64,000 nucleotides of DNA, from NCBI GenBank assembly GCA_965205505.1, contig CBDBHB010000009.1, positions 2,112,001 through 2,176,000 of the forward strand, written 5' to 3'. Within the stretch, counting starts at the first letter, position 1. The number at the start of each line of letters is the position of its first letter. The notes beneath the pieces are model-generated. The model was given only the letters and a program-made list of their open reading frames with translations. It made no database searches and was not told the origin of the DNA. The DNA is from Acidobacteriota bacterium (GTDB taxonomy: Bacteria > Acidobacteriota > UBA890 > WLXD01). The position numbers and the translations under genes were made by a program. Shown piece after piece: positions 1 through 64,000 of the stretch.

Positions 1-336
1 GTCGGTGTTGATCAAAGTCACATCCGCGGCGGAGTCATGGGCGCGCGTGCAATCGATCACCGTGCCTCCCGCGGCGACGACGATCGGCGCAAATCGCTGG
101 GCGGCGGCGTGGTCGCCGCAGAAACAAACCAGCTGATGCTCGCGCAGCGACTCCTCGCCGGCCTCGAGGACAACGCGCGCCTCATCGCCGTACTTGGTGA
201 TGAGGCCGATCTGGTCATCGAGGTCTAGCAGCTCAACGGTCCCGCCGGGGTAGCCAGTCGTCGAAAGCAGGTCCTTGAGATCGCCGCCAAGGACGCTCGA
301 CGAACCCACCAGGGCTAACCGTGTCGGTGCAGTCAT
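1..336 (-). CDS. Aspartate-semialdehyde dehydrogenase-like (Asd/Usg) protein, N-terminal part; runs off the window start
   Basis: Manual translation from the ATG at 336: MTAPTRLALVGSSSVLGGDLKDLL...LVCFCGD...GGTVIDCT. This resembles the Asd Rossmann domain, but the glycine motif is degenerate. Not in the ORF track because there is no stop in the window. Confidence 0.55.
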   Translation of the reverse strand, partial: MTAPTRLALVGSSSVLGGDLKDLLSTTGYPGGTVELLDLDDQIGLITKYGDEARVVLEAGEESLREHQLVCFCGDHAAAQRFAPIVVAAGGTVIDCTRAHDSAADVTLINTD

Positions 337-406
337 GTCTCGCTGCGCCGCGCTACCGCCGTGAGCCGTGCGTCGACGTAGTCATTCGATCGGATTCGAA
401 GCTGCG

Positions 407-643
407 TCAGTGCGTGACCTTGGTGGCCTCAACGGCGCGTGCCAGCACGGCCATGCGGTCCTTGATCAGGAGCTTTCGCTTCTTGACGACGTTTTCTTCG
501 AACCAGTCCTGTTGAGTAAAAGGTCTTCGGTTGGCGATCTGCTCGAGTTGTTGCTCGTATTCGTGGTGCTCTGTATCAAGGCGCCTGAATTCCTCGTTTG
601 AGTCCCTCAGGCGCGCCCGGTTTTCGGTCTCGAGCAGCTCCAT
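407..643 (-). CDS. Small coiled-coil DUF465/YdcH-like protein
   Basis: 78 aa with EFRRLDTEHHEYEQQL...KKRKLLIKDRM pattern; GAGGA SD upstream. Confidence 0.65.
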   Translation of the reverse strand: MELLETENRARLRDSNEEFRRLDTEHHEYEQQLEQIANRRPFTQQDWFEENVVKKRKLLIKDRMAVLARAVEATKVTH

Positions 644-728
644 ACCATCCTCCTCGTCACAGGTTGGAAGGTCGAGTATCGCTATCGTATCACGCAGTCG
701 GGAGGTCTCGATCCTGGCTCAGTCCGTC

Positions 729-1463
729 TCATCTGGATCGTCGCCGTCTGCTTTGGGTGAGGTTGTCGCGCAGCGGAGATGGACCGGGTACTGCATCTAC
801 TGGGCGGATGTAGAAGGGCTCTAGTGGCGTCACCTGATCGTCGCCAGCAGCGGCTGCGAGCCGCGCCACCGCGCCGGCGAGAAGTGCGGTAGCAATCGGT
901 CGCGTCGCCGCCATGACATGGTCGTATACGGCGACACCAGGGCCGGCGGATGTTGGCGAACTGTCTCCGAGACGGTCGATGAGCTCGGCCGGGGTCAGCA
1001 AGTCGGGACCCCATTCGAACACCATTCCGGCTGCCGGTGTTCGGTCGGCGAAGCTGAGCGCCGCATACAGCTGACCTCGCCGCGCGTCGACGATCGCCAG
1101 CACCGGGCCCGGTGCTTCGCGGCTCGCCGTGAAAGCCGCATCCACCAGGGCCTCAAGTGTCGTAATACCGACTGGCGTTGCGCCGCTGCCGCGGGCGAGA
1201 CCAGCGGCGGTGGCGATGCCGACGCGGATTCCGGTGAAGGTGCCCGGCCCGATGCTCGACGCAATCCGGTCTACGTGCGTCAACGAGACGCCGGCATGGT
1301 CAAGGACGGTGTCGATCCCCTCGAGGATCCACGCGTCGGTCTGCGGCCCGAACGGCCCGGTGGTGCTGGCTAGCAGCTTGCGACCGCGTACCAGCGCGAC
1401 GCTGGCGGGCGGTGTGGCCGCGTCGAGTCCCAGGACGAGGGGCGCAGTCGATGAGGCGGTCAC
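729..1463 (-). CDS. tsaB: tRNA t6A biosynthesis protein TsaB
   Basis: LGLDAAT, GPGTFTGIRVG and DARRGQLY motifs; C-terminal PFYIR. Confidence 0.9.
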   Translation of the reverse strand: MTASSTAPLVLGLDAATPPASVALVRGRKLLASTTGPFGPQTDAWILEGIDTVLDHAGVSLTHVDRIASSIGPGTFTGIRVGIATAAGLARGSGATPVGITTLEALVDAAFTASREAPGPVLAIVDARRGQLYAALSFADRTPAAGMVFEWGPDLLTPAELIDRLGDSSPTSAGPGVAVYDHVMAATRPIATALLAGAVARLAAAAGDDQVTPLEPFYIRPVDAVPGPSPLRDNLTQSRRRRSR

Positions 1464-1574
1464 AGAATCCGGACAGTGAAGCGAGCCGTGGCTGTGGGCT
1501 CAGGCATGCGTGATAACCTTCCGCTCCCGCTGCGATGCCGGCTCCGGCGCCCCGCCGCTACCGCACAAAGGACC

Positions 1575-4211
1575 ATGGCCGAAGCGTCGTCTCCGATGAT
1601 GCGGCAGTACCACCGCATCAAGGCGTCCCATCCCGACGCCATCCTCTTCTTCCGGCTCGGAGACTTCTACGAGATGTTCTTCGAGGATGCGGAGCTTGCC
1701 AGCGGCGTTCTCGATATTACCTTGACGGCGCGGCATCGTGGCACGCCCAACGAGGCGCCGATGTGTGGCGTACCCCATCACAGCGCCGACGGGTACTTGG
1801 CGCGTCTGCTCGAGGCCGGCCACAAGGTAGCCATCGCTGAGCAGGTGGAGGACGCTGCGCAGGCCAAGGGGATGGTGCGGCGTGAGGTCGTACGGGTGTT
1901 GACCCCGGGCACGCTGGTCGAAGACGACCTGCTCGACAGTCGTGACAATAACTATGTGATTGCGGTAGGCGAGCGCGGCGAGCAGGTAGGCGTAGCGGTG
2001 CTTGACGTTTCCACCGGCGAGTTCATCGTTGCCGAGTTCGACGGCGACAGCCCTCGTACCCGGGCGCGGGAAGAGATTGCTCGCTGGGCGCCGAGCGAGG
2101 TCTGCCATCCGGAGTCGGACAGTCCTGCAGACTGGCTGGTTCCGGAGGAGCGCAGCCTACCGTCGGTGCAGGGCGTTCGGACATGGAGCCCACTGGCCGA
2201 CTGGAACTTCGATGCGCAGCGCGCCCGCGCCGGATTGTGTGAGCACTTCGGGGTCTCGTCGCTGGACGGCTTCGACCTGAGCGGCTGCGACGTCGGCGTG
2301 GCGGCCGCCGGTGCGCTGTTGCGCTATGCGTCCGAGGAGAGCCACAAGGCCCCGCTCCGCCACGTTCGATCGATTCGCCGCTATCGCGACCGTGAGGTGC
2401 TGCAACTCGACGAGACCACGCGACGCTCGCTCGAGCTCACCGCGTCCTGGCAGCAGGGCGGGCGCGAGGGCTCGCTGCTCGCGGTGCTCGATCGTTCGGC
2501 GACGGCGATGGGCGGCCGGAGATTGCGGCAATGGCTGTTGCGACCCCTGCGCGATCCCGGAGCCATCGACGCGCGCCTCGAGGTGGTCGACAGCCTGGTG
2601 TCGGCGGTGCGACTTCGCGACGCGGTGCGCGAGGCGCTGCACGCCGTGCACGACATCGAGCGCCTCACGACGCGCATCACCATCGGTTCGGCCAACCCAC
2701 GCGACCTCTATGCGCTGCGCACTTCACTGGAGGCGCTGCCGGCGGTGGTCGATGGCCTGTGCGAGCTTGCCGACACGCGGCTCGGCAGCCGGTTGTCCGA
2801 TCGGCTCGATCGCTGTGAAGACGTTGCCGCGATCATCGTCGCTCGCCTAGTGGACGAGCCACCGGTAGGCCTAAATGCCGGAGCAGTGATTCGCGAAGGG
2901 TACGACGAGCGGCTGGACGCACTGCGCAAGATGCGTGCCGAGGGTAAGGGGTTTATCGCATCGCTGCAGACCACGGAGCGTGAACGCACCGGCATCACCT
3001 CGCTCAAGGTGCGGTTCAACAAGGTGTTCGGCTACTTCATCGAGATCTCCAAATCCAACCTCGCCAAGGTCCCGGAGCACTATCACCGCAAGCAGACGCT
3101 GACCAACGCTGAGCGCTTCATCACCCCTGAGCTCAAGGAATTCGAGCAGACCGTGCTGGGGGCCGAGGACAAGATCGCCGCCCTGGAGCAGGAGATCTTC
3201 GCCACGCTACGACAAGAGGTTGCTGGCGAAGCGGAACGGCTCCACCGTACCGCCGACGTATTGGCCACCCTCGACGCACTCGCCGGCCTGGCCGACGTTG
3301 CGGCACGCGCCGGGTGGGTGCGGCCAGTGGTTGACGATGCGCTCGTGCTCGAGGTGCGCGGAGGGCGCCACCCGGTGGTCGAAGCTTTGCAGCCTGACGT
3401 GCGCTTCGTGCCCAATGACGCGTATCTCGACGGCGGCGAGCATCGTATCAAGCTGGTAACCGGGCCCAATATGGGCGGCAAGTCGACGTATCTCCGCCAG
3501 GTGGCGTTGATCGTGATCCTGGCGCAGATGGGGAGCTTCGTCCCGGCCGAGGGCGCTCGAGTAGGCGTTGTCGATCGCGTGTTCACACGCGTTGGCGCCA
3601 GCGACAACCTGGCGAGGGGCGCTTCGACGTTCTTGGTCGAGATGCAGGAAACAGCCAACATTCTTAACAACGCCACGCCGCGCAGCCTCATCCTGCTCGA
3701 CGAGGTTGGACGAGGCACCAGCACGTACGATGGCCTGTCGATCGCCTGGGCGATGGTGGAGCACCTGCACGATACTCGCCAGCTCTTCTCGCGCACTCTG
3801 TTCGCGACCCACTATCACGAGCTCACAAAGCTGGAAGATCGGCTGAGCGGACTGACGAACCTGCAGGTCGCGGTGCATGAATCCGCCGCCGGGGTCGTGT
3901 TCCTGCATCGGGTGGAGCCAGGGGCTGCGGATCGGTCGTATGGAATCCACGTCGGGCGGCTGGCCGGGTTGCCTCTTGCCGTCGTGTTCCGGGCCGAAGA
4001 AATATTGGCGGAGCTCGAAGGGCATGAGAAAGGCGTACCGGCCCCTCCGGAGATCGCCGTGGAGACGCCGCAGATGAGCCTCTTCGTACCGGAGCACCCA
4101 TTGGTTGAGAGATTGCGCCAGCTGCAGCCGGAATCGATGACTCCTCTCGAGGCCCTCGAGCAGCTGACCCTCTGGAAGCAGCAGTTCGGCGCTGACGAGT
4201 CCAGGGAGTAG
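1575..4211 (+). CDS. mutS: DNA mismatch repair protein MutS
   Basis: SPMMRQY, FFRLGDFYEMF, TGPNMGGKSTYLRQ, DEVGRGTST and FATHYHEL motifs; start placed at ATG 1575. Confidence 0.97.
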   Translation: MAEASSPMMRQYHRIKASHPDAILFFRLGDFYEMFFEDAELASGVLDITLTARHRGTPNEAPMCGVPHHSADGYLARLLEAGHKVAIAEQVEDAAQAKGMVRREVVRVLTPGTLVEDDLLDSRDNNYVIAVGERGEQVGVAVLDVSTGEFIVAEFDGDSPRTRAREEIARWAPSEVCHPESDSPADWLVPEERSLPSVQGVRTWSPLADWNFDAQRARAGLCEHFGVSSLDGFDLSGCDVGVAAAGALLRYASEESHKAPLRHVRSIRRYRDREVLQLDETTRRSLELTASWQQGGREGSLLAVLDRSATAMGGRRLRQWLLRPLRDPGAIDARLEVVDSLVSAVRLRDAVREALHAVHDIERLTTRITIGSANPRDLYALRTSLEALPAVVDGLCELADTRLGSRLSDRLDRCEDVAAIIVARLVDEPPVGLNAGAVIREGYDERLDALRKMRAEGKGFIASLQTTERERTGITSLKVRFNKVFGYFIEISKSNLAKVPEHYHRKQTLTNAERFITPELKEFEQTVLGAEDKIAALEQEIFATLRQEVAGEAERLHRTADVLATLDALAGLADVAARAGWVRPVVDDALVLEVRGGRHPVVEALQPDVRFVPNDAYLDGGEHRIKLVTGPNMGGKSTYLRQVALIVILAQMGSFVPAEGARVGVVDRVFTRVGASDNLARGASTFLVEMQETANILNNATPRSLILLDEVGRGTSTYDGLSIAWAMVEHLHDTRQLFSRTLFATHYHELTKLEDRLSGLTNLQVAVHESAAGVVFLHRVEPGAADRSYGIHVGRLAGLPLAVVFRAEEILAELEGHEKGVPAPPEIAVETPQMSLFVPEHPLVERLRQLQPESMTPLEALEQLTLWKQQFGADESRE

Positions 4212-4276
4212 GCTTGTCGGCGGTCGATGCAAACGCGACGGCAGGTGCGCACTGCGAGCGGAGTAGCTGATCTACG

Positions 4277-5413
4277 ATGGATCTGGCGCTGGGGCTTATC
4301 TCGGGAACCTCGATGGACGGCATCGACGTGGCCCTCATCGGCGCCGAACGCGACCCTTCAGTGTTGCCGACCCTTGCCGGGTTCCGCAGCCGGCCCTACG
4401 AGGAGGATCTGAGCGCCGAGCTGCGTCTGTGCCAACAACACGGTGAGATTGCCCACTTGGCGCGCTTGAACGTCGCGGTCGGGGAGGCATTCGCCGAAGC
4501 GGCGCTTGCCTTGCTCGATGAGCTCTCGGTGCGGGCCGATGAGGTGCGGTGCATCGGGTCTCATGGTCAGACTCTGGTGCACCTGCCCGAGGCGGTCGAG
4601 CTGGGCGGCCAGGTTGTGCGCGCGTCGCTCCAGATCGGCGATCCTTCCGTGATCGCGGCGCGCACCGGCATCACAACAGTGGCCGATTTTCGCGCCATGG
4701 ACATGGCGCTAGGCGGTGAGGGGGCGCCGCTGGTGCCGCTGCTCGACTGGCGCCTGTACCGCCATGCAACGCTGGGCCGCGTCCTCTTGAACCTCGGGGG
4801 TGTGGCGAACGTCACCGGTCTACCGCCGGGGGCGCCTCTCGGCGCGGTGATCGCGTTCGATACCGGGCCTGGCAACGTGTTGCTCGATGCTGTCGCTCGT
4901 CGCCGCCACTTACCTCGTGGGATCGACGTTGATGGACAGTTGGCGTTGTCGGGGCAAGTGGTGCCGCAGCTGTTAGAGGTGCTGCTGGCCGACGACTACT
5001 ATTCACGTATGCCTCCCAAGTCGGCGGATGCGGAGCAATTTGTGCTGTGCCTGCACGACGAGGGCATTTCGGATCTCGCCACAGCAGACGTGCTCGCTAC
5101 CGCGGTGCAGCTGACAGTGACCTCGGTGGTGGATGCGGTGGAGCGCTGGATCGCCCCACACCAGCCGATCGACGAGGTGCTCGTGGCCGGCGGGGGAGTC
5201 CACAATCGGGCGCTCATGGACGGGTTGCGCGCCCGATTTTCGTGCGTCAAGCCGGTGCCGCCTGAAGACGGGATTCCGCCGGATGCGAAAGAGGCAGCAG
5301 CCTTCGCTGTTCTGGCGCTGGAAACCTTGGCCGGACGTCCAGGGAACGTCCCCAGCGCTACCGGCGCGGCCAGAGCGGCGGTGCTGGGTTCGGTGGTCCG
5401 CGCGCCAGTCTAG
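4277..5413 (+). CDS. anmK: Anhydro-N-acetylmuramic acid kinase
   Basis: GLISGTSMDGID, GSHGQT, GGEGAPLVP, FDTGPGN and KEAAAFA motifs. Confidence 0.95.
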   Translation: MDLALGLISGTSMDGIDVALIGAERDPSVLPTLAGFRSRPYEEDLSAELRLCQQHGEIAHLARLNVAVGEAFAEAALALLDELSVRADEVRCIGSHGQTLVHLPEAVELGGQVVRASLQIGDPSVIAARTGITTVADFRAMDMALGGEGAPLVPLLDWRLYRHATLGRVLLNLGGVANVTGLPPGAPLGAVIAFDTGPGNVLLDAVARRRHLPRGIDVDGQLALSGQVVPQLLEVLLADDYYSRMPPKSADAEQFVLCLHDEGISDLATADVLATAVQLTVTSVVDAVERWIAPHQPIDEVLVAGGGVHNRALMDGLRARFSCVKPVPPEDGIPPDAKEAAAFAVLALETLAGRPGNVPSATGAARAAVLGSVVRAPV

Positions 5414-5420
5414 TGTCCTG
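5410..5420. repeat. Remnant of a type-A terminal repeat (CTAGTGTCCTG) of the CTAG-bounded element family
   Basis: Identical to 17977-17987 and to the reverse complement of 51559-51569; overlaps the anmK TAG. Confidence 0.5.
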
Positions 5421-5525
5421 AGTCAGTACCCTGCGAATCGCAGAATAGCGAGGTCTCGGGGGCCAGGGGGAAAACCGGCTGCATGGTAACATCGACGCTC
5501 CCGCAGCCCCTCAGGAGGTCCGCGC

Positions 5526-6506
5526 ATGGCTGCTCTCGAGCCAACTCCCTACTTGTGGCACAACGGCAAGTTGATCCCTTGGGCCGAGGCGACGGTACAC
5601 GTCGGAGCGCACGCGCTGCACTACGGCTCTTCGGTGTTCGAGGGCATCCGTTGCTACAAGACCGAGCGCGGGCCGGCGGTATTTCGCCTGCCGGAGCATT
5701 GCCGGCGTCTGCTCGATTCGGCGCGAATCTATCGGATGGAGCTCGACTACGACGCCGAGCAACTGGCCGCCGCCTGTCTGGAGACCATCCGTGCCAACGA
5801 GATGGAGCACTGTTATATCCGGCCGATCGCCTTACGCGGCTACCATTCCCTCGGGGTGAACCCGCTTCCGTGTCCGATCGAGACGTACATCATGGTGTGG
5901 GAGTGGGGCGCCTACCTCGGCGAGGAGGCGCTTGAATCCGGCGCCGACCTGAAGGTGTCGTCGTGGAATCGCATGGCGCCAAACACGCTGCCGTTCATGG
6001 CCAAGGCCGGCGCCAACTATATGAACTCGCAGCTTGTGAAGATGGAGGCGGTGACGGAGGGTTTCGCCGAGGCGATCGCGTTGACACCCGCAGGCGTCGT
6101 ATCGGAGGGCAGCGGCGAGAACATATTCCTTGTCCGTGACGAGGTGATCCATACTCCCAGCACGGCTTCGTCGATCCTCCCGGGGATAACCCGCGACTGC
6201 GTCATCACACTTGCTCGTGACCTCGGTTTTGAAGTCCGCGAGACGGATATTCCGCGTGAGATGCTCTACATCGCTGACGAGGTGTTCATGAGCGGCACGG
6301 CCGCCGAGATCACCCCGGTTCGATCGATCGACCGCATCCAGATTGGCCTCGGCCGACGCGGGGTAGTGACCGAGCAGATCCAACGACGCTTCTTCGAGAT
6401 CGTGCAGGGACGAACCGACGATTCGTACGGTTGGCTCACGCCGGTCTACCCAGAGGCGAGCGCCGAACGGGCGGCGTCGTTAGCGGGCGAAAGCTCGGTC
6501 GCCTGA
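5526..6506 (+). CDS. ilvE: Branched-chain amino acid aminotransferase
   Basis: [34 protein letters not shown] and GTAAEITPV motifs. Confidence 0.95.
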
Positions 6507-6515
6507 GGAAACAAC

Positions 6516-7637
6516 ATGGACCTCGATACGCTGCTCTGGGACGCGGTTGATCGCGGCGCCTCCGACTTGCACCTGCGCGCCGGTAGCCCGCCGATGCTCC
6601 GCGTTGATGGTGAGATCGAGCCGGTTGACGGTGAGGCGTCGCTGACGGCGGCAGACACGAGCGCCCTCGCGAAGGAGATCCTGCAGGATCATCAGATCAA
6701 TTTCGAGTCGATGTGTGAGATCGATGTCGGCCATGCGGTGCGCGAGCTTGGCCGCTTTCGCGTGAACATATTTACCAACAGCGGTCAGATAGGCATCGTG
6801 CTGCGAATCATGCCGCCGGAGCCGCTAGGGCTCGAGGAGCTCAATCTGCCGCCGGTGCTGTCCAAGGTCGCGGAGGCCAATCGCGGCCTCGTGCTGGTGA
6901 CCGGAGTGACCGGGAGCGGCAAGTCGACGACGTTGGCGGCGATGATCGACCACATCAATTGCAATCGACGCCGCCACATCATCACGATTGAAGATCCGAT
7001 CGAGTACGTTCATGTTGATCGGGACAGCCTGATCACCCAGCGTCAGCTGGGGCTCGACACCAACTCGTTTGCCGACGCGCTGCGCGCCGCACTGCGGCAA
7101 GACCCCGATGTGATCCTCATTGGTGAGATGCGCGATCGGGAAACCATCGACGCAGCGGTGCTCGCTGCCGAGACCGGTCACCTCGTGTTCTCGACGCTGC
7201 ATACGGTCGATGCCCCGGAAACGCTCAATCGGATCCTGGCAACCTACCCGCCGTACCAGCAGGAGCAGGTGCGTACTCAGCTGGCCGACGTGCTGCGAGC
7301 GGTGATCTCCCAACGGCTTTTCAGCCGCATCGACGGTGAAGGACTGGTGCCGGCGGTCGAGGTGCTGATCAATACGAAGTTCGTCTCCGAGTGCATCCGC
7401 GACGCCAAGCGCACACAGAGAATCCGTGACGCGATGTCGGAGGGTGGTGATCGGTACGGAATGCAGACGTTCGATCAGTCGATCCTTTCGCTATGCCAGC
7501 GCGAGCTCATCTCGGAAGAGGTAGCGGTGGCCGCCGCCACGGTCCCGAATGACCTGAAGCTGCAGCTGCGCGGCATCGTGTCGGGGAGCAACCGCGGACG
7601 CGGTATCCAGGGGGCCGATCCGTCGCGGTCCGGGTGA
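6516..7637 (+). CDS. PilT/PilU-family ATPase
   Basis: ASDLHL, TGVTGSGKST, TIEDPIE, LRQDPDVILIGEMRD, AETGHLVFSTLH and GMQTFDQ motifs. Confidence 0.92.
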   Translation: MDLDTLLWDAVDRGASDLHLRAGSPPMLRVDGEIEPVDGEASLTAADTSALAKEILQDHQINFESMCEIDVGHAVRELGRFRVNIFTNSGQIGIVLRIMPPEPLGLEELNLPPVLSKVAEANRGLVLVTGVTGSGKSTTLAAMIDHINCNRRRHIITIEDPIEYVHVDRDSLITQRQLGLDTNSFADALRAALRQDPDVILIGEMRDRETIDAAVLAAETGHLVFSTLHTVDAPETLNRILATYPPYQQEQVRTQLADVLRAVISQRLFSRIDGEGLVPAVEVLINTKFVSECIRDAKRTQRIRDAMSEGGDRYGMQTFDQSILSLCQRELISEEVAVAAATVPNDLKLQLRGIVSGSNRGRGIQGADPSRSG

Positions 7638-8125
7638 GCCGTCAGCCGAAGCGGACCGCTTTCGCGGATGCGCTGAGGATTATCGGCCTCCGCGACCTGA
7701 GCGCGCGCCGCCTGGAGGAGAGATTGCGGGCGCGCACATACACCTCCGACGAGGCCGTTGCTGCGGTGGCTCGTTGCGTCGAGCTCGGCTATGTGAACGA
7801 CTACAAGTTCGGTGTCGACCGCGCCGGAGCGATCCTCAGACGCAGACCATGTGGACGATTGGCGCTACATGGCGACTTGCAGCGTCAGGGACTGCCCCGG
7901 ACAATGATCAGCCGGGTCGCCGACGACGCCTATGAGGAGGCCGGCGGCGAGCGTGGGATACTCGCCGAGGCGGTGCGTCGCTGGGTGGAGCAGAAAGGTG
8001 AGCCGGTCGATTGGCCGAGTATCCGTCGGTGCTCGAATCACCTGGGACGACGCGGTTTTGCGGGAGGCGATGTTCAGACGGCGCTATCCCGCTGGCTCGA
8101 TGACCTGAACACTAGTGGCCTGTAA
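7634..8125 (+). CDS. recX: Regulatory protein RecX
   Basis: RDLS..L.ERL, LGYVND..F and LGRRGF motifs; GTGA overlap with the pilT-like gene; precedes alaS. Confidence 0.75.
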   Translation: MSRQPKRTAFADALRIIGLRDLSARRLEERLRARTYTSDEAVAAVARCVELGYVNDYKFGVDRAGAILRRRPCGRLALHGDLQRQGLPRTMISRVADDAYEEAGGERGILAEAVRRWVEQKGEPVDWPSIRRCSNHLGRRGFAGGDVQTALSRWLDDLNTSGL

Positions 8126-8365
8126 CAGATGATCGTCGCATATCGTGGTGGCGAGATGGGTCCGGATACCAGGCGCTACGACGAGACGACCCCATCTTGG
8201 AGGAGGAGCAACGCTGCAGACGCACCGTTGGCGGCGCAACCCGTAGGGCAAGTGGGACCCACCACACTTCCATCACGGCCTGCTAGCATCGCCTTCCTCG
8301 CCGCGCCTTGATCTCACCCGCAAATCCCATCTGCGATACGCAACGATCATCTGCTAGAGGGCAGC
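8112..8365. mobile_element. Composite MITE-like element: type-A left end, core hairpin, type-B right end, then type-A right half
   Basis: 8112-8146 resembles 51381-51415. 8256-8286 resembles 25083-25113. 8286-8353 matches 51488-51555 at 67 of 68 nt. Confidence 0.75.
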
Positions 8366-8369
8366 TTCC

Positions 8370-11012
8370 GTGAGTTTCCGTAGCGACGACGTCCGGCAAA
8401 GTTTCATCGAGTACTTCGCCGGGCAAGGCCATACGCGGGTGGCGAGCAGCAGCCTCGTACCTGCCGACGATCCCACGTTGCTGTTCACCAACGCGGGCAT
8501 GAACCAGTTCAAGGCGACGTTTCTGGGCGAGTCCAGTCGCCCGTACCGTCGCGCTGTGACGTCACAGAAGTGCATGCGCGTGTCGGGAAAGCACAATGAC
8601 CTCGAGACCGTAGGCCCGTCGCTGTACCACCACACGTTCTTCGAGATGCTGGGCAACTTCTCGTTTGGCGACTACTTCAAGGCCGAGGCCATCGTCATGG
8701 CTTGGGAGCTGATGACCGAGCACTTCCAGCTTCCCAAGGAACGCCTGTGGGCGACGGTGTTCGAGGAGGATGACGAGGCCGAAGAGCTCTGGATACAGGA
8801 GACCGACATCCAGCCCAAACGCGTCCTGCGACTCGGCAAGGAGGACAACTACTGGTCGATGGGGGATACCGGACCGTGCGGTCCTTGCTCCGAGCTCCAC
8901 TATGACTACGAGCTCGGCGAGCCGCAGGGTCCCGTAGATCTCGACGCCGATCGATTCGTCGAGCTGTGGAATCTGGTCTTCATGCAGTTCAACACCAACG
9001 CCGACGGCAGCACCGAGCCGCTGCCCAATCCCAACATCGACACTGGCGCCGGCCTCGAACGGTTGACCGCGGTTCTGCAGGGAACACGGTCAAACTACGA
9101 CACTGATCTGTTCCGCCCCATTATCGAGGCCGTCGCCGACCAGACTGGGAGTGCGTACGGCGATGCTGCCGACAGCGACATGGCGCTTCGGGTTATCGGC
9201 GACCACAGCCGCGCCTTGGCTTTCTTGCTCGCCGACGGGGTGATGCCGGCCAACGAGGGCCGCGGCTACGTTCTCCGAAGGCTCTTGCGGCGCGCCATGC
9301 GGTTCGGCATGAAGCTGGGACTCGACCGACCGTTTCTACACACCACCGCGCTGACCGTGGTAGATCGGATGGGCGCGATCTATTCGGAGTTGGAAGAGCA
9401 CCACGACCTGATTGGTCGTGTAGTGCAAACGGAGGAAGAGCGGTTTCTACAGACGCTCTCGTCGGGCTCACAGAGGTTCAACGAGCTAGCCGCCGGTCTG
9501 AAGGCCGCTGCGGAATCGACCATTCCGGGTGAGGAGGCCTTTCGTCTCTATGACACATTCGGCCTGCCCATCGAGCTGACGCGCGAGTTCGCTACGGCGG
9601 AGGGACTGAGCATCGACGAGGAGGGGTTCGCGACGGCGCTCGAGGCACAACGGGCGCGCGCGCGCTCGGCCTGGAAGGGTGCCGATGATGAGCCAGTGCG
9701 CGATCTGGTGCGCAGGCTGACCGTCGCCAGTGAGCCGACGGAGTTCCTCGCGTATGTGAGCACCGAGGTCAACGAGGCGCGCGTCGTGGTGTTGATCCGC
9801 GATGGAGAGTCCGTCGACGGGCTCGTTGCCGGGGAAGAAGGCGGCGTGTTGGTGGATCGAACGCCCTTCTACGCCGAGTCCGGTGGTCAGGTCGCCGACG
9901 TCGGCGAAATGCGCTGGGCGGGCGGATTTGGCCTCGTCACCGACGTACAGCGGCCGGTGACTGGAGCGATCCTGCATTCTGTGAAGGTGCAAGAGGGCGA
10001 GCTGCTACTCGGGCAACAGGTGTCGCTTCAGGTTGACGCCAGGCGTCGCCAGAACATCCAGCGTAACCACACCGCCACCCACCTGTTGCACGCGGCGCTG
10101 CGTGAGCAGCTCGGCGAGCATGTGCGCCAAGCAGGCTCGCTGGTTGACGAAGGCCGTCTACGCTTCGATTTCGCTCACTTCGAGGCCGTCGAGTCGACAC
10201 AGCTGGAGCAACTGGAAACTGAGGTCAATGCCGCTATTCGGGGCGACCTGGCGCTCGGCATCGAAGAGACGGATTACGACGATGCCATCGAGCGCGGCGC
10301 GCTTGCCTTCTTCGGCGACAAGTATGGCGATCGAGTTCGAGTGGTGAACATACCTGGTGTCTCGACGGAGCTGTGCGGCGGAACGCACGTCGGTCGCACG
10401 GGCGAGATAGGCGCGTTCGTCGTCCAGCGCGAGGAGAGCATCGGAGCGGGGATCCGGCGGATCGAGGCGGTGACTGGAGAACCAGCTTTGCGCCTGTTGC
10501 AGCACTACCGAGGGCTGGTGCGAGATGCTGCCGGGCGCATGCGAACCCCCGAGGATCAACTCGCCGACGGCGTCGAGAAGCTGGTGCAGCGAACCTACGA
10601 CGCCGAGCGTGAGGTGGATCGCCTGCGCCTGCGTCTGGCGTCGCAAGAGGCCGGAAGCGATGTGGACGCCGACGTGATCGAGGTCGACGGCGTGCGGGTG
10701 CTGCGCCGCGAGGTCGAGGGGCTCGACGCATCGGGATTGCGCAACCTGGTCGACGAGCTCAAGGCGAAGGTGGGATCCGGAGTGGTAGTAGTCGGTCTGA
10801 GGAACGATGCCAAGGCGGCGCTAGTGGTAGGCGTTACAGCCGACCTGGTCGCCCGGATCGACGCCAGTGAGGTGATCCGGATGATCGCGCCGATCGTCGG
10901 TGGGGGCGGCGGAGGTCACCGCGAGCTAGCGCAGGCAGGTGGTCCCGAAGCAGGAAAAGTCAGTGAAGCACTAAAGAGGGCTCCAGAACTGATTGCTGAG
11001 CTGCTACAGTAA
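8370..11012 (+). CDS. alaS: Alanine--tRNA ligase
   Basis: LLFTNAGMNQFK, HHTFFEMLGNFSFGDYFK, HTATHLLH and ELCGGTH motifs; C-terminal GGGGGG. Confidence 0.98.
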   Translation: MSFRSDDVRQSFIEYFAGQGHTRVASSSLVPADDPTLLFTNAGMNQFKATFLGESSRPYRRAVTSQKCMRVSGKHNDLETVGPSLYHHTFFEMLGNFSFGDYFKAEAIVMAWELMTEHFQLPKERLWATVFEEDDEAEELWIQETDIQPKRVLRLGKEDNYWSMGDTGPCGPCSELHYDYELGEPQGPVDLDADRFVELWNLVFMQFNTNADGSTEPLPNPNIDTGAGLERLTAVLQGTRSNYDTDLFRPIIEAVADQTGSAYGDAADSDMALRVIGDHSRALAFLLADGVMPANEGRGYVLRRLLRRAMRFGMKLGLDRPFLHTTALTVVDRMGAIYSELEEHHDLIGRVVQTEEERFLQTLSSGSQRFNELAAGLKAAAESTIPGEEAFRLYDTFGLPIELTREFATAEGLSIDEEGFATALEAQRARARSAWKGADDEPVRDLVRRLTVASEPTEFLAYVSTEVNEARVVVLIRDGESVDGLVAGEEGGVLVDRTPFYAESGGQVADVGEMRWAGGFGLVTDVQRPVTGAILHSVKVQEGELLLGQQVSLQVDARRRQNIQRNHTATHLLHAALREQLGEHVRQAGSLVDEGRLRFDFAHFEAVESTQLEQLETEVNAAIRGDLALGIEETDYDDAIERGALAFFGDKYGDRVRVVNIPGVSTELCGGTHVGRTGEIGAFVVQREESIGAGIRRIEAVTGEPALRLLQHYRGLVRDAAGRMRTPEDQLADGVEKLVQRTYDAEREVDRLRLRLASQEAGSDVDADVIEVDGVRVLRREVEGLDASGLRNLVDELKAKVGSGVVVVGLRNDAKAALVVGVTADLVARIDASEVIRMIAPIVGGGGGGHRELAQAGGPEAGKVSEALKRAPELIAELLQ

Positions 11013-11107
11013 GATTTAGATCGCCTGCGATGCGGACCGCATAAGGAACGCTCGCAATGCGATAGAGGGTCTGCGCTACCGCTTGGGGGGCAAGTAGGAG
11101 GGCGGTC

Positions 11108-11725
11108 ATGGCCGTTGCTTGGCGACGTGGCGCGTTCAAGGCTGGACTGGTGGGAGCCACGATGCTCGCTCTGGTCTTCGCCGACGCGCGCCCAGCGAGA
11201 GCCCAAATCTGGGTAGTGACGGATGCGGACGGATCGCAGCGATTCACGACATCGCCCGAGCCAGGCGCAGTGGTATTCATGCGCACCATTCACGGCGCCC
11301 GCACCGGGCGAATGATGACCGTCGGCATTCCGGCACCCCGTTACCGTGACGAAATTGCCAGCGCGTCGGAGCGCACAGGCTTGGCGCCGGCGTTGATCAT
11401 CGCGGTGATCGCCGCGGAGTCGAACTTCAATCCCAACGCGAGGTCATCGAAAGGTGCACAGGGCCTGATGCAGCTCATGCCGGCAACGGCCGCCTCGCTG
11501 GGTGTGCGCAACGTGTGGGATCCTCGCCAGAACATTCGAGCTGGCTCCGACTTTCTTGCCCGCTTGTACGCCAAGTACGACGATCTTTCCCTCGCCCTGG
11601 CGGCCTACAACGCCGGAGAGGGGACCGTGGCGCGACACGGCGGTGTGCCCCCGTTTCGAGAGACGCGCAACTATGTACGGCGCGTTCTGAGTTACTACGA
11701 GCGTTATCGGGGCGGGGATCCATAG
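11108..11725 (+). CDS. Lytic transglycosylase (SLT domain)
   Basis: Signal peptide; AESNF, GLMQLMP, AAYNAG and ETRNYV motifs. Confidence 0.9.
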   Translation: MAVAWRRGAFKAGLVGATMLALVFADARPARAQIWVVTDADGSQRFTTSPEPGAVVFMRTIHGARTGRMMTVGIPAPRYRDEIASASERTGLAPALIIAVIAAESNFNPNARSSKGAQGLMQLMPATAASLGVRNVWDPRQNIRAGSDFLARLYAKYDDLSLALAAYNAGEGTVARHGGVPPFRETRNYVRRVLSYYERYRGGDP

Positions 11726-11800
11726 GCCTGCGCACTTCTATTGCGTTGCGCTAGCTAATTCTGACTGACCCTAGCTAACTGCGTGACTTTTCGGCCCCTG

Positions 11801-11830
11801 TTGCAGTCGGAGCACTTTCCGTCCTATACT
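11801..11830 (+). promoter_or_regulatory. Putative sigma70 promoter for the amidase gene
   Basis: TTGCAG-18nt-TATACT. Confidence 0.4.
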
Positions 11831-11906
11831 CTGACCTGATCGCTGATCAACGGGGCGAAAGTCAGGGAGGGGCTGCGTAAAGGGTGGCATGGTGCGGAGT
11901 TTTGCC

Positions 11907-13778
11907 ATGGCCATCAAGCAGACCGTGTTTTCTGCTGTAGCATGTCTGGTGGGAATCGCCCTGGCGGCGAGTCCGACGGCAGGAGAAGTCGCCTCGGCCG
12001 GCGTGTTGTTCGAACGCGCCGAGACCCTTTACCGTCAGTTGCGGACTGTCGATCCGGAGTGCGCTGACGACGCCTCTTGGAACCGCCTGCTCACCGCCTT
12101 TGGCCGGATCCCGGTGGAATTCCCTGCCAACCCACTGGCCGGCGATGCGCTCTGGCGTATCGGTGACATCCACTCACGGCGAATGGCTGCTGGCGACCTC
12201 GATGCAGTGGTGGCGGCGCAAGCAGCATACGAGTCGCTGACCAAGCGGTATCCGAGCAACGTGTACGCGCCTGAAGCGTACCTCCGTCTCGGAGACCTGG
12301 CGCGTCCGAGCGAGTCATCGGGCTACTACTTCCGTCTTCTGGAGAGTTTTCCCGGCTCCCCACAGGCAGAGGAGGCCAGCCGTCGCATCATCGGGGGCCG
12401 CAGATCTGCTGCGCCCGACACCGTCGTAGCAGACAACTCGACGGTTGAGGTGCCCGCCGCCGAGCCTGTGGCTCGCGACACACCGCCATCTTCTGATAAA
12501 CAGCCGCCCGTCGAGGAGCTGGAGACGATGCCCACCCCCGTCTCCGGTCCCTCGGCTGGGCGCGTTTCGGTAGAGACCGAGACCGCCGAGGCGCCAATCA
12601 CCACAACAGTGGCGAGCGTCGCTACCACAGCGGTAGAGGCGGCGGCAGCTGGCGAGGTGTCTCAACCCGCGGCATCGACATTGGCGCCGACGGTTACCGG
12701 CCGGGTACTGAGCGTGCGTCACTTCTCGGACGGCAAGCACACGCGCGTAGTCTTCGATCTCGACAATCCGGTGCAGCACCGTATCGGCGAGGCACTGGCG
12801 CCACCGCGCGTGTTCATCGACTTGATCGGAGCTGATTTGGCGAAGAGCCTGCCGCGGAGCGTGGCGATCAACGGCTCCGGAGTTCGACAGATCCGTCTGG
12901 CGGTCAACCGTCCGGGCGTAGTGCGCGCAGTTCTCGACCTGACCGGTGCCGTCGAGTACAGCTTCTTCACACTGGCCCGGCCGCCGCGACTGGTTCTCGA
13001 TATACCGAGCGCCGCGATGTCGAAGCGACTCGCCAACGCTCGCCGCCCAGATCCTCCAGAGGGCGGATCGGAGGCTCGGCAGCTTGGTTTCGGTGTGCGC
13101 CGTATCGTCATCGATCCGGGGCACGGGGGCACTTCGCCGGGCGCGATCGGTCGGTCCGGATCGACCGAGAAGGAGCTCACGCTCGACATTTCACGCCGCG
13201 TCGCGGGCAATCTACGCGACAGCCAGTACGAAGTGTCGCTGACAAGATCCGACGACAGCAACATCGATCTAGAGGACAGGGCGAGCTTCGCCACGAGGAG
13301 TGGTGCCGACCTGTTCGTCTCGATCCACGTCAACTCGAGCACGAATCGCAATCTGACCGGGTTTGAGACCTACTACCTCGATTTGGCCACCGATCCGACA
13401 GCCGCAGAGACAGCGGCGCGTGAGAACTTGACGGCTCGGGGTGGAGTAGGCGGATTGAACGAGGTGCTGGACGAGATCGTACGCAACGCCAACAAGCGCG
13501 AGTCACGTGATTTGGCCACCTCCATTCAGGACAGCCTGGTCATGCAGATGAGCAAGCAGTACGGCGACGTCCGTGACTTGGGCGTCAAGCATGCTCCCTT
13601 CGTAGTGCTGGTGGGCGCGGAAATGCCGGCGGTGCTGGTGGAGGTGTCGTTTCTGAGCAACCCGACGGAAGAGACGCGTCTGAACGACGACGCCTACCGC
13701 CAGCAAGTTGCCGACGCGATTCACATCGGCATCGAGAACTTCGTCGAGCGTCGCCGCATGGTCAGCGCCGCGGAGTGA
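11907..13778 (+). CDS. N-acetylmuramoyl-L-alanine amidase (TPR-like, Pro/Thr/Ala linker, AMIN, Amidase_3)
   Basis: IVIDPGHGG, EKELTL, FVSIHVN and VLVEVSFLSN motifs; TRVVFDL/RAVLDL AMIN strands; signal peptide. Confidence 0.92.
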   Translation: MAIKQTVFSAVACLVGIALAASPTAGEVASAGVLFERAETLYRQLRTVDPECADDASWNRLLTAFGRIPVEFPANPLAGDALWRIGDIHSRRMAAGDLDAVVAAQAAYESLTKRYPSNVYAPEAYLRLGDLARPSESSGYYFRLLESFPGSPQAEEASRRIIGGRRSAAPDTVVADNSTVEVPAAEPVARDTPPSSDKQPPVEELETMPTPVSGPSAGRVSVETETAEAPITTTVASVATTAVEAAAAGEVSQPAASTLAPTVTGRVLSVRHFSDGKHTRVVFDLDNPVQHRIGEALAPPRVFIDLIGADLAKSLPRSVAINGSGVRQIRLAVNRPGVVRAVLDLTGAVEYSFFTLARPPRLVLDIPSAAMSKRLANARRPDPPEGGSEARQLGFGVRRIVIDPGHGGTSPGAIGRSGSTEKELTLDISRRVAGNLRDSQYEVSLTRSDDSNIDLEDRASFATRSGADLFVSIHVNSSTNRNLTGFETYYLDLATDPTAAETAARENLTARGGVGGLNEVLDEIVRNANKRESRDLATSIQDSLVMQMSKQYGDVRDLGVKHAPFVVLVGAEMPAVLVEVSFLSNPTEETRLNDDAYRQQVADAIHIGIENFVERRRMVSAAE

Positions 13779-13791
13779 TCTTGATTCCCCA

Positions 13792-13806
13792 ACCACGGCC
13801 TGCTAA
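13792..13806. repeat. Remnant of a type-B terminal repeat (ACCACGGCCTGCTAA)
   Basis: Matches 25099-25113 except CTAA for CTAG; contains the stop codon of the PTPS-like gene. Confidence 0.5.
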
Positions 13807-14180
13807 ACAGGCCGATACGTCGCGCTGAATCCAGCGGCCTCGCCGATCGTCAGCTCGATGAGGGGCAGCCCCGGGAGGCGACGCCCGAGTAGATGCGCTA
13901 GCTGCCTGGCCACTTCTTCCGCTGTGGGACTGAGCTGATCGAATGGCGCCACATCGTTGAGGCTTCGTCCGCGATGTCGTCGCGCCCAGTCTGCGATTAC
14001 CACTCTCGCCTGCTGAGCTGCCGTCTCGGCGGCGCCCGGCGAGGGTTCGAACACCGCCGCCACGCGCCAGTGGTGAACGTGGATCGGCTCGTGCGATCCT
14101 CGGTCGTCGATACGAATGCGATGGGCGGCGGGGAAACTGCCGCGAATGCGAATTCGAGTTCGAGCGATCGCCGGGCGCAT
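13803..14180 (-). CDS. 6-pyruvoyl-tetrahydropterin synthase (QueD/PTPS) family protein lacking the active-site Cys
   Basis: FPAAHRI, EPIHVHHW, LNDV and PTAEEVA motifs; C-terminal E..GFSATY. Confidence 0.75.
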   Translation of the reverse strand: MRPAIARTRIRIRGSFPAAHRIRIDDRGSHEPIHVHHWRVAAVFEPSPGAAETAAQQARVVIADWARRHRGRSLNDVAPFDQLSPTAEEVARQLAHLLGRRLPGLPLIELTIGEAAGFSATYRPV

Positions 14181-14253
14181 GACACCCATTTTATTCGGAC
14201 CGCCGTGCCGGCTAAACTCACAGACCACTTTCGCACCTGTTGAGCCCACGACG

Positions 14254-14850
14254 ATGAGCACCGATTCCAAACCCTCGGAGACAGTCTCGGCGGCCAGTCC
14301 CACAGCCGTCAACGTACTGTGGACGCTTCCCAACGCCCTCACGTTGCTGCGCATCTTCCTGGTTCCGTTGTTGGTGGCGTTTCTCCTGACCCGCTACGCC
14401 TGGACCGGGCTCACCGTCTTCCTGGCGGCTTCGTTCACCGACTGGCTCGACGGCCATCTGGCGCGCAAGCACAGTCAGGTAACCACGTTGGGGCAGCTTC
14501 TCGACCCGGTAGCCGACAAACTGCTCATCTCGGCGGCATTCGTCTCCTTGGTCCAACTCGGCCTGGCACCGGCGTGGATGGTCGTCGTGATCATTGGCCG
14601 AGATCTCGCGGTGACCGGGCTTCGGGCGGTCGCGGCGGCTCGAAACATCATCATCCCGGCCGGCACGGTGGGGAAGTACAAGTTGGGTGCTCAGGTCGTC
14701 GCGGTGTCGATCTTGATCCTGCGCGCTCGCTTCGATTGGCTCGAGGTGCCGGGGCAAATCGCCCTGTGGGTAGTGGTGTCGTTAGCAGCGGTGTCCGCCG
14801 TGCAGTATTTCCTCGGTTTCTGGAACCGGGTTGGAATAGCGGAGCAATAA
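14254..14850 (+). CDS. pgsA: CDP-diacylglycerol--glycerol-3-phosphate 3-phosphatidyltransferase
   Basis: PNALTLLRI and TDWLDGHLAR...G..LDPVADK motifs. Confidence 0.92.
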   Translation: MSTDSKPSETVSAASPTAVNVLWTLPNALTLLRIFLVPLLVAFLLTRYAWTGLTVFLAASFTDWLDGHLARKHSQVTTLGQLLDPVADKLLISAAFVSLVQLGLAPAWMVVVIIGRDLAVTGLRAVAAARNIIIPAGTVGKYKLGAQVVAVSILILRARFDWLEVPGQIALWVVVSLAAVSAVQYFLGFWNRVGIAEQ

Positions 14851-14874
14851 AGGCTTTTCGAGGCCGCCGCCCGC

Positions 14875-15903
14875 TCAGCTGCGTACCAGTGGCTCCCGGA
14901 GACCTGGGTCCTGCCCAAGCGCCTTCAGCAGGCGACGGATGAGGGTCTCCGCCATCTCGTCGTAGCCGCCGTCCGGAACCGGCACCTGTCCACCCGCCAT
15001 CGTTCCGTGGCCGCCGGCCGTACCTAGTCCGGCAACAATGCGTCGGATGAAGCGCCCGGCGTGGGCGAAGGGATCGGTAGTACGGAGCGAGACGACCAGA
15101 TCGTTTCGGTGTCGTCCGATGCAGCAAGACCACTCCGTGCCTTGGAGACGCAGGAGGAAGTCGGCGATCTCGGCAACAATGTCGGGGGTGGCTACCGCCC
15201 GCAGGTCGGTCATCACGACTTTGTCGTGGATGAACGCGCGCTCGATGGCCTGGTGGAAGGCGCTGAAGTACTCGCGCGGCACGGGAGCACGTTGGATACG
15301 CGCGACCGAAACCAAGTCGGCCTGCTCGAGCAATCGGAAATAGGCCTCCCGATCGGCGTCTCCCGCCTCGCGACCCAAATCGAGTGTCTCCGACCGGATG
15401 GCGTAGAAGAGCGCGGTAGCGAGGTTGGCCGGCAACTCCAGCTCGGCCGCATCGAGGTACTCGAGCATCATCGTTGCCGTGGCGCCGTAGTGTTCACGAA
15501 CGTCAGCAAAGGCCACCGTTTCGGGAACGAACTTCAGCGGGTGGTGGTCGAAGACGGCGATCAGCGGCCACTCGTCGATCCAGGAGTTGTTGCCGGTACC
15601 CGGCTGTGTGTCGACCATGGCGAAGGCGGGCATCTCGCTGAGGTCGAGCGTAGACAACGGCTCTGGGTCGAGGCCGAGCACGTGGACCATCGCACGGTTC
15701 TCGGCTCGTCCGATCAGCCCGGAAAACGCCACCCGCGCCGTCGTGTCACAAACGCTCTCGAGGAGGAGGCGGAGGGCAAAGGCGCTGGCAAGCGCATCAG
15801 GATCGGGATCGTCGTGCGTCAAGATGACCGCCGACGGGATGGCCTTGAAAGCCCGCCGGAGCTGCTCGAGATTCGCGGTTGATCGTGACGCCCCCGGCGT
15901 CAC
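14875..15903 (-). CDS. DHH/DHHA1 phosphoesterase
   Basis: HDDPDPDA, VDTQ, DHH and GGHGTMAGG motifs; GTG start overlaps the pepA stop. Confidence 0.88.
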   Translation of the reverse strand: MTPGASRSTANLEQLRRAFKAIPSAVILTHDDPDPDALASAFALRLLLESVCDTTARVAFSGLIGRAENRAMVHVLGLDPEPLSTLDLSEMPAFAMVDTQPGTGNNSWIDEWPLIAVFDHHPLKFVPETVAFADVREHYGATATMMLEYLDAAELELPANLATALFYAIRSETLDLGREAGDADREAYFRLLEQADLVSVARIQRAPVPREYFSAFHQAIERAFIHDKVVMTDLRAVATPDIVAEIADFLLRLQGTEWSCCIGRHRNDLVVSLRTTDPFAHAGRFIRRIVAGLGTAGGHGTMAGGQVPVPDGGYDEMAETLIRRLLKALGQDPGLREPLVRS

Positions 15904-17387
15904 GCTTGTGCTCGGCTCCGCAACCAGCTCACCAGCAGCCTCACGCCGAAGCCGGCGCCGCCACGCGGGACGTAAGGGGTCGCCTTCGTCCGGTACGCCG
16001 GCCCAGCGATATCCAGGTGCGCCCACGGCGTGTCGTCGACAAATCTCTCCAGGAACTTGGCTGCGGTAATGGCGCCTGCCCAGCGGGCGCCGCTGTTCTT
16101 GATGTCGGCGACCTTGCTGTCGATCATCTTGGCGTAGTGCGGAAACATCGGCATCCGCCACACGGGCTCGCCGACGCGCTCGCCGGCTGCCAGGAGCTCA
16201 GCGGCGAGGTCAGGGTCGTTGTCCATCAGCCCGGCGACGTCCTCGCCCAATGCCACGACACAGGCGCCCGTCAACGTGGCGAGATCGACGATACAGCGCG
16301 GCTGGAACCGCTCGCACGCGTAGGCAAGGGCATCGGCAAGGATCAACCGGCCCTCCGCATCCGTGTTGATTACCTCGATCGTCGTGCCGCCATAAGCTCG
16401 TATGAGGTCACCCGGTCGGTAGCTGTCACCACCCGGCATGTTCTCCGCCATCGGTACGACGCCGACAACGCGGGTGGGAAGATCGAGCTCCGCAACGGCG
16501 CGCATGGTTCCCAACGTGGCTGCTGCGCCCGACATATCCGACTTCATCTCGTCCATTGATGTTGCCGGCTTTAGCGAAATACCGCCAGTGTCGAACGTCA
16601 CGCCCTTTCCGACGATTACGATCGGGTCGGAGTCTGGATCCGCACCGGCATGCTCGATCACGACGACCCGTGGCTCGACGGAAGAGCCACGCGCTACCGC
16701 CAACAACGCGGTCATCCCCAGATCGCGCGCCGCAGACTCGTCGATGACGTGGCAATCGAGCCCGGCATCGGCAGCCATCCGTTCGGCTACCGCGGCCAGG
16801 GCGGGGGGTCGCTTATCACTAGGTGAGGTGTTGATCAGGTCACGGGCCCAGCAGGTGGCGCGTGCGACGATGGTGGCGACGCCCACCTCGGGCTCCACGC
16901 TGTCGGACACTCCGACAATCCGGAGCTCAGCGATCACCGTCTCGTCGTCTGCAGGCTGCTTGAACTCGGTGAAGCGATACTCGCCGAGTAGCACCGCCTC
17001 CGCGGTTGCCGCTGCGATGCTCTCTTCGGAGTCCACGTCGAGGCGCACGGCTACGGCCAGGCGGCGCGCCCCGTGTCGGCGTGCGGCGGCGGCTCCACGT
17101 GCCACGGCGCGACGCCACGATTCCAGGTTGACATCGGCCGGCTTTCCGAGCCCCACGAGGACGAGCTCACGGGGCCCGCCCCCGGCCCGGAGGGGAACAT
17201 GGAGACATCGGCCGGCCTTGCCGTTGAAAGCGGGGCCGTTCAACGCCGAGGTAATCAAGCCGCCAACCTGCTCGTCCAGGCCCTCCCAGGGGGCGGGACC
17301 GGAAGAGGCGGGGTAGGGCAGGATCAAGGCATCAGTGTCGAGGTCGGCCGCGAGAAGGCCGCCCACACGAACGTCGATTTCGGTCAT
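15900..17387 (-). CDS. pepA: Leucyl aminopeptidase (M17)
   Basis: GKGVTFDTGG, MKSDMSGAA, NTDAEGRL and HLDIAG motifs. Confidence 0.95.
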   Translation of the reverse strand: MTEIDVRVGGLLAADLDTDALILPYPASSGPAPWEGLDEQVGGLITSALNGPAFNGKAGRCLHVPLRAGGGPRELVLVGLGKPADVNLESWRRAVARGAAAARRHGARRLAVAVRLDVDSEESIAAATAEAVLLGEYRFTEFKQPADDETVIAELRIVGVSDSVEPEVGVATIVARATCWARDLINTSPSDKRPPALAAVAERMAADAGLDCHVIDESAARDLGMTALLAVARGSSVEPRVVVIEHAGADPDSDPIVIVGKGVTFDTGGISLKPATSMDEMKSDMSGAAATLGTMRAVAELDLPTRVVGVVPMAENMPGGDSYRPGDLIRAYGGTTIEVINTDAEGRLILADALAYACERFQPRCIVDLATLTGACVVALGEDVAGLMDNDPDLAAELLAAGERVGEPVWRMPMFPHYAKMIDSKVADIKNSGARWAGAITAAKFLERFVDDTPWAHLDIAGPAYRTKATPYVPRGGAGFGVRLLVSWLRSRAQA

Positions 17388-17407
17388 CGGGTTGGCTCCG
17401 GCGCCTG

Positions 17408-17965
17408 CTAGATGCGTGGTGCAGTGATGCCTGTCTGTGCCTGGTACTTGCCGCGACGGTCAGCATACGAGGTTTCACAAGTCGGGCTTCCCTCGAAAAA
17501 CAACAACTGCGCAATGCCCTCGTTGGCATAGATCCGCGCGGGCAGGGGGGTGGTATTAGAGATCTCCAGGGTGACATGACCCTCCCACTCCGGCTCCAAT
17601 GGGGTGACGTTGGTAATGATCCCGCAACGCGCATAGGTCGACTTGCCGACGCAAACTACCAGCACGTCACGCGGGATGCGGAAGTACTCGAGCGACCGCG
17701 CGAGGGCGAACGAGTTGGGCGGGATGATGCACTGCGGCCCCTCGTACTCGACCACCATCGAGTTCACGTCGAACGACTTCGGGTCAACCACTGTGCTTCG
17801 CACGTTGGTGAAGATCTGGAATTCCTCGGCGATCCGGAGGTCATAGCCGTACGATGACACCCCGTAGGAGATGATGCCGTCCGATACCTGAGTCTCCTCG
17901 AATGGCTCGATCATGCGCTGTTCTACAGCCATCTTCCTGATCCAGGTGTCAGGTTTGATGCTCAT
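17408..17965 (-). CDS. dcd: dCTP deaminase
   Basis: [25 protein letters not shown] and YADRRGKYQ motifs. Confidence 0.95.
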
Positions 17966-17976
17966 TCGTTGAACTC

Positions 17977-18129
17977 CTAGTGTCCTGTACAGAGGTTCGT
18001 TGCATATTGTGGCGCGCGCGACCGAGTCGAATCCAAGGAGGCACGACGACGGCGATGCTGAGGGTATCGCAGAGGAGGGCCGACGTCGGAAGTGGCCAGA
18101 CCCACCACACTTTCACTCCGGCCTGCTAG
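17977..18129. mobile_element. Hybrid MITE-like element: type-A left end, core hairpin, type-B right end; CTAG at both ends
   Basis: CTAGTGTCCTGTACAGAGGTTCGTTGCATAT at the left end; CCAGACCCACCACACTTTCACTCCGGCCTGCTAG at the right end. Confidence 0.7.
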
Positions 18130-18971
18130 CCGGCCGCACGACGTTGCTCAGACCGGCCGCGCAAGCGCTCGCTCCATTGGATGGGAATCCGGTATTGGCC
18201 CAGCCGTGTATCGCCGCGCCCCGGACCATGAAAGTCAGATCCCCCGGAGGGTAGCAAACCGAGCCTGTCACACAATTCCATCAGGCTGCGCTGGCGTCCC
18301 GGGGAATGCCGCGGATGGCGCACCTCAATGCCGTCGAGGCCTAGCTCGCCTAGCTCGCCGAGCAGCGTCGCGCGGACGCGGCTGCTTCCCGGGTGCGCGA
18401 CCACGGCGACGCCGCCTGCACGGTGAATCGTAGAGATGGCATCCGCCGCGCTCGTCGACTGTTTCGGCACGAATGCTGGCCGCCCGATGCCCAGGTAGCG
18501 GTCGAAGCCCTCCTGCGAGGCGGCTACAACCCCGGCTCGTACCAGCGCGGCTGCCATGTGCGGTCGTCCGATCGGGGCGCCCGCCGCGATGTCGGTGACC
18601 GCCTCGAGGTCGATCGAAACGCCGAGACTCTGGAGGCGCGCGACCATTACCTCGGCGCGCTCGGCGCGAAAAGACCGTTGGCGCTCGGCGAGCTCGCCGA
18701 GCTCTGGAGTTGCCGGTTCGATGAACAAGCCCAGCATGTGAACCTCACGCCCCCTCGCGTGGCAGGAAAGCTCGATGCCGGGGACTACCTCGACGTTCGT
18801 GCTGCTGGCGGCGCGCTGCGCCGGCCCCACGCCGTTGAGGGTGTCGTGATCGGTGATAGCAAGCGCGTCGAGCTCGGCTTCGACAGCCGCCGCCACCAAC
18901 TCCTCGGGTGTCAGAACGCCGTCCGAGCAAGTCGTGTGCGCGTGCAGGTCAGCCGATTGTTCACCAGACAT
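18126..18971 (-). CDS. PHP-domain phosphoesterase (TrpH/YciV-like)
   Basis: DLHAHTTCSDG, ITDHD, GIELS, AHP and GGSDFHG motifs. Confidence 0.92.
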   Translation of the reverse strand: MSGEQSADLHAHTTCSDGVLTPEELVAAAVEAELDALAITDHDTLNGVGPAQRAASSTNVEVVPGIELSCHARGREVHMLGLFIEPATPELGELAERQRSFRAERAEVMVARLQSLGVSIDLEAVTDIAAGAPIGRPHMAAALVRAGVVAASQEGFDRYLGIGRPAFVPKQSTSAADAISTIHRAGGVAVVAHPGSSRVRATLLGELGELGLDGIEVRHPRHSPGRQRSLMELCDRLGLLPSGGSDFHGPGRGDTRLGQYRIPIQWSERLRGRSEQRRAAG

Positions 18972-19142
18972 GATTCGTCCACCAGGCGAGTCGGTGGCCC
19001 ACCCCAGTATGCGCCGCTGGCGAGTGTCCCGGAGCATGGAGCCGCGGTCAAGCCGAGCGCCGGGATTGGGCGGTGCCGGCTATAATTGTTGCCAGGGTCG
19101 AGAGGGCGTGACCTTTCTCATCCGCAGACGACGAGCGTTTTG

Positions 19143-20315
19143 ATGCCATCCGTGACCGAGGCCGTTGATCTCGGCCCGAGCCAAGACCAGGACCTGATCG
19201 CACAAAGCGTGCGGGAGTTCGCCGAAGCGGAGATTCGCCGCCATGTGCGCGCCTGGGATGAGGCGCAACAATTCCCGGACGAACTGCTGCGCCGCATGGG
19301 TGCGCTCGGTCTCATGGGCGTGATGGTGCCCGAGCAGTACGGCGGGGCGGGGATGGGCCCCCGGGAGCTCGCCACCGTGATCGAGGAGCTAGCGCGCGTC
19401 GACCCGTCGGTGGCGCTGTCGGTGGCCGCCCACAACGGACTCTGCATTGGGCACCTCATGATCGCCGCCGATGAGCACCAACGGCAACGCTACCTGCCCA
19501 GGCTGGCGACCGGTGAATGGATTGGCTGCTGGGGACTCACGGAGCCGCTCGCTGGTTCCGACGCGGCCGGCACGCAGACGCGCGCCGAGTTCGACGACTC
19601 GAGCGGCAAGTGGATTCTGAACGGCACCAAGACTTTCAACACCAATGGTGCCCGCGCAGACCTTGCCGTGATTCACGCGGTGACCTCCGCCGGCCACGGA
19701 AGCAAGGGAATATCGGCATTCGCTGTCGAGAGCGCTACCGCCGGCTACCACGTCGGTCGCAAGGAGGACAAACTCGGCATGCGCGCCAGCGACACGGTTG
19801 AGTTGGTGTTCGAGGAGTGCGCCGTGCCGGTAGAGAATCTGCTCGGCAAGCGAGACAGGGGTTTCATCGATGCGCTCAAGGTGCTCGACCGAGGTCGTAT
19901 CAGTATCGGCGCACTATCGGTCGGCATAGGACAAGCGGTGCTCGACGCGGCCGTCGACTACGCCCAAGAGCGACGACAGTTCGGACGTACGATTGACAGT
20001 TTCGAGGCCGTGCGCCACAAGTTGGCCCGCATGGGTGCCGAAGTCGGAGCGGCGCGCCTCATGGTGACGCGCGCGGCGATGCTGCGCGAGGCCGGCAGGC
20101 CGTTCAAGAGCGCTGCTTCGATGGCGAAACTCTACGCCTCCGAGGTTGGCATGCGCGCCGCAGAAGCCGCGGTCCAGATCCATGGCGGATACGGTTACGT
20201 GAAGGACTATCCGGTCGAGAAGTACTTCCGCGACGCTAAACTCTGCACCATCGGCGAAGGAACATCGGAGATCCAGCGAATGGTTATCGCGCGACAACTC
20301 ACCGCGGCAGTTTAA
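19143..20315 (+). CDS. Canonical acyl-CoA dehydrogenase
   Basis: GLTEP.AGSD and KLGMRAS motifs; [19 protein letters not shown] retains the catalytic Glu. Confidence 0.93.
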
Positions 20316-20319
20316 GAGG

Positions 20320-20742
20320 ATGTTCAACGCCATACCGGTGGGACCTCTCGATCACGTTGCAATCGCTGTTCACGACCTCGAGGCGGCGGCAAAGCGCCTC
20401 GGGGGGCCATTCGGTGTGGAGCTCTCGCATCGGGAAGAGATCGCTGACGCCGATGTGGAGGTCGGGTTCCTCGAGCTCCCCGGGCAGACGAGCATCGAGC
20501 TCGTTTGCCCGACGACCGACGACACACCGCTGGCGAGATTCCTTGGCCAACGCGGCGAGGCGCTACATCACATCTGTTTCCGAGTCGACGATGTGGTTGC
20601 TGCGCTGGCTGCCGCCAAGCGAGCCGGGCTCGATCTGATCGACCACAAACCACGTCCCGGAGCGCGCGGCTCGCGTATCGCGTTTCTGCACCCGCGGTCA
20701 GTCGGTGGCCTCCTAGTGGAGCTCAAGCAAAAGGCTCAGTAG
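20320..20742 (+). CDS. mce: Methylmalonyl-CoA epimerase (VOC family)
   Basis: DHVAIAV, IELV, LHHICFRVDD and AFLHPRS.GG.LVEL motifs. Confidence 0.85.
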   Translation: MFNAIPVGPLDHVAIAVHDLEAAAKRLGGPFGVELSHREEIADADVEVGFLELPGQTSIELVCPTTDDTPLARFLGQRGEALHHICFRVDDVVAALAAAKRAGLDLIDHKPRPGARGSRIAFLHPRSVGGLLVELKQKAQ

Positions 20743-20761
20743 GGCGGACTGGCGGAACCGG

Positions 20762-21949
20762 CTATTGGTCCTGGTCTTCGGCTCGCGGCTCAGGTCCGCG
20801 CTGGGGCGTGAATAACCGCACCGTGCCGTCGTTTTCGACGACAGCTACTGCACCTGGGCCTACTCCGGGCGGCAGACTGAGGTCGCTTGTGGCGGTCAAC
20901 AGCACGACGCGCGGAAATCCCGGATCCGCCGGGCTGATGGGGCGCAGCGGGCCGCGCACCAGGGTCCACGGCCCCGGCTGGGGGCTGGCGATAACCCATC
21001 GTCCCCAGACCACCAGGTCGGCATAGATGCGTCCCGCAAGCGGTACCCGATGCCTGTGGCTGCCGCCACCGATCGTATAGGCATGCAGCGCTGCATCGAG
21101 CCCGGCAACCCATACGAGATCGCCGACAACCGCCGGTGCACCCGCAACACGCACACCGATCTCCTTGCTCCTCCAGCGCCGCTTGCCGTTCTCGGCGTCG
21201 AGAGCGACGATCCGGTTATCGCTGGCAACGACGAAGAGCGTCCCCGCGATGGCGGTGGGCCGGGGCCCGCCGGCCTCGACGCTATCGCTGCTCCAGAGTA
21301 CCTGGCCGTCGCGCACGTTGAGGGCGTGGACGCGCCGGTCCGCCGTGACCACGAATATCCGCTGGTCGGGTGGGCTGGCGGTCAAAAAGCCAACGCCTTC
21401 CAGCTCCGTCCGCCAGACCGGCACGATGGTTGGCGTGCCCTCGTCATTGAGCCGTAAAGCGTAGACGCCAGCGGGATCCGCCACATAGATGCGTCGACCG
21501 ATAGTGGTGGTGTCGAGGGGAGTCGCCGCGATGGCGAGCGCGGTCTTGGTACGGCCGAGTGCATCGAGCCAAAGCCAACGTTCGTCGGTGGCGATGAGGA
21601 CGCCGTCGCTGATGGCGATCGGCGCCAGCGTGATCTCGGATGCCATGCGCAGCTGCCACAGCATGTTGCCGTTGTCCCGGTCACGAGCCAGCATCTGGGT
21701 CCCGTAGGCGATGAACACCGCGCTTGTGCCCAGCGCCGGTACCTGCGATGGTGCGTCCGGTTCGTCGTCGTTGTCGATGTCGAGCTCAGACTCGACTTTC
21801 CAGTGTTCGCGCAGCGCCACCGGTTCCACGTCCGCCGGTTCTACGCGCACGGGAATCGGTGCGAGGGGGTCGGTGATGCCCCCTGCGCCGCAGGCAGCTG
21901 ACAGGATGGCAAGCCCGAGCCCGAGCGAGGCCGGACGCAGCCAGCTCAT
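20762..21949 (-). CDS. PQQ-like beta-propeller lipoprotein (BamB-like)
   Basis: Lipobox-like LSAAC; repeated A[LR][DN]xxxGxxxW motifs; ATGA overlap with nadK. Confidence 0.75.
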   Translation of the reverse strand: MSWLRPASLGLGLAILSAACGAGGITDPLAPIPVRVEPADVEPVALREHWKVESELDIDNDDEPDAPSQVPALGTSAVFIAYGTQMLARDRDNGNMLWQLRMASEITLAPIAISDGVLIATDERWLWLDALGRTKTALAIAATPLDTTTIGRRIYVADPAGVYALRLNDEGTPTIVPVWRTELEGVGFLTASPPDQRIFVVTADRRVHALNVRDGQVLWSSDSVEAGGPRPTAIAGTLFVVASDNRIVALDAENGKRRWRSKEIGVRVAGAPAVVGDLVWVAGLDAALHAYTIGGGSHRHRVPLAGRIYADLVVWGRWVIASPQPGPWTLVRGPLRPISPADPGFPRVVLLTATSDLSLPPGVGPGAVAVVENDGTVRLFTPQRGPEPRAEDQDQ

Positions 21950-22839
21950 CGGGACCCCCACTGCAGCTTGGTGCGCAAGATATCGAAGTACGATCGCGGT
22001 ACCGGCTGCAGCAGGCGCACAGCTAGGGGAGACTTCCGAATGGTTACCGTCTCGCCGGCATACAGCTTGAAACCAGCCTGCCCATCCAGGGTGAGGATGA
22101 CCTCCTGATTACGCGATTCGTGGCGAATCTTCACTACCGCGTCACCTGGCAGCACGAGCGGGCGGTTAGTCAAAGTGTGCGGGCAAATGGGTGTCAGAAC
22201 GATCGCATCGACCTCTGGCATGACGATGGGGCCGCCAGCGGCGAGCGAATATGCGGTCGAGCCGGTTGTAGTGCAAACGATCAGACCGTCGGATGCGAAC
22301 GAGCTCACCAGATCGTCGTTGACCATGGCAGTAAGCTCGACGATCCGCGCCAGGTCGGTCTTGTTGATTACCGCATCGTTGAGCACGTCATGCTTCACTG
22401 GCTGGTCGCGTGCCGCGCCCTCGAGCTCAGCGCGAAGCATGCTTCGCTCGCTGCTGATGTAGTGTCCGTCGAGGACGCTCTCGGTCGCCTCGATGAGCTC
22501 ATCGCGCGGGGTGGCGGTAAGGAACCCGAGACCGCCGTAGTTGACCCCGAGCACGGGGACACCAGCAGCCGCCGCGAACCGCGCAATCGACAGCAACGTA
22601 CCGTCGCCACCGAGTACCACCAGCAAGTCGACCCCAGCGGCGAGCGCTCGTCGCTCTGTACCACTATCACCAGTCTCCAGCATGCTGGCGGCTTCGATAT
22701 CGAGCTGTACCTCGATGTTGCGAGCGTCCAGCCGCTCGAGCAGACCTTGGAGGGCGCGAGCCACGCTGGGGTTGCTGCCCTTCGCAACGATCCCGATGCG
22801 CCGGAAGCTCGTCGAGACGGCCGCGGCACCGTCAATCAT
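21946..22839 (-). CDS. nadK: NAD kinase
   Basis: GGDGT, ND, DGLIVCTTTGSTAYSLAAGGP and PICPHTL motifs. Confidence 0.95.
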   Translation of the reverse strand: MIDGAAAVSTSFRRIGIVAKGSNPSVARALQGLLERLDARNIEVQLDIEAASMLETGDSGTERRALAAGVDLLVVLGGDGTLLSIARFAAAAGVPVLGVNYGGLGFLTATPRDELIEATESVLDGHYISSERSMLRAELEGAARDQPVKHDVLNDAVINKTDLARIVELTAMVNDDLVSSFASDGLIVCTTTGSTAYSLAAGGPIVMPEVDAIVLTPICPHTLTNRPLVLPGDAVVKIRHESRNQEVILTLDGQAGFKLYAGETVTIRKSPLAVRLLQPVPRSYFDILRTKLQWGSR

Positions 22840-23638
22840 CGGGTATCTCTAGCTGGTCGAGCCAGCGCGTATCTCCGGCAGCGACCGCACCCGGCTCGCG
22901 GCCGAGGTGGAGGAAGCACTCCCAGTTCCCACGTGGTCCCCGTAGAGGGCTCGGATAGGCACGATGTACGCGCCAACCAAGCTCCCGAGCTCCGGCGGCC
23001 ACAGCCTGAACCGTGCGCTGGCGGATGTCCGCGGAACGCACGACTCCGCCACGCTCGACGTCGTTGGGGCCGGCTTCGAACTGTGGCTTTACTAGTACGA
23101 GCGCCTGGCATCGAGGGTCACTCAGGTGGGTTGTCGCGGGGAGTATTTTGAGCAAACCTATGAAGGATACGTCGACGGTGAGCACCGTGATTGCCCCCGG
23201 GAGCTCGCGTGGCAATGATTCGGCGGTAAGGTGACGTGCATTGGTGCGCTCCAGGACGTGCACGCGCGTATCCTGACGGAGCTTCCATGCGAGTTGACCG
23301 TATCCAACGTCGACTGCCACGACCGCTGCGGCGCCGTGCTGCAGGAGGCAATCGGTGAAGCCTCCTGTGGAAGCGCCCACGTCGAGGCACGTTGCCGCGG
23401 ATATGTCGATGCCGGAGGCCGCGAGGGTCGGCTCCAGCTTGTCGCCGCCACGGCTGACGTAGCGCGGTGCCTTCGCGACCGCGAGGGTTGCCGCGGTTTT
23501 GACTGGCGTCCCGGGCTTGTGAACCGCGTGCCCGTCAACTCGAACTTGGCCGGCAAGGACGAGGCGACGCGCCATGCTACGGCTGGCCACGAGACCGCGA
23601 TCGACGAGCGCCTGATCGAGTCGGACGGGCGCAGCCAC
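22832..23638 (-). CDS. tlyA: TlyA-family rRNA methyltransferase
   Basis: S4 domain RLDQ; YVSRGGDKL, DVGASTGGFTD and LVKPQFE motifs. Confidence 0.93.
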   Translation of the reverse strand: MAAPVRLDQALVDRGLVASRSMARRLVLAGQVRVDGHAVHKPGTPVKTAATLAVAKAPRYVSRGGDKLEPTLAASGIDISAATCLDVGASTGGFTDCLLQHGAAAVVAVDVGYGQLAWKLRQDTRVHVLERTNARHLTAESLPRELPGAITVLTVDVSFIGLLKILPATTHLSDPRCQALVLVKPQFEAGPNDVERGGVVRSADIRQRTVQAVAAGARELGWRVHRAYPSPLRGPRGNWECFLHLGREPGAVAAGDTRWLDQLEIPDD

Positions 23639-24564
23639 TAGCTCGTGCGGTCGACGATCAGTCGGGCCAGGCCGCGTAGCGCGGCGGCCTCGGCTCCGAA
23701 GCGTCCCAACGCCGCGATCGCCGTTTCGCGCAAGCACGTCGCTTCGGCACGCGCCGCCTCGACACCGATCAGGGCCGGAAACGTGGGCTGACCGCGCGCC
23801 GCGTCGCCGCCTGGTCGCTTGCCCAGCTCATCGATGTCGCCTTCCACATCGAGCAAGTCGTCCACTACCTGAAAGGCGAGGCCGATGGAGTCGCCGTAAC
23901 GCTCGAGCGCATCACATTCGGCGTCGCTGGCGGCCCCGACCAGGCCGCCACAGACTACCGCGGCGGTGAGCAACGCCCCGGTCTTTGCAGCATGCAGACC
24001 GCGCAACGCTGGCAGCGCGATCGGCTCGCCGGTAGCCTCGATGTCTAATGTTTGGCCGCCGCACATGCCGATGCTGCCTGCGGCAGTTGCGACTCGCCGC
24101 GTCGCCGCCATCCATCCGTGAGGATTCGTGGCGTCGCTTGCGGCCTTCAGCAGGGTCTCGAACGCCAACGCTTGCAATGCGTCACCGGCGAGAATCGCGA
24201 CCGCCTCCCCGAAGACCACGTGACACGTTGGTTGACCGCGCCGGAGCTCCTCGTTGTCGAAGGCCGGGAGATCGTCGTGGATGAGCGAATAGGTGTGGAT
24301 CAGCTCGATGGCGCAGGCTGCCGCCAGTACCTCCGATGGTTCCACATTGCATGCGCGACCGGCCGCGATGGTCAGTAGCGGGCGAAGTCGCTTGCCGCCG
24401 CCGAGGGCGGAATGACGCATGGCGCGGTGCAGGCTCTGCGGCTCACGGTTGGCCGCCGGTAGCAGGTGTTCGAGCTCGTCGTCGACGCGCACTCTCTCTT
24501 GCGCAACGAACTCCCGGAGGTCGAAATCGGCACCGGCCGTAGTGGGTTCTGGCTCAACCATCAC
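23638..24564 (-). CDS. ispA: Polyprenyl (farnesyl) diphosphate synthase
   Basis: GGKRLRP, SLIHDDLP and FQVVDDLLD motifs. Confidence 0.92.
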   Translation of the reverse strand: MMVEPEPTTAGADFDLREFVAQERVRVDDELEHLLPAANREPQSLHRAMRHSALGGGKRLRPLLTIAAGRACNVEPSEVLAAACAIELIHTYSLIHDDLPAFDNEELRRGQPTCHVVFGEAVAILAGDALQALAFETLLKAASDATNPHGWMAATRRVATAAGSIGMCGGQTLDIEATGEPIALPALRGLHAAKTGALLTAAVVCGGLVGAASDAECDALERYGDSIGLAFQVVDDLLDVEGDIDELGKRPGGDAARGQPTFPALIGVEAARAEATCLRETAIAALGRFGAEAAALRGLARLIVDRTS

Positions 24565-24814
24565 CAGTCTCGGCGGGAGCCCCCAGCGGCGTGGTGAGCG
24601 GCTCTCCCTCGAGATCGCGAGTCAGGAGCTCGAGCTTGGCTTCGACCCCGGTAAGTCGATCGCGGCAGGCACGGAACAGTCCCACGGCGCGCTCGTATAC
24701 CTCGAGTGCCTGTTCGAGCGGGATATCACCCTCCTCTAACTCACGTGCCAGACTCTCGAGTTGTTCGAGAGCGGCGTCGAAGCCGAGGTCATCGGCGGGA
24801 GGTTCGGCAGACAT
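24554..24814 (-). CDS. xseB: Exodeoxyribonuclease VII small subunit
   Basis: FDAALEQLE....LEEGDIPLEQALEVYE motif; start placed at ATG 24814. Confidence 0.9.
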   Translation of the reverse strand: MSAEPPADDLGFDAALEQLESLARELEEGDIPLEQALEVYERAVGLFRACRDRLTGVEAKLELLTRDLEGEPLTTPLGAPAETGDG

Positions 24815-24834
24815 GATCAGGACACTAACACCTG

Positions 24835-25113
24835 CTAGCAGGCCGTGGAGAAAGTGTGGTGGGTCTGGCAACAGGGTCTTGCGAAGTGGAGGCAAGGAGA
24901 GAGGACGAGGCGATGGTTGCCCCATCGTTGACGAGGAACGACGCAGCATACGCGCGCAACCCCCTGTCGCCCGAAGGGTTACGGCGATTTGGGGCCATTT
25001 GCGGCGTTGGCCTTCCTCGACGATGGCTAGGGCATCGCCAGTGTCAGGCCGCCTTGCATCTGGCCCCAACTCGCCGTAACCAGACCCATCACACTTTCAC
25101 CACGGCCTGCTAG
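24835..25113. mobile_element. Intact type-B MITE-like element: 34-bp terminal inverted repeats (including CTAG) and two inverted core hairpin units
   Basis: CTAGCAGGCCGTGGAGAAAGTGTGGTGGGTCTGG versus the reverse complement of the right end, CTAGCAGGCCGTGGTGAAAGTGTGATGGGTCTGG (2 mismatches); inserted between xseA and xseB. Confidence 0.85.
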
Positions 25114-26483
25114 CTCTTCGTCGAGTGCGCCACTACTTCACAGTCTAGCCACCCACGACGTACGGTCACGGAAACCCGGTCGCCGTTGGCCACACGCTCT
25201 GCGTCGCGTACCAATGCCCCCGACGCATCCTGACAAAGGGCGTATCCTCGCCCAAGAACCGCCAGCGGACTCATCGCCTCGGTTCGGGCGGCCGTCGAAG
25301 CAAGCCGCTCTCGGGCGCTGTGTAGGCGCCCGCGCATCATCGTCTGTAGTGCTTCTGAAGCGGTATGCAATCGGGCGGCTCGGTGCTCGGCAACGCGTTG
25401 AGGCGAATGGCGGCCGGTGCGCGACGCGGCAGCTTCGAGCCGAGCACGTCCAGCTTCGAGCTGGCGTCGGACGGATGCGCCGGTACTCGACCAGGCCGCG
25501 TCCAGTCGCTGGTGATAGGCAGTCAGCCTTCGCTCCGGGCGCTCGAGCGCGCGTCTCAGAAAGTTATCCTGTAGCCGCTCGCGGGCCTGTCGGGCACGGC
25601 GGTCAACGGCGGATTCTGCCCGCCGGGCCGCACCGCGCAGCCGGCGCACAAGATCGCTACGGGCCGGCGCGACGATCTCGGCCGCGGCGGTGGGAGTCGC
25701 GGCGCGACGATCACCGATCAAGTCGGCGATCGTGACGTCGATCTCGTGTCCGACAGCACTGATCACCGGGATTCGCGAGGTGACGATGGCCCGCGCCACC
25801 CGTTCATCGTTGAATGCCCCTAGATCTTCGCGCGAACCGCCACCGCGTCCGACGATCATCACGTCGGCTTGGCCGTGCTGATTCAGCAGCTCGATCGCGG
25901 CAACGATGTCTCCTGGGGCGCGATCACCCTGCACTGTTGCCGGCACCAGTAGAACGCGCATCCCGACCTGGCGACGCTCCCAAACCCGTGTCATGTCGTG
26001 CCAGGCAGCTCCGTCCGGACTGGTTACCACACCGACGCACCTCGGCAGCAAAGGAAGGGTGCGTTTGCGCTGCTCGTCGAACAGTCCCTCGGCCGCGAGC
26101 CTGCGCTTGAGTTGCTCGAATGCGAGTTGTTGTGCGCCCCAACCTCGGGGTTCCAGGAGGTTGGCGATCAGCTGGAATCGGCCGGCACGGACGAACAGCG
26201 AAAGACGGCCGAAGGCCGTGACCTCGAGGCCCTCTTCGACCTCGAACGCGACGCCGATGTTGTCGCTGCGAAACATCGCTACCGGCAAGACTGCGTGCTC
26301 GTCCTTGAGATCGAAGTACCAATGTCCGCTTGCCTGTGCGCGGAAGTTGGAAACCTCGCCCTGCACCCATACGGCGGAGTATGTGGTCTCCAGGCACCAC
26401 TTGGCGTCTTCGACCAGGTCGCTGACCGACCATACGCGACGATCCGCCGCGCCAGTGAGCGGTAGCGCCCCCTGGTTGGTCAC
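25110..26483 (-). CDS. xseA: Exodeoxyribonuclease VII large subunit
   Basis: GEVSNF, SGHWYF.LKD, RGGGS.EDL, SAVGHE.D, TPTAAAE and L.RGY motifs; GTGA overlap with ymdB. Confidence 0.95.
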   Translation of the reverse strand: MTNQGALPLTGAADRRVWSVSDLVEDAKWCLETTYSAVWVQGEVSNFRAQASGHWYFDLKDEHAVLPVAMFRSDNIGVAFEVEEGLEVTAFGRLSLFVRAGRFQLIANLLEPRGWGAQQLAFEQLKRRLAAEGLFDEQRKRTLPLLPRCVGVVTSPDGAAWHDMTRVWERRQVGMRVLLVPATVQGDRAPGDIVAAIELLNQHGQADVMIVGRGGGSREDLGAFNDERVARAIVTSRIPVISAVGHEIDVTIADLIGDRRAATPTAAAEIVAPARSDLVRRLRGAARRAESAVDRRARQARERLQDNFLRRALERPERRLTAYHQRLDAAWSSTGASVRRQLEAGRARLEAAASRTGRHSPQRVAEHRAARLHTASEALQTMMRGRLHSARERLASTAARTEAMSPLAVLGRGYALCQDASGALVRDAERVANGDRVSVTVRRGWLDCEVVAHSTKS

Positions 26484-27274
26484 CGCGAGCTTGCCAGCGG
26501 TGGATCGATGATTTGATGAATACTGAGTGCGCGACCTGTCGCAGGGTCGGCCTCGACAACAACGCCCGCTACGCAGAGGTTGCCATTGGCCACCTGGAAG
26601 CGCACCGGCCGCGCGCTCAACAAACGTTCGATGGCCAGGTCGGGCCGCGTTCCGATGACCGAGTCGTACGGACCTGTCATTCCGACGTCGGTGCAGAACG
26701 CCGTGCCACCCGGAAGGATGCGGGCGTCGGCTGTGGGCACGTGCGTGTGGGTTCCCAGTACAGCAGTGACCCGACCATCGCAGTACCAACCCATGGCCAG
26801 CTTCTCGGACGTCGCTTCGGCATGCATGTCGAGCAGGACGATGCGGGCACGTCCACCTATTTCGTCCAAAATCCGATCAATCGCCTGGAACGGGCAGTCG
26901 AGCGCCGGCATGAAGACTCTGCCCTGGAGGTTGACTACGGCGACCTCGACCCCGCGACGGCTGCGGCCCAGGAACAAGCCACTGCCGGCACTTGGAGCTG
27001 GATAATTGTCGGGACGCAGCAGGCGTGTCTCGGAGCGCAAATACCCTTCGATCGCTCCTTGCGCCCAAATGTGATTGCCGCTCGTGATCACGTCAACACC
27101 GAGTGCCAGGATCTGGTCGGCCATTGCCGGCGTGATGCCGCGGCCGCCCGCCGAGTTCTCGCCGTTAACGATCGTGAAGTCCACCTGCCACTGGCGCTGC
27201 AATGGTCCGAGCCGCTCGGCGAGTACCTGACGCCCAGGCTTTCCCACCACGTCACCGAGGAACAGGAGCTTCAA
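26480..27274 (-). CDS. ymdB: YmdB-family metallophosphoesterase
   Basis: [27 protein letters not shown] and DVGMTGP motifs. Confidence 0.92.
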
Positions 27275-28842
27275 TGGGCGATCTCCACCGCTCGGGTCTC
27301 ACGGATAACCGTGACTTTGATCTCGCCGGGATACTGCACTTCGCGCTGGATGCGATTCGCGATATCGCGCGAAAGCCAGATCGACTCGATGTCGCTGACC
27401 TTGCCGGATTCGACGATGATACGCAGCTCGCGCCCCGCCTGAATGGCGTAGGATTTGGCAACCCCGCGGAACGAATCGGCGATCTGTTCGAGCTTTTGCA
27501 AACGCTTCACGTACGTCTCGAGCATGTCGCGTCGCGCACCCGGGCGGGCTGCCGATAACGCGTCTGCGGCTTGTACGATGACCGCCTCTACGGTGGCCGG
27601 CTCGACGTCGAAATGGTGTGCCTCCATCGCGTGTACGACCTCCTTGGATTCGCCGTACTTGCGAAGCAACTTGATACCTATCTGCAGATGCGTCCCTTCT
27701 ATTTCTTGGTCGACAGCTTTGCCGACGTCATGCAATAGCCCGCCGCGGCGTGCAACCGTGTGGTCGGCGCCGAGCTCGGCCGCGATGATGCCCGAAATCG
27801 TCGCGACTTCGATCGAATGGCGAAGCACATTCTGACCATACGAGGTACGGAATTTCAGCATGCCGAGGAGGCGAAGTAACTCCGGCGCCATGTCGTGAAT
27901 GCCGATCTCGGTCGCGGCGCTGGTCCCATCGACGAGGATCTGCTCTTCGATCTCCTCACGCACCCTTTGCACGACCTCCTCGATCCGGGCCGGGTGAATG
28001 CGACCGTCCGAAACCAGCCGATCCAACGCGAGTTTCGCAATCTCGCGCCGGAAGGGATCGAAGCTCGAGATCAGCACGGCCTCCGGCGTGTCGTCGACGA
28101 TCAGGTTGACACCCGTCATCATCTCGAACGCACGAATATTGCGGCCTTCTCGCCCGATTACGCGCCCCTTCATATCATCCGAGGGCAGCGCTACGACGGA
28201 CACGGTGTTCTCGGCCACGTGGTTGCTGGCGCACCGTTGGATTGCCGTTGCCACGACGCGGTTGGCTTCCCGAGTGGCGTTGGTCTTGGCCTCGTCGATA
28301 ATGCGAGTTGCTTGCCGTGCCCCTTCTTCCTTTGCCTCGCGTGCCATCGCTCGAACCAACTGCGCTTTGGCGTCCTCGCGGTGGTAGTGCGCAGCTTTCT
28401 CGAGTTGTGTCACAGCTTCGTCACGACGCTGCGCGGCCTCTTCGCGCAACAGGTTCACGTCGCGCTCCCTGCCCTGCAGGCGGTCGTCATAGTGTTTGAG
28501 CTTGCGCTCACGCTCGTCGATTCGGTTGGCGCGTCGCTCGAGCGACTCTTGCCGCTCGTGTATGCGTGCCTCGGCCTCGGCCATGTGTTGACGGCGCTCG
28601 CGCGACTCGGCATCAAGTGCCTGGCGCTCGGCGTGGAGCTGTTCGCGCCCTTCTATGCGCGTTTCCTTCAGCAGCACAGCTGCCTGAAGTTCAGCGTCCT
28701 CGATGAGCCGCCCGGCTTTGCCTCGTGCCCTGCCCAGGTCCTCTCGGGCGCCGGGCCGTCCGCGCATGAAGAACCAAACGATGACAACAAGAACCGCGAG
28801 GCCTGCGATTGTGCCCGCCCCTGCGATGAACTCCTGCGACAT
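27271..28842 (-). CDS. rny: Ribonuclease Y
   Basis: N-terminal TM helix and coiled coil; KH motif [13 protein letters not shown]; HD motif LLHDVGK; SAARPGAR. Confidence 0.96.
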
Positions 28843-28865
28843 GTCACCCCCTCCGGGCTCCGGAG

Positions 28866-29025
28866 GCGACAGACGAGTCTATGGGCGATCTAGGGCGTTC
28901 GAGGCTTCGGTGCAGCCACGTATCGGGCAGACAGGCGAAAGGTGCGCCGTGCAGGGAGCGGAGGTTCAACCAGCGAGCGACTGTCGCGCTTGCAATCCTC
29001 CACAGATGCACTCGTCAGGGCGTTT
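28866..29025 (-). ncRNA. ssrS: Probable 6S RNA
   Basis: Lies between zapA and rny. The ends pair (GACGAGT/ACTCGTC and TCTGTGG/CCATAGA), with a 5' CCCTG and an internal TTGAACC. Boundaries are approximate. Confidence 0.65.
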
Positions 29026-29039
29026 TACCGTTCGTTGCC

Positions 29040-29348
29040 TCATTTGTCGAGTGGCCGTCCGAGTTCCTCGTTCACCGGTTCGAGAACCTGGCCTAGTTCC
29101 TGCGCCAGGTCTCGCGTTCGTTCATTGACTTCGTTCTGATATTTCTCTAGAGCCGTGTGGGTTCGGTAGTAATCGTCAGCAATGTTAAGCGCCGCCAGCA
29201 CGGCGACGCCCAGAGCATCCCCGGGCCCCACTCGCTCTTCCATCTGCCGCATCCGGCTGTCGACGTAGCGAGCAAGGACCCGGATCGTGTTCGGATCATG
29301 TTCGCCTCTTATGTTATAGCTGCGACCGAGAATATCAACGGTGGTCAT
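29040..29348 (-). CDS. zapA: Cell division protein ZapA
   Basis: VDILGRSYNI, LARYVD.RM and AVLAALNIADD motifs. Confidence 0.88.
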   Translation of the reverse strand: MTTVDILGRSYNIRGEHDPNTIRVLARYVDSRMRQMEERVGPGDALGVAVLAALNIADDYYRTHTALEKYQNEVNERTRDLAQELGQVLEPVNEELGRPLDK

Positions 29349-29661
29349 TTTGGCGTTCCTCCGGCTCGGCGCTTCCCAAGTATCCGAGTCGTGCCTGAAG
29401 GCTGAGAAGCCGAGTCTTGATCGCCTCGCGCTCACGCTCCAGCTGCTGTAGTCGCTCGCTTGGGCCTCCGACATCCACGGCGATGTCGACGTGAGGCTGT
29501 GGGGGAGGAGGCCGGCCGGCGGCGTCAACACGTGCCGCAAGCCGTCGTTCGAGCTGGTCGACGCGCGCCTGAAGAGCGGCGCGCTGGTCGCGTAGCGAAC
29601 GGAGCTCGACAACCGCGACCGTGATGGCCCGTTCGAGCGGCGCATAGGGGTTCTTGCTCAT
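29335..29661 (-). CDS. Coiled-coil protein (ZapB-like position) between pheT and zapA
   Basis: LERAI..L.SLR...AALQARV and L..ERE.IK.RL heptad patterns; gene context. Confidence 0.55.
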   Translation of the reverse strand: MSKNPYAPLERAITVAVVELRSLRDQRAALQARVDQLERRLAARVDAAGRPPPPQPHVDIAVDVGGPSERLQQLEREREAIKTRLLSLQARLGYLGSAEPEERQNDHR

Positions 29662-29704
29662 GGAGCGTTCCGAATCAGACGATGGGCACTGGCACCCAAC
29701 AAAA

Positions 29705-31750
29705 TCAGCGGCGCGCAGCGCCGAGGCAACGTTCAAGATGATCGACCACTCGCTCTTGGGCGGCCTCGATCTCCTCGGCAGTGAGGGTGCGGTCGTTGGC
29801 GCGATAGGTCAACCGTAAAGTCGCGGCGAGCCGCCCGTCCGGCACGTCGCCGCCGCTATAGAGGTCGAGTAGACGTAGCTCTGCCAGCGGAATCCCCTGC
29901 AGTGCGGTTACTTCTGCCACGATCGTTCCGAACGGCAGATGGTCATCGATCAGAATCGTCAGGTCTCGCTCGCCGGCCGGGTACCGGGGCAGCGGATCGA
30001 TGGAGAAATCAGTCGCCTCGTGCTCCAGCAATGCGCCGACTTCGAGCTCTGCCGCCCACACGGCGACGTCGGTACCAAGCGCCGCGGGTACTTCGGGGGC
30101 AACCTTGCCGGCGATCCCGGCGGCTAGCTCACCGATGCGAATCTCGGCTGCCGAGCCGGGCTGCAGCCCCGGTACATGGGCAGCAGACCACTCGATCCGC
30201 GGCCAGCGCATTCGGGCGCGCAGGGTTTCCAGGGTGCCCTTCAACTCTCCGAAACCACTGGAGACCTCCGGGACGGCAAAATGCGCCTCGTGAGCGGCGC
30301 CACAGGCTGCAAGTGCCAGCCGGCGGCGCTCGATTGGGGGCCCGCTGTCGCGGCCATGGAACGTTCGGCCGACTTCGAACAGCCTGACCCGGCGTGCCCC
30401 ACGATTACGATTGCGAGCTATAGCCGCGAGCAGGCCTGGCAGCATGCTAGTGCGCATTACGCCCATAGCCTCTGAGATCGGGTTTACGAGCGCCAACGGT
30501 GTCTCTCCGTCCAGGAAAGGAGTCTGTTCAGTGGCACTGGTGAACACGAAGGTCATCGCTTCCCAATAGCCGGAGGCGGCGCAGATGTCCTTGAGGCGCC
30601 GCTCGCGCCGGAGCGCTTCGCTCGCGCCGCGGGTGTCACGCCTGCGCAGCAGGGGCAGGGTGCTCGGTAGCTGATCATAGCCGTGGAAGCGCGCGATCTC
30701 CTCGATCAAATCCTCCTCGCGCGAAACGTCGATGCGACGCGGCGGCACGACGACCTCGAAATCTCCCGCGGCGTCGCTCACAGCGAACCCGAGTGCGCTC
30801 AGGATGGCGGTGACGCGGTCGGCGGAGACCTCCACCCCGAGATAGCCGCGCAGGCGCTCGGCACGAAGCACCAGACGTCGAGCTTCTGGCAACGAGCCGA
30901 CGGCGTCGATCCCCTCAGAACTGACGGTTCCTCCACCTTGTAGCGCGATCAGATGGCAGGCTCGTTGGACCGCCGCCAAGATGCCTTGCGGCGACATATC
31001 CCTTTCGAAACGGTGGCTGGCGTCGGTGTGCAAGCCGAGGCGCTTGGACATCCGACGCACCGTGACCGGGTCGAAGTAGGCGCACTCGAGCAGCACTCGC
31101 CGGGTCGACTCCGTTACGCCGGTCTTCGCGCCCCCCATCACTCCTGCGATTCCTACGGGCTGCTCGTGGTCGGCGATCACCAGGTCGTCGGAGGTGAGCT
31201 TGCGTTCGACCTCGTCCAGGGTGACAAGGCGTTCGCCATCCCGTGCCCGGCGCACAACGAGCTGGCCGTCGACGAGCTCGTCGAGGTCGTAAGCGTGCAT
31301 CGGCCGCCCAAGCTCCCACATCACGAAGTTGGTCACGTCGACGACGTTGTTGATGGGACGCAGGCCGATCGATTCAAGCCGCGCGCACATCCAGTCCGGT
31401 GACGGGCCTACCTCGACATCGACGATCACGCGGGCGGCGAAGCGCGGGCACCCGGCCGGATCCTCGACCCGCACGCTAGCGAGCGACGTGGTTGGATCCC
31501 CCGACTCGCTGACTTCATCTGACGGTTGGCGCAGGTTGGCGTCGAGCGCGATGGCGAGCTCACGAGCGAGGCCGTGGTGGTTGAGCACGTCGGGGCGGTT
31601 ACTCGGCAAATCGAGGTCGAGGCTCAGATCGTCGCCCTCGGGTCGAGCGTCGTCGACCACGAGCCCGAGCATGGAGAGTGTGGCGCATAGCGCCTGAGTC
31701 TCGTCCGGGAGGTCCGTGTAGTCGGCGATCCAGTTGCGAGAGAAGCGCAT
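29705..31750 (-). CDS. pheT: Phenylalanine--tRNA ligase beta subunit (short form, 681 aa)
   Basis: PSNRPD, INNVVDVTN, TDASHRFER and DLIEEIAR motifs; C-terminal FDX-ACB domain. Confidence 0.95.
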   Translation of the reverse strand: MRFSRNWIADYTDLPDETQALCATLSMLGLVVDDARPEGDDLSLDLDLPSNRPDVLNHHGLARELAIALDANLRQPSDEVSESGDPTTSLASVRVEDPAGCPRFAARVIVDVEVGPSPDWMCARLESIGLRPINNVVDVTNFVMWELGRPMHAYDLDELVDGQLVVRRARDGERLVTLDEVERKLTSDDLVIADHEQPVGIAGVMGGAKTGVTESTRRVLLECAYFDPVTVRRMSKRLGLHTDASHRFERDMSPQGILAAVQRACHLIALQGGGTVSSEGIDAVGSLPEARRLVLRAERLRGYLGVEVSADRVTAILSALGFAVSDAAGDFEVVVPPRRIDVSREEDLIEEIARFHGYDQLPSTLPLLRRRDTRGASEALRRERRLKDICAASGYWEAMTFVFTSATEQTPFLDGETPLALVNPISEAMGVMRTSMLPGLLAAIARNRNRGARRVRLFEVGRTFHGRDSGPPIERRRLALAACGAAHEAHFAVPEVSSGFGELKGTLETLRARMRWPRIEWSAAHVPGLQPGSAAEIRIGELAAGIAGKVAPEVPAALGTDVAVWAAELEVGALLEHEATDFSIDPLPRYPAGERDLTILIDDHLPFGTIVAEVTALQGIPLAELRLLDLYSGGDVPDGRLAATLRLTYRANDRTLTAEEIEAAQERVVDHLERCLGAARR

Positions 31751-31760
31751 CGGTCGGCGA

Positions 31761-32834
31761 CTAGGAAGCGAACTGGCGCAGGAAGCGCAGATCGTTTTCG
31801 TAGTAGTAGCGGATGTCCTCGACGCCGTAGCGCACCGCCGTGATGCGGTCGATTCCGAACCCGAACGCGAACCCCTGGTAACGGCCAGGCTCATAGCCGA
31901 CGTTCTCGAACAGAACGGGGTGCACCATTCCGGAGCCCAGTAATTCTACCCAGCCCGATCCCTTGCAGATTCGACATCCCTCGCCGCTGCACGCCGGGCA
32001 GGTGGCGTCGAGCTCAGCAGAAGGCTCGGTGAAGGGGAAGTACCCGGGTCGAAATCGCGTCGCCGTCTGAGGTCCGAACAGCGCTTTGGCGAACGTATCG
32101 AGCGTGCCTTTCAAGTCTGCCAACGTGATGTCGGTGTCGACCACCAGGCCTTCGAGCTGGACGAACATGGGGGTGTGGGTTGCATCCGGCGTGTCCCGGC
32201 GGAAAACGCGCCCCGGAACGATGATCGCGAAAGGAGGTTCGTGAGTCTCCATATAGCGAATCTGGACGGGTGAAGTGTGCGTGCGAAGCAGCAGGTCGTC
32301 GTCCAGGTGCAGGGTGTCCTGTGCGTCGCGCGCCGGGTGATCGGGCGGAAAGTTGAGCGCTCCGAAGTTGTACCAATCGGTCTCGATCTCGGGGCCGTCG
32401 ACCACTTCGTACCCCATGGCGACGAAGATGCTCTCAATCTCCGCGAGCGTACGCGTGATCGGGTGAAGTCCGCCGAGCGCGTCGGGAACGGCCGGCTGTG
32501 TGACGTCGATGGCTTCGTCCCTGGCACGCTCGGCGGATGCAGAGATGCGGAGCCGCTGCTCGAGCTCCTCCAGCGCCGTGCCGATCGCCTGTCTGGCGCG
32601 GTTGGCTGCCGCGCCAACTTGCCGCTTCGTGTCGGCATCGAGATTCCGCATGCTCTGAAAGACTGCCGTGAGTCGACCGCGCTTGCGACCCAGGTAGCGC
32701 GCCTGGATTTCTTCGAGCGTGTCGAGATCTGTTACGCCGGCGCTCTCGCGGTGAAACTCCTCGACGATCGTCTCGACGAGCTCTAGCGGATCACCAGCCG
32801 CGCCCGCCACGTTGTCCAGCGGGGCAGCCGCCAT
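31761..32834 (-). CDS. pheS: Phenylalanine--tRNA ligase alpha subunit
   Basis: HPARD, LRTHTSPVQ, YFPFTEPS and GFAFGFGIDR motifs. Confidence 0.97.
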   Translation of the reverse strand: MAAAPLDNVAGAAGDPLELVETIVEEFHRESAGVTDLDTLEEIQARYLGRKRGRLTAVFQSMRNLDADTKRQVGAAANRARQAIGTALEELEQRLRISASAERARDEAIDVTQPAVPDALGGLHPITRTLAEIESIFVAMGYEVVDGPEIETDWYNFGALNFPPDHPARDAQDTLHLDDDLLLRTHTSPVQIRYMETHEPPFAIIVPGRVFRRDTPDATHTPMFVQLEGLVVDTDITLADLKGTLDTFAKALFGPQTATRFRPGYFPFTEPSAELDATCPACSGEGCRICKGSGWVELLGSGMVHPVLFENVGYEPGRYQGFAFGFGIDRITAVRYGVEDIRYYYENDLRFLRQFAS

Positions 32835-32841
32835 ATCCAGC

Positions 32842-33195
32842 TCAGCTAAGGGCGTTCTTAGCGGTGGCGGCGAGCGCCTCGAAGGCGTGCGGATCCTTTA
32901 CGGCGAGCTCGGCAAGCACCTTGCGGTCCAGGCCGACCCCGGCGACCGCGAGGCCGTTGATGAACTGGCTGTAGGACAGTCCATGCTCACGACTTGCGGC
33001 GTTGATTCGCGTGATCCATAGACGGCGATAGTCGCGCTTCTTGCGTTTGCGGCCGTGGAAGGCGTACTGCAGCGCCCGGTCGACTGCCTCGCTCGCCTCG
33101 CTGTAGAGGCGACTCCTGGCGCCGAAGTAACCCTTCGCCTGCTTGAGAACGCGGCGGCGCCGCCTCGTATGGACATTGCCGCGCTTGACGCGCAT
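32842..33195 (-). CDS. rplT: 50S ribosomal protein L20
   Basis: [23 protein letters not shown] and DRKVLAELA motifs. Confidence 0.97.
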
Positions 33196-33217
33196 GGTTC
33201 CCTCCGTTACTGGCCGG

Positions 33218-33412
33218 CTAGCCGGGGAGCAGCCGATCCACGCGCTTGTAGTCGGCGCTGGTCAGCGTAGTCGGTTTACCGAGCCGCCGCTTCCGCTTGC
33301 GTGACTTCTTGGTCAGGATGTGGGCCTTGTAGGCCTTGCGGCGCACCAGCTTGCCAGTACCGGTGCGCTTGAAGCGCTTGGCTGCGCCACGGTGCGTCTT
33401 CATCTTCGGCAT
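33218..33412 (-). CDS. rpmI: 50S ribosomal protein L35
   Basis: [15 protein letters not shown]. Confidence 0.97.
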
Positions 33413-33476
33413 ATCGTTCCTCGTTGGCCACGGAATACCCGCGGATGTCCTGCGCGCCCAGGCGCCGGTAGGAACC

Positions 33477-33986
33477 TCAGTCGCGTTTCGGCGTCAGGAT
33501 CATGATCATCTGCCGTCCCAGCATGCTGGGGCGACTCTCGACCCTGAAGCTTCCCTCGTCGAGGTCCTCTTGGACGCGTTCCAAAATTCGACGACCGAGC
33601 TCCGGATGTACCACTTCGCGGCCGCGAAACATGATCGTCGCCTTGATCATGTGACCTTCGCCGAGAAATCGCTTGATGTGGTTAAGCTTGAAGGCGTAGT
33701 CGTGCTCGTCGATCTTGGGCCGGAATTTTACTTCTTTGAGCTGTGGCTGATGTGCCTTTTGCTTGCGATCCTTCGCGAGACGGTAGACGTATTTGCCGTA
33801 GTCCATAAGCCGGCATACGGGCGGTTGGGCCGTGGGCGCGACTTCCACGAGATCCAGACCCGCCTGTCGAGCCAAATCCATGGCCTCCTCGGTGGGGACG
33901 ATGCCGGCCTGGTTACCGTCTCCGTCGATCAGACGAACCTGCGGGACGCGAATGTTCTCGTTTATACGATGGCGCTTGTCGCTAAT
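33477..33986 (-). CDS. infC: Translation initiation factor IF-3 (ATT start)
   Basis: In-frame extension upstream of the ORF-track ATG gives (I)[19 protein letters not shown]...MDYGK; GAGGA SD precedes the ATT at 33986. Confidence 0.93.
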
Positions 33987-34055
33987 TGCTTGGTTTCCTC
34001 GAATGGTTGGCGCGGATCACCCGCTGAACTCGGCCGACGGACACTAAAGGATGCC

Positions 34056-36011
34056 TCAGTCCGCCTCAACAGGCCACTCCTGAAGGGCACGCACCTCGAC
34101 GTCGGCTACGGTGCGCTCGATGAACTCTGACGTCGGCATGGTACCGAGGTTGCCTGCGGCGCGGTGACGAACGGCGACCTGGCCGGCCTCGGCTTCGCGG
34201 TCGCCGACCACCAACATGAAGGGGGTCTTTTGCATTTGGGCGTCGCGGATCTTGGCGCCCATCTTTTCGGAGCGCCCGTCGACGGACACACGAAGGCCGC
34301 GCGATCGTGCTTCGTCAGCGATCTGCCCAGCGTAGTCGCGATGCCGGTCCGCGATGGGAATCACGGTCGCCTGCGTCGGCGCCAGCCAGAGCGGGAAGGC
34401 GCCCGCGTAGTGTTCTACCAACATACCGAAGAAGCGCTCGAAGGACCCTAACAGCGCGCGGTGGATCATGATCACGCGGTGTTCGTGGGAGTCGCTACCA
34501 ACGAACGTGATGTCGAAACGCTCGGGAAGGGTGAAGTCGAACTGCACTGTGGAGCATTGCCATTTGCGGCCGATCGCGTCGGTGACTTGGACGTCGATCT
34601 TGGGTCCATAGAAGACCGCCTCGCCCTCCATCCGTGTGTAGTCGAACCCCTCGGCATCGAGCGCCCGGCCGAGGGCCGTCTCGGCACGTTCCCAGTCGGC
34701 GTCGGAGCCAGCATACTTGCCAGTATCTCCGGGATCACGAACTGAGAGCTCCACGTTGTACTCGTCGAAACCAAACGTGGCCAAGAGGTCGCGCATGAAT
34801 TGCAAAGCGCCCAGGATCTCCTCGTCGATCTGCTCGGGTGTACAGAACAGATGCGCGTCGTCCTGGGTGAAGCCACGGACCCGCAGCATCCCGTGTAGGA
34901 CGCCAGAGCGCTCGTAACGGTAGACGGTGCCGAACTCCGCCAAGCGCACGGGCAGCTCACGGTATGAGCGACCGCGGGTCTGGTACACGAGGATGTGGCC
35001 TGGGCAGTTCATCGGTCTGAGGACATATTCTTGATCGTCGATGTCGAGCGAATACATGTTCTCCCGGTAGTAATCCCAATGCCCGGACTTCTCCCATAGC
35101 TTCTGGCGCGCGATGTGCGGCGTGTACACGAGGTCATAACCGCGTCGAAGGTGCTCCGCACGCAGATAGTCCTCGATCAAGCTACGGATCAAGGCACCCT
35201 TCGGATGCCAGAAGACCATGCCCGGCCCCGCCGATTCGTCGATGTGGTAGAGATCGAGGTCGGTCCCGAGGCGACGATGGTCGCGTCTGCGAATCTCCTC
35301 GAGCTGATCGAGGTGCTCCTGAAGGGCCTCGTCGGAGAAGAACGCCGTGGCGTAGATACGCTGCATCATCGGCGCGTCGTCGCGGCCGCGCCAGTGGGCC
35401 GCTGCCGAGTGCAGCACCTTGATGGAAGGAATTTGCACCGTGGACGGCAGGTGCGGTCCGGTACAGAAGTCGATGAATTCGCCCTGCTGATAACAGGAGA
35501 CCGAGTGGCCGCCCTTGTCGCGAATGAGCTCGCACTTCAGCGGCTCGTCCTTGCTCGCGAACAGCTCCAGCGCCTCTTCCTTCGGCATCTCGAGACGCAG
35601 CATCGGCTGATCGCCAGCAATGAGCTCCCGCATCCGCGCTTCGATCTTCTCCAGGTCTTCCGGCGTGAACGGTTGTTCGCGCAGGAAATCGTAGTAGAAG
35701 CCAGTGGCGGTCGGCGGGCCGATTCCCACCTGAGTATCACCAAACAACTGCTGCACAGACTGCGCCAACACGTGAGACGCCGTGTGTCGCGCCATCTCCA
35801 GGGCGGCCGCCGGATTCGACTCGGCGCTGATGAGCTCGAGCTCCCCAGACTCCACCAGGGCCATCTGGAAATCGAGATCGTGCTCCCCGAGGCGCACGCC
35901 TACGCCAGTGGCGAGCCAGTCGGGAGCCGCTTCGGCCAGGAACTCGCCGACACGAGCGCCGGCGTCGACGTCGTGTGTCTGGTCGCCGATCTTGATCTGT
36001 AGCTGACTCAT
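34056..36011 (-). CDS. thrS: Threonine--tRNA ligase
   Basis: RHTASH, DHRRLG, RPMNCPGH, RVRGFTQDD, FYGPKID and HRALLGSFERF motifs; start placed at ATG 36011. Confidence 0.97.
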   Translation of the reverse strand: MSQLQIKIGDQTHDVDAGARVGEFLAEAAPDWLATGVGVRLGEHDLDFQMALVESGELELISAESNPAAALEMARHTASHVLAQSVQQLFGDTQVGIGPPTATGFYYDFLREQPFTPEDLEKIEARMRELIAGDQPMLRLEMPKEEALELFASKDEPLKCELIRDKGGHSVSCYQQGEFIDFCTGPHLPSTVQIPSIKVLHSAAAHWRGRDDAPMMQRIYATAFFSDEALQEHLDQLEEIRRRDHRRLGTDLDLYHIDESAGPGMVFWHPKGALIRSLIEDYLRAEHLRRGYDLVYTPHIARQKLWEKSGHWDYYRENMYSLDIDDQEYVLRPMNCPGHILVYQTRGRSYRELPVRLAEFGTVYRYERSGVLHGMLRVRGFTQDDAHLFCTPEQIDEEILGALQFMRDLLATFGFDEYNVELSVRDPGDTGKYAGSDADWERAETALGRALDAEGFDYTRMEGEAVFYGPKIDVQVTDAIGRKWQCSTVQFDFTLPERFDITFVGSDSHEHRVIMIHRALLGSFERFFGMLVEHYAGAFPLWLAPTQATVIPIADRHRDYAGQIADEARSRGLRVSVDGRSEKMGAKIRDAQMQKTPFMLVVGDREAEAGQVAVRHRAAGNLGTMPTSEFIERTVADVEVRALQEWPVEAD

Positions 36012-36058
36012 CGATGTTTTCGCACGAGTCGCTTCACCACGACCGGTGGAAGGATGAA

Positions 36059-36131
36059 TAGGCGCGGCCGGGCTCGAACCGACGACCTCTTCCGCGTCAG
36101 GGAAGCGCTCTCCCAACTGAGCTACGCGCCT
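36059..36131 (-). tRNA. tRNA-Val (GAC); CCA not encoded
   Basis: AGGCGCG/CGCGCCT acceptor stem, TAGCTCAGTTGGGAGAGC D-arm, CTTCC-CTGACGC-GGAAG anticodon arm, GGTTCGAG T-loop. Confidence 0.95.
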
Positions 36132-36220
36132 GCGCTAAGACAACGCGGCTCTCGGCCTGTTACTGGGATGCACGAGAGCCGCAGCAAGGTTGGAACTATA
36201 GCAGCGGTACGCGAAAACGG

Positions 36221-36916
36221 TCAACGTAACGGGTCGGCACGCTGACCGTGCTTGGGCCCGGTAAGGAATGCGACCACGACTGCCATCAGCACGTCGCCCG
36301 GCACATGGGTCACATAGCCATGAAACAGTAGATCTCCGGGAGCCATGACCTCACCGGCGGGCTGCAAATAGCGCTGGCTGAAAGCAGCCCACGCGAGACC
36401 CGCCGCATAGTACGGCGAGAGGCTGGCGGTGAGCGCCAGAACGCGAGCCGGCCGCTCCACGAGCCGGAGGGCGTAGAAGAACGCAATCACCAGGGCCAGG
36501 ACCAGAACCGCGTTGAAATAGGGTTTGAGCTGCTGACCAATCCAGGGCTCCTGCCAGGCGTGCGCTGTGACCGCAGTCACCAGGGCCATGACCAGCAGGA
36601 TCCATCGAACGGATCGGCGGCGCAGATGATCGGTATCAGTGACCAAACGACTTGCTGCCGCGCCTGCCGCCACGCGACCGGCCATGTAGCCCCAGTCGGC
36701 GACTTCCCCGACGACCCCCATGAGGCTCAGAGCCATGAGGGCCACGAGCGCCATCCCCTGTGAGCGAAGCGCGCCAGAGCCGCCGAGCACGCAGCCTGCG
36801 AGCAAAGCGACGCCGGTGGAGAACGTGTAGGCGCCAACGGTGAGCTCGTAGCCGAGCGGGTAGACGACGATGGTCAGGAGCGCCCAGGCCCAAAGTGGCC
36901 AGTCACGCGGGTGCAA
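36221..36916 (-). CDS. Hypothetical multi-pass membrane protein
   Basis: About 7-8 hydrophobic segments; starts 4 nt after the ParA stop. Confidence 0.6.
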   Translation of the reverse strand: MHPRDWPLWAWALLTIVVYPLGYELTVGAYTFSTGVALLAGCVLGGSGALRSQGMALVALMALSLMGVVGEVADWGYMAGRVAAGAAASRLVTDTDHLRRRSVRWILLVMALVTAVTAHAWQEPWIGQQLKPYFNAVLVLALVIAFFYALRLVERPARVLALTASLSPYYAAGLAWAAFSQRYLQPAGEVMAPGDLLFHGYVTHVPGDVLMAVVVAFLTGPKHGQRADPLR

Positions 36917-36920
36917 CGGC

Positions 36921-37775
36921 TCAGAGGCCGGCAGACTGGCGTCGGGCCTCTGCTGCGTGGCCGTCGATCACGGTGAGGCGCCGGCGCTCCTCATGGTGCT
37001 GAGGCAATCCGAAGTAGCCCCTCCGGGAGGCTGCCCGGCGGATGATCTCTCTGGTCAGCGAACGGAACTCAGCCGCCGCCCGGGTGGCCGGCGCATATCG
37101 CGTGATCGGCTCGGGCGCGTCGGTCGACTCCGAGATCTGTACACAATCGTTCACCACCGTGTCGAGAACCAGGTCGCCGTAGGCCGATTGCATTGCTTCG
37201 AGGACCTGATGGGCGATACGAGTGCGGGCGTCGAAGGCGTTCGCGAAAATGCCGAGCAGGTCGAGACTCGGATTGGCGCCCAGATCGCGCAACTCTCGTA
37301 CCAACTCCAGCACGCGCTGGACGCCTTGGTAGGCCATGCCGCGAGCCTGTACGGGGCAGAGGATATGCTGCGCCGCCACGAAAGCGTTGAGCAGCACCAC
37401 CCCGCCGTTGCCGGGTGGGCAATCGATGATGGCGTAGTCGCAGGTCTCGGGGAGACGAGCCAGTAGTACGCGCTCGCCCGCCAAGTTGCGCCGATTGATG
37501 TCGTCGAGCCGGGGCGACGCGGCGACGCCCCAAATGCCGGGAATCCGAGTGCGGACCGCGGCTGTACCGATCGTTGCCTGGCCGCGGAGCACGTCGGCGA
37601 GGGTCTGGTGCGCTCCGAGCGCAGGCAAATCGAGGCATTCCGTGAGGCTCCCCTGAGAGTCGGCATCGATGACTAGCACGGTATGGCCGAGCTCGGCCAG
37701 CACGGCGGCGAGATTGAACGTCGTCGTTGTCTTGCCGACGCCGCCCTTGAGGTTGCTAACAGCGATTGTCCGCAT
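36921..37775 (-). CDS. ParA/Soj-family ATPase (orphan)
   Basis: NLKGGVGKTT, IDADSQGSL and IIDCPP motifs. Confidence 0.9.
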   Translation of the reverse strand: MRTIAVSNLKGGVGKTTTTFNLAAVLAELGHTVLVIDADSQGSLTECLDLPALGAHQTLADVLRGQATIGTAAVRTRIPGIWGVAASPRLDDINRRNLAGERVLLARLPETCDYAIIDCPPGNGGVVLLNAFVAAQHILCPVQARGMAYQGVQRVLELVRELRDLGANPSLDLLGIFANAFDARTRIAHQVLEAMQSAYGDLVLDTVVNDCVQISESTDAPEPITRYAPATRAAAEFRSLTREIIRRAASRRGYFGLPQHHEERRRLTVIDGHAAEARRQSAGL

Positions 37776-38009
37776 CGATTCCCAGGGTGAACAATGAACG
37801 CCGACGGAGCGTAAATGGACCGAACACTGTGGTCAAGAGGCTTCCATTCGGCCGCCGAGAAAGCCAGGGCGGCCCTTGCACCCGCTCAGCGAGAGCTCGG
37901 GTCAACTTCGCTGACGAGACTCCTGGGGCCGTCCTATACTTCGGCTGCGGGGGGGTATGGGCGACGTCCTGCCCCGGCATCAGAAGCGCGAGCCGCAGGA
38001 GCCGAACCC

Positions 38010-39932
38010 ATGCCTATACGAGCCACCACGATCGTGGCCATCGTCTTCGCCATTGCTGTCCTGACACCCGATGTGAGCGCCCAGGACGGCAACTGGCCGG
38101 GCTGGCGAGGGGATGGTAGCGGCGTGTCGAGGGCCACGAACCTGCCGGTCGAATGGGATACCGAGCGGGGCGTTCTTTGGAAGAAGCCTCTGGCCGGCGC
38201 GGGACACTCCTCGCCGGTGGTATTCGGTGATCGAGTGCTCGTTACCACTGCCTATGAGCGCACCGACACGGTGTTTACCAAGTCGCTCTTGATCCCCGTC
38301 AGCGGACTGCTGGGTCTGGCGCTTCTCGTGTTCATGCTGATGTGGGCCTGGCGCGGCCTCGGGCTCGGTGGTACCGACGTATCGGCAGCACCTTCGTGGG
38401 TGCGTCAGGCGGTCAGGCTCGAGATGCTGCCAGTCCTCTTGCTGGGGCTGTACTTCCTGTGGGAGCTCGCCGATTTGCTGCTGTGGAAGAGCGCCGGCTT
38501 CAACGTCGAGAGTCCCCACCTCACCTGGATCCTGAGTGGTGAGGTTATCGTCCTCGGGCTGATAGCGTCCGTAGGGACATTGCGGGCGGGGAGTTGGCTA
38601 CGCTTGGGCGCAGCCGGATTGTTGGCCGCTGCTACCGCCGCGTTCTACGTCAATCAGCCGCGTGGGCTGGCGAATCTGGCGGTTCCCGCAGAGTGGCAGA
38701 TGAACGTACTGCAGCCCGCTGCTATCGCTGTCGCCTGGTTCCTCGTCTTTTGGATATTCGTGCGCCTCGCCGGGCGACCGCATCGCCGGCCTGCGCCGAC
38801 CGTCTACGTGACCGCTGGCGGGTTGGCCGTTCTCGCCATGCTCAGCTTCGGCTTCTTCAACTTCGTGGAACCCAGCGTTGGTCTCTGGCGTGCGGTCACA
38901 GCACTCGATGCGGACACCGGCGAGGAAATTTGGACGCAGGGGGTGGCCGCGCCCTCTGGGCGCAAATACCCGACGAACTCCTATGCCTCGCCGACGGCGG
39001 CAACGGACGGCCGCTACGTGGTCGTCAACTTCGGCCCGACGCTGGTGACCATGGACTTCGACGGCAACATCCTCTGGGAGCGCCGTGAGCCGCTCTTCAT
39101 GCGGTACTTGCGCCACGGCGCTGCGATATCGCCAGTGATATACGGAGATAACGTGCTGTTCACGTTCCTGCCGGAGACCCGTGAGGCGGGCATGGAGGAT
39201 GCTACGACCGACACATCATTCGAGTCGTTGTCCTATCTCATCTCGCTGGACCTGGCGACCGGTGAGGAACGCTGGCGGGTCGACGGGATGGCTGGTGGTC
39301 GCGACGCCTTCGGAACGCCCCTGCTGGTACCGACATCCAGTGGCATGTCGGTGCTCCTGAGTGTCAACGATCACATGCATGCCTACGATGCCGATTCCGG
39401 GGCACATCTCTGGTCGGTGGAAACGCCGCTGCACGTGCCGGTCCCGAGCGTGGTTGCGAACAGTGAGACCGCCTTCATGTCCGGTGGGCTCTACGGCCCG
39501 GCGGTGATCGCGGCCGTGGCCTTGACCGATGACGATGGCCGCGAGGTGGAGCGGGCTGCGGCCTCCAAGCGCCGTCCGTTCCGTTGGAAGGTCACCCGTG
39601 GTACTCCGGACGTGTCGTCGCCGATCATCTACGGCGACCTCCTTTACTGGGTAACGCAGAACGGCCGGATGTTCTGCGCCGATCCAGCCACCGGCGAGAT
39701 CCTGTGGAGACAACGGTTGGGGGCGCAATATACGGCCTCGCCGGTAGCGGGAGATGGCAAGCTTTACATCGTCGGCGCCGATGGCTCCGTGGCCGTCCTC
39801 GAGGCTGGGCGAGAGTACCGGGAGATCGCCAGGAACCACTTCGATGAGGTCATCTACGCTTCCCCGGCCATCGCCAACGGCCGTATTTACATTCGTGGTC
39901 AGCACCATCTGTACGCCGTTCACGGCAACTGA
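38010..39932 (+). CDS. PQQ-like beta-propeller protein with an internal six-helix membrane insertion
   Basis: Signal peptide; WPGWRG, GHSSPVV, YASPTAATDG and ASPAIANG motifs; hydrophobic block at about 38285-38870. Confidence 0.8.
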   Translation: MPIRATTIVAIVFAIAVLTPDVSAQDGNWPGWRGDGSGVSRATNLPVEWDTERGVLWKKPLAGAGHSSPVVFGDRVLVTTAYERTDTVFTKSLLIPVSGLLGLALLVFMLMWAWRGLGLGGTDVSAAPSWVRQAVRLEMLPVLLLGLYFLWELADLLLWKSAGFNVESPHLTWILSGEVIVLGLIASVGTLRAGSWLRLGAAGLLAAATAAFYVNQPRGLANLAVPAEWQMNVLQPAAIAVAWFLVFWIFVRLAGRPHRRPAPTVYVTAGGLAVLAMLSFGFFNFVEPSVGLWRAVTALDADTGEEIWTQGVAAPSGRKYPTNSYASPTAATDGRYVVVNFGPTLVTMDFDGNILWERREPLFMRYLRHGAAISPVIYGDNVLFTFLPETREAGMEDATTDTSFESLSYLISLDLATGEERWRVDGMAGGRDAFGTPLLVPTSSGMSVLLSVNDHMHAYDADSGAHLWSVETPLHVPVPSVVANSETAFMSGGLYGPAVIAAVALTDDDGREVERAAASKRRPFRWKVTRGTPDVSSPIIYGDLLYWVTQNGRMFCADPATGEILWRQRLGAQYTASPVAGDGKLYIVGADGSVAVLEAGREYREIARNHFDEVIYASPAIANGRIYIRGQHHLYAVHGN

Positions 39933-39934
39933 GC

Positions 39935-40591
39935 ATGAACACGAACGGATACGTCCTCTACCACGGCAACAAGAACTACTCCTCGTGGTCGATGCGCGGC
40001 TGGCTTGCCGTGCGTCAGTCGGGATGTGAATTCGAGGAGGTAGCGTTTCATCTAGGCGCGGACGGCGTGCGCGACCGCATCGGGGAGCACTCGCCTTCCC
40101 GAAAGGTCCCGGCCCTGCGCCACGGTGACCTGATCATCTGGGATTCGCTGGCGATCACCGAGTATCTCGCAGAGCGGTTTCCGGAGGCAGGGATCTGGCC
40201 TGCCATCGAGGCCGATCGGGCGCGAGCTCGGTCTGTGGTGGCTGAGATGCACGCTGGGTTCACTGCCCTACGGACGGCGATGCCGTTTAACTGCCGTCGC
40301 TCGAGCCCGGGCGTGGGTAGACAGGCCGGCGTCGCCGAAGACATCGCCCGGGTCACGCAGATCTGGCGCCGGTGTCGCGCACAGGCGAACGATGGGGAAT
40401 ACCTATTCGGCGCATACTCCGCGGCAGACATAGCCTACGCGCCTGTCGTAAGTCGCTTTCGTACCTATGCCGTCGAGTTGGATGACGTCTGCGAACAATA
40501 CGCGCAATCGGTCTGGGAGCATCCCCATATTGTCGAATGGTACGCCGCCGCTGCGCGGGAGGAGTGGATCGAGCCCGAATACGACCTGTGA
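39935..40591 (+). CDS. Glutathione S-transferase family protein
   Basis: NKNYSSWSMR, KVPAL, WDSLAI.EYL and AEMHAGF motifs. Confidence 0.9.
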   Translation: MNTNGYVLYHGNKNYSSWSMRGWLAVRQSGCEFEEVAFHLGADGVRDRIGEHSPSRKVPALRHGDLIIWDSLAITEYLAERFPEAGIWPAIEADRARARSVVAEMHAGFTALRTAMPFNCRRSSPGVGRQAGVAEDIARVTQIWRRCRAQANDGEYLFGAYSAADIAYAPVVSRFRTYAVELDDVCEQYAQSVWEHPHIVEWYAAAAREEWIEPEYDL

Positions 40592-40674
40592 TTTGGTCGA
40601 CTGAGGATGGAGAGAGCGGCGGCGGATCCACTCACCGCTCACCGCCGCCGAAAACGCATTGCTCGATGTCGCCT

Positions 40675-43518
40675 TTACGGAACCGAGCCGCGATCCCAGG
40701 CGCCGTACTGCTTCTCCAGGAAAGGCACTCCCTTGATTACCCAGTCCGGCGGCGGGGAATCCATCAGGTGGTGATCGAAGAACTCCTGCATTCGGATCGT
40801 CAGGTCGCGGCGGTTTGCGAGGTTGCTGAGGCCGTGTCCCTCGCCGGGATACGCGAGAAGGATGATGTTCTTGTCGTTGAACCGCAGACCGTTGTACAGC
40901 TGCACCGCCTCCATCACCGCGACGACGCCGTCGGCGGTGCCGTGCATGAGTAACAGCGGCGTGTCCATCGTGCGCACGTGGTTGGTCGCGGATTCTCGCC
41001 AGTACAGCTCTCTGTCGTCGTAGGGGTTGGTACCCAGCCGGCCTTGTCCGTAGTAGTCGTAGCGATGAGCGTTCGCGCCGGTGCCGATCATGTTCGTCGG
41101 GGTCCATCCCCACATATGGTTGAAATCGGCCAGCAAGTTGGTTGCTGCCGCGCCTGCCGCCACGGCGGCGAACATCGTCGAGTTCCCGGCAATGTAGGCG
41201 GAGCCTTGGCCGCTGAAACTGTGACCATGCAAGCCAATGCTCCGGGGATCGGCGTATCCCATCTCGATTACCTTGCGGGTGGCGGCTTCGACGCACTCCA
41301 GCATGTCGGCGTGGGTGTTGCCGGTACGGAAGTGGATGTCGGCCTGCATTACCAAGTAGCCTTTGCTCACGGCTTCGATCAGGGGTGAGCCGAATCCCGT
41401 GACATATCTTGGGGCGATATGCCGGTGGAGGTTCTGCGAGTTCTTCTCGTAGAAGTTCACCAGCATCGGGCGGCGCTCGCCCGCAGCGTAGTCGTCGGGA
41501 ATGGCCAGCGTCCCCTGAAGACGCACGCCGTCGTCGTTGGTGTAGTCGAAGAGGATGCGCCGCCCCCAGCGGTATTCCGCCTGCCATGGGTTGGCATCGG
41601 TGATGCGCCGCAGGCTGGCGAAGCCGTCATCGCTGGCGTAGATGTCGGGGAATTCCTCGAAGGTCTCGCGGGTTGTCAGGTACATCTCGGCGCCGCGCGC
41701 CTTGAGCGGTCGGCCGAAGCGTCGGTCGTCCAATACAAGCTCTTCCAGCTCGCCGTCGGTGAGCCGGTAGAAGCCGGCTTGCTTGGTCCATTGGCCATAG
41801 GCCGACAACAGGATCGGCTTGCTGAGGTCGATGGTGGGTTCTCCGGCGGCGGTTTGGATATAACGAAAACGGAGTTCCCGAGAGTCGCCCCGACCACCGG
41901 TGAGGCTTGTCGCCGGGCTGCCGTCGAGCGGTTGTAACCAGAGGTCGTAGCGGTGGTTGAGGACCAACGCTAGCCCGTCCTTCGTCCAGCCGGCGACGCC
42001 GTAGGGCGGGGTAGTGCCCGGGTAGTCGTACTCGCGGTTGACGAAGCTCACCGGAGCGTCTGCAGTGAGGCTCCGGGTATCGCCGGATTCAAGCTCGTAC
42101 AGCCACAGCTGCGCGTCTCGCCAGTACAAGAAGTGTCGCCCGTCGGGCGAGAGCCCGAGCGTCAGCTTCTGTCCCTGTAACATCGGCGTGCGCTCGCCGG
42201 TTCTGGTGTCGACGCGATAGTAGTCGGCTTGCGGCTCCTGCCAATCCGAGATGTAAGGCTTGTCGTCGACACCCACGCCCCACCTCCCATCACGGCTGAG
42301 CGTGATACTGCGCATCGCCTCGTCGGTGAGGCGCACGAAGCGCTCGCCATCGAGCACAAGGGCGGCGCGGTATGTGAAGTTGCGATCGCGGTCCGCCTGC
42401 ATCATCTGTACCGACTGGATGCGCTCGTCCTGCACATGCCAAACGTCGACGTTGGCCACTCGATCCGGGTCCTCTGGCTTCTCCACTACAGCCTGCTGCT
42501 CGTCGAGCCCGAAGAAGACGCGGCTGAGGTCTTCGCTCCAGGCGATCGGCGACCGTTCGCTGATGACGATTCCATCGGGGAACGTATCGTCGAACCTGGG
42601 GTCCAGCTCGGTAGTGATCGGTGTGTCGGTGTCGCCCGTTGACGCGCCCAGGCGGCGGACAGTTACGAGAATGTTCAGGCGCTCGGCCTGGCCATCGGGC
42701 TTACTGCCCTTGAGAAGGGCGAGCGCACTCCCGTCCGTACTCCAGGCGAGTCTCGAATATGTACGGGCGTCGTTGTCGAGTGACCGTAGCGCCCGACTGT
42801 CGAGATCGATCAGATAGGCTCCGTTGCCGGTCTGATCTGCCGCATCGACGGTGTACGCGAGCCAACGGGCGTCGCGATCGGGCGGCAGGTGCTCAGCGTC
42901 GCCGGTGAGTTGCTGGTCGAAGGCGAACTCATTGACGCTGCCGATGAGCTGTTCGGTTCCCCTATCCAGGTCTCGGAGAACGAGGTCGGAGCCCTCATGA
43001 TCCGCGTCACGGTCGGCTCGTGCCTTCTTGACGGCGAGAAAGTCGGCGCCGGCGGCGAACTGGAACGCCGCCGCGTTGGCCCAGGTAAAACGCTCGCCGG
43101 ACACGAGGTTGAGCAGCTGCACCGTGCGCGGCCGCGGAGCCTCCTCACGGCGGAGCTTCTGCGCCTCGTCGAAGGTCAGGTCGACGAAGTAGGCGACCCA
43201 CCGAGAGTCATCGGAGAATCGCGCCCCCGAGGCGTCGAGCAACTCGAACTCGGTGTCGTCGAGCAGCGACTCTATGTGGAGCACCACCTCGGGGTTGAAG
43301 GCGTTCGGCTTGCTATACCCATACGTTACCCAGGCGCCATCATCCGAGATTGCCGGCTCTGTAATACGTCGCCAACGCTGATAGTCGTCGGTGTGCAGGA
43401 TCTTCTTGACGGCCGCCGGCTGCGTGTCTTGCGGGGCAGCGATGGCTGAAGAGCCAGCGCCCAGCAGCAACGTTGATGAAGCGAGAACGGCGACGACGGC
43501 CACGACCTCAGAGCGCAT
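40675..43518 (-). CDS. Secreted S9/prolyl oligopeptidase-family peptidase
   Basis: Signal peptide; beta-propeller region; GHSFSG (Ser), HGTADG (Asp) and EGHGL (His). Confidence 0.88.
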   Translation of the reverse strand: MRSEVVAVVAVLASSTLLLGAGSSAIAAPQDTQPAAVKKILHTDDYQRWRRITEPAISDDGAWVTYGYSKPNAFNPEVVLHIESLLDDTEFELLDASGARFSDDSRWVAYFVDLTFDEAQKLRREEAPRPRTVQLLNLVSGERFTWANAAAFQFAAGADFLAVKKARADRDADHEGSDLVLRDLDRGTEQLIGSVNEFAFDQQLTGDAEHLPPDRDARWLAYTVDAADQTGNGAYLIDLDSRALRSLDNDARTYSRLAWSTDGSALALLKGSKPDGQAERLNILVTVRRLGASTGDTDTPITTELDPRFDDTFPDGIVISERSPIAWSEDLSRVFFGLDEQQAVVEKPEDPDRVANVDVWHVQDERIQSVQMMQADRDRNFTYRAALVLDGERFVRLTDEAMRSITLSRDGRWGVGVDDKPYISDWQEPQADYYRVDTRTGERTPMLQGQKLTLGLSPDGRHFLYWRDAQLWLYELESGDTRSLTADAPVSFVNREYDYPGTTPPYGVAGWTKDGLALVLNHRYDLWLQPLDGSPATSLTGGRGDSRELRFRYIQTAAGEPTIDLSKPILLSAYGQWTKQAGFYRLTDGELEELVLDDRRFGRPLKARGAEMYLTTRETFEEFPDIYASDDGFASLRRITDANPWQAEYRWGRRILFDYTNDDGVRLQGTLAIPDDYAAGERRPMLVNFYEKNSQNLHRHIAPRYVTGFGSPLIEAVSKGYLVMQADIHFRTGNTHADMLECVEAATRKVIEMGYADPRSIGLHGHSFSGQGSAYIAGNSTMFAAVAAGAAATNLLADFNHMWGWTPTNMIGTGANAHRYDYYGQGRLGTNPYDDRELYWRESATNHVRTMDTPLLLMHGTADGVVAVMEAVQLYNGLRFNDKNIILLAYPGEGHGLSNLANRRDLTIRMQEFFDHHLMDSPPPDWVIKGVPFLEKQYGAWDRGSVP

Positions 43519-43654
43519 CTGACTGGCATCCTTTGGAGATGGAGACCTCGAGGGACATCTGCGCAGGTTCAGTTGGCTCGGTCGGCCTGTCAAGGACCCT
43601 GCAACAGCCTCACGAGATTTGGTCGAGAGGTCCGGAAGACCCCGAGTCGCCCGC

Positions 43655-43683
43655 TTGCCGGTCAAAAGTGCAGCGGGTATTCT
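43655..43683 (+). promoter_or_regulatory. Putative sigma70 promoter of the methylamine operon
   Basis: TTGCCG-17nt-TATTCT. Confidence 0.5.
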
Positions 43684-43757
43684 CTGCGATACGAAGCGCT
43701 CGGGGTTCTCCCGAGAGTCGCCTCCCCGAGCCCGCTACCCCCCCCCCGCTCTCTAGC

Positions 43758-44996
43758 ATGTCACTAAAGCTGTTCCGCGAAGTCCTGGCCGGTCGCCAGC
43801 GACTACCACGTATGTGGCGCCAGCACTCGCTGCGGGACAGCTATGCGGCGGTCATCATCGGGGGTGGTGCGCATGGGCTTGCGTGCGCCTACCACCTCGC
43901 CAAAGACCACGGCATCACTGATGTTGCGGTCGTCGAAAAGACCTACATCGGTTCGGGTGGGAGCGGGCGCAATACCGCCATCGTACGTAGCAACTACCTG
44001 ACGCCGGACGGGGTGCGTTTCTACGACGCCAGCCTGAAGCTCTACGAAGACCTGGCCCGTGACCTCGACTTCAACGTCATGCTGGGGCAGCGAGGACACT
44101 TGACGCTGGCACACAGCGACTCCTCGGTGATCACGATGCGGCGACGCGCCGAGACCAACCGGCTGGTCGGCGTCGATTCGAGGCTGATCTTCCCCGAGGA
44201 GATCGCCAAGCTGTGCCCGGATTTGGACCTCAGCGATCGGCCGCGATATCCGATTCTGGCGGCCCTCTACCACCCTCCCGGCGGGATCATTCGCCATGAC
44301 GCGGTGGTGTGGGGCTACGCCCATCAGGCCGACGCGCGTGGCGTGCATATCCACCAGAACACCGCCGCCACCGGAATAGACATCGAGAACGGCAAGGTCA
44401 CCGGCGTCCAGACCACACGGGGACGGATCAAGACCGACACCGTGCTCAACGCTACCGCCGGTTGGGGGGCGATCATCTCCGACATGGCAGGCGTGAAGCT
44501 CCCCATGTCGACGCGCCCGCTGCAGGCATTCGTCACCGAGCCACTGAAGCCGTTCCTCAACGTGGTGATCGTCTCCGGCAGCCTGCACGCCTACGTCAGC
44601 CAGTCGGATCGCGGTGAGCTCGTCTGCGGCGGCAGCGTCGACCCGTACGCCTCGTATTCGATGAACTCGTCGCTCGACTTCCTCGAGACGCTGGCAGGGC
44701 ACCTGCTGGCGCTGTTCCCGTGCCTACCGAAGGTGCGTGTCCTTCGACAGTGGGCCGGGCTCTGTGACATGACGCCCGACTACAGCCCGATTATGGGCAC
44801 GACCCCGGTGGAGGGGTTCCACATCGATCTGGGTTGGGGCACCTATGGCTTCAAGGCGTCGCCGATTTGCGGCAAGACCTTGGCCGAGTTGCTTGCTACC
44901 GGGCGTACACCCGATCTGATCCGCCCATTCCGGCTGTCTCGATTCTCCGAGCACGATCTCGTCGGAGAGGGCGGTGCCGCCTCGGTTGGACATTGA
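43758..44996 (+). CDS. soxB: Sarcosine oxidase beta / N-methylglutamate dehydrogenase MgdA-like flavoprotein
   Basis: IGGGAHGLA, GRNTAIVRSNY, RHDAVVWGYA, LQAFVTEP and WGTYGFKA motifs. Confidence 0.9.
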   Translation: MSLKLFREVLAGRQRLPRMWRQHSLRDSYAAVIIGGGAHGLACAYHLAKDHGITDVAVVEKTYIGSGGSGRNTAIVRSNYLTPDGVRFYDASLKLYEDLARDLDFNVMLGQRGHLTLAHSDSSVITMRRRAETNRLVGVDSRLIFPEEIAKLCPDLDLSDRPRYPILAALYHPPGGIIRHDAVVWGYAHQADARGVHIHQNTAATGIDIENGKVTGVQTTRGRIKTDTVLNATAGWGAIISDMAGVKLPMSTRPLQAFVTEPLKPFLNVVIVSGSLHAYVSQSDRGELVCGGSVDPYASYSMNSSLDFLETLAGHLLALFPCLPKVRVLRQWAGLCDMTPDYSPIMGTTPVEGFHIDLGWGTYGFKASPICGKTLAELLATGRTPDLIRPFRLSRFSEHDLVGEGGAASVGH

Positions 44997-45042
44997 TGCG
45001 AGCAGTGAGGCGAGCGCTGATGCACAGGAGCAGGAGGGCGCC

Positions 45043-45342
45043 GTGCTGCTGCTGACCTGTCCCAATTGCGGCCCGAGGAACGTGAGCGAGTTCCACTTCG
45101 GCAACGAGTACAATCCCCGGCCGGCGGATCCGGCCGCCGCCAGCGAAGCCGAGTGGGTCGACTACCTGCATCTGCGCAACAACAAGGTGGGGGTACAGAA
45201 GGAGTGGTGGCACCACGGCACCGGCTGCGGCCTGTGGTTCCTTGCCGAGCGACACACCAAGACGGGCGAGGTATTGCGCACCTACCTGTGGCGTCCAGAT
45301 GGCGACGCGGGTCCGGATTCTGAAACAGGGGCGAAGCCGTGA
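45043..45342 (+). CDS. soxD: Sarcosine oxidase delta subunit-like protein
   Basis: CPNCG...EF..G...RP...WWHHGTGC zinc site; GTG start after GGAGG. Confidence 0.88.
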   Translation: MLLLTCPNCGPRNVSEFHFGNEYNPRPADPAAASEAEWVDYLHLRNNKVGVQKEWWHHGTGCGLWFLAERHTKTGEVLRTYLWRPDGDAGPDSETGAKP

Positions 45343-48239
45343 AGCGTCTGCCTGCCGGTGGCACTTCGATCGACCGATCGTCGAGCCTGGAGTTCACCTT
45401 CGACGGCAGGAAGGTGATGGCGCACCATGGCGACACGATCGGCTCGGCGCTGGCGGCGTCGGGCGTGCGGGTGATCAGCCGGTCGTTCAAGTACCACCGG
45501 CCTCGGGGTCTGCTTTGTTGCTCGGGCCACTGTCCTAACTGCCTGGTTCAGATAGGCGACGAGCCCAACGCCCGCGCCTGCATGCGGGCGGTGGAAGAGG
45601 GCATGCAGGTGCGTTCGCAGAACGCCTGGCCTTCGCTGCGGTTCGACCTCCTGTCGTTGTCGCGGTTCGCGTCGCGCTTCATGACCGCCGGTTTCTACTA
45701 CAAGACGTTCATCCGGCCGAAGTGGCTGTGGCCCTTCTACGAGCATGTGTTGCGCAACGCTGCCGGCCTCGGCGTGGTCGACCCGAAAACCCCGCGCGGC
45801 AGGTACGACAAGCGCTACCTGCACGCCGACATCGTGGTTGCCGGCGGCGGCCCGGCGGGGATCAGCGCGGCGCATGCGGCCGGTAAGAGCGGCGCGCGCG
45901 TGCTGCTGATCGACGAGAACGCTGAGCTCGGCGGCCATCTCAGGTTTGCCGGCGCGCGACCGGACTCCGAGACGGCCGCGGTCGATCGACTGCGAAGCGG
46001 GCTCGAGGGCATGGACAATGTCGAGGTGCTGACCAATACCTCGGTGCTGGGCTGGTATCGGAACGATTGGCTAGCAGCGAAATCAAGTAACCGCCTCTTC
46101 AAGATTCGCCTGGGTTCGCTGGTGGCGGCAACCGGGGCTTTCGAGCGGCCGCTGCAGTTCGAAAACAACGATTTGCCCGGGGTGATGCTGGGCGGCGCCG
46201 TTCGACGACTGCTGCACCAGTTCGGTGTGGTCGCCGGCCAGCGGGCGTTGGTCGCCACTGCCAACGACGACGGCTGGCACATCGCCGCCGATCTGCGTGC
46301 CGCGGGGGTGGAGGTGGCTGCGATCGTCGACGAGCGCCCTGCCGAGGCGTGCACGAGCCCGCACGGCGAGGCGCTGGCGGCACAAGGAGTGCCGGTCCAC
46401 TACCAGCACACGGTGGTCAAGGCGGTCGGGGGCAAGGGTGTTACTGCGGCCATCATCGCTCAGACCGCCGGCGGCGATGGCGTGGACAAGGGAACTTACA
46501 AGACGGTCGCCTGCGACCTGCTGGTGGTCAGCGTCGGCTGGACGCCGGACACTGACCTCACACATCTTGCCGGCGGCAAGACTCGCTATGACGCCGATCG
46601 CGCCGAGATGCTTCCGACCGAGCTGCCGTCTCATATTCACGTCGTCGGCCGCGCTGCCGGGACGCACGAGCTGGCGGCGGAGCTCCTGGAGGGGGCGATT
46701 GCGGGCCGGGGGGCGGCTCACCGGCTGGGAATCGGGCTGCAGCCGGACGCCGCGCAGGCGGTTGAGCTGCAGCGGCTCAAGAGCTCCGAGCCGCGGCGCA
46801 GCTCGCTGCGCGTGAGCATCCCCGGCGGTAAGCCGAAGAAGCGCTTCGTGTGCCTGTGCGAAGACGTCACGGAGGAGGACATCCTCGCGACCATCGCCGA
46901 AGGGTTCGACAGCATGCAACTGCTCAAGCGCTACAGCACCGTGTCGATGGGGCCCTGCCAGGGCAAGATGTGCTCGATGGCCGCCATCCAGATCTGCGCC
47001 CGGGCGACGGAGCGTTCGATCCCGGACACCGGCACAACGACTTCGCGACCGCCGGCGACGCCGGTTTCACTCGGCACGCTGGCCGGCCAGGAGATGGAGC
47101 CGGTTCAGCTTGGCGCGCTGCACGACTGGCATCTGGCAAACGGCGGCAAGCCGATGGTTGCGGGGGGTTGGATTCGCGCCGAGCACTATGGCGATGCCAT
47201 CGCCGAGGTCAAAGCGGTGCGGGACGCGGCGGGCCTGATCGACGTCAGCTCGCTCGGGAAGCTTCGCCTGACCGGCCCCGGCGTGCCGGACTTGCTGCAA
47301 CGCGTCTACATCAACAAGTGGAGAAAGCTGGGTGTCGGCCAAGCGCGCTACGGTGTGATGTGCAACGACGAAGGCATCGTGCTCGACGATGGTGTCTGCG
47401 CCCGCGTCGGCGAGCAGGAGTGGTACATGAGCACCACTTCCTCCGGTGCGACCGGTATGTACGACTGGATGCAGTGGTGGATCCAATCGGGCTGGGGGGA
47501 AGGTATCCACCTGACCAACGTGACCGAGGCGTTCGCGGCAATGAACCTCGCTGGTCCGCGTACGCGCGAGGTTCTTGCCGACCTTACCGATGTCGACCTG
47601 TCCAACGAGGCGTTCCCCTACATGGGGGTTCGCAGCGGCGCGGTGGCAGGAGTGCCGTGCCGGCTGCTGCGCATCGGTTTTACCGGCGAGCTGTCCTACG
47701 AGATCCACTGCCTGTCGGGCTACGCCGTACACCTTTGGGAGGCGCTGATCGCCGCAGGTCAACCACACGGCATCAAGCCGTTCGGTGTCGAGGCGCAGCG
47801 TGTATTGCGGCTCGAGAAGGGCCATATCATCGTTGGCCACGACACCGACGGGCTCACCGATCCGATCATGGCGAACATGGAATGGGCGGTGAAGCTGGAC
47901 AAGTCCGATTTCCTCGGGATGCGACACCTGAGTCGGGTCGCAGAGCATGGGCCGCATCAGCGCCTGGTCGGCTTCAAGGTCCCCGCCGGCGGCGCCAAGC
48001 CCGAGGAAGGGATGCAAATCGTGGCTGGATCCAACGGCAAGCGGGAGGTAATCGGCTGGGTCACCTCCTGCCGCTTGAGCCCGACCCTCGGAGAGATCAT
48101 CGGGTTGTGCTGGCTGCCGGCGGAGCTGGGTGATCGCGAAGCTGCCGAGTTCACCATCCACGTCGACGGCCGATCGCAGCCGGCGCGCGTTTGGCACGGC
48201 GCTTTCTACGACCCCGAGGGCAAGAGGTTGCGCAGGTGA
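45339..48239 (+). CDS. soxA: Sarcosine oxidase alpha / MgdC-like subunit with Fe-S cysteine motifs and a GcvT domain
   Basis: RSFKYHRPRG, CCSGHCPNC, GGGPAG, CLCEDV, MGPCQG..C, IGFTGELSYE and LRLEKG motifs. Confidence 0.9.
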   Translation: MKRLPAGGTSIDRSSSLEFTFDGRKVMAHHGDTIGSALAASGVRVISRSFKYHRPRGLLCCSGHCPNCLVQIGDEPNARACMRAVEEGMQVRSQNAWPSLRFDLLSLSRFASRFMTAGFYYKTFIRPKWLWPFYEHVLRNAAGLGVVDPKTPRGRYDKRYLHADIVVAGGGPAGISAAHAAGKSGARVLLIDENAELGGHLRFAGARPDSETAAVDRLRSGLEGMDNVEVLTNTSVLGWYRNDWLAAKSSNRLFKIRLGSLVAATGAFERPLQFENNDLPGVMLGGAVRRLLHQFGVVAGQRALVATANDDGWHIAADLRAAGVEVAAIVDERPAEACTSPHGEALAAQGVPVHYQHTVVKAVGGKGVTAAIIAQTAGGDGVDKGTYKTVACDLLVVSVGWTPDTDLTHLAGGKTRYDADRAEMLPTELPSHIHVVGRAAGTHELAAELLEGAIAGRGAAHRLGIGLQPDAAQAVELQRLKSSEPRRSSLRVSIPGGKPKKRFVCLCEDVTEEDILATIAEGFDSMQLLKRYSTVSMGPCQGKMCSMAAIQICARATERSIPDTGTTTSRPPATPVSLGTLAGQEMEPVQLGALHDWHLANGGKPMVAGGWIRAEHYGDAIAEVKAVRDAAGLIDVSSLGKLRLTGPGVPDLLQRVYINKWRKLGVGQARYGVMCNDEGIVLDDGVCARVGEQEWYMSTTSSGATGMYDWMQWWIQSGWGEGIHLTNVTEAFAAMNLAGPRTREVLADLTDVDLSNEAFPYMGVRSGAVAGVPCRLLRIGFTGELSYEIHCLSGYAVHLWEALIAAGQPHGIKPFGVEAQRVLRLEKGHIIVGHDTDGLTDPIMANMEWAVKLDKSDFLGMRHLSRVAEHGPHQRLVGFKVPAGGAKPEEGMQIVAGSNGKREVIGWVTSCRLSPTLGEIIGLCWLPAELGDREAAEFTIHVDGRSQPARVWHGAFYDPEGKRLRR

Positions 48240-48952
48240 GCGCCGCGAAGCCGGCTTTACTGACGCCCTTGTACGGAGTGACCAAGGGTCTCGGGGCGCG
48301 ATTCGTGGAAACCGGCAACGGCTGGCTCATCGCAGATGCCTATGCCGAGCCGGAGTCGGAGCAGGCCGCGGCGCGCGACCGGCTGGCGATCGCGGACATC
48401 TCGGCGGATGGCAACTTGAGGATCGAGGGCGCCGATGCGGAAACCACACTGCGCGATGCCTACGGGCTGCCGGCACTCGCGATCGGCGAAAGCGCGCCCG
48501 TCGGGAACGGACGCTGTTATCGTTTGCGTGCCGACTTGTTCTCGGTCATCACCGCCCCCGGGGTTGAGGAAACGACCTTCGGCGCGATCGAGTCTGCTGC
48601 GCAATCGGCGGGTCATCGGATCACCGTGACGGTGATGACGCACGGGCAGGCCAGTGTCCGTATAATCGGCCCGCGCGTAGCGGAACTCATGAGCAAACTG
48701 TGCGGCCTGGACTTCAGCCCCGCGGCGTTTCCTGACGGGGTAGCCAAGCGCACGAGCTTCGCGAAGACGGCACAGCTTGTCGTTCGCCGTGACATTGGTC
48801 AGCTTCCCGCCTTCATGGTGGTCGGAGCGCGGTCGGTCGCGGCCTACGTTTGGGAGACGATTCTGGAGGCCGGCGAGGAGTACGGCATCACGCCGATCGG
48901 GCAAGATGCGCTGTCAAAGATCATTGCGGACAGTACTGAGAGGGGAACATGA
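48236..48952 (+). CDS. soxG: Sarcosine oxidase gamma / GcvT-like subunit
   Basis: IRIIGP..ELMSKLC.LD and RSVAAYVW-type motifs; GTGA overlap with soxA. Confidence 0.8.
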   Translation: MSAAKPALLTPLYGVTKGLGARFVETGNGWLIADAYAEPESEQAAARDRLAIADISADGNLRIEGADAETTLRDAYGLPALAIGESAPVGNGRCYRLRADLFSVITAPGVEETTFGAIESAAQSAGHRITVTVMTHGQASVRIIGPRVAELMSKLCGLDFSPAAFPDGVAKRTSFAKTAQLVVRRDIGQLPAFMVVGARSVAAYVWETILEAGEEYGITPIGQDALSKIIADSTERGT

Positions 48953-50412
48953 CCGATCTAGAAGCCTATGTTCGTGCCGACGGCCGTGACGAACTGGTCA
49001 AGGAAGTTCGTAAGCAGATCGAAGCACTCGGGATCGAGTACATCTACTACCAGTTTGTTTCGGTAACTGGCCGCATCGTTGGCAAGGGCGCTCCGGCAGA
49101 CCACTGGGAAAAGTTTGCGGAAAACGGCTTTCAGCTCGTCTACGGCTCCACCGCCAACCTGTTCACCGATCGGCACGGCAACTACATCGGCTACGGACCG
49201 GAATCATCCGAGCTCGTCGGCATCCCCGATGCGGAGACGTTCGTCCAATTGCCCTGGGAAAAGCGTATCGGGCGCGTCTTCTGCACCTGCTTCCGCAACC
49301 GCGAAGAGCCGGAGAACCCGGGGGCCTTTCTGACGTCGGACTGTCGCGGCAACCTGCGCCGCACGCAGGAGCAATTCACCGCCGATCATGGACTCGAGAT
49401 GCGCGCGGGTACCGAGCCGGAGATGATGTGGTTGAAGAAGGGTGCCGACGGTCGGCCGGACGGCGGCGTTACGCGGCCCTTCTGCTACCACATCGATCAG
49501 TTCGAAACGCTGCGTCCGGTGGTGCTGCAGGTGGTCGAGTACAGCCGTGCCATGGGTCTCGACATCATCCAGGGCGATCACGAGGACGCTCCCGGACAGC
49601 TCGAGCTCAACTTCACCTACGACGACGCGCTCCGAAATTGTGACCGGCTGACCACGTATCGACAGATCTGCGCCGAGGTCGCCAAGCAGCACAACATGAT
49701 CGCCTGCTTCATGTCGAAGCCGTTCATGGGGGTGTCGGCATCGGGGTGCCACCACAACGTCTCGTTGTGGCGCGGCGGCGAGAACGCCGTCAACAGGCTC
49801 GGCCAGGACCCGGTGCCCGGTATCGAGGAGAACTTCACGTACCGGCGGGGCGGTGAGAACGTCTTCCTCCCGGAGGCCGGGCAGCGCATCCCGTCGGAGC
49901 TCGGACTTCAATGCCTGGGCGGATTGAAAGAGCATCTGCCGGCGCTAACGGCGATCGGCTGCTCGACGGTGAACTCTTACCGTCGCCTGTGTGAGACCGG
50001 GTTCTGGGCACCGATCTTCGCCGACTGGGGCTTCCAGAACCGCACCTGCGGGCTGCGCGTTTCTTCGCCCGACCGCTTCGAGTACCGCGCCGTCGACTCG
50101 ATGGTGAACCCGTACCTCATGGCGTCGGGGATTCTGGCGGCGTTTGACGACGGCATCCGCACCAAGGCCGACCCTGGCCCGCCCGAGGAACGCAACATCT
50201 ACGATGCCATCCAGGAGGGCAAGGAGGTGGTCAAGCTGCCCTTGTCGCTCGGTGCTGCCCTGGATACGCTTGCCGCTGACGAGGTCGTGAAGTCAGCGTT
50301 GCCCGGCGATATGTACCGGGTCTTCATGCACTACAAGACCGATGAGTGGGAGCGGTTCCTCGCTCAGACCACCGAATGGGACCTCGAAAACTACCTGGAC
50401 TGCTTGCCGTAG
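48949..50412 (+). CDS. gmaS: Glutamine synthetase-like protein, probable gamma-glutamylmethylamide synthetase
   Basis: GTEPE, DHEDAPGQLE, FMSKPF, SGCHHN, QNRT and FEYR motifs; adjacent to mgsABC. Confidence 0.75.
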   Translation: MTDLEAYVRADGRDELVKEVRKQIEALGIEYIYYQFVSVTGRIVGKGAPADHWEKFAENGFQLVYGSTANLFTDRHGNYIGYGPESSELVGIPDAETFVQLPWEKRIGRVFCTCFRNREEPENPGAFLTSDCRGNLRRTQEQFTADHGLEMRAGTEPEMMWLKKGADGRPDGGVTRPFCYHIDQFETLRPVVLQVVEYSRAMGLDIIQGDHEDAPGQLELNFTYDDALRNCDRLTTYRQICAEVAKQHNMIACFMSKPFMGVSASGCHHNVSLWRGGENAVNRLGQDPVPGIEENFTYRRGGENVFLPEAGQRIPSELGLQCLGGLKEHLPALTAIGCSTVNSYRRLCETGFWAPIFADWGFQNRTCGLRVSSPDRFEYRAVDSMVNPYLMASGILAAFDDGIRTKADPGPPEERNIYDAIQEGKEVVKLPLSLGAALDTLAADEVVKSALPGDMYRVFMHYKTDEWERFLAQTTEWDLENYLDCLP

Positions 50413-50436
50413 CGTATCGGCGGAGATAGCGAAACG

Positions 50437-51384
50437 ATGTGTGGAATCGCAGGAATCATTCACCGTAACAAGACCGGCAACGTGGGCGCCGAAATGACCG
50501 GCATGCTTCAGGCCATGAAGCACCGCGGCCCGGATTCGACCGGCTTCGCCTTTTACGGAGTGCCGACTGAAGGCGAACTGCTGTTGCGTTTCAAGGTGGC
50601 CGAGAGCGACGATCTCGCCTCCGGGTTCGAGATTCACGAGGCGATCAAGGAGCGTCGGGCGCAGGTGGACGAGCGCATCGAGTCGATGGGCGGCGAGATC
50701 CAGGTGGCCGAGGCATCGACTGAGTACGCCTTCCTCTATCGCCTTCGATTCGATCCCAAGCTCGATAGTCTGGTACGTCTGGCCGACTACATCGAGGACG
50801 TCGAGGGTGCCGAGGTTCTCTCGATCGGCAATGCGCTCGAGCTCGTCAAGGACCTGGGCGACGCCACCGAGGTCAGCGATCAATACGAGATGGGCAACTT
50901 CGTCGGCACTCACGCCATCGGTCACACACGAATGGCGACGGAATCGGACGTCGACATCCGCTCGGCACATCCCTACTGGGCCTATCCGGTGAGCGACGTC
51001 TGCGTGGTGCACAACGGTCAGCTCACCAACTACTGGAGCAAGCGGCGTGAGCTGGAGCGAACCGGCCACCGCTTTCTCTCCGATTGCGACTCGGAGCTGA
51101 TCGCCGTCTACGTCGCCGAGCTGACCGAACGCGGCAGGTCACTCGAAGAGGCGATGCACCAGTCGGTCGACGAGCTCGACGGGGTGTTCAGCTACCTGGT
51201 TGCTACCAGCGACGCGCTGGGGCTGGCCAAGGACACGATGGCCGCCAAGCCCATGGTCTTGTACGAAGGCGACGACTGCATCGTAATGGCATCCGAGGAG
51301 GTCGCGATCCGCACCGTTTTTCATGAGGAAATTGATACCTTCGATCCGTACGCTGGTGAGGTACTGGTGTGGAGCACCAACTAG
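50437..51384 (+). CDS. mgsA: N-methylglutamate synthase subunit A (class II glutamine amidotransferase, GlxB)
   Basis: MCGIAG, HRGPDS, GHTRMATES, HNGQLTN and DSE motifs. Confidence 0.82.
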   Translation: MCGIAGIIHRNKTGNVGAEMTGMLQAMKHRGPDSTGFAFYGVPTEGELLLRFKVAESDDLASGFEIHEAIKERRAQVDERIESMGGEIQVAEASTEYAFLYRLRFDPKLDSLVRLADYIEDVEGAEVLSIGNALELVKDLGDATEVSDQYEMGNFVGTHAIGHTRMATESDVDIRSAHPYWAYPVSDVCVVHNGQLTNYWSKRRELERTGHRFLSDCDSELIAVYVAELTERGRSLEEAMHQSVDELDGVFSYLVATSDALGLAKDTMAAKPMVLYEGDDCIVMASEEVAIRTVFHEEIDTFDPYAGEVLVWSTN

Positions 51385-51569
51385 TGGCCTGTAAGCAGAT
51401 GATCGTTGCGTATCGTGGCCGCCATCCTCCGGACAGATGGGCAGTTGCGGGCGATATCGGCGTTGCGCCTCGTCGACGATGCCCATTGCATCGCCTTCCT
51501 CGCCGCGCCTTGATCTCACCCGCAAATCCCATCTGCGATATGCAACGATCATCTGATACAGGACACTAG
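51381..51569. mobile_element. Intact type-A MITE-like element: about 30-bp inverted repeats plus terminal CTAG; folds as a long hairpin
   Basis: CTAGTGGCCTGTAAGCAGATGATCGTTGCGTATCG versus the reverse complement of the right end, CTAGTGTCCTGTATCAGATGATCGTTGCATATCG; inner stems CAGATGGG/CCCATCTG and TTGCGGG/CCCGCAA. Confidence 0.85.
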
Positions 51570-51571
51570 CG

Positions 51572-52408
51572 ATGGCAAAGCAATCGATAAGTGAACCGAT
51601 CGACGTGCACGCGGAACCGCTGAAAGGCCGTTCCCACAAGACCTTCTTTCGGGCCGAGGAGGGGGAGAATCTCGTCTATCCGGACAGTATCGAGGTCGAC
51701 TTCGATCGCTCCGCCGAATTCGATGCCGCCGAGATGGATACCAGTGCGATCAACGTGCGCATCCGCGAGCTCATCGGCGAGGGGCATGGCCACATCATCG
51801 TCCGCAACCCTGGGGCCAAGCACTCCCTCGGGGTCGGAATCCTCAACCGGCTGAAGCTGGAGTTCGATGGCTCGCTCGGCTACTTCGGGATCGGCTTGAA
51901 CGATGGCCCGAACGTACGAATCCGGGGTCGGGTCGGCTGGTCGTGTGGCGAAAACATGATGGCAGGCACCATCGTGGTGGAGAAGAACGCGGGGTCGTCG
52001 TTCGGCGCCGCCATCCGTGGAGGTGATCTCGTCTGCCACGGCGATGTCGGAGCGCGAACCGGGATCAATCAGAAGGGCGGAACGATCATCGTCGGTGGAC
52101 GCACCGGAATGTTGTCCGGGTTCATGATGCAGCGCGGGCGCATGATCGTGCTCGGCGACGCCGGCGATAGCCTCGGCGACTCGATGTACGACGGAACCAT
52201 TTACGTTGGTGGTGAGATCGCGTCGCTCGGCATCGACGCGGTACCCGGCGAGATGACCGATCACGAGGCGGCCTTCTTGCAGCGCAAGCTCGACCTCTAC
52301 GGTCTGGAGGCGCCCAACGGAGTGGAGAAGCTGCAGAAGATCGTCGCAGGCAAACAGCTGTGGAACTACGACAACCTCGAACCCACTGAAAAGAAGATCG
52401 TGCTGTGA
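51572..52408 (+). CDS. mgsB: N-methylglutamate synthase subunit B (GXGXG, GlxC)
   Basis: NPGAKHSLGVG, GENMMAG and GDSMYDG motifs; GXGXG repeats. Confidence 0.82.
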   Translation: MAKQSISEPIDVHAEPLKGRSHKTFFRAEEGENLVYPDSIEVDFDRSAEFDAAEMDTSAINVRIRELIGEGHGHIIVRNPGAKHSLGVGILNRLKLEFDGSLGYFGIGLNDGPNVRIRGRVGWSCGENMMAGTIVVEKNAGSSFGAAIRGGDLVCHGDVGARTGINQKGGTIIVGGRTGMLSGFMMQRGRMIVLGDAGDSLGDSMYDGTIYVGGEIASLGIDAVPGEMTDHEAAFLQRKLDLYGLEAPNGVEKLQKIVAGKQLWNYDNLEPTEKKIVL

Positions 52409-53748
52409 CCGACAACGGCAAGCGTAACAAGGACATTCTGGGGCAGAACTTCGTGTTCAAGCCCAGCGTCATCGATGACATCCACATCAAGTCGGATCTG
52501 GGCCGTTACCGCATGCGCGGTATGGCGCTGTTCAAGAAGATCCCGACCTGGGACGACCTCACCTTTCTGCCCGGCACGCTCACTCGCTTCGTCATCGAGG
52601 GCTACCGCGAGAAGTGCCTCACGGAGACGGTGATCGGCCCCAAAGCGAAGCGTCCGCTGGTGATGGACATCCCGATCTACATCACCGGGATGAGCTTCGG
52701 CGCGCTGTCCTACGAGGCGAAGGTGGCGCTGGCGCGCGGTGCCACGATGGCCGGAACGGCTACATGCTCGGGAGAGGGCGGCATGCTGCCCGACGAGCGC
52801 CGCTACTCATCGAAGTGGCTCTACCAGTGCATCCAGTCGCGCTACGGATTCAACCCGCACCACTTGCGCCTTGCCGATGCCTGCGAGTTCTTCATCGGAC
52901 AGGGCTGCAAGGTGGGTCTCGGCGGCCACCTTATGGGGCAGAAGGTCACCGATCAGGTGGCGGAGATGCGCAACCTGCCGGCGGGCATCGACCAGCGCTC
53001 GCCAGCACGGCACCCGGATTGGCTGGGACCGGATGACCTGGCGTTGAAGATCGACGAGATCCGCGAGGCCACCAACGGCGAGATCCCTATTCAGTTGAAG
53101 CTCGGATCGGCGCGTGTCTATGACGACGTTCGCATGGCCGCCAAGACGGGCCCGGACAGCATCTACCTTGACGGTATGGAAGGCGCCACCGGCGCCGGGC
53201 CCCATCTGGCCACCGAGGAGACCGGCGTTCCGGGGATCGCTGCGATCCGGCAGGCACGGCACGCGCTCGACGACGTCGGCAAGACGGGCGAGATATCGCT
53301 GGTCTACGCTGGAGGCATCCGCAATGGGGCCGATGTGGCCAAAGCGCTGGCGCTGGGTGCCGACGCCATTGCGATCGGTACGGCGGCGATGGTGGCGCTC
53401 AACTGCAACCGCGACATCCCCGAAGCAGACTTCGAGGGAACGATCGGCGTGCCGGCGGGCTACTGCTACCACTGCCACACCGGTTTGTGCCCCGTGGGTG
53501 TCGCCACTCAGGATCCCGAGCTGCGCAAGCGCTTGGATCCCGACGAAGCGGCGATTCGCGTGTTCAACTTCCTCCACACGCTGGCCATCGAATGTCAGAT
53601 GATGGCGCGCGCCTGCGGCAAGACCAACGTCCACTCACTGGAGCCGGAAGACCTGGCGGCGCTGACCTCCGAGGCCTCGGCCATGGCGGAGGTGCCCATT
53701 GCGGGCACTCGCTACACCGTCGGCCACCCTGAAATGACCCGATTCTGA
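52405..53748 (+). CDS. mgsC: N-methylglutamate synthase subunit C (FMN/Fe-S glutamate synthase-like, GlxD)
   Basis: GMSFGALS, GEGG, GQGCKVGLGG, SPARHPD and CYHCHTGLCP.G.ATQ motifs. Confidence 0.85.
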   Translation: MTDNGKRNKDILGQNFVFKPSVIDDIHIKSDLGRYRMRGMALFKKIPTWDDLTFLPGTLTRFVIEGYREKCLTETVIGPKAKRPLVMDIPIYITGMSFGALSYEAKVALARGATMAGTATCSGEGGMLPDERRYSSKWLYQCIQSRYGFNPHHLRLADACEFFIGQGCKVGLGGHLMGQKVTDQVAEMRNLPAGIDQRSPARHPDWLGPDDLALKIDEIREATNGEIPIQLKLGSARVYDDVRMAAKTGPDSIYLDGMEGATGAGPHLATEETGVPGIAAIRQARHALDDVGKTGEISLVYAGGIRNGADVAKALALGADAIAIGTAAMVALNCNRDIPEADFEGTIGVPAGYCYHCHTGLCPVGVATQDPELRKRLDPDEAAIRVFNFLHTLAIECQMMARACGKTNVHSLEPEDLAALTSEASAMAEVPIAGTRYTVGHPEMTRF

Positions 53749-53769
53749 TCGAACACAGCGAGAGACAAC

Positions 53770-54186
53770 GTGAGCGACGAAGCCCCAAAGAACGGCGAGT
53801 CCCAAGCGGAGGACGTCGACTACTACCTCAAATCGAGCGGGCTGGATACCGACCGTGAGCTCGAGATCGGTCAGCACATCGGCTACCGGTACGACGTCAA
53901 CCTGGTGCCGGACTACTCGCTGATGACCCCGCTGCTCAAGAGGTACATCGAACACATGGGCTGGCCGGACCTCAACTGGATGGAAGATGTTCACATGGGC
54001 TACGAGGAAGGTCGTTCGGCCGTCTTCGACCGCAACATCAACGGCTGGGTGGCAGTCCCGGAAGATATGGAGCTGCCCGACTCGCAGCAGGAACGCGACA
54101 TGGTGGCGCGCGAGCTGCTGCTGAAATTCCAAATGTCACCGCAGCACCCGCTCTACGACCTGGGAGAGCGGCACAAGAAGTTTTGA
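53770..54186 (+). CDS. Hypothetical 138-aa acidic soluble protein
   Basis: Operon-like spacing and codon usage matching its neighbours; no recognisable motif. Confidence 0.7.
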   Translation: MSDEAPKNGESQAEDVDYYLKSSGLDTDRELEIGQHIGYRYDVNLVPDYSLMTPLLKRYIEHMGWPDLNWMEDVHMGYEEGRSAVFDRNINGWVAVPEDMELPDSQQERDMVARELLLKFQMSPQHPLYDLGERHKKF

Positions 54187-54256
54187 GGCGTTCTTCTCTC
54201 CAGCGGGGTCGCGACGCGGCCCATATCGATCGACGAGGGTCGATCGCGAGGCCGAC

Positions 54257-55654
54257 GTGAGCGAAACCAAGAAGTGGGGCGCCGACGAGTTCTGGGGGCT
54301 TTCCTATGACTGGGATCCGCAATGGATCCTCACCGCGGAGCAGCAGGAGCTTCAGGCGTCGCTGATCGATCTCTGCCAGAGCACGATGCGTGAGAACGCC
54401 GTGGCGAGCGATCGCGACCTGATCTTTCCGCGCAAGAACTTCGAGGCCCTCGCATCCCTCGGCCTTCTCGGCCTGATAGTGCCGAAGGAGCTTGGCGGGC
54501 GCGGCGAGAGCCATACTTGCATGGCCATGGTGGTCGAGACCATCGCCCGGTATGGATGCGCCAGCACGGCGATGTGCTACACGATGCACGTCAGCGCCGT
54601 CGCCGCGGCGATGCTCCGGGCACACGGTAACGAGACCATTCAGAGCCTGATGCCGCGTCTCGACGACGAGGTCCTGATCGGCACCCTGTCGTACTCGGAT
54701 CCCGAGACGGGCTCGCACTTTTGGTACCCGTTCTCCTCCAGCGCGGAGCGTGTCGAGGGCGGCTGGAAGGTCAACAAGAAGTCATCGTGGACTACTTCAG
54801 GGGGGTTCGCCGACTGGTACGTCATACAGACCACCAGCCCGGACTTCGACGGCGACTACTCGGACCTGTCGGTTTTCCTGATCATGGCCGACGAGATCAG
54901 TGCCGATCCTTCGACCTGGGACGGGCTTGGACTGCGCGGCAACCAGTCGGGGCCGCTGCTGGTGGAGGATAGGACGATTCCCGAGGGTCGCCTTATCGGC
55001 CCGACCGGCGACGGCGCGAGCTCTAATGACGAGGCCGTCGATCCCTTCTTTCTGGCGTGCTCATCGTCCTGCTGGAACGGCATATCGATGGGTCTGATCG
55101 ATATTGCGAAGGGGCATACGACCAAGAAGAAGCACGTCGACGTGGGCATGAGGGTCTGCGATTACCCGACCATTCAGGATTACATTGGCGAGGCCGTGAT
55201 CGATACCAACACGTCGCGCGCGTTCGTCTACCAGTTGACCGCGGCGATAGACAAGAAGACCAACGACTGCGACTGGTCGATCCACGAGGACGTCGCCGTG
55301 CTGCCTCGGTCGACCGTGCTGCACTGGATGTGGCAAGTGAAGTTCACCGCCGCCAAGAACGTCGCCAAGGTTGCCGACAAGATGCTCCACGCTTGTGGCG
55401 GAACCGGCTACAAGCCGGGCCTGGGCATCGAGCGTTACCTTCGCGACGGCAAGGCTGGTTGGGTGATGGGCCCGACCAACGAGGTACTGCGGCAGTTTGT
55501 CGGCAAGGCGGTGTTGTTGGGGTTCGATTCGCTCGACTACTGGAACCAGTCGGTCAACGAGCGCGTGCTCCACAACGAGATCAAGAAGATGGACGCTGCG
55601 GCCAAGAGCGTGCTGGCGCAGAAGCTGCTCGCGGAGGCCGAGGAATCGCAGTGA
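54257..55654 (+). CDS. Acyl-CoA dehydrogenase-fold flavoprotein lacking the canonical catalytic Glu
   Basis: GLIVPKELGG, LSYSDPETGS, GLGLRGNQS and IERYLRD motifs; VMGPTNEV in place of IxEGTxEI. Confidence 0.85.
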   Translation: MSETKKWGADEFWGLSYDWDPQWILTAEQQELQASLIDLCQSTMRENAVASDRDLIFPRKNFEALASLGLLGLIVPKELGGRGESHTCMAMVVETIARYGCASTAMCYTMHVSAVAAAMLRAHGNETIQSLMPRLDDEVLIGTLSYSDPETGSHFWYPFSSSAERVEGGWKVNKKSSWTTSGGFADWYVIQTTSPDFDGDYSDLSVFLIMADEISADPSTWDGLGLRGNQSGPLLVEDRTIPEGRLIGPTGDGASSNDEAVDPFFLACSSSCWNGISMGLIDIAKGHTTKKKHVDVGMRVCDYPTIQDYIGEAVIDTNTSRAFVYQLTAAIDKKTNDCDWSIHEDVAVLPRSTVLHWMWQVKFTAAKNVAKVADKMLHACGGTGYKPGLGIERYLRDGKAGWVMGPTNEVLRQFVGKAVLLGFDSLDYWNQSVNERVLHNEIKKMDAAAKSVLAQKLLAEAEESQ

Positions 55655-57996
55655 TCCTGTCGCAGCTCGAGGGGCCGCGCTGGGTCGCGGGAGGCCTGCT
55701 CCCCGAGGCGCCCGGCAGGGAGCGATATCGAGTCGCAGGCGGTGGTGCCACCGTCGTCGCGCTGGCGGCCGGTGACCGCATCGACATCACCGACGTCGAG
55801 GGCGGGCAGCGCTGCGAGCTGGCGGTCTTCTCTCCAACCGGCGGCGAGGACAGCGCCGCTCTCAATGTCGCAGCCGACAGCCAGCTGGGCGTACTGGGAA
55901 TTGCGCAAGCTGAGCGGCAAGCCGATACGGACGCCGCGGTCGCCGCTTTGCTGGCGCGTGGTATCGATCCACGTGGCGCGCCGGCACTGCAGCTGTTCCG
56001 CGGCGATGGGCCTCCGGGAGCGGCGGAGTCGTTCACGGCGGAGCGCGACGTCATCTGCATTGTTGGAGCCCCGGGTGGTCCGATGCGCGTCGATGCGCAG
56101 GATCCGCCGACCGACCTGCGGGTGATGGTTCAGCGAGCCCGGGTGACCGAGACCCCAGAGGTACCGCTGCCAACACCACTTGGCGATATGCGTCTCGACA
56201 TGCGCGTCGAGCGCGCCGCTGCATGCGCCTACGAGGTGAAGGCCGGCGAGTACATCCAGGTTATCGACGTGGCCGGACGGCAATGCTCGGATTTTCTCGC
56301 GTTTCGTTCCGGCGCCTTGCAAAACGGGGTGGAGAAAGGTCTCGACGCCACGGCTACTCGAACGCTCATGGGCTCAGCTTATCCGGCACCCGGCCTATAC
56401 TCGAAATTCTATGATCACGACCTGCAGCCGCTTGTCGAGGTCGTGCGCGATACGGTCGGACGCCACGACACCTTCGGGCTGGCATGCACGGCGAAGTACT
56501 ACGAGGACATGGGCTACTTTGGCCACGCCAATTGCTCTGACAACTTCAGCGCCGCCTTGGATCCCTACAGCATCGCATCGCGGCGAGGTTGGCCGGCGAT
56601 CAACTTCTTCTACAATACGCGCATCGACGACAACAACGTCCTGTACCTCGACGAGCCGTGGTCGCGGCCGGGCGACTACGTGTTGCTACGGGCGCTGGAC
56701 GATCTCGTCTGCTTGACCTCGGCTTGTCCCGACGACATCGATGCTGCCAATGCATGGAATCCAACTGAGGTGCATGTCCGTGTGTATCCGGCCAAGAGCT
56801 CTTTTTCGATGGGGATCGCACACCGGATGATTCCTGACGCCGAGCCCAAGCTGACGCGCGAGACCGGGTTCCACCCGCGTACCTCGGCGTTGACTCGGAA
56901 GTTCACCGAATATGGCGGCTACTGGCTGCCGACGGAATTCACCGGCTACGGCGCCATCAAGGAATACTACGCCTGCCGCGAGGGCGCGGTGGTGCTGGAT
57001 CTGTCGGCCCTTCGCAAGTTCGAGGTTCTCGGCCCCGGTGCCGAAGCACTGATGCAGGCCACGCTCACCCGCAATGTGCGCCGCGTAGCCGTCGGTCAGG
57101 TGTCATATACGTCGATGTGCAATGAGACCGGCGGGCTGCTGGACGACGGCACGTTGTTCCGCCTCGGCGCCGACAACTTTCGTTGGATCGGCGGCAACGC
57201 GACGGACGGCATCTGGCTGCGTGAACAGGCCGAGAAACAGCGGCTCAAAGTGTGGGTCAAGTCGTCGTCGGAACAGCTTCACAACATCGCCGTACAGGGC
57301 CCGAGTAGCCGAGATATCCTTCGAGAGGTTGTCTGGACCGCGCCCACCCAGCCGAGCATCGACGAGCTCAAGTGGTTCCGCTTTACCGTCGGCCGCGTAG
57401 CGGCGGCAGACGGCACGCCGCTGCTGGTATCCCGAACCGGTTACACGGGCGAGCTCGGCTATGAGGTCTGGTGCCACCCCGACGATGCCGTTGCCGTTTG
57501 GGATGCGATCTGGGAGGCGGGCGAGCCGCACGATCTGGCGCCGCTAGGCCTGGATGCTCTCGACATCTTGCGCATCGAGTCGGGGCTGATCTTCCCAGGG
57601 TACGAGTACGACGACCAGGTGGATCCGTTCGAAGCAGGCATCGGGTTCACCGTCGACCTCGAGAGCACGGACGACGATTTCGTTGGCCGGGCAGCCCTCG
57701 TCGAGCGCAAAGCGCACCCGCAGCGACTGTTGGTCGGCCTGGAGCTCGAAGGCAGCGAGACCGGTGGTCACGGCGACGGCGTGTACGCCGGTCGCAGTCA
57801 GGTGGGAGTGATCACCAGCGGCACGCGCTCTCCCATCCTGCGAAAGAACATCGCCCTGTGCCGGTTGGCCAAGGAGCACGCCGACCCTGGCACGGAGCTG
57901 GAAGTCGGTAAGCTCGACGGGCATCAGAAGCGCATTGCGGCGACCGTGGTGCAGTTCCCGTTCTATGACCCCGGCAAGAAACGTCCTCGTAGCTAA
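55651..57996 (+). CDS. tdm: TMAO demethylase-like protein (DUF1989 plus GcvT aminomethyltransferase domains)
   Basis: GTG start overlaps the ACAD TGA. QCSDF and DTVGRHDTFGLAC motifs; C-x15-C-x63-C (ACT..., NCSDNF, SACPDDID) zinc triad; SRTGYTGELGYE and LRIESG. Confidence 0.82.
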   Translation: MILSQLEGPRWVAGGLLPEAPGRERYRVAGGGATVVALAAGDRIDITDVEGGQRCELAVFSPTGGEDSAALNVAADSQLGVLGIAQAERQADTDAAVAALLARGIDPRGAPALQLFRGDGPPGAAESFTAERDVICIVGAPGGPMRVDAQDPPTDLRVMVQRARVTETPEVPLPTPLGDMRLDMRVERAAACAYEVKAGEYIQVIDVAGRQCSDFLAFRSGALQNGVEKGLDATATRTLMGSAYPAPGLYSKFYDHDLQPLVEVVRDTVGRHDTFGLACTAKYYEDMGYFGHANCSDNFSAALDPYSIASRRGWPAINFFYNTRIDDNNVLYLDEPWSRPGDYVLLRALDDLVCLTSACPDDIDAANAWNPTEVHVRVYPAKSSFSMGIAHRMIPDAEPKLTRETGFHPRTSALTRKFTEYGGYWLPTEFTGYGAIKEYYACREGAVVLDLSALRKFEVLGPGAEALMQATLTRNVRRVAVGQVSYTSMCNETGGLLDDGTLFRLGADNFRWIGGNATDGIWLREQAEKQRLKVWVKSSSEQLHNIAVQGPSSRDILREVVWTAPTQPSIDELKWFRFTVGRVAAADGTPLLVSRTGYTGELGYEVWCHPDDAVAVWDAIWEAGEPHDLAPLGLDALDILRIESGLIFPGYEYDDQVDPFEAGIGFTVDLESTDDDFVGRAALVERKAHPQRLLVGLELEGSETGGHGDGVYAGRSQVGVITSGTRSPILRKNIALCRLAKEHADPGTELEVGKLDGHQKRIAATVVQFPFYDPGKKRPRS

Positions 57997-58005
57997 GGGT
58001 TTTCG

Positions 58006-59346
58006 ATGAGTTCTTTACCGGAAGCAAGCAAGTACGTCGTCATCGGTGCGGGTATTCACGGCCTGAGCACCGCCTATCATCTGGCGCTTGAGCTGAAAGC
58101 ACGGGGGCAGGGAAGTGGGGCCGACATTATCGTCCTCGACAAGGAAGGCGTCGGCGTCGGAGCGTCGGGGATTGCCTGCGGCGTAATCCGCAATAACTAT
58201 TTTCAGCCGGCAATGCGCGAGCTAATGGCGCACAGCGTCGAGGTATGGGACAGCGACCCGGAAGCGTATAGCTATCATCCGGTTGGCTACATGCAGATCA
58301 GCCCGGCCGTGATGGAGGCCGATGTCGCGCAGATCTACGAGCAGCAGAAGGCGATCGGCTACGAATCCGAGCTCATTGTCGGAGCGGCCGAGTCCGAGAA
58401 ATACATGAAGGGACTGTTCCACGACTGGAGAGCTCGCGGAATCACCTCCGTCTTGCACGAGAAGAAGGGTGGTTACGCCAACAACATGGCGTCGATGCTC
58501 GGGCTTGCCGGCAAGGCGGAAGGCGTCGGGGTGACGATCCACTCCGGGGTGAAGGTTGCCGGCTTCCAGCACACCGATGCCGGAATCACCGCCGTGGAGA
58601 CCGACCAGGGGACGATCCGCACCGATTACGTCGTCGTGGGTGTGGGCCCGTGGGTGAAGCACATCTGGGACATGCTCGAGCTGCCCAAGACCATCACCGT
58701 CAACGACAACGGCACGGTGCACGAGAACATCCCAATGTGGCGTTACTGGTGCCTGCAAGAGGGCACGCTCGGCGTCGAGCCTGATCTGCAGCGGACAAAC
58801 GACGGCGAGTTGCCCCCGGTGGTGCACATCGACACCGACGCGCCGCTCTACTCCGACCTCGATGGCTCGCTGATTACCGACCAGATATGGGGCATCTACT
58901 ACAAACCGGACTTCAACTTCGGCGGCGTCCAAGGTGGCGCCATGCCCTACAAGGTCGACAAGGATGCCGATGATGTGGCAGTCGATCCATACGGACCCAA
59001 GTCGCCCGACTTCATCGTCGGCGAGGATTTCGCCAACATGTGGTGCTCGGCGCTGGCGTTTTGTCAGGAGCGCTTCGTTGGCAAGTCCGGTCTGTTCCGT
59101 GGCGAGGAGCCGTCAGGCGGCATCGGCTCGTTCACGGCAGACAGCTTCCCGGTATTCGACGTCTTCCGCGGCAACTGCTACTTCGTCGCCGACTCCAACC
59201 ACGGCTACAAGATGCTCGGTGTCGGCAAGCTCGTGGCGGAGGAGATCGTCGGCAATCGGAGCGCGTTGCTCGAACCGTTTCGCTTCTCCCGCTATGCCGC
59301 GGGGAAGTTGCACCCGGTGTCCAACAGCCCGTACCCCTGGAGCTAA
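58006..59346 (+). CDS. DAO/sarcosine oxidase-family FAD-dependent oxidoreductase, substrate unknown
   Basis: IGAGIHGLSTAYHL, GASGIACG and DSNHGYK motifs. Confidence 0.88.
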   Translation: MSSLPEASKYVVIGAGIHGLSTAYHLALELKARGQGSGADIIVLDKEGVGVGASGIACGVIRNNYFQPAMRELMAHSVEVWDSDPEAYSYHPVGYMQISPAVMEADVAQIYEQQKAIGYESELIVGAAESEKYMKGLFHDWRARGITSVLHEKKGGYANNMASMLGLAGKAEGVGVTIHSGVKVAGFQHTDAGITAVETDQGTIRTDYVVVGVGPWVKHIWDMLELPKTITVNDNGTVHENIPMWRYWCLQEGTLGVEPDLQRTNDGELPPVVHIDTDAPLYSDLDGSLITDQIWGIYYKPDFNFGGVQGGAMPYKVDKDADDVAVDPYGPKSPDFIVGEDFANMWCSALAFCQERFVGKSGLFRGEEPSGGIGSFTADSFPVFDVFRGNCYFVADSNHGYKMLGVGKLVAEEIVGNRSALLEPFRFSRYAAGKLHPVSNSPYPWS

Positions 59347-59451
59347 TGCTACGCCCCACAAATAGTGGTACGCAGCACTGGTCACTAGGCTGATCGGGGC
59401 CTGACGACACGCCGAACACCACGACCGTCTGACGCAGGACACCGAGGAGCC

Positions 59452-59762
59452 ATGGAAAACGAGTTCACCGCCCTTACCGTCATCTTCACGGAGTTCTACT
59501 ACTGGGTTTGTATCGTCCTGATGTTCCTCATCCACGTCGGCTTCTGCCTGTACGAGGTCGGAGTATCGCGAAAGAAGAACATGATGCACACCCTGATGAA
59601 GAATGCGATGGTGATCCCGTTGATCACCGTGACGTTCTTCTTCTTCGGATGGTGGATCTACTTCGCGCTGCAGAACGGACCGGGCATTACCGGCGGCTTG
59701 ATCTCCGCTCCGTTCGCGGTCCCATGGAGCGAGCTCATGGGCACCCACATGGGCGGCCAACC
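59452..59762 (+). pseudogene. amt: Ammonium/methylammonium transporter (Amt), truncated by an IS
   Basis: MFLIHVGFCLYEVGVSRKKN...MKN and FFGWWIY motifs; only about 104 codons before the IS end. Confidence 0.85.
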
Positions 59763-59796
59763 TGACCTGACCCCACGGTTAGTACCACGTCTTATC

Positions 59797-60690
59797 TCAG
59801 TAACTCGGTGCTGACAAGGGGTTGTTGAGGCCGGCGAAGCGGAGCGTAGCCGGCTTCAACAACAGCGCCTCCGGGGCCGGTGGTCGGTAGCCCAACGAGC
59901 TGTGCGGTCGCATGCGGTTGTACTGCTGCCTCCATCTCTCGATCAGAACCTTTGCCTCCTTGAGCGTGTAGAAGATCTCGCCGTTGAGCAGCTCGTCTCG
60001 GAGCTTGCCGTTGAAGCTCTCCACGTAGCCGTTCTCCCACGGCGAGCCCGGCTCGATGAACAGCGTGCCCACACCGAGCCTACCGAGCCAGTCGCGAACC
60101 GCCTCGGCGGTGAACTCCGGTCCGTTATCGGACCGGATGTGCTCAGGTATGCCCCGGTGCACGAACAACCACCCGAGCCGCTCGAGCACGTCCTCACAGT
60201 TGAGCTTCCGTGCCACGTCGATCGCCAGGCTTTCTCGTGTGTACTCATCGACGATCGTCAGCAGCCTCATAGCCCGACCCTCGTGCGTCCGGTGATGAAC
60301 GAAGTCATACGCCCAGACGTGATCTTTGCGCTGTGGTCGCAGCCGGATGCACGAGCCATCGCTGAGCCACAGCCGGGCTCGTTTGGGCTGCTTTGTCGGT
60401 ACTTTCAGCCCCTCACGCCTCCAGATACGCTGCACTCGTTTGTGGTTCACCCACCAGCCCTCCATACGCAACAACGCCGTCACTCGCCGATACCCGTAGC
60501 GCCCGTATTGTCGGGCTAGATCCACGATCCGCTCCGTCAACATCTGCTCATCGCCCGGTTCTCTTGGCATGTACCTGTGTGTCGTGCGTGGTTGTTTCAG
60601 TACCCGGCACGCCCGCCTCTCGGAGACGCCCAGCCGCCCCTGTACATGCGCCACCGCCTCGCGCCGTCGAGCTGGGCTCAGAAGTTTCCC
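59797..60690 (-). CDS. IS3 OrfB DDE transposase, reached by -1 frameshift
   Basis: [35 protein letters not shown] and RPHSSL motifs; slippery G_GGA_AAC at 60684-60690. Confidence 0.92.
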
Positions 60691-60956
60691 TCCGCGACTT
60701 CCTTCAGGATCGACAGGTCGAGCTCTTTCTCCGCCACCAGTTTCTTGAGCCGGGCGTTTTCTTTCTCCAGCTGCTTGAGCCTTCTGGCCTGGTTGACCTT
60801 CAGCCCCCCGTACTCCCGCCGCCACCGATAGTAGGTGTGCTCGGTGATCGCTAGCTTGCGGCAGGCATCCTTGACCGTCCCGCCTTGCGCCAGCTCCACT
60901 TCAGCCTCCCGGAGCTTGCGTACGATCTGCTCGGCGCTGTGCCTCTTCGTCGGCAT
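60678..60956 (-). CDS. IS3 OrfA (HTH)
   Basis: [22 protein letters not shown] and LEKENARLK motifs. Confidence 0.92.
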
Positions 60957-61062
60957 TCTGACCTCCCCTTTTCGACCCAGATCGTGAGATTACCTCTGGA
61001 TCCGTTTTGGGGGGTCAGGTCAGGCCTAGTTTGGTGCCGGCGTGAACCAACATCCACGGTCC

Positions 61063-61106
61063 CTGACACAATCTTGACGAATGCCAGACCCTAATCTGAC
61101 ACGAGA
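61063..61106 (+). promoter_or_regulatory. Four 11-bp-period direct repeats with a TGAC core; OmpR/PhoB-type operator candidate
   Basis: ctgacacaatc / ttgacgaatgc / cagaccctaat / ctgacacgaga. Confidence 0.45.
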
Positions 61107-61195
61107 GGCGTAGTCTCTCAGTTTGAGGAGTGGACTCAAAGATCGGCGTGGCTGGCACTAGAAGCGTTATGCCACGTGTCTCCGGAGTTGCCGGC

Positions 61196-61991
61196 ATGGC
61201 GTTTCGTCAATGGTTTCGCCCGCCCCGTTACGTACTGACGATTTTCTTGGGCGTCGCCGTCGTGTCCGCAGGGGCTCTGGGATAGCTGACCTGGCTCCTG
61301 GTGCAACAGGACAGGGCCCTGGAGGTGCAGCGCCGCCAGGAGCGTCTGGAACAGGCGGCGGACCGCGCGGCGGTCGTCATGCAGGGTGCGCTGGCAGATC
61401 TCGAGCTGCAGCTCACTTCGTATTCGGCCCGCCTGCCGGAGTCCATACCCGGCGTCGTAATCGTCACCACCGGTCCAGCCGGCATCGTGGTCCACCCGGA
61501 CGGAGGTCTGCTGTACTACCCAGAACCAGGGCCAGAACCAGGGCAGGTGCCCAAGTCACCCAGAGCACCATTCGTCGAGGCGGAACAGGCCGAGTTTGCG
61601 CGCCGGGATCTCGGGTTGGCGGGGACCCTTTACTCGGCGCTCGCTTCCAGTGGCGACATCTCGGTTCGCGCCGGGGCGCTCGCTGGCCTGGCGCGGGTTC
61701 GCCGCAAGGCGCAGCATCCCGAGGCGGCGCTCGCCGCCTATGACGAGCTGGGTGAACTGTCCGGAGCCCGTGCTGCCGGGCTCCCGGCGGGGTTGGTGGC
61801 GCGCGCTGGTCGGGCCAGAGTGCTCGAGGAAACCGGCCGTACGTCGGAGCTCCGCAACGAGGCCGCGACGCTGGCTGGAGAGCTCGAGACCGGTCGCTGG
61901 CAGCTAACGGAGTCGCAAGCTCGAGCCAGAACCCGCGAGCCCGCGCCACTTCGTGAACATCCGCGGCCTCGGATACCGATTCGATGCATGA
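61196..61991 (+). pseudogene. Collapsed two-component pair: probable sensor-kinase N-terminus with an internal TAG, joined to the last 25 residues of an OmpR-family regulator
   Basis: MAFRQWFRPPRYVLTIFLGVAVVSAGALG*LTWLLVQQDR with TAG at 61283. In another frame, 61914-61991 reads RKLEPEPASPRHFVNIRGLGYRFDA*. Confidence 0.7.
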
Positions 61992-62071
61992 ATCGTACAG
62001 AACCCTGACAGTCACGAGGCATCGAGCTGGACACGCCACTTCTAGGATCGGGGACTAGGAGGTGAGTTGAT

Positions 62072-64000
62072 ATGAGAAGCCATGTGATTCCGTTACTTGG
62101 GGTGGTGCTTCTAACTGCAGGGTACACCTCGCTTCTGGTTGCCCAGACACCCGACGCGGCCGAGATCATGTTCGAGGCTGCCAAGGCGATGGAGCTGATC
62201 GACGGCGACCTCGAGGCTGCCATCGAGCAGTACCAAGCGATCGTGACCAGACACCCGGACCGGCGAGCCATCGTTGCTAAGGCGCTGCTGGGAATGGCCA
62301 GTGGCTACGAGAAGCTAGGCCAGGTCCGGGCGCGCGAAGTCTATGAGCGACTGGTGCGCGAATACGCTGATCAAGCCACGGTGCTGGCTTTGGCACAGGA
62401 AGGTCTGTCGCGGCTGACTGTCGAGTCGACGCCGCCGTCTCCCGCGCTCCACGCAGAGTTGCTGTGGGCAGAAGCCATCGGGGTCAGCCCCCAGGGCGGC
62501 GTCTCGCCGGACGGCAGCTTGGTGACTTACGTCGATTGGTTGGACGATGGCAATCTGGCGATCCGTAACCTCGCGACCGGCGAGAGCCGACGACTCACCC
62601 ACACGGCGGACAACGGCGACAACTACGCGTTCAACTCACGTATTTCCCCGGATGGCGAGCAGGTCCTCTACGATTGGGCCCGTCCAAGCCCTGTCGGCGA
62701 GACCGGTGAGCTGCGTCTCTTGCCGGTGCACGGAGATCAGACGGAACCGCGCACCATCTGGAGTCCCGACGATGGGAGCTTTACCTCCGTTCAGGACTGG
62801 TTCCCCAGCGGCGATCGAGTGGCGGCGGTTGTCAGCTCTTCCGGCACCCGTTCCATCGTCACCGTGTCGACGGTCGATGGCCGGGTGCGACAGATCCGCA
62901 CCATCGAGTGGGGCGGAGAAGAGCCTCTGGTTCGCGTGTCACCCGACGGCTGCTATCTCGCCTACAGCCGGTCGGCGTCGCGCCAGGCTCCCGAGCCGGA
63001 CATCTTCCTGCTGGCTGTCGACGGTTCATCCGAGATCGTGGTTGTCCAGCACGCCGCGAGCGACGAGCTGGTGGCCTGGAGCCCGGGTGGTACGCATCTG
63101 CTGTTCAATAGCGACCGGAGCGGTCAGCCCGGTCTCTGGGCGCAGCGGGTTCAAGACGCGGAGCCTGCGGGCGAGCCGCGGCTGCTCGTCTCGAACGTCG
63201 ACGTGGGCTCGGGCATGGGTGTTACCCGTGACGGAACACTCCATTATCCGGTCAGGGTCTCGCGTCGCCGCCTGAAGATCGCGGAGCTCGACACCAAGAC
63301 TGGCAGGCTGCTGCGCCAACCGGTCAACGCGACGGATCAATTCGTCGGCGGCAATAGGGAGGGCGTGTTTTCTCCCGACGGCGAGACGCTCGCGTATGTC
63401 TCGGACCGTCGGGGATGGATGGAGCGAGCCATGGTTGTCCAATCGCTGAAGACTGGAGAGGAGCGGGACATCCCTCACGGGTTGCATCTCGGGGTCGGCC
63501 CCGTCCGTCTGAGCTGGCGATCGGACAGCGATCACCTCATTGCCCGCGCCCAGGACGATTTGGGTCGTTACGTCCTATTCGATGTCAACGTGGCAACCGG
63601 CGAGACGCGGTCGCTGCCTGAGATTCCAGGCGCAGTGCTTAAGGTCTGGACGCCGGACGGGATGCAGATTCTGCATCGCAACTACCTCGAGAACCCCGAA
63701 TCGATTTACTCCTATAGCGTGACCGACGGCTCGGTCCAGGCCCTCCCCGGCGTCTTCGGTGGGGCTTTCTTCAGCCTGTCCCCGGACGGTCAATGGATCG
63801 CAAACGTAGGCGGCCACAGGAGCGAGACGGACGACAACTATGGGAGGACCGAGATACGACTGCATCCCGTAGAGGGCGGAGACGGCGACGTGTTGTTGGC
63901 CACGAATGAGAGCGAGCCATTCGGAGGTTGGACCACCTGGACGCCGGACGGCACAGCTCTCTTGGTGCTCAAACAGGACGCGCAGGCCGGTGAGGGCATG
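62072..64000 (+). CDS. Secreted TPR plus TolB/PD40 beta-propeller protein; runs off the window end
   Basis: AGGAGG SD; signal peptide MRSHVIPLLGVVLL; GDLEAAIEQYQAIV TPR; repeated [VIFWL]SPDG motifs; no stop seen. Confidence 0.85.
   Translation, partial: MRSHVIPLLGVVLLTAGYTSLLVAQTPDAAEIMFEAAKAMELIDGDLEAAIEQYQAIVTRHPDRRAIVAKALLGMASGYEKLGQVRAREVYERLVREYADQATVLALAQEGLSRLTVESTPPSPALHAELLWAEAIGVSPQGGVSPDGSLVTYVDWLDDGNLAIRNLATGESRRLTHTADNGDNYAFNSRISPDGEQVLYDWARPSPVGETGELRLLPVHGDQTEPRTIWSPDDGSFTSVQDWFPSGDRVAAVVSSSGTRSIVTVSTVDGRVRQIRTIEWGGEEPLVRVSPDGCYLAYSRSASRQAPEPDIFLLAVDGSSEIVVVQHAASDELVAWSPGGTHLLFNSDRSGQPGLWAQRVQDAEPAGEPRLLVSNVDVGSGMGVTRDGTLHYPVRVSRRRLKIAELDTKTGRLLRQPVNATDQFVGGNREGVFSPDGETLAYVSDRRGWMERAMVVQSLKTGEERDIPHGLHLGVGPVRLSWRSDSDHLIARAQDDLGRYVLFDVNVATGETRSLPEIPGAVLKVWTPDGMQILHRNYLENPESIYSYSVTDGSVQALPGVFGGAFFSLSPDGQWIANVGGHRSETDDNYGRTEIRLHPVEGGDGDVLLATNESEPFGGWTTWTPDGTALLVLKQDAQAGEGM

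Follow-up and report, generated by a model that had tools for sequence, protein, structure and literature searches.

Which enzyme makes trimethylamine N-oxide (TMAO) for an operon that encodes the TMAO demethylase Tdm and carries no tmm? The operon lies in a 64,000-nt stretch of Acidobacteriota DNA, analysed as a whole and called the window below. The gene directly upstream of tdm encodes a 465-aa protein with the acyl-CoA dehydrogenase (ACAD) fold, referred to here as ACADL. Judging from its sequence and gene context, ACADL is probably the oxygenase of a two-component, reduced-flavin trimethylamine (TMA) N-oxygenase that displaces Tmm. As a TMA N-oxygenase feeding Tdm, it would thus take the place of the FMO-type Tmm, to which it is not homologous. 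The locus is arranged as follows.

43473..44996, + strand, soxB/MgdA-like FAD subunit of N-methylglutamate dehydrogenase (PF01266, 240 bits; TIGR01373, 486 bits)
44974..45342, + strand, soxD-like delta subunit (PF04267, 101 bits)
45339..48239, + strand, soxA-like alpha subunit (Fer2_4, SO_alpha_A3, GCV_T)
48191..48952, + strand, soxG-like gamma subunit (PF04268, GCV_T)
48949..50412, + strand, gmaS-like gamma-glutamylmethylamide synthetase, type III glutamine synthetase family (PF00120, 274 bits)
50437..51384, + strand, mgsA-like (GATase) subunit of N-methylglutamate synthase (domain match)
51572..52408, + strand, mgsB-like (GXGXG) subunit (domain match)
52405..53748, + strand, mgsC-like (Glu_synthase FMN) subunit (PF01645, 303 bits)
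53770..54186, + strand, 138-aa protein outside the known families, consistently following mgsC
54257..55654, + strand, ACADL, 465-aa ACAD-fold protein without either catalytic Glu, putative oxygenase of a two-component system for TMA N-oxygenation
55651..57996, + strand, Tdm, trimethylamine N-oxide demethylase (DUF1989 and GCV_T; NF053776)
58006..59346, + strand, DAOL, 446-aa DAO-family flavoprotein (PF01266, 112 bits, residues 10-224)
59452..59814, + strand, truncated 5' part of an Amt-family transporter gene (PF00909 match limited to profile positions 4-75)
59797..60825, - strand, IS transposase (rve integrase core, HTH_21), where the operon ends in this assembly path

The methylated-amine operon and its minor members

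Domain and profile searches matched all of the mgd/sox, gmaS and mgsABC genes that the initial annotation had read in the operon. The soxB/D/A/G-like genes represent the mgdABCD-like subunits. The true start of the soxB/MgdA-like gene is probably further downstream, because the profile match starts at residue 97. The gmaS-like gene shared 67-93% identity with its positional counterparts in related clusters. At the 3' end, the amt gene is truncated by the IS element, and an intact amt copy was found on contig C2, 3' of a DAOL 100% identical to this one. Promoter and terminator scans of positions 42500-60500 returned sites no more frequent than in shuffled sequence.

The 138-aa protein had initially been regarded as a possible partner of the oxygenase. 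It gave no match in Pfam or NCBIfam and no usable match in the protein Atlas. Its ORF was located directly after mgsC in 21 of 80 loci, and likewise in five of six Tmm-type clusters (L101, L102, L104, L105 and L106), the stretch of the sixth, L103, ending inside mgsA. The protein tracks mgsC even with Tmm in the place of ACADL or with ACADL in a separate operon, and it was rejected as an ACADL partner. DAOL, whose profile match is confined to the N-terminal half, was weighed as the missing dimethylamine (DMA) oxidase because DAOL and HODM-alpha rarely occurred together. This assignment was weakened by the distribution of DAOL, which was present in 52 of 80 genomes searched, Tmm-type ones among them, and moved with gmaS-mgsABC; in the Alphaproteobacteria class sample, 18 of 37 DAOL genomes fell outside the tdm set. 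By these gene contexts, the 138-aa protein and DAOL are members of the gmaS/mgs module, not partners of ACADL.

ACADL and its partner Tdm

The Acyl-CoA_dh_N, _M and _1 domains were all present in ACADL. The AF2 model (pLDDT 92.7) had ACADs as its top Foldseek matches, with TM-scores of ~0.9 normalised to the target, a comparison that does not tell dehydrogenases from monooxygenases in this case. The loss of the catalytic Glu, noted at the outset, was confirmed by alignment to solved ACADs. The ACADL motif GWVMGPTNEV differs from the corresponding stretch of the ordinary ACAD in the same window (19143-20315). Gly405 occupies the column of the canonical, MCAD-type catalytic Glu, and Phe264 that of the alternative Glu of the isovaleryl-CoA dehydrogenase type (LDYER in 4o5m). 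Both residues were invariant in all 22 aligned family members. Acyl-CoA dehydrogenases such as 1ws9 and human IVD (1ivh) share the fold and the three Pfam domains with ACADL. However, ACADL has no Glu at either position, and its context is methylated-amine catabolism and a reductase rather than beta-oxidation.

The best NCBIfam profile was Rv1679/FadE16 (NF049984), which matched residues 43-419 of ACADL with 211 bits, below the cut-off of 600; ACADL scored ~100 bits to ACAD models, 62 to SfnB/HsaA and 34 to DszC. The nearest outgroup sequences resembled ACADL in that the canonical Glu was mostly absent, with Ala in 13 of 21, but they were only about 26-33% identical and lacked the family extensions. 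With no Glu in either column and the FadE16 match far under its cut-off, ACADL is, on these alignments, not an ordinary dehydrogenase.

The ACADL family is tight, with ~70-90% identity over at least 7 phyla. Members were found in Acidobacteriota, Latescibacterota, Gemmatimonadota, Obscuribacterales, Armatimonadota and filamentous cyanobacteria, as well as in many Rhodospirillales- and Dongiaceae-like Alphaproteobacteria. The isolates Leptolyngbya sp. JSC-1, Stenomitos frigidus ULC18 and Virgifigura deserti carry the gene. An N-terminal extension (1-25), an insertion (338-351) and a C-terminal extension (427-465) are specific to the family.

The ACADL stop codon TGA (55652-55654) overlaps the GTG at 55651-55653 (gcaGTGAtc) that starts the 781-aa Tdm. 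The initial annotation had described this overlap and a Tdm that keeps its Cys triad, and both descriptions held. The protein scored 1211 bits to NF053776 (trimethylamine N-oxide demethylase, cut-off 1100) and 889 bits against the solved Paracoccus TDM (9q59). PMC13619132 gives C285, C301 and C365 as the 3Cys:Zn residues of the Paracoccus enzyme, and C279, C295 and C359 of this Tdm aligned with them. In the alignment to 9q59, D214 and D361 were kept and Y321 replaced Paracoccus F327. By its equivalog score, its DUF1989 and GCV_T domains and its 3Cys:Zn site, this neighbour is a bona fide Tdm.

Co-occurrence of ACADL homologues with methylamine genes had been put forward as a check, and the homologues proved to be closely linked to tdm and the methylamine genes. 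Greedy longest-ORF annotation was spoiled by shadow ORFs in the GC-rich DNA, and the loci were analysed by clustering and tblastn. In 54 of 80 loci, tdm was located within 10 kb (the fetched flank) of ACADL, and of the 45 loci whose flanks reached 5 kb or more on each side of ACADL, 38 contained it. Tdm was encoded in 49 of the 51 ACADL genomes, that is, in this genome and in 48 of the 50 others (E<=1e-120). The TMAO-demethylase equivalog cut-off was exceeded by 37 of 50 partner Tdm proteins; the cyanobacterial partners, 45-50% identical to this Tdm and ~145 N-terminal residues shorter, fell below it. ACADL occurred in 10 of 401 sampled Alphaproteobacteria, nine of which were among the 33 tdm genomes (Fisher p=5e-10, with kinship ignored and many genomes being MAGs).

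Tmm, flavin reductases and the proposed reaction

The absence of tmm and dmm, first noted for the operon, held genome-wide. In the whole of this genome (96.3% complete), no match was found to PF00743 or the Tmm model NF058570, nor to PF11927 (HODM-alpha) or PF22290 (DmmA-like). NF058570, over its cut-off, replaced PF00743 as the Tmm marker because PF00743 ranked unrelated FMOs (185-254 bits) above true Tmm (114 bits). The two Pfam models PF11927 and PF22290 were the Dmm markers, no NCBIfam model naming Dmm subunits. Tmm was above the cut-off in only one of the 51 ACADL genomes. Among the 33 tdm Alphaproteobacteria, 16 had Tmm, nine had ACADL, one had both and nine had neither (Fisher p=0.017, falling to 0.003 when the chosen centre genome is left out, kinship again ignored and many genomes being MAGs). 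Thus, ACADL and Tmm were almost mutually exclusive, in line with the anti-correlation looked for from the start. In Tmm genomes tmm usually adjoins tdm, and in ACADL genomes ACADL takes that place. The two can nevertheless coexist, because both occur in the V. deserti genome (G016, which holds locus L023), which encodes Tmm twice and has tdm paired with tmm at most 2 kb from FLR-ACADL. No dmm was found near the second tmm of this genome, where suf genes and a Rieske oxygenase are located instead.

The window encodes no flavin reductase, as the initial annotation stated, and none adjoined ACADL in the window or in its closest relatives (L001 and L002). Across the family, a gene cluster with a PF01613 Flavin_Reduct representative (154 bits), the PF01613 call resting on this Pfam-scanned sequence, was next to ACADL in 42 of 80 loci. 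The reductase was on the same strand as ACADL in 40 of these 42, at a median distance of 297 nt. Three gene orders were seen, FLR-ACADL, ACADL-tdm-FLR and ACADL-FLR-tdm. Natural fusions of ACADL to a Fre-like reductase (FAD_binding_6 and NAD_binding_1) were also found, in P0127 (770 aa, 53% identical to ACADL) and P0137 (882 aa). A reductase encoded with the proposed oxygenase is thus a feature of the ACADL family, though not of this window. The sole PF01613-type gene found in this genome was on another contig (C1:12903-13355), beside a SelD-type fusion.

In the reaction that we propose, an NAD(P)H:flavin reductase, for which the unlinked PF01613 protein of contig C1 is the probable candidate in this genome, would hand reduced flavin to ACADL. 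With O2, ACADL would place a single oxygen atom on the nitrogen of the amine and convert TMA to TMAO. The translationally coupled Tdm would then split TMAO into DMA and methylene-tetrahydrofolate, and the GmaS, MgsABC and Sox-like NMG dehydrogenase of the operon would handle methylamine. Tmm itself works in this way, with a flavin hydroperoxide N-oxygenating a tertiary amine. Tmm (NF058570, a class B FMO) resembles ACADL in the predicted reaction, TMA + O2 to TMAO, in adjoining tdm and in the tdm/gmaS/mgs gene set. However, it is a single-component FAD/NADPH enzyme of the FMO fold with no homology to ACADL, which would need a separate or fused reductase. ACADL has ACAD domains only and no FMO-like domain, and is at most a functional analogue of Tmm, not a member of its family.

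Group D enzymes (DszC, SfnB, HsaA, C2-HpaH, ORF36, KijD3 and ACIAD0428) share with ACADL the ACAD fold without the base and a PF01613-type reductase, and they oxygenate N or S heteroatoms, as proposed for ACADL. ORF36 and KijD3 are nitrososynthases, and ACIAD0428 is a DMSO monooxygenase. ACADL differs from these enzymes in having its own two terminal extensions and the 338-351 insertion, and it stayed below the cut-off of each of their NCBIfam models (bits/cut-off: DszC 34.5/850, SfnB 62.1/431, HsaA 61.8/450, C2-HpaH 40.5/650). To our knowledge, no group D member acts on TMA or is linked to Tdm. Two-component enzymes of this group oxygenate small heteroatom substrates, as in the conversion of DMSO to DMSO2 by ACIAD0428 described in PMC13352529. 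A literature search, with most subscription journals outside its coverage, returned no ACAD-fold or two-component TMA monooxygenase.

The step that ACADL may serve

ACADL might act after Tdm instead, as a reduced-flavin-dependent DMA oxygenase or N-hydroxylase that replaces DmmABC while TMAO is imported, but we regard this as unlikely. Linkage to Tdm would be equally fitting for an enzyme that consumes the Tdm product and for one that makes the Tdm substrate. The Dmm markers were unmatched in this genome, and HODM-alpha was unmatched in 45 of the 51 ACADL genomes, this one included, so the DMA step could be that of ACADL. Of 58 genomes with ACADL, 6 had HODM-alpha above 100 bits, a somewhat lower share than the 6 of 24 among tdm genomes lacking ACADL, but the difference was not significant (p=0.10). 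However, the strong negative association of ACADL is with Tmm, not with Dmm. HODM demethylates DMA, and in one operon (L070) its genes stand beside ACADL. There, nine consecutive reading frames, mostly with 4-nt overlaps and followed by a permease, encode mgsA-like, mgsB-like, cupin, DmmA-like, Fer2 reductase, HODM-alpha, ACADL, Tdm and 163-aa proteins in this order. DmmDABC/haem-dependent oxidative N-demethylase (PF11927, PF22290), weighed as the function that ACADL might replace in the same pathway, is unrelated to it in sequence and shares this one operon with it. Because the L070 operon already covers the conversion of DMA and of TMAO, that of TMA to TMAO would be left for ACADL. Full-length HODM-alpha without Tmm was found in five more ACADL genomes, four of the 51 and G402 of the class sample. 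By established chemistry, a flavin hydroperoxide would be expected to N-hydroxylate DMA, which would not directly yield methylamine. The lack of Dmm is also not peculiar to ACADL genomes; a Dmm match was absent from 12 of the 16 Tmm+Tdm genomes of the sample, in agreement with the DMA bottleneck of marine bacteria described in PMC5520151. Taken together, gene content makes TMA oxygenation a likelier role than the DMA step. The initial annotation had suggested a TMA N-oxygenase or another feeder, perhaps acting with the 138-aa protein; the N-oxygenase part is supported, with TMA as the likelier substrate, and the partnership is not. The sequence statements of the initial annotation all held, and each computational check suggested with it turned out in favour of its interpretation.

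It also seems doubtful that the substrate of ACADL is a different tertiary amine, or a range of amines (TMA, DMA, other N,N-dimethyl compounds), whose N-oxides Tdm would demethylate. Such a role would fit the divergence of the cyanobacterial Tdm partners, the ACADL extensions and insertion, which have no counterpart in known enzymes, and a paralogue subfamily, 62% identical to ACADL, without Tdm linkage. Against it, most partner Tdm proteins pass the TMAO-demethylase cut-off, the TMAO-binding residues of the solved enzyme are kept in this Tdm, and the remaining operon genes deal with methylamine only. In an iterative scheme, improbable in our estimate, TMA and DMA would each be N-oxygenated by ACADL with its reductase and both N-oxides cleaved by Tdm, so that methylamine is reached without Dmm. 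This would explain the HODM-alpha missing from 45 of 51 genomes and, if true, would offer a way round the DMA bottleneck. We consider it very improbable that ACADL is a dehydrogenase or oxidase (of the acyl-CoA, acyl-carrier or nitroalkane type) with another base, linked to Tdm in a non-oxygenase role. Genuine ACADs are nearest to it by sequence and fold, and the acidic residues D258, E259 and D262, close to the active-site helix, are invariant across the family alignment. However, neither known base position is acidic, and the adjacent and fused reductases would be unexpected for an ETF-linked dehydrogenase. No recurrent neighbours from acyl-CoA metabolism were seen in the 80 loci, among the representatives of larger clusters that were annotated.

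TMA and TMAO turnover bears on the nitrogen and carbon cycles of the sea and of soils, on aerosol-forming amine emissions and on gut-derived TMAO. Surveys of TMA oxidation use tmm as the marker, so whole groups would have been missed if ACADL is a second TMA monooxygenase. As such an enzyme, it would stand in for Tmm in many soil, freshwater and cyanobacterial lineages, and the ACAD-fold monooxygenases would gain a new substrate class. ACADL was present in 9 of the 33 sampled alphaproteobacterial tdm genomes, roughly half as many as had Tmm (16).

The gene set and the ACAD-fold protein

The window carries a contiguous set of forward-strand genes, from about 43.5 kb to 59.8 kb, in which adjacent genes overlap or are separated by gaps of 9-70 nt.

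Genes of the set and its upstream flank, in order
Upstream of the set, divergent: S9 peptidase gene
First in the set, + strand: soxB-, soxD-, soxA- and soxG-like genes, N-methylglutamate dehydrogenase type
3' of the sox-like genes, + strand: gmaS, type III glutamine-synthetase-like
+ strand: mgsA (GATase), mgsB (GXGXG) and mgsC (Glu_synthase)
53770-54186, + strand: 138-aa ORF (p138) of no family, between mgsC and ACADL
54257-55654, + strand: ACADL, the ACAD-fold gene
55651-57996, + strand: gene for Tdm, trimethylamine N-oxide demethylase (DUF1989+GCV_T)
58006-59346, + strand: DAOL, DAO family
3' end of the set, + strand: first 120 codons of an Amt transporter gene, cut by an opposite-strand IS transposase

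Scans of the operon region for consensus promoters and terminators gave sites no more frequent than in shuffled sequence. At the operon end, amt is truncated by an IS (rve) transposase (window 59452-60825). On another contig of the same assembly (C2:10433-13200), a 1762-nt stretch 100% identical to DAOL and the amt start runs on into an intact amt. The IS insertion is thus either a strain variant or a feature of just one assembly path.

The motif of ACADL is GWVMGPTNEV; the ordinary ACAD of the same window has [10 protein letters not shown] at that place. HMMER alignments to solved ACADs put Gly405 of ACADL in the column of the canonical catalytic Glu, and Phe264 opposite the alternative Glu (LDYER) of isovaleryl-CoA dehydrogenase 4o5m. 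Both residues were invariant among the 22 family members aligned. Numerous Trp, Tyr and Asp residues are invariant in the family as well and might line a cation-binding pocket. The AlphaFold model of ACADL adopted the ACAD fold (pLDDT 92.7), and a fold search did not separate dehydrogenases from monooxygenases.

Of 8000 candidates scored in a word-seeded search with ACADL, 1533 were relatives. The best 120 of these shared 74-100% identity over at least 95% of the query, and their source records call them nothing more specific than 'acyl-CoA dehydrogenase family protein' or 'AidB-like'. When 50%-identity representatives were searched exhaustively, the family stood out as a tight island, with one representative at 74%, a few full-length ones at 53, 48, 44 and 37%, and below them ordinary ACAD-like proteins at ~30-36% identity. 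The family is marked by extensions at the N-terminus and at the C-terminus (427-465) and by an insertion (338-351), all three absent from the outgroup. A relative is encoded in 348 stretches of one-genome-per-species contigs. The best 80 of the 348 came from Acidobacteriota, Latescibacterota, Gemmatimonadota, many Alphaproteobacteria, Candidatus Udaeobacter, Obscuribacterales, Armatimonadota and filamentous cyanobacteria, the closest being Acidobacteriota at 90-91% identity.

Linkage to Tdm and distribution relative to Tmm

The ACADL stop overlaps the GTG start of the next gene (GTGA), whose product is a Tdm, scoring 1211 bits against the NCBIfam equivalog NF053776 (cut-off 1100). It aligned over its whole length with the solved TDM of Paracoccus (889 bits) and kept the 3Cys:Zn residues and the two Asp described for TDM in an excerpt of PMC13619132. 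Among the best 80 of the 348 loci, tdm lay inside the fetched flank of ACADL in 54 (tblastn); where both flanks spanned 5 kb or more, it was there in 38 of 45. The arrangements were several, and Acidobacteriota and Armatimonadota share the 4-nt overlap. Genome searches found Tdm at E<=1e-120 in 48 of 50 other ACADL genomes, 37 of those over the equivalog cut-off; the cyanobacterial Tdm, of ~620-640 aa, starts near profile position 147.

In an evenly drawn sample of 401 alphaproteobacterial genomes, full-length or split Tdm occurred in 33 (26 over the cut-off, seven at 816-1083 bits). ACADL occurred in ten, nine of them among the 33 tdm genomes (Fisher p=5e-10, shared ancestry ignored). The tenth (genome G098), like a second copy in genome G032, encodes a 62%-identical paralogue (L107:14842-16206 and L108:9934-11316). 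No Tdm, flavin reductase or methylamine genes were found within about 10 kb of this paralogue in either genome, and its subfamily may have a different substrate.

The genome carrying the window (96.3% complete, nine contigs) gave no match to PF00743, to NF058570 for Tmm, the FMO-type trimethylamine (TMA) monooxygenase, to PF11927 for HODM-alpha, the family of the oxygenase of Dmm, which acts on dimethylamine (DMA), or to DmmA-like PF22290. The sequence statements of the initial annotation, on the ACADL motif, the Tdm neighbour, the GTGA overlap and the lack of tmm and dmm in the operon, all held. Over its cut-off, the Tmm equivalog was found in one of 51 ACADL genomes, and those lacking Tmm span seven phyla. 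Leptolyngbya sp. JSC-1 and Stenomitos frigidus ULC18 are isolates with ACADL and no Tmm. Among the 33 alphaproteobacterial tdm genomes, Tmm occurred in 16, ACADL in nine, both in one and neither in nine. This negative association gave a Fisher p of 0.017, or 0.003 without the centre genome of the sample, which was chosen by the analyst (shared ancestry ignored in both). The PF00743 bit score is a poor guide to Tmm, a true Tmm scoring 114 bits vs 185-254 for unrelated FMOs; NF058570 separates them cleanly (861 vs about 100 bits).

In Tmm genomes, tmm lay mostly within a few kb of tdm, in the cluster order DAOL-gmaS-mgsABC-p138 ... tmm-tdm. In ACADL genomes, ACADL occupies the place of tmm beside tdm. 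The exception was G016 (Virgifigura deserti, locus L023), with a tdm-tmm pair 1.5 kb from a flavin reductase-ACADL pair, plus a second tmm; ACADL and Tmm can therefore coexist. The second tmm (L094:15134-18897) is flanked by a GbcA-like Rieske oxygenase gene (172 bits, under cut-off) and a ferredoxin-reductase-type gene, which suggests a unit that would release TMA and then oxidise it.

The initial annotation had offered the 138-aa protein as a possible partner of ACADL. This is ruled out: p138 consistently follows mgsC, even at two loci (L032 and L043) whose gmaS-mgs operon points away from ACADL-tdm in divergent orientation, and in five of the six Tmm-type clusters fetched, the sixth stretch ending inside mgsA. 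A search of 80 genomes found DAOL in 52, with Tmm-type genomes among them, and in the class sample 18 of 37 genomes with DAOL lay outside the tdm set. DAOL likewise belongs to the gmaS-mgsABC module and not to ACADL, and is unlikely to be the missing DMA oxidase. Both p138 and DAOL are conserved in the gmaS-mgsABC cluster of Tmm-type Alphaproteobacteria (L101-L106), including a 1.3-Mb genome with DAOL directly behind tdm.

The putative flavin reductase partner and the proposed oxidation step

All ORFs of the best 80 of the 348 loci were clustered. With ACADL, tdm and shadow ORFs set aside, no cluster was more widespread than that of a ~173-aa protein in 42 of the 80 loci, on the ACADL strand in 40 and at a median gap of 297 nt. 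Its members were assigned by blastp; the representative, the one sequence scanned with Pfam, is a PF01613 flavin reductase (154 bits), whose nearest NCBIfam models, all at scores under cut-off, are those for the HpaH, HsaAB and StyAB reductase components. The gene order varied by lineage: reductase-ACADL in Alphaproteobacteria, ACADL-tdm-reductase in Latescibacterota and Gemmatimonadota, and ACADL-reductase-tdm in Obscuribacterales. Loci L040 and L014 are examples with the reductase gene adjacent. Three representatives, of 770, 882 and (truncated) 562 aa, have ACADL fused to FAD_binding_6 and NAD_binding_1, an NAD(P)H reductase module of the Fre/FNR type. A neighbouring or fused reductase fits a group D two-component monooxygenase, while an ETF-linked dehydrogenase needs neither. 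The fusions (P0127, P0137 and P0133), with ACADL-like parts 53% and 37% identical, could be self-sufficient enzymes.

No adjacent reductase was found in the window or at the closest relatives of ACADL. The sole PF01613 gene of the genome, on contig C1, is 50% identical to the linked type and may be the one serving ACADL here. It adjoins a gene whose 756-aa product joins a pyridine-nucleotide-disulphide oxidoreductase domain to AIR-synthase-type (SelD-like) domains; both genes lie within C1:10591-13371 (L082:5591-8371).

The Tdm linkage fits an ACADL that either supplies the Tdm substrate, converting TMA to its N-oxide (TMAO), or consumes the product, DMA. The initial annotation had allowed both steps; in the comparisons the TMA step comes out ahead of the DMA step. 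The negative association of ACADL is with Tmm, but that with HODM-alpha, a DMA demethylase, is weak: at >100 bits it occurred in six of 58 ACADL genomes vs six of 24 tdm genomes without ACADL (p=0.10, shared ancestry ignored). Dmm was absent from 12 of 16 Tmm+Tdm genomes too, and missing Dmm in such bacteria is a known bottleneck according to an excerpt of PMC5520151. In Armatimonadota locus L070, consecutive reading frames, mostly with 4-nt overlaps, encode mgsA-like and mgsB-like proteins, a cupin, a DmmA-like protein (PF22290/PF22289), a Fer2 reductase, HODM-alpha (250 bits to PF11927), then ACADL and Tdm, and last a 163-aa protein and a permease. As this locus already provides for the DMA and TMAO steps, the only missing pathway step is TMA to TMAO. 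Five further ACADL genomes also have HODM-alpha and Tdm without Tmm. On these three results, the conversion of TMA to TMAO is the favoured step. In the genome of the window, with its lack of matches to the Dmm markers, ACADL and Tdm together might have a wider role that extends to turning DMA into methylamine.

Tertiary-amine N-oxygenation by a flavin C4a-hydroperoxide is the chemistry of Tmm. With moderate confidence, we regard a two-component reduced-flavin TMA N-oxygenase, a non-homologous replacement of Tmm, as the most likely mechanism of ACADL. The flavin reductase would give reduced flavin to ACADL, which would N-oxygenate TMA to TMAO in Tmm's stead, and Tdm would then act on the TMAO. 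All the comparative tests suggested in the initial annotation (tdm linkage, Tmm complementarity and genome search) spoke for this reading, one of those that it had offered. Group D ACAD-fold two-component enzymes, one of them described in PMC13352529, oxygenate small S- and N-centres, and ACADL is predicted to do so at the TMA nitrogen. An ACAD-fold or two-component TMA monooxygenase was not described in the full-text literature searched, a body with most subscription journals outside it. The ACADL family would thus be functionally new, in an enzyme class already known.

Other recurrent neighbours

In filamentous cyanobacteria (L061, L064, L065, L067, L071-L075 and L080), ACADL is followed by a copper amine oxidase gene (PF01179, 568 bits for the representative), with the N-terminally shorter Tdm, gmaS and amt nearby and no flavin reductase in the flanks. 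This locus looks like a methylated-amine nitrogen-scavenging cluster. Upstream of reductase-ACADL, alphaproteobacterial loci carry a divergent gene for a ~190-aa protein without a Pfam family (21 loci) and one for a cold-shock-domain protein (18 loci); examples of such upstream genes are L018:2757-3329 and L042:4748-5104. Both proteins may be regulators.
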